64,000 bases of DNA from assembly GCF_040938485.1 (NCBI RefSeq), contig NW_027270904.1, positions 3,286,001 through 3,350,000 on the forward strand, written 5' to 3'. The translations under genes and the position numbers were made by a program. The notes below the pieces were generated by a model. The model was not told where the DNA came from. It made no database searches and saw only the letters and a list, made by a program, of their open reading frames with translations. Source of the stretch: Diadema antillarum (taxonomy: Eukaryota). This document shows, one piece after another, positions 1-64,000 of the stretch (within the stretch, counting starts at the first letter, position 1; each line of letters begins with the position of its first letter).

Positions 1-504
1 ATCAAGTTTGACACTGAAGCAATATTCTGGCTAGCCAGACAGACTAGCAACTTCAGAATTTTATGATTTTGAGCTAGTCAGACGTGATTTCGGGTGGCCA
101 ATGGCCAGCGGACCATCGCCAATTTCGAACCCTAACAAGAATCAACTTGATGCTGTCTTATCTTCACATGTCTACAATTCTATCATCATAGGGGCTGTTC
201 ACAATTATCAACATTATCACATGTGTACAAACTATACACTTTTCAAGACCCCCCCCCCCCCATTAAATTGTAAGAAGAAACATTTTGATATTTTTTCCCC
301 ATTATTTTCACTGTGTTCAGTTCCTGCTTGGTCTACCTTTTTTCAGATCGTGTCGACATTTTTCAAAATTGGAAAGCGTACCTTAGGCTGGGTGTTGACC
401 CCCCCAGCGTAATGTTTATACGCATGTGAAAATGTTGGTAATTGCAATCATCATCTAAATGAATTATACTTTTTACTTTTTAATACTTACTCTTTTGTTT
501 GTTT

Positions 505-528
505 GTCTTCATTTTTTTTCCTTGGCAG
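505..528 (+). promoter_or_regulatory. Probable splice acceptor opening the TTLL2 5'UTR/CDS exon (exon starts at 529)
   Basis: Long polypyrimidine tract (ttgtttgtcttcatttttttccttgg) ending in cag at 526-528, followed by a shift to GC-richer sequence. Confidence 0.6.
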
Positions 529-686
529 GGGACTACTGTAATGCTTCTGACAGCCACAAGCTATACAGAGCAGATCAGCACCAGGGGCTACGTATAAGCT
601 GTTCAACCAGATGATCAGGTAGGCCAGCATCTGTTCCGGAGCAAGGATTACCCAATCATCATGATCAGGTGCCACATGGCTGAGTG

Positions 687-2975
687 ATGTTACCAGAGAA
701 CCATGGCCACACTTCCCCCAGCTATGCAAAGCCCCTGGTCTTCAGACTCAATGAGAATGGCGTCGGCCCGGAGGTTGTGCGAGACGTCCTCCTGGATCGC
801 GGGTGGGACGAGTTCGTGGAAGGGGAGAGCAAGGACCACGAGTGGAATCTGTGGTGGCGCACAAATCGGTTCCGGCTCTGTGACTACAGTGACTTAATGC
901 CATGGCAGCGTCTGAATCATTTCCCCAACACCGTTGCAATCACAAAGAAGGACACGCTGGTGAGAAATATGCGCCGGATGAGAGGGGTGTATGGCCCATC
1001 AGTGTACAACTTCACTCCAGTCGGGTTCAACCTTCCCAATGACTACACAAGGTTTGTTGCAGAGTACTCTAAATCACAGCAGGAGGATGGGGAAGAGGGT
1101 AAGAAGACCCTTTGGATCTGCAAGCCTGCGGATTTGTCAAGAGGACGCGGCATCTTCATCTTCCATGACCTATCTGAATTGACCTATGATTGCAGTGCTG
1201 TGGCGCAGAAGTACCTTATGAACCCCCTCCTAATTGGTGGCTACAAGTTTGATTTGCGCATCTATGTCCTTGTCACCAGTTTCCATCCCCTTCACATCTA
1301 CATGTACCAAGAAGGAATTGTGAGGTTTAGCACAGAGAAATTTGATCTGACCACCTTAGACAACATGTTCTGTCATTTGACAAATACCAGCATCAATAAA
1401 CTTGGCCCCTCATATACCACGTTCAAGGAAGGCGTTGGTCCTGGATGCAAGTGGAGCCTCACCATGCTGAGGAACTACTTCCATCAGCAGGGTATTGACG
1501 ATGAGATCATCTGGCAAAAAATCTGCAATATTGTGACTCTCACCATGCTTGCCCAGGCCCCGACTGTTCCCAAGACGAGTGGATGCGTGGAGCTCTTTGG
1601 TTTTGACATCCTGATCGACAGCAGCCTCAAGCCATGGCTGCTGGAGGTCAACTTCAGCCCAGCTCTTGGCCTCGACTGCTCCATCGACCACAACATCAAG
1701 AGAGACCTCATAGGGGACATTGTGGACCTCATGCACTTTCAGGTTGGTGATGAACTTCGTGGAGGAGAGTCATTTGCCAAACTTAAGATGAGACAGGCAT
1801 ACAGCCCAAACAGAAAGGGAAGTCTGGTAGGTACCAAGAGAAGTTTCTCCACCAAACCTGGACCCAAGAGAAAATCACTGAATGCCAGCACAGGAAGTTC
1901 TCCATCGAGACCATCTGCCCCTGGCTCCAGAGACTCCTTGAACAGGGTGCTAACCAGGAATAGGCAACCCAGTAACGACAGGCTGGCCGTGACCTATAAG
2001 CCTTCACCTCGCGGGGACTCCACAGTGGGCAAGGCTTCACTCAAAACCATTCCAAATGATAAAGAAGATGACTATGATGAGGAGATAGCAGCAGCATGTA
2101 AATGCTCATCAAGCGAGGCTGACCTGAAGAGAGATTGTCCAAGCTCTCTGAGTCACCAATCAGGGAGTGTTCATGGGGGATGCTCACCGGGAAAACCGAA
2201 CAAGACACTAAATGCTCTGGTACTGCCGAGCTTGGAGGAATCCCGAAAGCAGCTGGACAGCAGGAGAGAGTTGATACGCAGCAGACAGGGTCAGAAACAA
2301 GCAAGTCCTGAATCGCCAACACGTAAGCCCAATCTTAACTCACAAGGGCATTCACCGACAAGTCTTCGCACCAGCAAATCAGGGACAACCTCTAGTCTAT
2401 CTTCTGCACAGAGTCATCCCAAGAGTGGTGTGAGGGGAATGCATCAGTACCCCAATCCTGCAGATTCATCAAAGAGGAAGCAAGAACCTGTGCAAAACAA
2501 CTCACGTGCAGCCCCTAGAGGAAAGGATGCATCACCCAAGAGATCTCCATCAGTGACACAACCAGTGGTGACCCGGACTGGCTTGAAGCTTCGAACTAAG
2601 GAGAGACCCCTGTCCATTATGAACCAGAAGGGTGCATCAAACAACAGAACCAGCAAGACGGACCTGTCGTTTCCTGCAGTAGCTAAGCTCAAACCTCCTC
2701 AACAGGTGGGTGACTTTGTGCTCACTTTCCCTTTCAATGAGACCACTCGTCGTGCAAGCTTCCCATCCCTGGACCTCAGGCAAGTCATTCGGGAAACGCA
2801 AAAACAACTCCGCAGGGCAATGCTGAAAGGACGCACCCCAAAGCAACTGCTGCAAGCGACATCCTTGGTTTCCACACAGCGAGCACCGGGTGGAGTCTCA
2901 AAGCCGCAGCTAGAAGAAGTAACTGTGCAATGGGCGCCGCTAAAATCCCACCATTTGTTAAGTGGACAGTGTTGA
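687..2975 (+). CDS. TTLL2: Tubulin polyglutamylase TTLL2-like, intronless CDS (762 aa from the ATG at 687)
   Basis: ATP-grasp TTL motifs WICKPADLSRGRGIFIF, QKYLMNPLLIGGYKFDLRIYVLV, ELFGFDILID and WLLEVNFSP. The N-terminal PLVFR...WNLWWRT and C-terminal FVLTFPFNE motifs match TTLL2 as I recall it. The ORF track starts at GTG 684; the ATG is at 687, with an in-frame TGA at 681-683. Confidence 0.93.
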   Translation: MLPENHGHTSPSYAKPLVFRLNENGVGPEVVRDVLLDRGWDEFVEGESKDHEWNLWWRTNRFRLCDYSDLMPWQRLNHFPNTVAITKKDTLVRNMRRMRGVYGPSVYNFTPVGFNLPNDYTRFVAEYSKSQQEDGEEGKKTLWICKPADLSRGRGIFIFHDLSELTYDCSAVAQKYLMNPLLIGGYKFDLRIYVLVTSFHPLHIYMYQEGIVRFSTEKFDLTTLDNMFCHLTNTSINKLGPSYTTFKEGVGPGCKWSLTMLRNYFHQQGIDDEIIWQKICNIVTLTMLAQAPTVPKTSGCVELFGFDILIDSSLKPWLLEVNFSPALGLDCSIDHNIKRDLIGDIVDLMHFQVGDELRGGESFAKLKMRQAYSPNRKGSLVGTKRSFSTKPGPKRKSLNASTGSSPSRPSAPGSRDSLNRVLTRNRQPSNDRLAVTYKPSPRGDSTVGKASLKTIPNDKEDDYDEEIAAACKCSSSEADLKRDCPSSLSHQSGSVHGGCSPGKPNKTLNALVLPSLEESRKQLDSRRELIRSRQGQKQASPESPTRKPNLNSQGHSPTSLRTSKSGTTSSLSSAQSHPKSGVRGMHQYPNPADSSKRKQEPVQNNSRAAPRGKDASPKRSPSVTQPVVTRTGLKLRTKERPLSIMNQKGASNNRTSKTDLSFPAVAKLKPPQQVGDFVLTFPFNETTRRASFPSLDLRQVIRETQKQLRRAMLKGRTPKQLLQATSLVSTQRAPGGVSKPQLEEVTVQWAPLKSHHLLSGQC

Positions 2976-4685
2976 TGAATGATCTGCCTATGTAAGTCTC
3001 TGACGATGTTGACATAGGTGGTCATTTCATAGATGGACACTAAAAGAGACATATAAATCCCAGCAGAGGCAGGGTATGAAGTTTTTTATGTGCCTCTGTC
3101 GCTCCTGTGAGAGTGGTAATGAATGGGAGGGGGCACATTCTGGTGAAGTAGGTCTTATTCTGCATGGAATTTTATGCAGTGTACACAAGACCCAGTGCAG
3201 TCCTCATCACTCAAAAAGCATATTATTCCTAACACTGCTTAGGATTAGTAAAACATTTTATATGGTTAACCATAGCAATACAGCAGTTTTAGGCAAGAAT
3301 GGACATTTGATATTTTTGATTGAGTCAAATCCACATGAATTATGTACTACAAAGTATGTCAGATTATATAATTCTAATAATATACATTGACGACAATATG
3401 TGCAATTGTTCTGTGCACTAGCACAGAATATTCGGGACAATTACTTGTACATTCTTCTATGCACAATAGATTTGTATTTTCCACTAGTCGGCTTCATATT
3501 GCTTCAAAGTTTGCCTGTTGTTGTTGTTTTTTGTCACAAAGCAATAATATGCCTACTGAACCTTTTTATATCCATAGTGAATTGCCACAGAGGTTGAGTG
3601 CAAGTGCCTTTTCAACTTTTCCAAGTATTTAATATACATTTAAATGATCATGTACATGTACATAACTTGTATATGTATTCTGATGGACTGGTTATGCTGT
3701 GTCCAATTAAGCATATACATGTATTATGGACTCGTAGTTGGATTGATTGAGTTAGTTGCATTGCTAAGGCCACCTTCGAGCACTCAAAAGCGAACTGATC
3801 CTACAAGTACCATATCATGCTATGCCAGATTTGGAGCATTTGAGCGCTCTGTGGAGAAAGCGTACCCCACAAGTTATTTTTAGAGGGGGTCATTTATATT
3901 GTAGCAAAGAGGTCAATCACTGCATGGGCACGCTTTAGGTGTCCAGAACAAAGGAATATAGTTCACTCTTTTCATTATGATGTGTGTGCATTTTGCACAT
4001 ATTTTTTGCATGCCAACTTCTGGTAAGGTTATGGTTCGCTCTTGGAGCTCAGAAAGTGGTCCACTTTTGGCTTGGTATACAAATGTACTACGTTTCACTT
4101 CAGGTGCATTTGAGCCCTCCTCTGGCGCAGATAGTATGGTACAGTACACTTTTAGGAGAGTGCTTGAATGCACTACTTAAATTCAGAATTATCAGACAGC
4201 TCACTGACTGAAATCTGTTACATGAATCACTGTTAACTGCTTCTTGCACAGAAATGTGTTGCATTTATCAGCACACCTATGCAATTATACTTCCCACCAA
4301 TAATCAGTAATTCAAGAACAACTTGAGAACTCTTGTTCTGAATGCCGTGAGTGCATGAGTGTGTGTGTGCGTGTGTGTGTGCATGCATGTGTTTGTTACT
4401 GTTTTATATAGCAATTGATATGTCATACTTAGGTTTTTAGGATGTATACGAACATAGAGAGTGAAATCATTACTGTTTCTTCTAGACTAATGAAACATGA
4501 ATTTAAGCATGGAGTTTGCATGGTTACATGACCAATATTGTGTTAACCTTCCTTCATAAAGATGCATTTCGTGAATGCGACATTGGTTTGAAAATTTGTG
4601 AAACTCTTTTTAGAATTTGGCTTTGAATTATGATTCGTTTTGTGTGGCTGCTTTGGAAGCATCGAATGCTTGTATGCAATCTACC

Positions 4686-4845
4686 ACAAGACCAACAGCT
4701 TTAGGCCCCCTCCAGAGGACTAGGCAATGAGGATAAAGTGCCTTAATTGCCTAGGGGCATGCACAACTGCTGCAGTCATGGGACTTGAACTAGGGACCTC
4801 TTGATTGATCAGATGTGACCTTACCCACTGAGCCACAAGAGCTCC
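4686..4845 (-). mobile_element. tRNA-derived SINE (same family as 22402)
   Basis: Reverse complement reads GGAGCTCTTGTGGCTCAGTGG...GTTCAAGTCC...AAGGCACTTTATCCTCATTGC...AAAGCTGTTGGTC. Confidence 0.65.
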
Positions 4846-7800
4846 CCAAGTAAATGATGCAGATTTGGGGTTTAGTCAATTCATTATTTTCAAGAATGAG
4901 TGTGCAACATTAGTCTGCAATGACAAGTTTCACCTGTGCATACATTTTTTTTTTGTTTTACTCAGAGATGTAAGATAACTGCAAACAATTTCTACCAGGA
5001 CAACCCGTAATTTTCTATTTTCTAATTTTCTAATTTTCTAATTTTAGTAAAGTCACCCTGATCTTTCTTGTTGTTGTATGTTGTTTGTACACTGTATATT
5101 GTTTATATGCAGAGCAGCTAATCTCTACACATTGAAATAATAGATAAAGCACATACCAGTGCCCAATTAAAAGAGAGGAACGAAAGTTTCAATAATGTAT
5201 TTTGGATTAAAAATTTAAAAATTGCACATCTTGAGCATGCTAAATCAAGTTTCAGGAAAAACAAAGTTTTCATTCACAAAAGCATTTTCTCATATTTGGT
5301 GAGAAATTACATACATGTACTACATGTAGATATCGTAAAATCGTACAAGTTGACAGCTCTCTAATTGTTATTTGTGTTTTCTGTTTTTATTGCATGCGCT
5401 TGCCGTGTTAACACCACTTCTTTGGGTGGAGGGTTTTTCTTATTATTTTTTCAGTACACATTAATATATTGTGTAGTATTTTGGTTTTAATAAAACCAAT
5501 TGATTGAATAAAACTGAAGATCTTGCGTCCATGAGTGATTTCTACCAGTGTTAGAATGTAGAAGGCCCAAATTCCACATGACATAAACTCCTGAGAGATG
5601 ACAGAGAGACCCAAAGTTGGTTAGATCCCTCAGCAGTCTCCGAGACTACATAAAAACAGTGTCTATATTATGGAATGGCTCTAAAAATATCCTTGGAAAG
5701 ATCATTGAAAGACCAAAAAGTAATTTTCCAACAAATTTCTAAGAGATCTCTGTGGGACCTTGAAGTTCGCTAAATGTTCACTGAGAAGACCAATAGGACC
5801 ACTGAGAGATCACTGAAAGATCATTTGAAATACTGTACTCCTTGAGATCTTTGAGAGATCAACCAAGACCTCTTAGAGACTACAGATTGTAGTCTTTCAA
5901 TGATCCCGCCATGATTTCTCAATAGTTTTTCAGCGATCTTCCCCTAAAAATGTGGCGATTCTTGAGAGACTGTTGAAAGATAATTGAACAACTAGTAAGA
6001 CCCTTGAGCGCTCATTGAGAGATTGCTAAAAGACCACTGACGGGCCATTTTCTGGAAAGATGGCTGAAAGATTACAATTGTATTTTGGACTGTTTCAAGA
6101 ATTTTTGGAGACCATGGAGACCATGATGAAATTTACTAAGATAACAGGTTTCCCTGCAGACTTGGCAAGTTGTTTGTGCAAACAAGATGGTAGTCACAGA
6201 ATAATAATCATTACGAAGCCTCGTTTCATAGGGCAGAATCATATCATGCAATAGTGCAAAGTAGATTTTCCTTTTTCACAAAACCTGTTTTTATTGCATT
6301 TTTTCCTGTTATGTACAACTGTTGAAATACATATACATGTATTCAAGAATGCACTCGAGTCCAAGGACTTAAATGCCAACACTTTTCCTTTTACCCGAGA
6401 CTGAATTATGTCTCGTCAAAAATAATGATAATAATAATAAATAAATAACACATGGAAAAAAAACACAAATAGATAATTTCATAATGAAATAAATGAATTC
6501 ATTATTCAGTTACATTGTAACTAATTCATCAATATAATGGGGAATGAACACATAAATAGTGGGCAAGGGAATTTTACCACACTTTTACCTTGCATTTAAA
6601 AAAAAATGGGACATTTGTTATTGACCCTGAACACATCGTGCTTCAAAATCTTTTCTCCTATAAAATAAATACACAATTACACCCTACTGTTAATGTCAGT
6701 AAGGACAGCCTCTTTTACTTGCATACACTAGTGTTGTGAAAGTTTGTAGAGAAAACTTTAAAAAAAAAAAGAGAAGTACAGAAAGGCATTAGCATTGCCA
6801 AGAAAAGATGCACATTAAATGGAATTCCTCAGTAACATCACCTGAGGTAATGGTGCTGAAACCATGTAAAATGTTCACTGCCGCAGTTTCATTGTATGTT
6901 TGCAAAAGAAAAACTACATGTCATACATCTCTAGCACAAAAAACGTAATTGTCAATAAATCGATTGTAGTGAATGAGCGGAATCCTTGTGATACTTATAA
7001 ACCTCGACATCAAACATGGCGGGGCCAATCAATGGGGCTTAATTTTCACCTGGAGGGTCCTGCAAAAATCCTTAGGCCCAGCGAAATCTCTTCTGTTTTC
7101 TTTTTTTTTTCTTTTTTTTTTCATGTCAAGGTTTAAAAAAAACAATAAAATGCAATAAAACTTTGATCCATGGGGGAAAATAAACAACTTTACCAGAAAG
7201 AGTATAAGGTGTTATTTTACTCTTTGTAAATGGGTTAACAAATTAAATTGATATGACAATAATGATATTAATAATACTAATCATAATCATAATCATAATA
7301 ATAATAATAATATGAAAATACTCTTGTTTTTACTCAACATTTAAATCTTCATAGACATGAATAAATTGCTTTCTTCATATTTCGAACAAACAAAGTGACG
7401 ACACAAACCTAGGGTCAATGAGTCATAAATCATTATTCTATATGATGCTAGTCTCAAGCCAGTCTCAAGTTAACATGGCAACAATTAACAAATAGCAACA
7501 GGTAGATAGACGACCCCCCACTCCTAAATATACATGTAATACTACCTCCAGCAATGCTAAAACATGAAGGTACATTACAATGTAAAATCAACAAGTATTT
7601 TATTTCTGTAAATACTAGTTTTTGACAGATTTATTCACATCATCAAAGTGTAAACATCAAATGAACTTCCTTTCCAGTTGCAATTTCTTGCTGAAGTTTG
7701 ATGTGGCAAGCAAATCATTTGAACACGAACATAATTCTGTATCTATCAAATTTATTCTAAAATATATTATGTACAAGTTGCTCTTAGTTTGTTTTGGCAA

Positions 7801-10590
7801 TGCTTTCACGAGTTTCTCACTCTCACTCAAATTCACACATCAGTTTTGGTTGTTGCAGCCACTGGGTCTCCACAATACACTCTCCACTTGACAAACACAC
7901 AATACAACAAAATTAGGCAACTAAAAGGCCTTTCTTATGGTCCAAATGCAATATATATTGTTCTCTCTTTATGTAATCCTCTTTTTTTCCAGCAAATCTT
8001 AATCAATATAACGAACAAGTTTGAAGGTTTGTTTTAAAAGGTCCATTTTGAAATTGAGTTTGCCATGCACTACTCAGTCAAATCAATGCTATCAGTAGGA
8101 CAAACCACTACACAGATTTGACATACAAATTGTAGGTCATTGGAACAGAATGCGGTGGTTACTGGTAAAAGTACGCAACTTGCTATTCACCTGTGTACCT
8201 AATCACTGGCTTGATGGTCGAGACCTTTCAATCATTATTTATACCTATAAAAAGTGGCGATCAAGTCTCCTAATCTTACAACGGCGCAGATCTCTTAAAG
8301 CCACCTTTTAGCACTGGGAACAGTGATGTAGAAAATATTTAAATTGTCACATTTGATGCCTATGTATAGCTCAGTTGTATGACAAAAACACCCAAACATA
8401 AAAAAAATATCCTAATAAAGCCAAAAATATAAGGATATATCACTAATTTTCTCAATAAACAATCACAGTGACAGTTTATTCTAGAATCATCTTTAATATT
8501 GTTCACATTTTGTATACATTGTATTTAACAATTGAACTTAACATTAATTTTATTGATTAACATTTTCATGTTGTTTATTTTTCTCCTGAACTCACATTTT
8601 AGAACTATTTTGATGCATTAAAGCTGGGTTTCTTCATCTGCAAATGTTAGCAAGGGGCTTAAATGCCGCAGTAGCATCCAATCATGATATTACTAAAATG
8701 TATTCATATTTCATCTGGGTAATCAGCCTCTTTGGTTCAAGCACTGATCTCCCTGAAGGCCCTGTCATTAATACTGTAAAACACAATATTTTCGCGGCAT
8801 GAAATTTCTGCAAATTGGAGCCGCCGTCCTCTTTCGCGGCATGAAATTTTTAGGAAAAGCAAAATGTGTATAGACTTGAGGAAAAAAAAAAAATCTGAAA
8901 TCAGATTTTAATTTACAGAATACAAGTATATAATGCCTGTACCATTTAAACAAAGTGACATACTGCTAATGCATGCACGCTACAGTGATACCATAATCCA
9001 TGAGAGGTCTTGCCAGCTTAGATTTTCGGTAGGCTGAATCTACAGATTGTCACGACAAGGATTGCTTCATTTGCTGCGCTGAGCATTTCTGTCGGGTCAT
9101 TGCACACACACATTACACATATGCATCTAGACTAGAGAACAACGGAACAGAACAGTGGATTTTCACACACATTTGTCTTGCACCTAAAAATAGGCTCTCC
9201 TGTATTTGCAATGGGGTTGCTCAACAGTCAAAAGTGAATATCATCCTCATCTTAGCTACGAACTGGTTCATCTAAAATAATAATCTGAAGTATTATTGAC
9301 CATAATCTCCACTATTCAGGTTACATTCAAATACTTGCAAATAAATTCTCCATTTCAGCAAATTAAAAGGGTGGTACATCTTGTACATCTCCTATCAACA
9401 AAAAAAAAAAGTTTTTCTTTGAATCTATATTCCATTTGAGGTCTCATAAGCTAACCCAAGAAATCAAATAGACTTGGTAGTTCAAAAATCAAGCACCAGC
9501 ACAAGAAAGAATAAACTTTAGTTGTCCTTCTGCTGTTGTCCCTTTTTTTTTTGTCAATACATGTGCCTGTGAACCATGTAGAAGGCAGAGTGTAAAATAA
9601 GGGTAGAAATATCTTTTTCCGACAAGCAATGACAATTTTCATGTGTGCCATGCTAAAGCACAAAATTCCAGTCTCTCGCATGGTTCCCCCATTATTTTTA
9701 TCCGCAGAGTTGCAAAGGAGACTCAACAAACACAGAAGCTTGTGTCTTTGCAAAGATAAGAGATATCAGTTGGATGAAACCAGTGCAACCAAAGATCCTA
9801 CACCCCATAAGATGATCAACTCTCCCGATTTTACAGGACGCTGGTGAAATGGAAGTGGCTGCCACCTGCTAACATTGAGCACGTATAGATCGAACAAGTG
9901 TTAGCCTTTTGCAAAGGCAGCTCGCAATAATTTGTGGACATGCACAGTCACAGCGAGTGTAGTGACCTACGAGTGGAGCTGAGACGAAAACTCGCTGTGC
10001 AGTCTTTTGGAAATCGTAATAATGGTATACCTGCCAATAGTTTGGTGTAGCTATTGATGCAGTTTAATGCACTGCACTAATTCTTAGGTTTACTCATGAT
10101 TCTTTATATCTTATATAGCAAACATTTTTGACAGACAAAATGAACACAGAACGAAACATATTGGCAGAATTATTGTGCATATTAATTGAGTCCATTTACA
10201 TTGTGAAACTACATAACAGAAAAAAAGAAATATTTGGCAAGAAAATAGTTTTCAGAATACCACCAATGTACATGTTCATGTACTGGTACCTGTATTCAAA
10301 GCTGGGCAATGTTATTTTACCTCATGGTTTTATGAACATAGTCCCAACAGGAGACTCATACCAATCTACAAAGCCGCAAGGACAGATTTACAGGGACCAG
10401 TTCCCCTTATTGCAAATCTACCCTAAAACACACGGGATGGCATCAAATGGTGGCATGATGGTGTGAAAATGGTAACTTACTGTTGAATTTCTTCAGAACT
10501 GAATGTGCTCTCAGATCTTCCTTTTTGTTTCCACCTATGTTTAAGGTACTTGCCAGGTGCAATACACCAGCTACAGGGGGTCTACTTACC

Positions 10591-10929
10591 GGGGTCGTCC
10601 CACTAGACCGACACCCACCAGTCATACAGCCCACGAGTTCGACACTGAAAACAGGTCCATGAGTCATACAGCTCACGAGTCATACAGCCCATGAGTTCGA
10701 CACTAGGCAAATAAAGCCCATGAGTTCGACACTAGGTAAACACAGCCCACGAGTTCGACAGACACAACACGGGGCTTAATGTGTTGGTCTCGTGTGCCTT
10801 GTTAGGTTAGTGTCAAACTAATGGGCTGTATGACTCGTGAGCTGTTTAACTCATGGGCTGTATGACTCGTGAGCTGTATAACTCATGGGCTGTATGACTC
10901 CTAGGTGTCGGTCTCCTGACGTGCACCCC
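10591..10929. mobile_element. Foldback-type MITE with internal short repeats and 8-9 bp TSD
   Basis: GGGGT...ACCCC ends; (C)TACTTACC on both sides; inverted arrays of GTCATACAGCCCAYGA. Confidence 0.8.
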
Positions 10930-11297
10930 TACTTACCATCTAAAATGTAACATCTTTTCCACTTGACTTTATGTCCTTAATCAATACAGAGGAACCTCGT
11001 TATGAAGAAATTGGATACAACAAAACCCTCTCATATCAAGGTGATTTCGCAGTTCCCATCCCTTTATATTTTTGTTTTCATACCGTAATATAGTGAGCAT
11101 CTTCGCATTTGAAGGTAACGCCATGGTTTGTGGGTCCTTGTTACAAGATTCACCTGTATTCAAACAGAAGTCACAGATATCCACCCATGTTTTTCATAAT
11201 GTCTACTTCAGCAGCACAAATCCAAAGAATAAGAGGTTTCAGTACATGCCGTGTAGAGTACATGAAGATTGTTCCACTTCAGAAAAAGAGAAAACTG

Positions 11298-11434
11298 GGG
11301 GAATTTCATCAAGTGTTTTGTCAGATATTTTTTTTTTGACAAATTGTTATAAGCTACTGAAATCCCTGCATCTGACTGGCTGAGAGCAAATTTGTCAGTA
11401 AAAATATCTGAACAAACCCTTGATAAAATGCCCC
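11298..11434. mobile_element. Same CWG-TSD MITE family, diverged copy
   Basis: GGGGAATTTCATCAAG...CTTGATAAAATGCCCC flanked by CTG. Confidence 0.65.
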
Positions 11435-12942
11435 CTGAATGTATGACACATTACTCTACAGTCACGTCCAACTTCCAGCAGTGAAATATTTTCCTGCTAC
11501 GATAACGATAATAAATACACATCATAAATAAAGCAGCCAAGACAGTAGTATGATGGCACCAATTCTACCCATCTAACTACAGTTTTGGCAAAAAACAATC
11601 TCAAGACGATAAGTACAGATCCAGTAGCCCTCTTTTACAAGCACTCACAAATTTCTTACCAACTTCGATAGAAGGTGGTACTCAATCGATTTTACAAAAA
11701 TCGTGTGAGAACATCTAGAAAATCCTGCTTTTTCAGCTAGTAAATTAGCGATGAAAACATTGCTTTGAGCGCTAAAGGCATTTGACTCCTACTTAGAGAA
11801 ATACATGTGAACACAATGTATGAATATAACAGACCTACTGACAGACTGAAGAAATGAATGTATGTGTGTACAACAAACTCTCTTTTTCAGTCCTCCCTTG
11901 GCTCCAGATTCCCACAATGCCTTGCAAATGAGGGCCACTACTTGTTAAATAAAACAACAACAAAGAGTAAATTAAGACATTCATGAACGAAGATCTTGGC
12001 TAAACTGAAGATCAATATGACGATGAAGAACCCGTGTAAAAAAAAGGTGACGTTTTGCATCTGTGCAACGTGTTGTGCTGAATGTCAACATGGCGTGGAA
12101 ATTTTTCAGAAGCTTGGTGGAGACGTAGAACACTGATTGCTTTAATACAAGATGGTCATTTGCAAACAATGGTCAGAGTTAAAGAGGAATTCCAGTCCAA
12201 TCATAAATTAGTCTGATATGAAAGAGTAAAATCTTATGAGTACAAGAGCGAAAACTTGATCAAAATCACTTAAAAATTAGGGAAATTATGAAATTGTAAA
12301 GATTCGCTAATTTCTGCAAAACAGTTCTAGTACAGTTGAAATGAAATATGCAAATGAGTGAGCTGATGTCATCACCTCATAATTTTTCCATTGATCATGT
12401 ACAAAAAAAGTGACAAAAATTCACTGTTTCTGTTATTGAAGTGTAAAACATGATTTTATTCTGGTTGAATACTTGTAACTTAAGAAAACAATCACTTAGA
12501 TATATCAGGATTTGAGAATGGGACGTAATTGTGTTTGAATGAAAAACTGGAAATATAAAGTTCTTACGTACAAACTATATGGCAAGTTGTGAGGGGATGA
12601 CATCACTTCATTATTCACATATTTATATTGACCGTTCAAGAACTGTTTCTTGAAAAATTAGCAAAACTTCAAAATGACATAACTTCATTATTTTTCACAC
12701 AATTTTGATCAAATTTTCATCGTTGTGCTCAGAAATTGTTACTCCTTCTTTTCAGACAAAGTTTCACTTGCACTGGAATTTCTCTCTAAGATTGAAGACA
12801 TACACTAATGATACTTTGGCACAATGAACGCCATTGTTTCAAGACCCGGTAGCGTAGGAATTCAAGGAGTGGGAAAGCTGGCCAGGCTCGGATATATTCA
12901 AGAATCACCTTTTCAAATTGTGTGTACATAGCTTTATCACTG

Positions 12943-13099
12943 GGGGGTGTTTCATCAACGTTTGTCGGCGCCGACAACTTGAATCACCATAGTAACAGTC
13001 AGTGACAAGAGCATCTCAGCCCATCAAAACCAAGGATTTTGCTGAAATTGGTCAGCGCTGACAGTTGTCGGTGCTGACAAGCGTTGATGAAACACCCCC
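12943..13099. mobile_element. PIF/Harbinger-like MITE, TSD CTG
   Basis: TIRs GGGGGTGTTTCATCAACG / CGTTGATGAAACACCCCC flanked by CTG. Confidence 0.8.
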
Positions 13100-15398
13100 C
13101 TGATCTCTATGTTAGTACACACACAGCTGAAGAATCTTGACTGTAGTCGACCATTATCGACAAGCATATGCTTTGACACACACGTTCGCTGACACGCGGC
13201 TGTACGGGTACTATAAATGGCAGTCTGTTTACCCGGTGGCCAGCAAATGAAGACTGATTCAATCAGACCAACCATGTTTCCCCAAGCTACCTGGCCATTC
13301 ATTCTCTCTTGGCAGCAGCATGGAAGCCACAGGGGTCTCTTGTGAATCTACAAGACAAATGTAGCACCTATGCAAATGGAACAAAACCTCAAAATACAAC
13401 ACACACTGTTATCTTCCCCTATACAACATAAACACTCCCACTTTCTTCAATATCACCCATAAATAATTCTGCATCAGAGTCAAATCATTTCATGATATCA
13501 GCTTGCCTGAAAAGGACACTGGAATGCAACGGCCATAGCTAGGACCACAATGCATGGTTTGAAGACAAGCGAACTATGGTCCCAAGGAGGGCTTATAATC
13601 TTTATGTCCCCTGAATATGGTCAACCAATATCATCACTGTAATAAATAATCATATGTTGAATATCAACTTCACTTTTCAGAATTATATTTCATTTTGAAG
13701 TGTAGCATTGAACTGCTGGTAATTCCAAAATAACCAAAGAATGTATGGTAAAATACACACATGAAAGCATCGCTGCATTTTACATGCAAACTGTATAAAC
13801 AATGGCATAAACAAATCATGTCCTGCTACTTTTGTGCAGTACAATATCGGGGGGGGGGGGGGGGAGTACTCTTGAAAAAAAAGAAAAAGGGATAATATGA
13901 TTTGATGGATAATCTTCAAAACTGGAGAAAAGTGTTGGTCTGTGCAAAATATGTGCTAGTGTTTTCATGCTGGATGCCACAGTGACATCCTATTCGCATA
14001 TATTACTGCAGCTTGTGCAGTTATGTTGTGGGAAAAAAATGGAGAATTAAACATCTCTTTAGTGCTGCTACTCAAGTAGGATGTGGTAGATGACCTGTAG
14101 GTCTGTGCCAGTAGAGACTCCACATACATGTAGGACATCTTTCTTTTGAATACTGGTCCCAAAACACATCAAATGCCTCTAGATAATTTTGGATATAGGA
14201 GAGCAGTTGTGGTGACAGCATTATGTGTGCACCATACTCTGCTCCGGTCATTTGCCCACTTGCCCGCATAATGGTAGGGCATGTCAAAAGAGACATTTGC
14301 CTGCCCAGAGTGGCCCCTGCTCGAATGCTGATTGGAGATTTTGATCATTATCATCTCTTTCCTCGCAATATATGCACAGCACTGATGATAAGCTAATTCG
14401 TCATGGCATTACCACACATTTATTGGCCTGATGAGGAGTTGATAATCAGGAATTCATCTTATCTATTAGAGGTCACTTTTCTGGTGTGGATGATTAAATT
14501 CATACCAAGCATTTTTTTGACAGGTTTCTACGAGGTTTTGCACTCACAACGAATGTCTACATGCCTGGGTGGTATCAAATGTGTTCACTGGCCCACAGGA
14601 GCAAAACACTGAATGAAATCATATACAAATTTGTATTCTTACACCTTATTGAATTCCTTCTCTAGCTTAATGGGGAAACTATAGGATATATTCACTCCTA
14701 CAATGGGTATGACCTTTTTTTGGAGATGTATTTTCACTACTTCTTGCAAAAAGCTAACAATATTTTTGTTGATTTTATTAATACTCTTAACTGAGGAGTT
14801 CATCACGTTTGACCAAAGAGTAAGGTCTGCAACTTTTTTAGTATGAGACTACAATAGATCTACAACAATGACTGTCAACCATTACGAAGATGGGTACTGT
14901 TATTACATGTGCATTCGTAGGTACCATGTTACTATGGGGCCAACGTTGCTCTGCAATGCAACAAGGGATAGGGGTAAACAGCAACTGGGCTTTGCACTGA
15001 AAAAGTGGTGCTCAGTTTAAGGGAGAAATGTTATTACTGCAAGACCGAGTCGACAAAATTACTTTTAGAGACCAAACAGTTGATGGTGGTATTGAGTCAA
15101 AGTGAAGTCCTATCAAACACCCTTAACAAGGTATCACTCAACTTGATAACTAATACATTGTACAAATATTACTGTTTCCAATATAGCAGGGCTCGACAGC
15201 GGTGGTGGCCAGGGGCCACTAAAAATTGTAATGGGCTACCAAATTTCCAAAAAGGCTATCTTTCGTTTCATTACCTATTACGTACATAAGCTACATGTAC
15301 TAATAAGCATACCCTAGTTCATTGCAGCACCAAACTAACTTAAATTTGTAACAGTCAATGGTAAATTAATTTGTCACAAATAATTTTCATTTGAATAA

Positions 15399-15399
<1 letters not shown>

Positions 15400-15439
<40 letters not shown>
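15400..15439 (+). repeat. (CA)20 microsatellite
   Basis: Read directly. Confidence 0.95.
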
Positions 15440-15440
<1 letters not shown>

Positions 15441-16159
15441 GGAAAATTTAAAGTGTCATGTCCTTTGCTTAAAGCCTTAAATCTTACATGATGAAGCTTT
15501 CACAAGGGGCGTCTAGTCTTTGGAGACATGAAGTCAATTATTGTCCTGTTTCTAGCTACCTCTTCCACCTCAAGGAACCCAAAAGACGAGGTAACACTAT
15601 CCATCAGGGAGAAATCAGCAACACAAAGGGAAGTTTTTAAATGAAACTTCACTAAATAAGTGCATAAAATGGCTTTGCATTTTTTTTAAAAGACCAATTG
15701 TGACCAAGACGGGACATCACTATATTTGAGCATTCATTTTTTTTTTCATAATTCCCCCAACCCCCAAAATGATATGAATATGATCAGCCATTCCGCTCAT
15801 CCACACATGGTTTACAAAAATGGAAGATTCTTCATTTTCACAGTCCAACATGACTTCTTTCTGATTTTCATTTTTTTTTCTTTTTGTGATTGTTGTACGC
15901 CATGTTATTAATATTGTTTGGCTCCATGCGTCCAATGGCACTCGAGATTCCATTGCAGGACCAGACACAAGTACACCTCCCTCTGAGTGGAGCCAGTTGA
16001 GAATAGATCTGACATCACAAGTCACGATCATCATTCAGCACACATTACAGTCCCCTTTGCAACACATCCAGGGGGCTTCAGTAAAGTTGGGTGGACCAGT
16101 CATTGACCAATTCATCTCCGTCCTCAGACTTCGTGCACAGGTGAGGAGTTACGGCGCTG

Positions 16160-16294
16160 TCATCTCCGCGCTTTGTATTCTTCCGCCAATTTTTCAATCA
16201 ACGTTCGAATCTCCTGCCGCTTCTGGGACACGACCTCCTCAGGGAACCAGTTCATCAGACCTTTCATGGGGATGTGATAGTTCCTGATGGGTTT
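16160..16294 (-). CDS. SENP6: SENP6 terminal coding exon [44 protein letters not shown]
   Basis: Acceptor tttatgtaacag, phase 0, stop TGA at 16160-16162; contains the family-type WF...KR.EI..LI tail. Confidence 0.88.
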   Translation of the reverse strand, partial: KPIRNYHIPMKGLMNWFPEEVVSQKRQEIRTLIEKLAEEYKARR

Positions 16295-18961
16295 CTGTTA
16301 CATAAAACAAAGTAATACAATCAAACATCATTAAATATCTCTGGGTTCATTCTACAAACATCAGGAAGAGGGGAGGGGGTGTATAAGCAATTGTTGATGG
16401 TACATGAACAATTATGTATGAAAGTATCATTGCAAATTTCCTTCGAAGCCTAATAAAAAAAAAGTTTGATATTGCACAAATCAATTCAGATTTAAAAAAA
16501 AAATCAAATGGCCACACTTTTGGAGAGTGATGTTAAAAAACATTCCCAACAAACTATATTTTGCTTTGGTTTCATGCTTCTATGCTGTTGGGAACTATTA
16601 CTTTCAGGTAGAAAAAAGAAAGAAGGATGAAATAAACAGATAGCCTCACATTGATTAAAATATCTCACAAAAATGATCAATAAATGTCTGCTTGTTTATC
16701 GTCATCATTACTATAATTTGCCAAGACTGGGATGGACAGCCCTTTCATCATGAAGAAATATTCATATCACTTCATCAGATATACAAAGTGTACATTTTGT
16801 ATTACCACTTCATCATATATATATTTTGTACTACCAAAAAGAAAATGAAACACATACATTGTACCACATACAAGAAAATACACAATATTCAGAGAAAAAA
16901 ATATCACTTAAGGTGAGTAATACCCCCGCCCCGTGACGACAGTCTTACCCAAGGAATGATCTTTCCTTGATCTTCTGCCATTTAAATGCCGTTACCATGG
17001 CAACGCAGCTTCCGACACGTCCGAAAAATATGTCTTGCACATCTTCCCACCAAGACTATTGTGTGTGCCACATTTCATAAGCTTTTGTCAAAAACTGAGG
17101 AAGTAGTTCAATCCACAATATCTTTCCTTGATCTTCCGCCATTAATATGCCGTTACCATGGCAACGCAGCTTCCGACACGTCCAAAAAATATGTCTTGCA
17201 CATCTTCCCACCAAGACCAATGTGTGTGCCACATTTCATGAGCTTCAGTCAAATACAGAGGAAGTAGTTCAATCCGCAAGATCTTTCCTTGATCTTCTGC
17301 CATTTATATGCCGTTACCATGGCAACACAGCTTCCGACACGTCCGAAAAATACGTCTTCCACATCTTCCCACCAAGATCAAGGTGTGTGCCACATTTCAT
17401 AAGCTTTGGTCAAAAAACTGAGGAAGTAGTTAAATCCGCAAGATCTTTCCTTGATCTTCTGCCATTAATATGCCGTTACCATGGCAACGTACTTTCGGGT
17501 ACTGTCAAAAAATACGTCTTGCACATCTACAACCAAAGGCACACATCTGTACCAAGTTTCATGGAAATTGGGCAAAAACTGAGGAAGTAGTTTGCAACAC
17601 AAAATTTTCCATCATTTTGGCTCATAATATGTGAGCTGTTACCATGGCAACATACTTTTTGTCACTGTCAAGAAATGTGTCATGCTGACCTATATCCTAA
17701 GACAAACATTCAATATGAATTCCATGAGAATTGGAAGAACACTGATGAAGCAGTTTTGCCATGAAGCATTTTGCCCTATATTTTACCAATAACATGCCGT
17801 TACCATGGCAACGCACTTTTTGCCACTGCGGAAATATGTGTCTTGCACATTAACATATTCAGATGAACATCTGTACCTAATTTCATAAAAATTGATCACA
17901 AACTGTGGGAGGAGTTCGCGACGCAAGATTTGTACCCATTTTTGCCCATAATATGCCGTTACCATGGCAACGTACTTTTGGTACTGTCAAAAAAATACGT
18001 CTTGCACATCTACAACCCAAGGCACACATCTGTGCCAAGTTTTATGGGAATCGGTTGAAAACTGAGGAAGTAGTTCGCGACGCAAGATTTGCAACGGACC
18101 AACTGCCCGACCACCCGACCGACCGACCGACCGCCCGACCGCCCGACCGTCCGCTGATTCCTATATACCCCCTTCAAACTTCGTTTGGCGGGGGTATAAT
18201 GAAAACAAAAGAGAGACTCAAAATGGGTGGAGGGCTTTTATATCTACAAGAGAAAATATAATACGGAAATGCAAGGTTTTCAGGCTGATTGAACTAATCA
18301 GTTGCTTTGATCATACTTTGATCATAGCAGTTCCCTTTGTCCATGAACAACAGAGAAAAGCTAAAGTGCTGTCTTCAATCATTTCATTTCAATTTATGTA
18401 CATAAACATACACACACTTGTATCAAACAGATAACAGTGTTTTTCTTCTCCATAGAAAACATTGTTCTGTGTGGTAATGACAAGATATTATGAATAATGT
18501 CAATAGCATGCCATAGCTTAAAGGGATTGTTTAGTTTTGGTTGAGACCTAATTTCAGGTTTCTAACATTTTTTGGTGGGATAATGAGAAACCTCTTATGA
18601 AATATGAAAGAGCATGTAATTCCATGAGGAATTCAACGTTTATTTAATGAAAATTGGTTTTGAAATGGCTGAGATATCCAAAACAGAGCGATTCTAATAA
18701 GTGTGGGACCCACACTTTATTACGATCGCTTTGTTTTACTTTGTTTTTGGATGTTTCAGTCATTTCAAACCCGATTTTCATCAAATAACCTTTGAATTCC
18801 TCTTAAAATGGTATGCTCTGTACTATTTCACAAGTGTTTTCTTGGTATCTTGCAAAAAGTTAAAAGCCCAATTCTCATCTCCACCAATACTGTACCATCC
18901 CTTTAAAATACACAAAGTCTCTCAAGTGTTGCGGAAAAAAACTACACAAGATTTACATACA

Positions 18962-18993
<32 letters not shown>

Positions 18994-21900
18994 AGTGGAG
19001 CACTCTTTCCTATCTCCTGAATATGCAATCAAATATTCACATCTCTCCCACAAAACTACCAGGGCTGGGGCCAGCACCAGACCTCACCTCAAAGAAGGCT
19101 TCCACATACTGGCAGACGTAGAGGCCACAGTCGCTGAAGTTGTTCTGCTGGGGCACCTTTGGGCTGATCCCCTTCGTGTTGTTTGGGTTGAACTCACACT
19201 TGCCTCCCTTCCTAGTCTCCCACTCCACTGTCAGGTAGCTGCACGGAAAACACGGATGGCAGACTAAAAACATTAGGCTTTAGTCTTCATTTAAGAAATT
19301 TTTGAAAACCACCACACGCCTTAAAGCAAATCACACATGGTCAAGCTATCATATCATTTGTCTTGGGGTCTGTTTTCTTTTGTTTTCTTTTGTTTTGTTT
19401 GTTTGTTTTCTGTCCAAGTCTACACTTATGTACTTTAATCAATTATTTTTTGCATACTCATATAAAAGGGAACTTACTTTACAATACCTTTCTGGCTTTA
19501 TTCAAGTTCTCTTTTTTTTTTTTTTTTTTTAATCTATTTTATATTGTATTGTAAAATTCAGTACGGTTGTATTGTTTTATCAGAAAATGAGATGAATAAA
19601 CAAATTGAATTGAATTACATTATATTATACAACAGCCACAAAGTTTCAAGCTATCCAGTTGGTTGACTGCCCATCACATGACATGTAGTTAAAAGTACCA
19701 CTTCACGCTGTTGCTGTTGAGCGTGCAATTTTTGTCTTGTAGGATATTGCATGCTAATGTAACCCACTTCCATATACTCCCATGATAAGGTCATTATCAA
19801 CTTAGTTTTGCACAATTGCATGCCACTAATGTCACAACATATATACTTTTGCAGCACATACTCAATCACTACTTTACTGTCAGCCATTTCAACCAGTTTC
19901 TTTCATGTGAAAGATGTTGATCATGGAGGTGAGTTTTATGACGACAGGAAACAAGTTAATCTTTTGTCTCACTAAAAAACGTAGTAAGGTGTACGACGTT
20001 TCACTTGTTACTGCTGAGCTTCGTCAGGTACAATGAGACACAGCGGTGTGTGCGCGCAGGTTATAGCCTCTTCTTCGTGTGACAAAGGATTAACTTGTTT
20101 CCTATCGTCTTATAATTTCTTTCATGTACGACTGTGCCACAATAATTTACAACCATTCCCTTTTCATGAAAAATTGATGCCAAGCAACCAAATTTCCAAC
20201 AAGGTTATATTTTGGTGGCCCAATCAAGAAAGTAAGATACAAGCTGGATTGTAATGTTTCTTTTTATTTTGGGCCAGCACATCTGTTTTTCAGGCCACCA
20301 GAAAGTTAATGTTGAGCACTGTGTAACTAGTCTCTCATCTACTCTCTCATAACATGATATATGGAACAATTAAGGAATACTGTAAATATTTTATACTGCC
20401 TCACACCCTTTGGAGAAGATATAGAGGCATGAAAAATCAGTTGGTACAGCAAGAAATTATCAGTGGATAATGACCTAAGTAATGTAGATTATGAAAAGCC
20501 CTTCTTTACGCAACACCCATGTGGCACTGATTAAAGTCACAGAGAATGTAAAATGAAACAAATGCTTTGTCTATACTCACTCTCGTAGCTTGGCAATGAC
20601 GTTTCTCCTTGGCGGTCCCATTAGAGAGTCGAATATGAGAATGGCAGGTCTGGACAGGGATACAGGATGAAATGAGGTAAATCTAACAAGGTGCATCCTT
20701 ACAATTTGGCAAGGGAAACTCACAAGAAAGCAATGTGTCTTGCATTGTTCCTACTCTACATAGCTGTGAGGTGAGTGAAATTATTTTACCAATGCATGTG
20801 TGAATGTAAACACACCAGGGGACTTTGGGATGAAACTTTTTACCTGAGAAAACTAAAGGTTACTTTTGTCTTCAGATTAATGGAAGAATCCCGCTAACCT
20901 GAGTTTTCAGATTTTACAAGGGTTTTTTTTGTGTGTGTGTGTGTGTGGAAAGTTCCATACAACTGGCCCAAGGAGAACACTACACAGTAGATTGCTACCA
21001 GTATGGTTACTAGCGGCTAATGAATGCAAAAGTGTTTAAATCATTCACTACAAGTTACTGCCAGTTAGACCAAACTTGCCAGGCTAAAGCAAAAATACTG
21101 CTATAGTGATTACAGAATCCAACCAACTCTTCAAGGAATTCTTGTTGGGCAGTACTGATTCACTTACTGTATACGCCAAATATTTCGTGAGGTTTTTATT
21201 TTCGCGAATTTCGCGAATCAGGTGCTATTTGCGAAATTAAAGACGTGCAAAAAGAATGACTATGATCCCGATAAGAATGCGATGCACAGGTATACATTTC
21301 TCCGTTCAGTACAGTACTCCACGACTGCGAATTTAACCACTCACGAAATTGTCGGGAAGTCCCGGTTCATGAAACTTTAGACTCGTTATTCATATCCAAA
21401 TCATGCCTCAATTGTTCAGCTTTGGGAAAAACAAGAAAGGCATTTGCAGAGATCTACAGATTTGATACCACAAAAACTAAACTGCGGCTAATACTTGCAT
21501 TACACAAAGCTATGTAAGGTTGTTGTTCTGACAAGGTTAGTGCATTATCATACCAACACAACTCACTGTTCAAAGTGTTTCTGGGGGCAATGGTACTGCT
21601 GGTATTCCAAATCTTCTGATGTTCTCTGCGTCGTCAGCAGCCCATTAGGCTTGACTGGCCAGGCTGCGCTTCGTGTGGACACAGAGGGCGCTTTGCTTGA
21701 CGTATCAAGCTGACTGGTTGACGATATTGCACAATTTTGGGCAGCCTGTAAACGGTTTGAAAACAGAAGAGGGGTACATTGGTCTGTCATATGCTAAGTA
21801 AGTCTGCATTGGACAAGGAGACTCAAAAGACACTCAGCCTTTTCTAAAGATAGTAGACAATCAACAAGAGGTTACTGAAGTTCAGAAAATGGGGTTAAGG

Positions 21901-24900
21901 GGGTAAACAGCAATCTTTTTTTTTTTTTTTTTCAAAAGTGTACCAGGGAATATGAAATTCGTCTTCTTCCCAGTTTTGGGGGCAATATCCTATACAAAAC
22001 AGTCTTCATCATGATACTATGCTTTAAAACCAATGTTCAAATTGAGCATGCTTCTTGATACAAAATCTAAGATTTAAATAAAAATGACATACAAATAGAA
22101 GTCAAGAATTGGTCTGTCAAGGTCAATGCAGGACAATTTGAAGTCTGCCTGTCATCATCATGTGTCGTTTAGCAAAAAAAAAAAAAAAAAAAAAAAGATG
22201 CTGAAAACTGCTTGTCCAACAGTGGCAAGCAAATAGAACAAAATGGAGTCAAAGGGGGCCTGGGGCTTTCGATCCAAGCAGAAGTTGCATGAAAACATAA
22301 GAAAATTACACTTATCTTGCATAAGAACTTCCACATATCTTAAGTCCAATTTTAATGAAATTGTCACCATTCTTGCATCGTAACTTATCAGCTTATTCAT
22401 AGGAGCTGTTGTTGCTCAGTGGATTAGACAATGAACTATCAATCTCTACGTCCCTGATTCAAGTTTCTTGGCTGCAGTGGTCGTGTCGTTGGGCAAGACA
22501 TTTTATGTTCATTGCGTAAGCTTTCGGAGGGGACTAAAAGCTGTCAGTCCTGGGGTTGTTTGCTAATAAGCACTCAGTGCTTCCATAGCGGTAAAACAGA
22601 TCAATCTAATCAAATTCAACTTGACACCACATTTCAACTTTCTAAAGACTTCACATAAATATGGACATGCTGTATACAGGAAGCAAACACACATTGATAT
22701 GATGAAAATCAGATTAAATCACTAAAGAAATCATCAAGGCCTATACATAGTCACTAGCTGGACTGTCCTCTGCACAGAAGTTTCCTGTTTGGCTGGCTTA
22801 ACCCATTGAGGATGAGTCCCAAGTATACCCTGGCAAGTGTCTATGGGAAATGTGTGTTATAGCAAAATCAGCCCATCCTCAATGGGTTAAAAAGTTCATC
22901 GAAATTCTGTTTGAAATATTTTTTTAAAAGATAATATAAGGTATTATTAAAAGAGAAAATTGCTATTATGAGCTGATCATTAAAATCTTGAATACCATGG
23001 GCTAGACAGCATCAACACATCTGCTTAATTTGTAGCATGATGTGACCGCATTATACACATCCTCTGTCCTAGATACATGATCTGATATAATTGATACCAT
23101 CCCCGATCAAGCCAGCTAGACTGGACAGTATCTATTCATCTGTATGCAAATAAAGTCAAGAAAACAACCAATAGACACCAGCCAGGCCACTTGCCACTGG
23201 GATGCTCTTGTCTATCATGCCTACTTGCAGAAACACACATTGAATATTTTTCTTTCATAACAGTGACACATGTGCCTAATGGTCATTTTAGGATAATCCT
23301 GAATGTGATCTGTTGGTGCCTATATACTCTTAATGTGCCATGGTGTTAACCTTGTGTGCCACATTTTTCTGAGACAGCAATGCATGAGCTCATGTTTTCC
23401 ACAGTCATGCAACTTTTAAAAAATCGTATATGCTACGGATGCAGTGCAGCAAAGTTGCAGAGAAATTTGCAAGCTTTGCTGTATCGTACATAGGTGTGAG
23501 GAATGGAATCGCGAGTGACACGTTTAACCTACCGATAGCAAAACATTGATATGCACACTGTTTTACACACATACCATTAACGGTGTGGATGAAGCTGTTG
23601 GCGTGGATGAAGCTGCGGGCGTGGAGGCAGCTGTAGACGTGGTAACTGATGGCTTTCCTGATGAGTTCTGGCTGTGATTGTGTCCACTTTCACTTTCAGG
23701 TCCATCAGTTTTTGTGTCACTTTCACTGTCCCCACCCTCAAATTTCTGCTCGGGGCTTTCAGAAGTGTCCATTGGCTCCTCCGCGTCTTCCTCCTCTTCC
23801 TCCCCGCCGGCCTTGGGGCAATGCCTGCTCTGACCGGTCAGTTGGGGGTGGACGGTACAGTGCCCCCTGTTTCCATTGTGCAACATGACACGGTCAAGCA
23901 CTGTCGGTGCACTCACTTTATAATCCGGCCCTACAGCCTGCAGTCCGTCCGTGCCGTGATTGGTCACTTCTTTGGCCGCTGATAAGCTTTGCGCACTCGC
24001 TGACGATTTGTTAGATGGAGATGGAGAGGGAGCAGGGGACTGCTGCTGCTGCTGCTGCGGTTTGCTGCCCTTTTGCAGGTGCTGGACTCGACCAGCAAAG
24101 CAAATAATTGCTACAAACCAGTGAGCGCTGGAAATGGAGAAAAAAACAGTGAAATCTATGAAACGATTCCAGATGTCATAACAGAAAGTTGCTGGTGCAT
24201 CACTCATTGCTGATTAGCTAAATGTTGCCCTAGAAAGGACTGAAATGGGCATAAAACTATCAAAGACTGACTACAAACTATGGTAGACTTTGCAGTGGGT
24301 TTTTACACTTCAAGTCATCCGACCCAAGTACTGTAGGTGTAGGACTTGACTACCCATTGATGTATTATCACAATATTGGCTTGGTCCAACTAAAGCTGCA
24401 TGACAACTGCCAGAGAAACATGTGTACAAAACGTCATACTGTAAAACAGGATATTTTCTCAGCATGAAATTTTCGTGAAAATAAAACTAAAATGCACACG
24501 AATATTCCTCATTTTTCAGTATCCTATCATTCATACTTTGTGACTGTTACATAAATTAGCTATTACTGTGAGTTTTGTTTTGTCTTGCATTGTGTACTTC
24601 GTAACCTGTCTATGTCAGTATAGTACATAGTTTTGCGTTATAACATGTTTTGTGTTTATTATATTCATTATAGCTTTTTTACAATACAGGACTCAACAGC
24701 TCAGAGGCCTTTCGCTGTTCCCTGCAGCCTGCAGTACAGTGCTTGTGGAACTCTTCATTCTCTGCACAATTTTTATTTTTTTGAAGTACTGGAAGATAGT
24801 TCAGTCAAACCTGCCTTAGCGGCCACCTGTCTATAGCAGCCACTGAGAAATCCCCCCCCCCCCCCCCCCCCCCCCGAGAGAAAAGCCCTGTTAGAGACAC

Positions 24901-27900
24901 TGTGTATAGCGACCACCTGTTTAACACGGCCAGTGGCCCCAAATTTTGTTTCCCACGGTAGAATTTAACCTGTCTATAGCAGCCACAGACCCGATGGAGC
25001 TGTAGCCAAGCCGGTAATTCAGCGTGTTTTTTTTGCTTTATAGCCATGCCAGTCATTCATGGGCAACGTTCAGTGATCACCACCGCTGCATTCATCACTC
25101 ATTCAATCATAGTTTTAAGCTTTCTTCACAACTAAGCACATGCTACTGTGCAATTATTTCATATTGTTCAATGATGATGATGATGATGATCCACAGCATT
25201 TGTATGGCGCCATATATCTGTCACAGAAACATTCAAAGGCGCATGAAACATACATGCGCATAAGTACACACATACTTGAACATGTATACAACGATGATAC
25301 ATGTACATGTAGGAAATGCACACAGTTGGATAACCTGTCAATAGTGGCCACCTGTCTATAACAGCCACTTTTATCGTCTCCCTTCGAGGCTGCTATAGAC
25401 AGGTTTGATTGTATAAACTTGAAACCTGATGCATGAAAACTCACCAATCATTGATGGGAATGATGATAAAGTCCTTCTCAAAGATGTCGGTATGACGCGT
25501 CCACTTCTTGACCTTCTCGTGCCGCTTCTCCTTGGGCGTCATGCCGTTGAGCTGGGGGGAAATATTGCCGGGTGTGTCCCGCTGCATCAGGCGCTTGTAG
25601 AAGAAGCAGCTGAAGAGGTGGGTTCGTTTGCGGTCGCTGGCGCTGAGCTTTTCCATAACCACATACCTGCACAGACAAAAGGTTAAGCATAGCATGCAGC
25701 TAGTACCCAAATTGAACCGTGATTCAACAGCTTGCTTCAACAGCTTATTGGGCAAAATACGACAACAAATATCGTGGAATGGGGAGGGTCATACAGAATG
25801 TTCTATCAGGGGCCTACTTTATCAATAAGAGTTCAAATTGATTGTAATACTGATTTTGTTTGTAATTCTATGGCAGACTATATAGGAAGGAAGATAAAAT
25901 TATACTCAACTCTTGTAATACTAATACCAGATAATACTAGGCCCTGCTTTACTGCAGGACTTGTAACCTCAAAGTGGTAGCATCTTAAACCATGAGGTCA
26001 GAGCATGCCCTACACCAAGTGCCCACATTTGGAGTACTTATGGTATTACCACATAATCTTTTCACACACCAACAGCGTGTCGCATAAACTCTTCTGATCC
26101 TTCAGTAGAGATCATCAGCAGGCCCTCCGAAGACTTGCAATCTTATTGAGCGACTTCCTGAAATTACATTTCTATTTGTGTCGCAAAATAATCCAACATC
26201 TGAAAAAAACAATCTACTCTTTAAAATGCACTGAACATATAATCACTCTATCATACAGTAATGCCACCTCACTGCCATGCCATGAGATGAAAGGATGTAT
26301 TCAACCCTGGTAAGAGTATTAGTATTACAGGCAGCATTCATGCATTTTACACCTGGTACAGTCTCCACAACTGTTATCACCGACAATGCCATACAGCCAT
26401 ATGTCCCCCAAAAAAAATTACAACGGGACCCTCTGCAATAATAACTTTAAAAATAGTGAATCAATCCAAATACAATTTCAGGGTATGAAACTACAACTCA
26501 TTGCCCACATCTTACAGAAAACCTCATTCGATTTGCTTCAGTGGTCAAAGGGAAATGAGGAATTTTGTAGAGCTTGTCAGGAATCTCTTCCCTCCAAGTT
26601 CTGTCTAATGGTTCATACAATAATATGCAGTTCCAAGAGCATCCAAGTGCTAAACTTGGAAGAATCAGACTCATGACATGCTTTACAATAATCCACATTT
26701 CTCTGTGACCTCTTGACCAAATTGAATGGGGTTTTCTGCAAAATAGAGCTGAGATGTTGTATTCTAAGACCCTGAAGTAGCATTTAGACAGTTTAATCAA
26801 ATTGGGAGTTATAAATGCGAAAATCTGATTGTCATTTTTTGGGGGGACATACTGTAGTACGTACTTGAGGTAGAAATCAATGATGACATCGTTGAGAAAT
26901 TCTCCATCTTGTAGACAAGCTCTGTCTTCCGTTGTCACGGTGATGCCACCAATGGTTGGGGGAGGAGGAAATACAAACAATCGACTGCAAGGAAGATAAA
27001 AACACACAGAGATTACGAAGGTACTGTAAAACAAGGAATGTTCGCGTGCATTCTAATTTCGTGAATTTTGCGAAAGCCAACATACGCGAAATTAAAATGC
27101 ACGTGGAAGTTCCTAACTGCACTATATGCACTGAATGCCAGTGGCAAGTCGCAAAAATTCAATGCCGCCAAAATGGCCGTCAGCTCCAATTCGCCAAAAT
27201 TTTATGCCACGAATAAATTGTGTTTTACAGTATGAAAAAAAGAAACCAACAGTTTTTTTTGTGCATATCTCGTGCAGGTAAAACACATATCATTCATCCT
27301 CCAACATTTATAACTCATGCACTGTGATGTATCAAATAATGACAGAAACAAAGATATCAACACAGAAACTTTGAAACGTACGAAATTACAAGATATATGT
27401 AATTTCAAATGAGTAACTAAATAAACAGTAAACAAAATACTTTTTTTTTCTTTCGAACTATATCAAAGAATGATAAGGTGCATGAACATGTTAATGACAG
27501 TAATGAACAAAGAATTCCTTTATAATTAGGTAATATACTGTAAACGCCGAATATTTCGTGAGGTTTTTATTTTTGCGAATTTCGCAAGTCAGGTGCTATT
27601 CGCGAAATTAACGACAGGCGAAAATATTGACTCTGGTCCTGATGTGAATGTAACGTATGCGTGTATCACTTCTCCGTTCCAGCACAGGACTCCACGATTG
27701 CGAATTTAACCACTCGCGAAACTGTCCGCAGTTCCCGATTCGCGAAATTTTAGACTTGCGAAATATATGGCGTATACAGTAGCTTTTACAGTGTATATCA
27801 AATGAACAACTGAATTGATAAAATAATGAAGACTTAATGTTCTCACTTGTCCAGCTGGTCTTCTGTATTGCCCTTCGATCTCTCTTTGGTCTCTGGCCGG

Positions 27901-41500: not shown

Positions 41501-44500
41501 TAACGATCGCCATGTGCATTAAGAGTTCAACAATACTGTGTTTCAGCCAATCCTATCCATTTCAGCGGTGGACCCACGCGGTGAAATCTGAGAAGAGGTT
41601 TGAGGCATATGACCGCATGAGCCTTACGTTTTGGCAAAGTTCCAGCTCCTTGATTTCGTGGATGGAGTTCCCTGTACGACGGAGGGAGTTGTCTGTTGCT
41701 GTCTCCTAATATGGGATGTAAAAACACAATAGAAAGGGCACAATTAGTGCAAGGAGATTACAATCCCCTATGCAATGATGATGAGCCGTATCAAAGGCAA
41801 TTACCCCCAGAGGGCAGTTCCCCCCCCCCCCCCCCCCCTCCCTTTTCCCCCCGCTAAATACTGGTTAGTGGTAAGGTTAAAGTAAAGATTAGGGTTAGGT
41901 TCAGAGTTTGGAGTTTGGGTTAGGAGTTTGGGTTAGGGTTAGGATTAGGTTCAGGATTAGGACTAGGATTAGGGCCAGGGGAAGGGTCCAGGGTAATTAC
42001 CCAGGGGGTAATTGCCCTAGACCTGCTTTGAGCTGATGCTAACAGAGATAAATACTAATATATCACCAGCAAGGCCAGAGTGTTATCAGAGGGCAACACC
42101 AAACTAACATGTATTCGAGTCGGTGGGACTATGACATGCTTTGTCATATCTAATCCCTCACAGAGTGTGTATGAGAGTGTATGAGGCTTCAGACCACATC
42201 CTCATTTAAGAGAAACCTTGGACAGACTCTCACTTCTTCACCACTGCGAGTACGTTGCAGTTTACAAAGGAAGTGCTTGACAATTTAATTGTCATCTGAA
42301 ACATAACACAACACACGCATTCACCGAAATGCCCACAGACAGACACGCATGTACGTCCCACAGCAGTTTGTGCAAGATTACAGTATGTCCTCTCTCAAAG
42401 TTAGTTTACATTACTAAACATACATTTGTAGTGCAAAATATTGCAAGTGAATGGTATGCTTACATATTACAGGTTTATCCAATGCATGAACTATTTGTCT
42501 GATCATTTTGTCTATGCATAGAATGTAAACCAGTTTAAATCAAATTAAATCAAATTCACTTTATTGATAATCATAAAAAACAGAAATGTATGCATTGTAA
42601 AATGTGCTGGGGAGTTCTCAAAGAAAGCCAAAGGCTTGAGACAAATGTGTTCCCCTTTGTAGAGTTGTAGTTGGTAGAGTTGGATTGCATAAAATTGCAT
42701 AAAATTTCCAGTGTATAACCAAAAAAAAAGAAATGAACACTGAGGTAAATTGACAGGTAAACATTTAAAAGGAACTCTGCAACCAAGCCCCTTGGTGTAG
42801 TAAATGAAACCTTAATTAACTGAAGTATATATTTCAAAGCATAGTCTGTACTCACCCACTCATATTAAGGCCGGTGGCGTTTCCTCTCAAACCGCCCCCT
42901 CGCCCCCTACTGCGGCATTCACTGTTGACGCCTCTTCCTCTACCACCTCTGCCACGCCCCCTGCCCCTCCCTCTGCCCCGCCCCCTTTCCCATCGCTCGG
43001 GAGTTTTGTCCATCTGGGCACACCTTTCTGGACCCGTTTGATGCAGAGACTGAGATGAACTACAGAAGAGGAAAAACAAACAAATAAAGACCACATAGTA
43101 AAATGTACCATAAAGTTAAAGCCCATAATATTGAAAAGGCAGACTGTGTTGTTGCTTTTTTTTTTTATTTTGCATGCATAATGAAGTGGACTGGGAATTT
43201 TCTAATACATGCGACGTTACCACTAGACGAGATATCAGCGAATCTACACTGACATCCTTCCATGCATATTAAAAGGCATATATCATAAAAGGAACAAATA
43301 CACGCAGAACAATCATTGTTTCAGGGCTCTAAGATAAAAACAAGACTAAGAAATTTAGAATTGATTGCAGAAAAATTGTTAAAAGATACTGCAAATATTG
43401 TCAAAGATACAGTGCTATCCTTCTTGGTCAGATAAGTATATAAACAAAACATAAAACTGTATACTAATTCCCACATGTCATTTTCACCCAAATCTGCCAT
43501 TTCAATACCATGCTTCCCATATTGTTGCAGTTCATGGATCAGACAAACCTGCCAGAGGTAAATGTTGTTTCAAGGACACAATAGCCACCCCCAATCTGAG
43601 AGAGAAACAGAAAACAGGTGACTCCCATTGCAACAAAGTTCTAAGGACTGCCCGTTTTCTTTCATTTATATCAAAATTTTGCAATAACGGAATAGCAATG
43701 AGCATCCAGTTATACTGCAGACACGGTTATTTTTGCGTGCAGATATTTTCGTGAATGAGGGGGTCACAGACATTTTCTCAAGATGCTGTTTTCGCAAATT
43801 GACACAAAGACAACAATAAGCGCACTGCGTGTTGTCAAATTCAAGGTCAAACTGTGATTCATGAAATTCACAAAAAATTAAACCCTCGTGAAAAAAAAAT
43901 AACAGCTATGAAATACAGTATATGATGTAGATGATAATTTGACGGGCTTGAATATACTCAGTTGCCTCAAGAATTTTGTTGTAGCTATGTTATATTGTAA
44001 AAGTTGAAATTTTCGCAGTGTTGAAATTTTCGCACATTTTGCAAAACCAGAAATTAACGCAAAAATAAAGGCACACAAATATTTTTTCTTGTCATATGTT
44101 CCAGTACTTGATGTCTTGATCCCGGAGAATTAAAAACCAGTGACAACTCTTCTTACCCGGCCGAGCGTGAAAAAGTAGTTGCGCGAAAATATCCACTTTT
44201 ACAGTAAGAGGAGTGCACTGTACATATTGCTGTCCACTCACTTGTCTCCACCAGCGGAGAGGATTCTCAGTCCAATGCCATGCTTCCCTCCACCACGCCC
44301 ATCTCTAACACGATCCCCTTCCGGCTCTACAGAATGCACGCAATCCTGGCCGGAAATCTTCTTCGGAATCGTTTTGGTGTTCTTCCGACTGTATGTCTGC
44401 ATATTCATAAAAATAGAACAGAATTGTACCCACAACTTGTGTAAGCACCTACTAATAAATCCTACTTATTACTGGCTTTGCAAAAGGTATAGAAACACTT

Positions 44501-45424
44501 TGAGAATTAATGTACTAATACACTACAAAGTAAAGTGATGTAGGGACATGGAGCTATACTCAATACAAAATACTTCAAGCCTTGTATTACTGTAAGGAAT
44601 ATCTGTTTGAACAAAAAAGCTTATGAATGAGCAGATCCTACATTTCCAGGGCAGTGATATCCATAATGGTAAATGAGGAACAATACAATATGTCTGCTAT
44701 AATGTATCTGCCAAGTACTTATGTCATACAAATGTACCATAGGGAAGGTACAGATTTTTTTGAGGATGTACACCACTGTATGCTGCAATGACTGACCTTC
44801 ATAAATGACTAGTGATGGATCCACACAATCAAGCACTTTACGAACATGAGGAAATACTCTAGTGTATAATGGGCTGTCAGAAAGCCACAGGTAAGAAAAA
44901 AAAAAAGGGTCTCACTAATGATCACAGGAATTTCACAATGAAGCTGAAAGGAATTTAAAAAAAAATACAATTATGTGCATTTCATGGTACAATATTTCAC
45001 ATCACAGTTACACATGGCCAAACCAAAGAGAGTGTGTTTACCTGTGGACTAAGGTGCTGGCTTGCACTCGTAGCAGAGGATGCCGATGAGTTCGGACCGA
45101 TAACAATCACTTCTGGATCTCTGAAATTAAAAGACATAGATAGCTTGATGTACAATATGTACTACACTTTACTGGAATATTGTCTACTTGTAAATTAGGC
45201 ACAAATTTATAAAACATCACTTGGCTGGGTTATGTACATTACTGACCTAAGGATATTGCTAAAATAATCTTTAATGCAAAATAGCCAAAACACATACAGT
45301 ACATATGTGTATAACACATGTAGATACCACAAATGATGTTACCTCATGTACTACACCAAGAAGAGTACACATACAATGTACTGACATTTGCAACCATTGA
45401 TTCCCCATCAAGATTTTGTTTCTT

Positions 45425-45459
<35 letters not shown>

Positions 45460-48290
45460 TGTTCATCAGGAATGTCCTTTCTGATAAACAACCCTACACT
45501 GTATCTCTTCTCTGTCACATTTATCACTATTAAAATATGTCATGCACGACATGGTGGCATTTGTACCAATGCTTCAGGTTTCTGCTTACATTTGTAAATG
45601 CAAACAGTAAAATGTATTGGCAAGATGTGAAAACTGTTATTATTTAAACTGGCATTGTATTTGACAAATACCTTGTGTTCTGCACAAAATGCTCCTTCAA
45701 AATACATTGTAATTTTACAGAGGGTGTAGAATATACAACTGAAAATGACTAACAGTAAAAGACTTAAAAAATAAAAAAAAACTCTTGCAAGTTCAACACA
45801 CACATAGTGGCATTCATGTACACTTGTACAGACATGCCATTATACTTCACTTGCTTGACATGAGCATTTTGGTCAAACATCTTTGACAGAAAAACATGAT
45901 TTTCCATACTCCATAATTAATATTTAATTCTACTTAATGAAATACTGAGCTCATTTGAGAATGAATACAGGGCAGAGCCAGGCAGAGCAAATGCTGTTTC
46001 GATAAGGTTGACGGATTTGATATTCACTTGCGTCTTACTTGTTTTTATACCCAGGATGCATTCTCCTCACTGCAATTTTGTTACCATGACAAGTGTAAAT
46101 TTAAAGTGCTAACAATAGACACTCCAATAAAATCAGCAACATAATGTAATGTACACTGTACTGTACATCTATATCCCACGCTACACTCGTAGATCTCTAA
46201 ATCCATGCACCTACAATGTACTGTGTGATCAAGTGCATACAATTTTGTACATATGGTATGATTTACAGACAAACATACAGTGTACATTAGTCTACCCTGT
46301 ACTTCATGTGCAAAAAGAACCAAACCTGGAACTGCATTTGGTTACACTATATGGAATTCCAGGTGATGCCATCCACCATTGAGATGCATTCTAGTAAGTA
46401 CTTTATACATCAGATGTACATCAATTCATTTGACCTGCACCATGTATAATGTAATATTCTCCTCACTATAACATGATCTTGAGAAGTGACTGATATGACT
46501 ACTGCAGTTTTGTGCGTCTAGGTACTTTATAATACACAGTAGGTTCCCTTGTATTTTTTGATGATATCCAATAACATGTCAATATGCATCAAACATGAAT
46601 GCAAATATCCAAAAGATATTCAATATTGATAATAAAATATAACAAGAACTCTACATCCCATTTCAGTTTTCTGTTCACATGCAATGTACATCCATATTGC
46701 TACTGTATGTATACAGAATATTTGTCCATTACAACTTGAGGGGGATACAACAAAGACTTTAAATACAGATGAAGCAACAATACATTGTACATGCCATAAG
46801 ATAATGTTGATTGGCATGCCTCAGTGTTACCTAACTTGCCACAAGAGGTGTATGATATATTACAATGTACATTCACATACACCATCACTAAATTTCAACA
46901 AATTTACTGAATCAGTGATCAACGTGTTGTAATATCTTCTTTGATACCAGGTACAACTGCAAAATACTGTATAACATACATTGTACATTTTGAATTTTTG
47001 CATGAACAGGAAAGTTTCAGAAAGTGACTGTAAACCCTGTGACCCATTCAAGATCTATATTGTATGGGGGGGGGGATGAAAATATTTTGATAGTTCGTCA
47101 ATGTGCAGTGCTTCTTGGGTGGTAGAAGGCTTAATGGTGCACCATGTATTCTTTCTAGGGTATGTATTTGGCCCTGAAAAGGGCCTACCCAGTCCCATCG
47201 TTTCGGCAAGCATGTTCTTGTCGTTCTCAAGGAACGGCCACAACATGCTTGCCGAAACGTCGGGACTGGGTAGGCCCTTTTCAGGGCCAAATACATGTAC
47301 ATACCCTAGAAAGAATATGTGGTGCACCATTAAGCCTTCTACCACCCAACGTTCTACCGCCACGGAAGCCTTTAAAGATTTCTACACTGCTTCTGACCTA
47401 CATTAATCTAAGTTCGATTGAATTCAATGTTTGATTAATGGCAAATAGATAAATTTCCATAATTAGATCTCTCCTCTCACCTTTACCAGCTCTATCTTAC
47501 AATTGTATACTTTTTCCAGTCTCATGTTTGAGTGACTTTCATCTGGTGCTTAAGAAAATGCTAAAAATGTTATGCTTTGGACTCAGACTCCAGACCCAGG
47601 AAATATGACCTAATGACCTATGATCTACAAGATATATCATGTTCAGAGCTGCATCACAATGGTACTTCAAACTATGATACAATGTACTTCAGCTATGATA
47701 CCTTCAAACTATGATACTTACTAGCTGTATCCTGTATATGCCAGAGTATAACCATGTCAAGGTCACCTTTGTAACAGTGTTCAAAATATATTAAAGCCAT
47801 TCAGCAAGTCTAATTTATTGCAAATCAGGACTTCCCAACAATTTTGCAAGTGGCTAAATTCGTAATCAAACAATACCGTATTATTACGCACCTTGTTCAT
47901 GTACTGTTTACTGCACACCAGCACTGTACATGTATGACTTAATGAGTGCGTGTCGCATTTATGTTGGCATCAGAGTTGATATTTTTGTATGTTCTTTAAT
48001 TCTTGAATAGTGCCCAACTAACGAAATTCACAAAAATCAAAACCTTTAAAAACTGAAATACATGGCATACATTATTTAGAAGTTCTACACAGATGGATAT
48101 AAGAAAGAAAAAAAAGTATATTTATGAATATATTGTCCTGTGCATCATTACCTGAACCAGGTACAAAACTAAACTTACTGGGTAGATGAGGTCTCTTGTC
48201 CAGAAGTTCTTTTGTTTGGTGTCTGCACTGTACGTGTTAAAATGCTCTGCTGAAAACCATGGGTCGGATCTTTATCCACTGCGTCCAAAG
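16160..48290 (-). CDS. SENP6: SENP6-like SUMO protease (Ulp1/peptidase C48, SENP6/7 family), multi-exon; first exon unresolved
   Basis: 21 exons with canonical AG/GT sites whose phases chain without a break: 48179-48290, 45042-45120, 44242-44396, 42856-43059, 41628-41705, 40135-40373, 39325-39401, 36431-37103, 33566-33655, 32224-32288, 31119-31335, 29702-29884, 29083-29202, 27847-28096, 26865-26984, 25445-25666, 23575-24127, 21567-21745, 20581-20649, 19088-19238, 16160-16294. With the ATG at 49243 the CDS is 3984 nt (1327 aa). Motifs: FPPPPTIGG...[23 protein letters not shown] (His), LIFDSL (Asp), [10 protein letters not shown] (Gln/Cys). N-terminal ALD...GF, TYSRKN and GNATGLNM resemble vertebrate SENP6 (from memory). 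Confidence 0.9.
16910..18200 (+). mobile_element. Helentron/HINE-like (DINE-1/pearl/Tsp-type) element with about seven 161-bp tandem units
   Basis: Subterminal IRs ATACCCCCGCC (16920) and GGCGGGGGTAT (18187), tandem core, (CCGA)n microsatellite at 18105-18152, 3' hairpin. Confidence 0.8.
19088..19238 (-). CDS. SENP6: SENP6 exon with catalytic Cys ([23 protein letters not shown])
   Basis: Canonical C48 PQQxNxxDCG motif; cag/gtgagg splice sites. Confidence 0.95.
20581..20649 (-). CDS. SENP6: SENP6 exon with catalytic Asp ([22 protein letters not shown])
   Basis: FDSL motif; phases fit both neighbours; ccag/gtgagt sites. Confidence 0.93.
21567..21745 (-). CDS. SENP6: SENP6 exon in the catalytic-domain insertion (AAQNC...KHFE)
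   Basis: tacag/gtgagt sites; phase 0 in, phase 2 out, matching neighbours. Confidence 0.8.
22402..22560 (+). mobile_element. tRNA-derived SINE
   Basis: Box A-like TGCTCAGTGG, box B-like GATTCAAGT, then a GTGTCGTTGGGCAAG conserved body. Confidence 0.65.
22802..22886. mobile_element. 85-bp TTAA-TSD (piggyBac-type) mini-MITE
   Basis: TTAA|CCCATTGAGGA...TCCTCAATGGG|TTAA; related copies at 34863-34947 and 36315-36399, partial near 29515-29565. Confidence 0.85.
23575..24127 (-). CDS. SENP6: SENP6 exon with catalytic His ([10 protein letters not shown]) followed by a low-complexity insert
   Basis: HW motif; tccatttccag acceptor, gtatgt donor. Confidence 0.92.
24802..25413. mobile_element. Tigger/pogo-like MITE ends (CAGTCAAACCTG...CAGGTTTGATTG) enclosing other sequence
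   Basis: Inverted termini; repeated GGCCACCTGTCTATAGCAGCCAC subterminal motif. Confidence 0.6.
25445..25666 (-). CDS. SENP6: SENP6 catalytic exon ([11 protein letters not shown]...[22 protein letters not shown])
   Basis: Conserved C48 motifs; canonical splice sites. Confidence 0.95.
26865..26984 (-). CDS. SENP6: SENP6 exon opening the catalytic domain ([17 protein letters not shown]...[12 protein letters not shown])
   Basis: Poly-Pro loop-1 diagnostic of SENP6/7, plus the LND motif. Confidence 0.95.
27022..27232. mobile_element. TACTGTA MITE, subfamily C; relatives at 48994-49195, 43713-43920, 8772-8865 (partial)
   Basis: TACTGTAAAAC...GTTTTACAGTA ends. Confidence 0.75.
27262..27781 (+). 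repeat. About 520-bp direct duplication with 40746-41266 (MITE plus AT-rich flank)
   Basis: Colinear, highly similar sequence from GCATA.CTCGTGCAGGTAAA through the end of the MITE. Confidence 0.88.
27536..27781. mobile_element. TACTGTA...TACAGTA MITE, subfamily A (Tc1/mariner-type ends); copies at 21165-21386 (partial), 33177-33420, 41023-41266, fragment near 30670-30790
   Basis: Alignable by eye; TA-containing palindromic ends; CGCGAAA-rich interior. Confidence 0.85.
27847..31335 (-). CDS. SENP6: SENP6 exons 31119-31335, 29702-29884, 29083-29202 and 27847-28096 (PH-like pre-catalytic region)
   Basis: Phase-consistent exons giving ...[13 protein letters not shown]...FKFNFQ/SNIHKC...[17 protein letters not shown]-like alternating hydrophobic beta-strand patterns, as expected for the SENP6/7 pre-catalytic domain (inference). 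Confidence 0.78.
32127..32209 (+). repeat. About 22-bp minisatellite (AGGTCATTAGACAGAGGTCAG) x3.7
   Basis: Read directly. Confidence 0.9.
32224..33655 (-). CDS. SENP6: SENP6 exons 33566-33655 ([16 protein letters not shown]) and 32224-32288
   Basis: Classic hydrophobic-plus-acidic SUMO-interacting motif; phases 1 and 0 fit. Confidence 0.85.
34303..34862. mobile_element. TTAA-flanked element with AAGG-type ends (Kolobok-like); relatives at 12179-12789, 18518-18906 and 28183-28535 (partial)
   Basis: TTAAAGG...CCTTAA ends; 28183 and 34303 share GTAGAACACATC.ATGAAAGTTTGAGGAAAAT.GGACAATC; 18518 has a 29-bp imperfect TIR. Confidence 0.65.
34863..34947. mobile_element. 85-bp TTAA mini-MITE copy (opposite orientation to 22802)
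   Basis: TTAA on both sides, same TIRs. Confidence 0.85.
35102..36207 (+). mobile_element. Second Helentron/HINE-like element with six alternating ~158/142-bp units
   Basis: Subterminal IRs GTCCCCGCCG (35131) and CGGCGGGGAC (36194), tandem core, (ACGG/GACA)n microsatellite at 36075-36158, 3' hairpin. Confidence 0.8.
36315..36399. mobile_element. 85-bp TTAA mini-MITE copy 31 bp from a SENP6 donor
   Basis: Same internal sequence; right TSD degraded to TTAC. Confidence 0.8.
36431..37103 (-). CDS. SENP6: SENP6 large N-terminal exon (CxxC-x9-CxxC motif; 25-aa internal repeat)
   Basis: 673-nt open exon, ttgcag/gtatgc sites, phase 0 in and phase 1 out. Confidence 0.85.
38503..39318 (+). repeat. 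Degenerate purine-rich satellite (GATGA/GGAAT/GATAG units) with ~140-157 bp higher-order period
   Basis: TTGGAATGATGAATAGATGAA recurs near 38635, 38790, 38945 and 39085. Confidence 0.85.
39325..45120 (-). CDS. SENP6: SENP6 N-terminal exons 45042-45120, 44242-44396, 42856-43059, 41628-41705, 40135-40373, 39325-39401
   Basis: All have canonical sites and chain in phase; they encode PEVIVI (SIM-like), TYSRKN, an RG-repeat tract and S/T-rich linkers. Confidence 0.8.
41796..42016. mobile_element. TIR element containing degenerate (TTAGGG)-like repeats
   Basis: GGCAATTACCCCC / GGGGGTAATTGCC; GGGTTAGG variants at 41870-41975. Confidence 0.6.
47115..47349. repeat. 235-bp near-perfect palindrome (foldback MITE-like)
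   Basis: Arms of about 100 bp; ORFs on opposite strands give nearly identical peptides ([10 protein letters not shown]). Confidence 0.9.
48179..48290 (-). CDS. SENP6: SENP6 second exon ([15 protein letters not shown]...)
   Basis: Strong ccttcttag acceptor and gtaagt donor; needs a phase-1 upstream exon; its phase-2 end fits exon 45120. Confidence 0.75.
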
Positions 48291-48467
48291 CTAAGAAGGA
48301 GACAAAGGGGAAAAGGATTTGAGTGAATAAATTAATTCCATTTAGACTGTATTGGGCAAATTTGCTATACATGTACACACAATGACAGATATTGCTGGCC
48401 TTGAGGGGAATGCAACATTTATTGCCTGAAAAAGAATCATACTGCCTTAAATTACATTCACACGCAG

Positions 48468-48972
48468 TTGCCAAACTTGAAGTTTACAGCTGTAGGCCGA
48501 AAACTTACATTGTAACTGTCGATGATTACCTCCACTCGTGAATTCAAGATGCGGGTTCACACGGGCACCTAAACTTCAAGTTACAACTCACAAGAGAATC
48601 CCACTCGATGATTACGCCGGAAGTGCAGAGTCTTTGCTAGATGACCCTATGCCCATACAACAGCACAGCTGGAGGTTGACCCCAGATGTGAACGAGAAGC
48701 GAGGTTCACGCTAACTCACAAGCTCGTTGATTATTGTGTCCACACGGAGCGAAACTACGAGTGGGGACCCCCCCCATGGCTCATGAAGAGAGCGTAAACC
48801 CTAAGATGTCTCGTGGTTCTAATCATAGACTAAACTTTAAGATTGCTAACTTTCGAGTGCGTCCATACGGTGCTAAACTACAAGCTAACCATCGAGAGTT
48901 AAGTTTTCGACCTATAAAACTTAAAGTTTAGGAACAGCGTGTGAACCTAACTGGAGTCTTCAACTTTGGCAA
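48468..48972. mobile_element. About 500-bp TIR element (MITE-like)
   Basis: TTGCCAAACTTGAAG versus CTTCAACTTTGGCAA (14/15 inverted match); no clear TSD. Confidence 0.5.
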
Positions 48973-49230
48973 TAAAATTTCAGTGAGGGCAATTACTGTA
49001 AAACGAGGAATGTTCGCATGCACTTTAATTTCGCGAGCGCCAAGATTCGCGAAGTTAAAATGTGTGCAAAAGTTCTTGTCTACACTATATGCATTGAATG
49101 CCAGTGGCAATTCGCGAAAATTTCTTGCCACAAAAAAGGCTGTCGGCTCTAATTCGCGAAAATTTTATGCAGCGAATTTATCATGTTTTACGGTAATGTC
49201 TAGGGGCAAGACCAGTGCTGCAGGACTTAC

Positions 49231-49309
49231 CCAACAAAACCATAGCATGAACGCTCAAGGGGAGTTCTTCCGTTGTCCACGCAAATCTTTTTAGGTTAGG
49301 GGATAAAAT
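49231..49309 (-). CDS. SENP6: Candidate SENP6 start exon (ATG at 49243, MVLL|A, phase 1)
   Basis: ctcttcccttcag acceptor, gtaagt donor, good Kozak context (gctATGG), correct phase. Confidence 0.5.
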
Positions 49310-50476
49310 CTGAAGGGAAGAGTGACCCTGGGCTTGTTAATGATAGCGCCCAGTTGTGTTAATCAAATGAGCGAATGTGCGACCTCTTGCCAAATGGCAG
49401 GGCGTGCCTCTTCCGCCCCATGCACAGCCCATACCACGATTGCCCATGCAGCTTGGGGACGGTCAATACTAGTCATGTGGTTGGTCAGTTGTGAAAAAGA
49501 CAAGATCTCATGAGACTGTTCCCAAGAAACGGAACCAGGCATGAATGTACATGCAAGGTGAAATGCACACTTGGGTGAATGCCACACTAGCAGATTCAGT
49601 TACTACCTCAGGCCATTATTACTGAAGGTAGGTTAGAATATTGCATACAATTGTACATTAGTATTGGCACACACCTCCAAAGCATTATCTGAGCCAACAA
49701 ATTCTGGCAAAGGCAAATATTTAAGAGAAAAGTGCCTAAATTTGGTTCTCAGTAGTTGATAATGCCAAGTTCCGCCTAACACTAACTGTCAAGATTGGCA
49801 ACTATTACATGAAATTTAAAAACAAATTTCAGAAGGCCAAGTACACAAATAACTGCCAACACAGACTGGAATTTTGTAGGGAAAATTAAGAGTATGACTC
49901 TTTTTTTCCTTGTCATAATATTTCGGTGGGTATAAATTGATTGTCAAAACTTTGGTCTATACAGCAGCATACCATGCACTTCATGGCTAAACATTACCTG
50001 CACAAATGTCTTCAAACAAGTAACAACAGTTAACCCAAATATTGGCGATTCTTTACCTAGTTTTTTTTTTTAATGTCCTTTTTCTGTTGAGTGGAAACCT
50101 TGCCACCTCTGACTTCATTCTACATCACAGGTAGCTCTTTCAGCCATACTGAAGACATGGTATAAGCATTCTTATACAACATAAGCTACATTTGAACCAA
50201 GAGGGCAAAACCTGTGCACTATGACATCAGTTAATATGAAAAGATACTCTTGTGTTCAAAGTGTTTAATCATTTCTGCCAATGTGAATGGGTCTTCACTT
50301 CACAAATTAAGTTGTTTGATCATTCCATTTATCAAATGTTTTTAATCATGCTTTTTTTATTATTGTTTTTTTGCATCCACTTAATATCCCCCTCTCAAAA
50401 TCATTCTTGCCTATGGTGATGTCACCCATGGGAAAACCAGCAGATATTAAAAGCATGTTCTGTGTAACAATACCAG

Positions 50477-50612
50477 GGGGGCGTTTCATCAACGAGTTCG
50501 TCGGAGGTTTTCACCGACAAATTTGCTATCAGCCAATCAGACACAAGGATTTCAGTAGCTTTTAACAGTTGTCAGTGTAAATCCCTGACAAAAAGTTTCA
50601 TGAAACGGTCCC
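50477..50612. mobile_element. PIF/Harbinger-like MITE with CWG TSD (CAG)
   Basis: GGGG(G)CGTTTCAT...ATGAAACGGTCCC ends; CAG on both sides; same family as 11298-11434 and 12943-13099. Confidence 0.75.
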
Positions 50613-50929
50613 CAGGCCTCGAATTAACCGACGGCCACCGACGGCCATGGCCGTCGGTGCCCCTCTCGTTGGCCGCACTGCCTTTTTTTCCTTAATCAAA
50701 GTTATGGCCCAAAAAAGATGTGCCCTTTTTCTTGTGGTCGTGGTGCCCTTTTAGAATGAAAGTTATTATTTATGACGTATAATATGCCCTTTCTCAAAGT
50801 CTACACTTTCATAAGCTTGAACAACTTTCCTGATCTCAAATATCATACCTTCAGTTCACTCGCGTCCCAATATATCTGATTCAAACTCAAAGTATCTTTC
50901 TGAGACGATGTGTAGAAGTCTACGTACAT

Positions 50930-51310
50930 GTACGCCCGACCGGTTTTTACCGTCCCGACTGCCTCCGCAGCGCAGCGGCCATAGAGTTACTAGCTAGGCA
51001 GCGGCGGGCCGGAGCAAGTGGTCGCAAGCCATGCTAAAAAATGCCAGGCCTGTCGGACGGCTGTGAGCATTGCCATCTCTCTCGCTCTGCATTCATGCCC
51101 GCATGCCCAAAGCAAAATGGCGCCGGAAGTGCTCCAAAGCGAGCGCGGCGTACGCGTTGAGAACGTACTGTATTACACAACCTACATCGTATTGCGTATG
51201 GCCTACTGCCTAACGTCGTCTGCTGCGGAGAGATCTTATGCATGCATGCGCTGCTGGAGTGTAGCAGCACGGTCGATAGCATACAGCTCTATGGGGCATT
51301 CACATCACGT
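50930..51310. promoter_or_regulatory. CpG-rich promoter-like segment with adjacent YY1 (CAAAATGGCG, 51113-51122) and ETS (CCGGAAGTG, 51123-51131) motifs
   Basis: Motifs read directly; CpG density is far above the AT-rich background. Confidence 0.55.
50951..50982 (-). CDS. Candidate alternative first exon MAAALRRQSG(R), phase 2
   Basis: ATG at 50980-50982 and donor gtaaaa; in frame only if spliced to exon 45120. Lies inside a TE-like element. Confidence 0.3.
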
Positions 51311-51614
51311 ATAAACACCCAACATACCCTTTCCAATGTGGCCTTGGTGCCCCTCTGACTGACCTAAGTGCCCTGGCCTCTTGGAAAAAGTGCCCTTTTC
51401 TAAATGGCCTTGCCCCTCCAAAATCCTATTTCAAGGCCTGCAATACCTAGTACACAGTATAACACGGGTACATCTTGCCAGAGCCAGGTGCATCAGTTCA
51501 GATGAGCAAGATAAATCTAAAATACTGTACACTACAATATTGCATACCTTTTCTTGCCATACACAATTCTGTAACATTTTCTAGCAATAACAGTTCCACA
51601 ATGTCATTCTATGA

Positions 51615-51745
51615 NNNNNNNNNNNNNNNNNNNNNNNNNNNNNNNNNNNNNNNNNNNNNNNNNNNNNNNNNNNNNNNNNNNNNNNNNNNNNNNNNNNNNN
51701 NNNNNNNNNNNNNNNNNNNNNNNNNNNNNNNNNNNNNNNNNNNNN
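51615..51745. other. Assembly gap (131 N)
   Basis: Run of N. Confidence 0.99.
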
Positions 51746-51935
51746 AGTCAAAGTATCAGTGGAGAGTATGAGGCATCATAATGTTTATGTCTCCTCACTT
51801 TGTTGTTTATGAGAAGCAATAAAGTTGATAGGGGAGGAGGTAAAGTGGGTGCACAAAAAAAAAATCATGTAACTAAGAAAATATAAGAACATGTCATAAG
51901 AAAGAATATAAAAGTGTACGTGATACATAAAAATG

Positions 51936-52148
51936 TACTGTAAAAGTGGATATTTTCGCGCAACTAATTTTTTGCACTTGGCCAGGTAAAAAGAGTTTCA
52001 CGTGTTTTCAATTCCGCGGAATCAAGATATCACGCACAGGAACATATGGCAAGCAAAAATATTCGCGTGCTTTCATTTTTGCGCTGGTTTCTGGTTGCGC
52101 GAAATGCGTGAAAATTTCAACACCGCGAAAATTTCCACTTTTACAGTA
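51936..52148. mobile_element. TACTGTA MITE, subfamily B; reversed copies at 43993-44206 and about 61836-62040
   Basis: TACTGTAAAAGTGGATATTTTCGCG...TCCACTTTTACAGTA. Confidence 0.85.
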
Positions 52149-52794
52149 CTTTGATCAAACAATTACAGAACTTGTGACTGTACACCTACATTGTACACCG
52201 GTACATAGGATTGTACAGTGTACCGTCGTACTCTACAGTTGTGCTCCCATCAGCAGAAGTGAACACACATTTGTACTTAAATAGATGTACAAAGTTCTAG
52301 ATTAGATCAAGGGACCTGTAAAGGCCTCTTGTACATGTAGCTAGTTGTACAACATATACATAAATGTATACAATATAGACACAATGTATGTATGTGATAC
52401 AAGATGGAAACTTGAATGTACAGTCAAAACCATTATAGAACAAATTGAACATACAACCTGTTTAAGAATGTTTTCATTACTGAGATTACACTCAGGCTTT
52501 TAACAATGTACAAATTATACATGTACAGAATGTGGATATCCTATCTACATGTACCTCTGATTTTTCTTCATCTTCATACACACCCTCACTTTGCAATGCA
52601 ATCTCTATCGGTGTTATCCCATATTCCAGGGAGCCTTGTTTCAATGAAATGCTTGCCACGTACAACATCTTCAGCAACATTTATCAAATGAATATAGCTG
52701 ACATTCTCTTAATGAATTTGCATATTGCATGATGAGATGAAGCATGAAACAGGTCAAGAAATATTTTCTACAAGATGACGGAACTGGTTACATG

Positions 52795-53001
52795 ACATTT
52801 GCTCCTGCGACATTTGCTCCCATGAAATATCTGCACGCTAAAGCCAAACATAAATTCTATTAACCACAAAGAAACATAACCCTAACCCTAATCCTAATCC
52901 TCACATCAAACTATAAACCTAAAACCCTATAACAACCCTAACCCTACATGTAAGTCCTTGGAGAAAAAAAGACCGGAGCAGTTGTCGCAGGAGCAAAATG
53001 T
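52795..53001. mobile_element. TIR element containing (CCCTAA)-like repeats
   Basis: ACATTTGCTCCTGCGACA / TGTCGCAGGAGCAAAATGT; CCCTAACCCTAATCCTAA at 52878-52946. Confidence 0.6.
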
Positions 53002-56000
53002 TGTGTCATCAACAGAGCTACTGCCATGTTCACTGAATCTGACAAGGGAAATAAACATCAGTGTTAAGACAACTTTTGTGAAATCCAAGGGGTGTGTTTA
53101 TTCAACTTCTTTTGAGGTACACCATATAACACACTGTAATAATCACCAATATTTGAGGCATATTCCGGCAAACAGAGAAATGCAATGGTGCTTTCAATCA
53201 TGATTAGAAATGTTGATTTAAAATGAAAAAGAAAGAGCAATTTTGAATGCTTTTGAGCCACAAATGCCTTTTGTGAAGTAGATATCAGAATTTCAAGCAA
53301 AGCCACTTTGAAACATACATGTATATCGCGAGCCTTGTACATGAAATCTAATTCATGGGTCAAACAGGACAAAGCAGCTGGGCAGTGACAACTCCAAAAT
53401 TGTTATTATTTATACATTCACTTGTAGGACTCAAACAAGGCATCCCGAGAAATGCATGTCCAACCACTATTCATACACACCTTTCGAAATGCTTTTTGAA
53501 CATGGCTCTATCTTTCAAACATAAACACAGCCAAGGTGTGTATTGTCCAGGGTATTAATACACTTGTAACCCACTTGCCTGGTGGTGCAAAAACTCAATT
53601 CTTGGCAGGTAAAATGGACAGGCATGTGCCTGTCTAGGCCACTTGGATATGTGTGAGAATTCTTTTTTTGTACAAGATGCCCTGCTATGGTTGATATTTC
53701 ATGTGCTGGTACAGTGTAATGTACAACAGTCTGCAAATACTGATTGCCAGAATTTGCTCAAGTCCCCCTATCACATGACTTTATCACCATGTGTTGCCAT
53801 GTGCAATTACAAGTGTAAAGAAAAAAATCATCCCCAAATGTTGTAATAATGCTACTGGCAGTACCAGGCAATGGTAGCACATGTTTGAAATGCAACATTG
53901 TAGATGTCACACACTGTTTCTTCCCACAGTGTAATATCCCCTTCTTGTTGCTCAAACATGCAAAACACTGAATAGAGTAGGGCCTATAATAAACAAAATT
54001 GTAGTTTACACTGGAATAACCCAGGCACAGACATGACCAGAAACATCTCATTTTGAGCATAAAACTGGGGTCCGAGAGTTTTATATAGTCCTTAATATAT
54101 ATATTTGACATATAATACCTTCATATGTACATCGCACAATGCTGTAGAGAGTACATCTGTTACTGAGATAAGTTTTGGCAAGCATGTATTATTATTATTC
54201 TCAATGACTTCTCAAGAGTTTAGGTCAAGGGCTCTGCTGATATCCTAGAAATGACTTTTCTTTTTTCTTTCTTTCTTTTTTTTTGGGGGGGGGGGGTGAT
54301 ATACATGTATTGTATGTAATGTTTTATCTTGACAGTTCTATGAATTGGTGTATAGTTCCAAATTGGAGAGGACTGCAGATGGAATTCAACAACACTTTAA
54401 AAAAAAATGAACAAATTGTCTAACTTCCCCAAACTTTCCCCAGAATGTTTGCCTCATCTTTCATTATTCACTGAATGCTCACTTATTTGGGGGAGATGTT
54501 CCCTTCATGAGGTAAAGCTCTTAAGGATATCACTGAATTAAAAGAGAGTATGACAATAAATACAATGTACTGTAAATTTATACAATTGTGTGATCGCTAC
54601 ATATTCCAATGACACAGCAGTCCCTCAAGGACAGATTGCCCAACATACACATACTGATTGTGTATGATATCACGAAGAATATGCCAATCACAATGACCTT
54701 GTCAATCTGTGCATCAAACAGCTTCCCATGATGTGTACATGTTATCAATTCAGAGAATATACAGAAGGTACAAATAGTGAGTCAATAACACTTCAGCTTT
54801 CCTACGATGTTTGGTTATCTCATATCATAGTCCAGTTATGACACACTATAAAGAAACAAGAGTACTGCAACATACAGTGTACATGCACAGCAGCGGTTGT
54901 CATTGTATAGTGAAATATGTCTCCATGCTAAGATATTTCTGGACATGGTTACTACACATGTACCTTTGCTACTCTTTTCCATCAAAATATTTGAATAAGC
55001 CTTCTAGAAGTCCCTATTCATGAATTTAACATGATGCAAACGGTATGCACTTTAAGTGTTCACAAAGCACAAGGATAGGTGCATACAAACATCGGGCTTG
55101 TTCACGGTGGAAAGTAGCACCTCTAGTTCGCAGCAGCCATGGAACAGATCCTTAGGATAAATGTGAACCATGAGGCCTTCAACTAGTAAAATCCCACAGA
55201 TCAACCATGCCCCATCAATATGACAAAAAGAATATAAGCTCTGACAGTTAACAAAATTAAACAAATGTGTCAATGTGATACACATCAACCATTTTTTTTT
55301 TCAATTCAAACATATGAAATTCCATGCACTGATATGTACATTTCTGTACATGTCTCCAAGGAGAATTTTTAATAGCGAGTAATTCTACAGGAGATCATTA
55401 TTTATTACCCTTTTCGCAACTGAAGATTCTGTACGTATACATAATGGCCTATGGTTCAATGGAAAGCATAGCAATATTACTCTCATTTTGACAACATTCT
55501 AAATGATGTTAAATAGCTCACTGCATGTTTATATTGCCTTTAAGTTACGTTTATTTGAAAGCCTAAGGCTTTACCAAGAGAATGGTGTGTCACGGACATA
55601 ATTCTGACATACATTTGTAGACCTTTGACCCTTTTCAAACTATATAATCATAAATAAAACAAAAAAATGGTAAAGCATAAAATGGACAGGTGGTTTCAGG
55701 CATCTTAGGGAGTAATAAGATTGGCGGTGCTTGGGGTTTCATTGACTAATTATGGGTTAAACAAGGAATCTATAGTTGGGTGCTGTATAACCTTTTTTTT
55801 TTTTACCACTTCCTCAGTCAGGGAAGCAGATTTTCAAATTGTTGCACAACACTTGCCCAAACATAAACTTTACTTACTCGAAAAGAAAGTCCAAAAATAT
55901 AAGAAAATGATATAGAAATTCACACGTACAATTGTAAGTCAAGGGCTTAATGAAACACAACCATTTGAATAAACAGTACAAACATGTTGATTTGCATGCT

Positions 56001-56496
56001 TAAACACATTGGAGTAACAAACTTGGTTCGATGAAGTGTTGGCACTGTACTACACTGGAGCTTCTTCATGAAAGTGTTGGAAAGTTGCTGAAATGAAATC
56101 AAAGTGTGTTGCATCACTACAGAGTCACTATCTAAAATTATCAGTCACAGAGTCATTATCTTTGGGCCTCTGTATGGTTGACATATAGTATATCAATGTC
56201 TTGCCATGTGCTGCTAAGACCAGATAACATACACACTCTTGTGGGTAGAGCTAGGAAACCTGCAAACCGCTTGCCTTCATCAAGATGGTGAAAGCACAGT
56301 ATTATCCCAGACACTGCATGTGATCAGGCATTTCATCCCATTTCACAATTAGTATGAGAATTGATAATAAAAAGACAAAGATACATATCTTTCATTTTTT
56401 ATAGTTCCACAGCTTAGCAAGGTATGGTATAGTTTTAGTTGAGGTATGGATTCAGGTTTTAACTTTTTGCCTAATAATATAGAAACTACTCATATA

Positions 56497-57928
56497 GTCC
56501 ATGGGCCAGGCTAGATATTGGTACCACCTGAGGTGGCAAAACCTTTTTGGTGTCATTTTGTTTGTCGGGCATAGATATGCTTATCAAGCTATGATAGCAT
56601 TTCCAAATGAGTAGCTTAGTCATAATAAATGAATTTTTAACCAATTTGGTCTCGTTGTTATATCCCAATACTTCTGAATCGAAACTAACCGCTATACAAA
56701 GAAGAACACTGTCTTCTGTATGTTCCATAGGGCTGTAAAATGCAGCTCTATGGTATGTTCACAGGTGTTCTGTTGTAAACACGGTGCGCTTAGTCTTTAT
56801 TCAAGGCAGCGAAGGGAATATCCAAAGGTTATGATGTCCACAGTGCCTACAACGTCTTTATTCTAGACGGCGAAGGGAATATCCAAAGCTTATGATACAG
56901 TGTATATCCTTTTATCTAAAAACAACAACAACAACAAATCAATTCCTCGTGAATTTTACCGTATTTTTCAATTATTTATCATTTTCTGGCGAAACTGCTA
57001 CGGTGAAAACGCTAACACCACGCCAATGTCGCTTTATTTCCATCCAACAATAAAAGATAATGCAAAACAATGTACCGGTACACTACAATACATTATAATG
57101 AATAATATTGTAAATGAACAGAGTGATTTTTGTTTAAAACTGATGCATTTGTTGAGAGGGTAGTATAAAAACAGTATAGATAATCCCTTTTATGAGGAAC
57201 TTTAGATATGATAACGGTACATTGGTCTAGATAAAGACTAAGCGCACCGCGTGACAGCTGTGGACATCATAACCCTTTGGATATTCCCTTCGCTGCCTTG
57301 CATAAAGACTAAGCGCACTGCGTTTACAACATTAATCATGAGCATCGGTCGAGCCCCTCTCGTGTATTGGAGTGGCCTAGGCAGGCGGACAGCCAACACA
57401 GCCCCTCCTTGCTGAGAAGTCTGCTCAAGGTACCGAGCCGGGCTGGCCAGAAAATACGATCGTCGATTGGGCAGCTCGAACCGAGGCCAGTGAGGGAGAT
57501 TTCATTTTGATATAATGTATTATTTTGAATTATTGATCAATAAAAGGAAAATAATACAGGGTAAAATTTGAAAAATTTAAAGTGATTTTATGAATATTGA
57601 TTTGGTGTAAATATTCCTTGAGGAATGATAAATGCCAAATAAATTCAAATAACAACAACAACAACAACAACAACAGAACACCAGTGGACATACAGAAGAC
57701 AGTGCTCTTCTGTATATACTGTAGCGGTTAGTTTCGATTCAGAAGTATAGGGATATAAAAACGAGACCAAATTGGTTAAAAAATCATTTATTATGACTAA
57801 GCTACTCATTTGGAAATGCTATCATAGCTTGATAAGCATATCTATGCCCGACAATAAACTGACACCAAAAAGGTTTTGCCACCTCAAGTGGTACCAACAA
57901 CCCATTTTTCGGGTCTTGGCCCATGGAC
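56497..57928. mobile_element. Large foldback element with long imperfect inverted arms, TA-flanked
   Basis: TA|GTCCATGGGCCA...TGGCCCATGGAC|TA; ORFs 56486(-) and 57772(+) share FIMTKLLIWKCYHSLISISMPD. Confidence 0.75.
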
Positions 57929-58363
57929 TAATATATGAAATACTATTTGGGATTAAAAGTTACTTTGAATAATTGATGAAAATTGGTTTTGAAAAGACCG
58001 GGATTTCCATATTAAACAAAGTAAAAGAAAGTGGTCCTAATAAAAGGTGGGGTACCATTGAATATGACCCCCTTCCATATATCCCACAGCCCCACAGCCC
58101 CCCCCCCCCCTTGGTTTTAGGGTTAGAATGTACAGAATAAAGAGCAATATCAGATCAATTTCAAATATGCAGGGAACATAAGAAACTTCCCATATGTTCT
58201 ACAGATCATACTAACTAAGATGACTTTTTACTGTCCCAGCAGAATTATGACAGGAGATTGATTGCCAAAGTCAGGGAAGGATCAGACCTTCTGTTAAAAG
58301 GGTCTCAGACATCAGGTATTACCTGTTTGTTTGTTTGTTTGTTTGTTTGTTTGTTTTTTTTTT

Positions 58364-60243
58364 ATTGAGTCGATCTTCGCTCACTGCCCTGAGCAGTAGG
58401 CTCAAAAACCGGGACTACATAATGTACTGTATCACAGCAGGACTGCTACAAGAGAACTGCCTGTCAGCGAATATGTGCACTGCAGTGTATGCTCATTGGT
58501 AACTGTCAACTCTAGTCGAGCGAGATTCTTTGGCTGTGTGTGTGCTTCATATGAAGCTGTATGTACACAAATCATTATACAGGGATTATGAGCCAAGTGC
58601 AATTACATTTGTATACATGTACATGATCAAGATGTGTACATATAAAGCCCGCCGCACACTATACGACTATACAACCTTAGGACCAAAAGACCCAGTCGTA
58701 CGACCTGCCAAGGCACATTATACGACCTGACTTCACGAGTAGGCTTACGACTGTTCTGTCTTCAGTACATTTTACCAATGAGTATTAATAGCGTGCGCAT
58801 ACATTTTACTGTATTGTCAATGGCTGAAAGCCCACTACCGCTTGTAGAAATTCGAGATGTCAAATCTCTACGACTGGCACTAAGACCCAGTCGTACGACT
58901 GGAAACTGGCAAGACTGTGACGTCACACTTCCGGTCTTAAGGTCGTATGACCGGTCGGATCGTATAGTGTGCGGCGGGCTTAACCCTAATCCCACAGGGT
59001 TTTTTGAGGGACTTGAAACCACCGGGGGGGGCTTTTTGGCCCCCACCCCCCCTTCAGATCTCGGTCGTGGATCGCGCGATCCTTGCAAAAATTTGCACTA
59101 AGGTAGAGGCCAATGTAATCTACAAGACTGTAGAGTTAGATTTTTCAAATTTTAATTTATGTATTTTATATCAATTAATCTATGCCAATTTATGCAAAAA
59201 TAAATTTTTGCCTATAAATAAAAAAATGAAGCCCCAAGACTTCTAATTTTTGGTGAACATATTCTTTTCAACAATACAGTAAAATGTATGCGCACGCTAT
59301 TAATACTCATTGGTAAAATGTACTGAAGACAGAACATTGAGTTGATCTTCGCTCACTGCCCTGAGCAGTAGGCTCAAAAACCGGGACTACATAATGTACT
59401 GTATCACAGCAGGACTGCTACAAGAGAACTGCCTGTCAGCGAATATGTGCACTGCAGTGTATGCTCATTGGTAACTGTCAACTCTAGTCGAGCGAGATTC
59501 TTTGGCTGTGTGTGTGCTTCATATGAAGCTGTATGTACACAAATCATTATACAGGGATTATGAGCCAAGTGCAATTACATTTGTATACATGTACATGATC
59601 AAGATGTGTACATATAAAGCCCGCCGCACACTATACGACTATACAACCTTAGGACCAAAAGACCCAGTCGTACGACCTGCCAAGGCACATTATACGACCT
59701 GACTTCACGAGTAGGCTTACGACTGTTCTGTCTTCAGTACATTTTACCAATGAGTATTAATAGCGTGCGCATACATTTTACTGTATTGTCAATGGCTGAA
59801 AGCCCACTACCGCTTGTAGAAATTCGAGATGTCAAATCTCTACGACTGGCACTAAGACCCAGTCGTACGACTGGAAACTGGCAAGACTGTGACGTCACAC
59901 TTCCGGTCTTAAGGTCGTATGACCGGTCGGATCGTATAGTGTGCGGCGGGCTTAACCCTAATCCCACAGGGTTTTTTGAGGGACTTGAAACCACCGGGGG
60001 GGGCTTTTTGGCCCCCACCCCCCCTTCAGATCTCGGTCGTGGATCGCGCGATCCTTGCAAAAATTTGCACTAAGGTAGAGGCCAATGTAATCTACAAGAC
60101 TGTAGAGTTAGATTTTTCAAATTTTAATTTATGTATTTTATATCAATTAATCTATGCCAATTTATGCAAAAATAAATTTTTGCCTATAAATAAAAAAATG
60201 AAGCCCCAAGACTTCTAATTTTTGGTGAACATATTCTTTTCAA
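58364..60243 (+). repeat. Near-identical tandem duplication (908-bp unit, 972-bp period)
   Basis: ORF track repeats with a 972 offset (58530/59502, 58762/59734, 59004/59976); copies at 58364-59271 and 59336-60243. Confidence 0.92.
58646..58980. mobile_element. 335-bp Tourist/Harbinger-like MITE, TSD TAA (duplicate at 59618-59952)
   Basis: 22-bp TIR AGCCCGCCGCACACTATACGA; TAA on both sides; internal TACGAC repeats. Confidence 0.8.
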
Positions 60244-60702
60244 TATCCTCAACAATAATATTGAAGCAAAAATTCGGCTTCATAATTATTTCTTATGTAT
60301 TTTATTGTTTATTCAATTTCTTATGTATTTCTTTGTTTTTTACTTTTTGTTTTTGTTTTTGTTTTTTGTCATAAATTTGTCGCAGAAACATTTTAAAGCA
60401 TAATCAGGCTAAAATAAATCATAATCAGCCATTAAAAGTAAAAATATTTATTTTTATATGAATTAATTGCAAAAACACAATTTACATTGGATTTGTACAC
60501 AAAATCATGTATGAGCAATTTTTGGGTCGACAAATTTTTTTCAAAACAGTATGCCCGGGAGCGACAAATTTGGTCTCAAAAGTTGCGAGATACTTGAAAG
60601 AAGAAAGTCATAAAATGTCGCAGCGAGAGCATCACGCGTTGCGGAATAATCACGCGAAACGTCGAGGGGGGGGGGCCAAAATTCCCCCCAGTGGGAATAG
60701 GG
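59956..60702. mobile_element. 747-bp piggyBac-type non-autonomous element (TTAA TSD); truncated copy at 58984-59271
   Basis: TTAA|CCCTAATCCCACAGGG...CCCAGTGGGAATAGGG|TTAA. Confidence 0.8.
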
Positions 60703-62583
60703 TTAAGTCGTCTTTCCCAAGTTTCTCTGAGATTGATGAGTGATACCGAAAACAATTTACACACACTATCAATTAATTTAGATTTTTACCATGAATATGA
60801 CATCACAGTACATGTATAGGCATGGCACACATTTTTTTTAACTTCTTCTATATAAATCTCAATTTTGATTTAGTTAAACACACCACAGAATTTCAGAAAA
60901 TCCCAAAATATATCGCTGTGATAACCGACCAGAATCTGTCCGCCCCAGCCAGAATTCGAACAAGTGCTATGCACATTCAATGTCAATGTGCATACATGTG
61001 CACACGAGCACTAAAAAATGCACCGCAGCATGCCTTGTTGGTGCAAGGTTGCATCAGGAAAGTTGCTGCTCCCGTTGGTCAACAAATTCTGGCAAGTCGG
61101 CACTTGCATTCAATACCTGTACCGAACATTCAGTCAATTGCATCTGCATGTACAGAGATTTTATTTTTCTTTGCGTTTTTGCCGACACCATCACACTCTG
61201 AGCGTGCTAATTATAAGGAAAAATTTTTGCAACAAAATGACATATTTCTTGAATTTTAGTACTTTATCGGCGACCCTAATTCTTCACACTGGACTTAATT
61301 CCCATGCCCTTTTGAAAAATGGTGCCGATTTTGCATATTTGATGATGAAATTTTGGATTTTTGATGGATTTTTGAAGGTGACTAAGGGACTTTTCTGTAG
61401 TAAATGACAGTGCCAGTGTGTGAAATGATGTGATATACGTGTGTTGTGACAACAGAATTTACTGGCTTGTGTACGTTGTGATTAGTGATAAGTGGACGGA
61501 TTCTAGTGGCAGGTGGACGAATACTGGTCGGCTTTTACTCAACCCCTGTGACTGTGTGAGTGTATGTGTTAAATTAGTTGAGAGACATTAGGAAGTCTTT
61601 CCAAGAATAAAAGGAAGAAAGAAGAGAAAGATCAAACAGAAAAAAAAAAATAAGGAAACAAAAGATGCCATGCTGCAGAAATCAACCCCGCTGCTGTACA
61701 TATCATGCGTAAACGCCATTTGGTGGGGCCACATTCAGGAGTATTATACTAAGGAAGAGAGCTCTGCGGCCGTGATGATGTAACGCTGAACGCCACACAG
61801 TAGGGCTGAATTCACGCCTATAACAGGTACTCTAATAGTGGAAATTTTCGCAGTGTTGAAATTTTCACGCATTTTGCGCAACCAGAAACTAGAACGAAAA
61901 TAAAAGCATGCAAATATTTTTGCTTGCCATATGATCCAGTAGTTGACGTCTCAATTCTGCGGTACTAATAACTTGCGAAACTCTTCTTACCAGGCCGACT
62001 GCGAAAAATTAGTTGCGCGAAAATATCCACTTTTACAGTACACCTTACGCCGCCGTAAGTATGATTGAGGGTACCGCCTATCGCCACCCAAGGATCTCTA
62101 GCTCCTTTATTCCACAAGTATAAAGGTCACCAACAATTGAAAGTTTCATTTCAAATATCCCATATACATTCAAAATACTGCAGTTTTGAATCCCATGGCT
62201 GCCCTGTTGATTCTGAATCTCCGTAGTGAAATAACGCTGTTTTAGTGCGTGCGATGCATTGTTAATTCGCACGACTTAAAAGGATGCCTTGAGATTGGCA
62301 CCCCGTCCTCTATAGGTAATACATGTGAATTTCAGTCAAGCGTCGTGTAAGACTAAGAGGATCGAGGATGTGTAATGGAACTGTATTCAGTTTTTGCTAG
62401 TTTATGAGTTTGTTTTTCGTCTCTCTGTTGTTATCATTTTCACAATGCATGGCGCTTACTCCCACGCGTAACTTTTCGTTAGCAATATTCGGCTACAGCC
62501 ATACATTATGTATAGACAGGGTGGCGATGTTAAGGTACACCGTACCCTGCCGATATTCGCAATACGTTACGTGGCACCCTTAC

Positions 62584-62744
62584 CATACAGACAGACAGTC
62601 AACATGACAGTGGTGGTGCTTATTTCGCGAGTATGCTCAAGTCAGCAGAACTGCTGCAACGACAAAGCCAATGTCATGAAGTGCCTGTGCATATTTCCAA
62701 TCGAGCCCCATGTCCATGACCTCATCGTATTTGTACACCGCCAT
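62584..62744 (-). other. Candidate distal first exon: 35-aa uORF (62637-62744) then ATG at 62605 (MLTVCLY|A, phase 1)
   Basis: CpG-richer region, aaaagATGGCG start context, strong gtaagg donor at 62582-62583; phase fits SENP6 exon 48290. Confidence 0.35.
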
Positions 62745-63425
62745 CTTTTCCGAGGCAGGCTTTCTAAAGCTTGCGCTGTGGTGGAGAGAAAAATCTGTCT
62801 GTCTGGAGAAGTTTTTTATAATTTTTTTAATTTTACTTTTTCGGCTCTTCTCAAGGGGATTCCATGAAGCCAGATCCGTGAAGCCAGGATGCAATCTCCA
62901 CGGAACATATCCCCGGCAAGATGCTGACCAATCTTTCGGTCAAGCACTGTGGCTGCGAGCTGCGGTCAGTATGGTTGGACCTACTACTCATCGACCACCT
63001 AATGTTTATTAGCTTGATAAGAATATTTAACACCGAAATTCACGTAAAAAACTTGACCTACGTGATTGAGAAAGTCCAGCTCTATCAAATGCCGTTATTC
63101 CCTTTTCAATTCGAAGTTTCAGTGCAAAAATATCGCCGTCGAACTTGCGTGGCCTCGTTTCAGCTCCCCGCGGTAACGCTCCTTATTGAGATCGACCGCT
63201 GTTTTTGCATTGACAATGCACGCAAACTGAGTTGTATTGAACACTGTGTTGTAAGAAGCTTTTTAGAAACTTCCATAGATATTACATTACGATTCGGTGA
63301 AAATATTGCTTCGAAATTTTGTCCTTGATTAAGACCATTAATGAACAGTGAATTTTCGCGTTTTCCCACACCATCCTCATCAACAGTCAAAGCCAATCCA
63401 TTTTTATGTGCTTTGCGTGCAGTGA

Positions 63426-63515
63426 AGTGCGCCAATTAATACGCCGTCAGTGCGCCAATTCAGTGCGCCGTCAGTGCGTCAGTGCGCCGTTCAGTGCGCC
63501 AATTAATACGCCGTC
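63426..63515 (+). repeat. AGTGCGCC short-repeat cluster
   Basis: Six (C)AGTGCGYC units; 23-bp direct repeat at both ends. Confidence 0.85.
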
Positions 63516-64000
63516 GGTTTAAAAGAGGGTGGTCGATATGTAGTAGGGCTATCACACAGTAGTTAGTACCAGTGGCAGTGCCAGTGCACCCTACAAGTAT
63601 GTCTGGGCCATGTCTAACCCCAGCGCAGGGCGCTGTAACCAGTAACAGCGCCCCGAAGACTTGTATGCAATTTAGTGAAGTAATCAAGTGCACTGCGATG
63701 CTTGCAATCCACTATACAACTCATCGTTCAAAACGACACTTGGATTCGCAACGAAAAGCCACATTAGTCGGGTACCTAAGGGGGGGGGGGGGACACCGTG
63801 CATCCCCCCCAGGACTCCTCGAAACTTACATTTTCAGGATCCTCATGACATACCAAAACATAATCAAGATGTTAACAGGAACGAAAAGTGGCTGTTCTAG
63901 GTGAAATTTAATGTATTCTATTGTTTTTCATAATTTCTTATGTATTTCTTTGTTTTTCAACTTTTTCAACTTTTGCTTTTTCTTTGTTTTTCTATCAGAA

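What the first reader, a model, noticed from the sequence alone, without database searches (positions are those of the whole stretch)
50468..51446. Transposon with TIRs and TSD encloses a housekeeping-type promoter, an ATG and a splice donor in frame with SENP6
Seen: removing the 136-bp MITE and one of its CAG TSD copies restores CAATAC|CAGGCCTCGAATTA...TATTTCAAGGCCTG|CAATAC. That is an 828-bp element with 12/14 TIR match, a perfect 6-bp TSD, about eight same-orientation TGCCC subterminal motifs and a perfect 22-bp palindrome (50637-50658). Two other copies of the inner MITE family carry CWG TSDs, which supports this reconstruction. The interior (50930-51310) is CpG-rich, with adjacent YY1 and ETS motifs, a 12-aa uORF (50994-51032) and ATG GCC GCT GCG...CG|gtaaaa. 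Spliced to exon 45120 this gives [18 protein letters not shown] in frame. Established: hAT elements end in CAG/TAG and usually make 8-bp TSDs; some lineages make 5-7 bp. Inference: either a Pack-type element that captured a host promoter and first exon, or a TE exapted as a SENP6 promoter and alternative N-terminus.
Basis: partly seen in the sequence, partly recalled or inferred. Interest (0 to 1): 0.72.

Follow-up and report, generated by a model that had tools for sequence, protein, structure and literature searches.

The report
Young transposon upstream of SENP6 exon
This is a real but ordinary recent insertion of a common 830-base non-coding transposon, itself hit by a smaller one, in the 5' region of SENP6; its promoter-like motifs, ATG and splice donor recur in other copies of the repeat family genome-wide, so they say nothing particular about SENP6.

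Summary
Window 50613-51440 is one 828-bp copy of a repeat family. Homology of 29 other copies stops exactly at these ends, and 22 of the 29 have perfect 6-bp target-site duplications (TSDs). A 136-bp MITE sits in the element's first CAG. A second copy of this SENP6 5' region, 2.06 Mb away on the same contig, shows the precise empty site: one CAATAC, no MITE, no element.

The minus-strand ATG, 33-nt ORF and GT donor lie in a 5' arm shared by all sampled size classes that use these termini. This module has 64 exact copies and 377 sites with up to 3 mismatches. The YY1/ETS segment belongs to the ~830-bp subfamily (164 sites). CpG richness reflects youth: non-CpG divergence from consensus is about 1.2%. 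Core CpGs decay as fast as arm CpGs, so they show no protection. No coding capacity and no autonomous partner were found. The 6-bp TSD and CAG end fit the published hAT6 group, but no transposase link was shown. No RNA run was listed, so transcription and splicing are untested. Capture of host DNA remains possible only for 51117-51312. Earlier scan notes report a possibly active 6-bp-TSD hAT elsewhere in this genome; I did not test a link.

The parts
50468..50473 (.). Left copy of the 6-bp target-site duplication, CAATAC
   Evidence: The empty site in L052 has a single CAATAC.
50474..50476 (+). CAG: the first 3 bases of the outer element, duplicated as the MITE's 3-bp TSD (first copy)
   Evidence: The other family copies read flank|CAGGCC directly.
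50477..50612 (+). Nested 136-bp MITE with TIR GGGGGCGTTTCAT.../...ATGAAACGGTCCC and a CWG TSD, which matches the NuwaI type of the PHIS (PIF/Harbinger) superfamily
   Evidence: 1837 candidates, top 40 hits 99% identical. CAG/CTG TSDs. PMC4482050 describes the CWG TSD group.
50613..51440 (+). 828-bp non-autonomous cut-and-paste DNA transposon, a member of the ~830-bp subfamily
   Evidence: It has no ORF with a Pfam match and no Rfam match.
50613..50626 (+). 5' terminal inverted repeat, CAGGCCTCGAATTA
   Evidence: I7. The terminal 22-mer has 456 sites genome-wide and 0 in the reversed control.
50637..50658 (.). Perfect 22-bp palindrome, present in the family consensus
50613..51003 (+). 5' arm shared by all sampled size classes that use these termini (~830 bp, ~1010 bp, 1.6-2.7 kb, 3.3-4.9 kb)
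   Evidence: query positions 1-366/391 match in L031-L049.
50949..50982 (-). Minus-strand ATG (50982-50980), 33-nt ORF (MAAALRRQSGR) and GT donor (50950-50949), lying inside the shared 5' arm
   Evidence: The same 36-mer occurs at 64 exact sites and 377 sites with up to 3 mismatches. The 1010-bp class copy L047 reads GGCCGC here and has no ATG.
51004..51116 (+). Segment shared with the 3.3-4.9 kb class (86-89% identity) but not with the 1010-bp class
51117..51312 (+). Segment specific to the ~830-bp subfamily. It is CpG-rich and starts at the YY1-like/ETS-like motif AAAATGGCGCCGGAAGTG (51114-51131). Its origin is unknown.
   Evidence: The 22-mer has 69 exact sites and 164 sites with up to 2 mismatches. 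The top 40 hits to 51004-51312 are all full length at 95-98% identity.
51313..51440 (+). 3' arm shared by all classes, carrying TGCCC-type motifs and the 3' TIR (51427-51440)
   Evidence: The terminal 23-mer has 478 sites and 0 in the control.
51441..51446 (.). Right copy of the 6-bp TSD, CAATAC
45042..45120 (-). It has good acceptor and donor sites. It is listed for context and is not part of the transposon.
   Evidence: SENP6 catalytic exons lie further down the minus strand, at 19037-27034.

Best explanation
A young, non-coding cut-and-paste DNA transposon with a 14-bp TIR, a 6-bp TSD and TGCCC-type subterminal repeats inserted at a CAATAC site about 5.5 kb upstream of the first recognisable SENP6 coding exon. 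It most likely depends on a hAT6-type transposase supplied in trans (inferred). A 136-bp CWG-targeting MITE of the NuwaI/PHIS type later inserted into the element's first CAG. The CpG-rich core, the YY1/ETS-like motif, the uORF and the ATG plus splice donor all come from the family's master copy. They look fresh because the family is young. They are not a locus-specific promoter or first exon of SENP6. The in-frame relation to exon 45120 is best read as coincidence.

Shown: the element's identity, boundaries, TSD, nesting order and empty site, the copy numbers, and the family-wide nature of every 'promoter' feature.

Inferred: the superfamily, mobilisation in trans, and absence of function at SENP6.
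For: - Family membership and exact ends.
- 22 of 29 other copies have perfect 6-bp TSDs, all of different sequence.
- 456 and 478 sites for the two terminal motifs, against 0 in the reversed controls.
- Precise empty site in a 97-99% identical second copy of the locus. The same duplication covers exon 45042-45120.
- The ATG/donor lies in the arm shared by all classes and recurs at 64 exact and 377 near-exact sites.
- The YY1/ETS 22-mer is found at 164 sites.
- CpG transition rate is 5.9% in the core, 4.4-5.0% in the 5' arm, and about 1.2% at non-CpG sites. The window copy has itself lost CpGs in the core.
- No Pfam or Rfam signal.
- The MITE is absent from all 29 other copies and from the empty site, so it arrived after the element.
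- hAT families with 6-bp TSDs are an established group: PMC12730594.
Against: - No RNA data could be obtained; none was listed. Transcription from the core and a 50951-to-45120 junction are therefore untested, not excluded.
- The true first exon of SENP6 was not identified. Exon 45120 has no internal in-frame ATG, so some upstream start, or the ATG at 45137, is needed.
- The YY1-like and ETS-like motifs abut exactly as in real housekeeping promoters (my own knowledge, not tested here).
- No transposase-bearing partner with these termini was found among the roughly 45 end pairs I could inspect, so the superfamily is unproven.
- The second copy of the locus may be a paralogue rather than the other haplotype. 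If so, the element could be fixed at this particular copy.
Confidence: 0.85

Rival explanations
1. Exaptation: this particular copy serves as an alternative SENP6 promoter and first exon, giving MAAALRRQSGR joined to DPEVIVI...
For: - The ATG, a 33-nt ORF and a usable G|GTAAAA donor lie on the SENP6 strand, in frame with exon 45042-45120.
- Exon 45120 has no internal ATG in that frame.
- The sequence upstream of the ATG is CpG-rich and motif-rich.
Against: - The same module exists at 64 exact and 377 near-exact sites, so its presence is not selected for at SENP6.
- The prior for being in frame is 1 in 3.
- A second copy of the locus lacks the element.
- This copy's core has lost CpGs like any other copy.
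- The donor matches only about 6 of 9 consensus positions.
- An alternative in-frame ATG sits at 45137.
- There are no RNA data.
Confidence: 0.06
2. Pack-type capture: the ~830-bp subfamily arose when a shorter non-autonomous element acquired about 200 bp (51117-51312) of a host gene's promoter and 5' end. It has since spread that fragment to about 160 sites.
For: - This segment is absent from the 1010-bp and the 3.3-4.9 kb classes, which share both arms.
- It begins at a YY1-like ATGGCG abutting an ETS-like CCGGAAGTG and has CpG o/e 1.34.
- Each size class carries a different, unrelated middle. That is typical of filler or captured DNA.
Against: - No solitary copy was found. Of the 32 motif sites on contigs up to C163, 30 lie next to family termini or the family 5' arm. 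For the other two, C25:607364 and C129:52398, no flank could be inspected.
- All top 40 hits to 51004-51312 span it in full at 95-98% identity, as expected of family copies; their flanks were not examined.
- The segment has no protein or RNA family match.
- It could equally come from an unsampled autonomous element.
Confidence: 0.15
3. The core is the transposon's own promoter or 5' UTR, kept from an autonomous ancestor by internal deletion and pointing rightward on the + strand, antisense to SENP6.
For: - 50613-51116 is shared, with a ~170-bp indel, with the longest class.
- The YY1-like ATGGCG is on the + strand.
- Long conserved arms are typical of deletion derivatives.
Against: - The 3.3-4.9 kb elements have no transposase ORF. 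They are filled with 21-bp tandem arrays and internal repeats.
- The YY1/ETS part itself is missing from them.
Confidence: 0.2

Closest known systems
hAT6 group of the hAT superfamily (hAT families with 6-bp TSDs; Kapitonov and Jurka 2007, as cited in PMC12730594)
   Same: - 6-bp TSDs of varied sequence.
- Short imperfect TIR starting with CAG.
- Long subterminal arms with short repeated motifs.
- Many internally rearranged non-autonomous derivatives that share only the ends.
   Different: - No transposase was linked to these termini.
- The fifth terminal base is C, where the usual hAT end has G (YARNG, from memory).
- The TGCCC motifs have the same orientation in both arms.
Pack-type transposons (Pack-MULE, Pack-CACTA and similar)
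   Same: A non-autonomous TIR element with a non-transposon-looking, gene-5'-end-like internal segment (51117-51312), amplified to many copies.
   Different: No parental host locus was found. The ATG/donor that suggested a captured first exon lies in the transposon's own shared arm.
NuwaI group of the PHIS (PIF/Harbinger-ISL2EU-Spy) superfamily, for the inner MITE (PMC4482050)
   Same: A 3-bp CWG TSD, an animal host, and a Tourist-like GGGG.CGTTT terminus.
   Different: Only the 136-bp MITE was seen. No autonomous NuwaI partner was looked for.
TE-derived alternative promoters and first exons of host genes
   Same: An intragenic or upstream TE in sense orientation offers an ATG and a donor in frame with a host exon.
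   Different: There is no evidence of transcription, splicing, fixation or conservation, and an empty-site copy of the locus exists.

Membership tests
Cut-and-paste (TIR) DNA transposon, non-autonomous | Terminal inverted repeats, a TSD of fixed length at many independent sites, an empty site, and no coding capacity | tested here: met
   - TIR 12/14 in this copy and 13/14 in the consensus.
- 22 of 29 copies have perfect 6-bp TSDs.
- Empty site.
- No ORF with a family match.
hAT superfamily (hAT6 group) | TSD length of 8 bp, or 6 bp for hAT6 | tested here: met
   6 bp in 22 of 29 copies. The hAT6 definition comes from PMC12730594.
hAT superfamily (hAT6 group) | A transposase with the hAT catalytic and dimerisation domains, encoded by an element with the same termini | tested here: inconclusive
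None of the 20 longer elements sampled encodes one.
hAT superfamily (hAT6 group) | Terminal YARNG-type motif (recalled from memory) | tested here: inconclusive
   The terminus is CAGGC. The first four positions fit and the fifth does not.
IS3EU/GingerRoot | 6-bp TSD with TA..TA termini (PMC10045372) | tested here: not met
   The termini are CA..TG.
Dada | No TIRs, and insertion into specific small-RNA genes (PMC3706591) | tested here: not met
   TIRs are present. Target sites are diverse and not RNA genes.
Pack-type (gene-fragment-carrying) transposon | An internal segment with an identifiable parental host locus outside the element | tested here: inconclusive
   No solitary copy was found among the inspectable sites, but the survey covered only part of the genome.
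Exapted TE promoter or first exon of SENP6 | Transcripts that start in the TE and splice to a SENP6 exon | not testable with these tools
   No RNA run was listed, and read laying was therefore not used.
Exapted TE promoter or first exon of SENP6 | Insertion fixed or conserved at the locus | tested here: not met
   The second copy of the locus on the same contig has the empty site. Whether that copy is allelic or paralogous is unresolved.
NuwaI (PHIS) MITE, for the inner element | 3-bp CWG TSD | tested here: met
   - CAG at both flanks here.
- 11 of about 30 copies have strictly identical CAG or CTG flanks, and nearly all right flanks start with CWG.
- The group is described in PMC4482050.

The most novel reading that the evidence does not exclude
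A recently active 6-bp-TSD transposon family has spread a ready-made module to a few hundred sites in a sea-urchin genome. The module is a CpG-rich YY1/ETS-type promoter-like core plus an ATG and a splice donor pointing outward. At some sites, possibly this polymorphic SENP6 allele, it may drive chimeric transcripts. That would give a natural presence/absence experiment on TE-born first exons.
Probability: 0.1. Interest if true: 0.55.

Novelty: new member of a known kind. Interest (0 to 1): 0.25.

Why it matters
As it stands, this is a clean annotation result. It gives a precisely bounded nested insertion, a clear 6-bp-TSD family with several size classes, and an empty-site control inside the same assembly. 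It also shows how family-wide TE sequence can pass for a gene's promoter and first exon.

It would matter more if RNA data showed that copies of the family start transcripts and splice into host genes. The insertion differs between two copies of the locus, so the two SENP6 versions could then be compared directly.

Tried and rejected
- **RNA evidence.** The look-up of sequencing runs listed no RNA holder.
- **Rfam.** Nothing on 50400-51500 at E up to 1.
- **Pfam.** Nothing beyond noise on the two longest core ORFs or on eight ORFs of the long elements.
- **Autonomous partner.** I paired the first 100 listed 5' and 3' termini and fetched every pair more than 3 kb apart, plus examples of each shorter class. 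The 3.3-4.9 kb elements hold 21-bp tandem arrays and internal repeats, with no transposase. The 1.6-2.7 kb ones hold unrelated filler or nested repeats.
- **Parental host locus for the core.** A DNA search with 51004-51312 returned only full-length 95-98% matches to the segment; their flanks were not examined. I cross-checked coordinates instead.
- **SENP6 N-terminus from annotated relatives.** The one large HMMER search, with the 244-aa exon at 36378-37109, found a single weak hit at E 6.7e-4. The true first exon stays unknown.
- **Joined peptide.** The spliced peptide (TE exon plus exon 45120) was not searched, following the operators' rule on spliced models.
- **Earlier findings by sequence.** A search with the 5' arm gave nothing.
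- **IS3EU and Dada.** Both were considered because of the 6-bp TSD and rejected on termini and target features.

Full report
**What is in the sequence**

- CAATAC lies at 50468-50473 and again at 51441-51446.
- Between them the sequence reads CAG, then a 136-bp MITE (50477-50612), then CAG again, continuing as CAGGCCTCGAATTA....
- The far end reads ...TATTTCAAGGCCTG.
- The repeat finder reports the 14-nt terminal inverted repeat at 86% complementarity (I7), the 50637-50658 palindrome, and the MITE's own inverted ends.
- The core is GC 0.56-0.58 with CpG o/e of about 1.0-1.2.
- AAAATGGCG|CCGGAAGTG lies at 51114-51131.
- On the minus strand there is an ATG at 50982-50980, a 33-nt open frame (MAAALRRQSGR), and a GT donor at 50950-50949.

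**It is one copy of a large, young family**

- A search of the window's own genome with 50616-51440 gave 732 first-look candidates. All 40 scored were essentially full length at 91-96% identity.
- BLAST of the 29 other fetched copies against the window shows homology stopping at 50613 and 51440.
- 22 of those 29 copies have perfect 6-bp direct repeats at their flanks, all of different sequence. Most of the remainder are off by a base or truncated.
- Seven pairs of copies have identical flanks on different contigs, so the assembly holds many regions twice. This looks like uncollapsed haplotypes (inference).
- The 5' terminal 22-mer occurs 456 times and the 3' terminal 23-mer 478 times, allowing 1 mismatch. 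The reversed controls give zero.
- Copies are 97-98% identical to their consensus. Non-CpG divergence is about 1.2%.

**The empty site**

- The 824 bp to the left of the insertion has one other full-length match, 97% identical, 2.06 Mb away on the same contig.
- That locus (L052) aligns to window 48155-50474 at 98.7% and resumes at 51454.
- It reads ...CTGTGTAACAATAC|CTAACAGTAT..., with a single CAATAC, no MITE and no element.
- The duplication is collinear and also covers the exon at 45042-45120.
- I could not decide whether this is the other haplotype placed in the same scaffold or a true paralogue.
- Either way, the insertion post-dates about 1-2% of divergence, and a SENP6 5' region exists without it.

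**Nesting order**

All other family copies read flank|CAGGCC. The window reads CAATAC-CAG-[MITE]-CAG-GCC. The MITE therefore entered the element's first three bases and duplicated CAG.

The MITE family is very abundant and very young, with 1837 candidates and its top 40 hits 99% identical. It shows CAG or CTG at its flanks. This matches the NuwaI group of the PHIS superfamily, defined by CWG TSDs and found mainly in animals (PMC4482050).

**Where the 'promoter, ATG and donor' come from**

Pairing the listed 5' and 3' termini revealed several size classes:

| Class | Notes |
|---|---|
| ~830 bp | The class of the window copy |
| ~1010 bp | The commonest |
| 1.6-1.7 kb, 2.2 kb, 2.7 kb | Intermediate |
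| 3.3-4.9 kb | The longest |

I fetched 20 examples and compared them with the window copy.

- Positions 1-391 (50613-51003) are shared by all classes.
- Positions 399-504 (51011-51116) are shared with the long class only.
- Positions 699/701-828 (the 3' arm) are shared by all classes.
- Positions 505-700 (51117-51312), which start at the YY1/ETS motif, are found only in the ~830-bp subfamily and its variants L043 and L050.

The ATG/donor module therefore sits in the transposon's own common arm. Its 36-mer has 64 exact sites and 377 sites with up to 3 mismatches. The 1010-bp class copy L047 reads GGCCGC there and has no ATG. The YY1/ETS 22-mer has 69 exact sites and 164 with up to 2 mismatches.

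**Is the core a protected CpG island?**

I used 23 non-redundant copies and scored CpG-to-TpG/CpA changes against the consensus.

| Region | CpG transition rate |
|---|---|
| Subfamily-specific core | 5.9% |
| 51004-51116 | 6.0% |
| 5' arm (two parts) | 4.4% and 5.0% |
| Non-CpG sites, for comparison | 0.9-1.35% |

CpGs in the core decay as fast as elsewhere. The window copy has itself lost six CpGs, three of them at 51064, 51242 and 51246 in the central CpG-rich part. This is indirect evidence. It argues that the CpG richness is inherited from a young master copy, not maintained by promoter activity in the germ line.

**Coding and RNA content**

- No ORF in the element or in the long relatives matches Pfam. 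The best value is E 0.07, far below the cut-offs.
- Rfam finds nothing.
- The long elements are filled with a 21-bp tandem array built on the TGCCCTTTT motif and with other internal repeats.
- I found no autonomous partner.

**Superfamily**

- IS3EU/GingerRoot make 6-bp TSDs but end in TA..TA (PMC10045372). This element ends in CA..TG.
- Dada elements lack TIRs and target small-RNA genes (PMC3706591).
- hAT families with 6-bp TSDs are an established group, hAT6, placed among animal hAT lineages (PMC12730594). That is the best fit.
- Membership still needs a transposase, which I could not link.
- An earlier scan note (s1-229846) reports a possibly active hAT with a 6-bp TSD elsewhere in this genome. 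Another (s1-211225) calls the genome a sea urchin. Both are untested leads.

**SENP6 context**

- SENP6 catalytic exons are on the minus strand at 19037-27034, with further exons up to 45120.
- Exon 45042-45120 has good splice sites and reads ..[12 protein letters not shown]...
- The element lies 5.5 kb upstream of it, in sense orientation for the ATG/donor.
- I could not identify the real first exon. The one large protein search, with the 244-aa exon, found no usable relative.
- The other CpG-rich patches upstream include known repeats: 48988-49197 recurs in the window and in other loci, and 58762-59101 is repeated at 59734-60073.
- An in-frame ATG at 45137, directly upstream of the acceptor, would also open the frame ([13 protein letters not shown]...) if the exon extended upstream. 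This shows how easily such frames arise.

**What could not be done**

- No RNA run was listed, so transcription and the 50951|45120 junction remain untested.
This stopped a fuller hunt for a solitary parental copy of 51117-51312 and for an autonomous element.
- Among motif sites on contigs up to C163, all but two could be tied to family termini or the family arm by coordinates.

**Verdict**

It is a genuine transposon, probably of the hAT6 type. Its promoter-like core, ATG and donor are family-wide sequence, not a SENP6 feature, and the 'captured first exon' lies in the transposon's own arm. Host-DNA capture remains open only for the ~200-bp subfamily-specific segment. Interest is low to moderate.

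Noticed in passing
G000:C16:1273476-1280827 (L052), compared with window 44600-53166: The SENP6 5' region is present twice on the same contig, 2.06 Mb apart and collinear. Identity is 97-99%, dropping to about 93% right of the insertion site. This is either a haplotype duplication in the assembly or a recent segmental duplication.
   Followed up: partly
window 51940-52146: A 207-bp MITE with TIR GTAAAAGTGGA.../...TCCACTTTTAC is absent from the second copy of the locus, so it is another insertion difference. Related copies lie at window 61828-62044 and 43992-44206, and in L006 and L029.
   Followed up: partly
L031-L039 (for example L031:930-1530): The 3.3-4.9 kb relatives of the element carry a long 21-bp tandem array built on the same TGCCCTTTT motif that forms the subterminal repeats. 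They have further internal repeats and no transposase ORF.
   Followed up: partly
L043:1035-1837, compared with window 17392-18199: One copy of the transposon family is interrupted by an insertion 97% identical to the window's 17.0-18.2 kb repeat. That repeat is the element another first-stage note calls Helentron-type.
   Followed up: no
window 45135-45137 (minus strand): An in-frame ATG lies 15 nt upstream of the exon-45120 acceptor, and the nearest upstream in-frame stop is at 45164-45162. It would give [13 protein letters not shown]... if the exon extended upstream.
   Followed up: no
window 58762-59101 and 59734-60073: Two identical CpG-rich segments lie about 972 bp apart, with identical 107-108-aa ORFs on both strands. 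This is a tandem duplicate or repeat and not an obvious gene.
   Followed up: no
Copies lie at window 27021-27233 and 8770-8850, and in the flanks of L014, L017 and L028.
   Followed up: no
window 684-2975 (+): A 763-aa single ORF whose sequence looks like a tubulin-tyrosine-ligase-like (TTLL) protein lies downstream of SENP6's 3' end, on the opposite strand. This call is by eye, with no family search.
   Followed up: no
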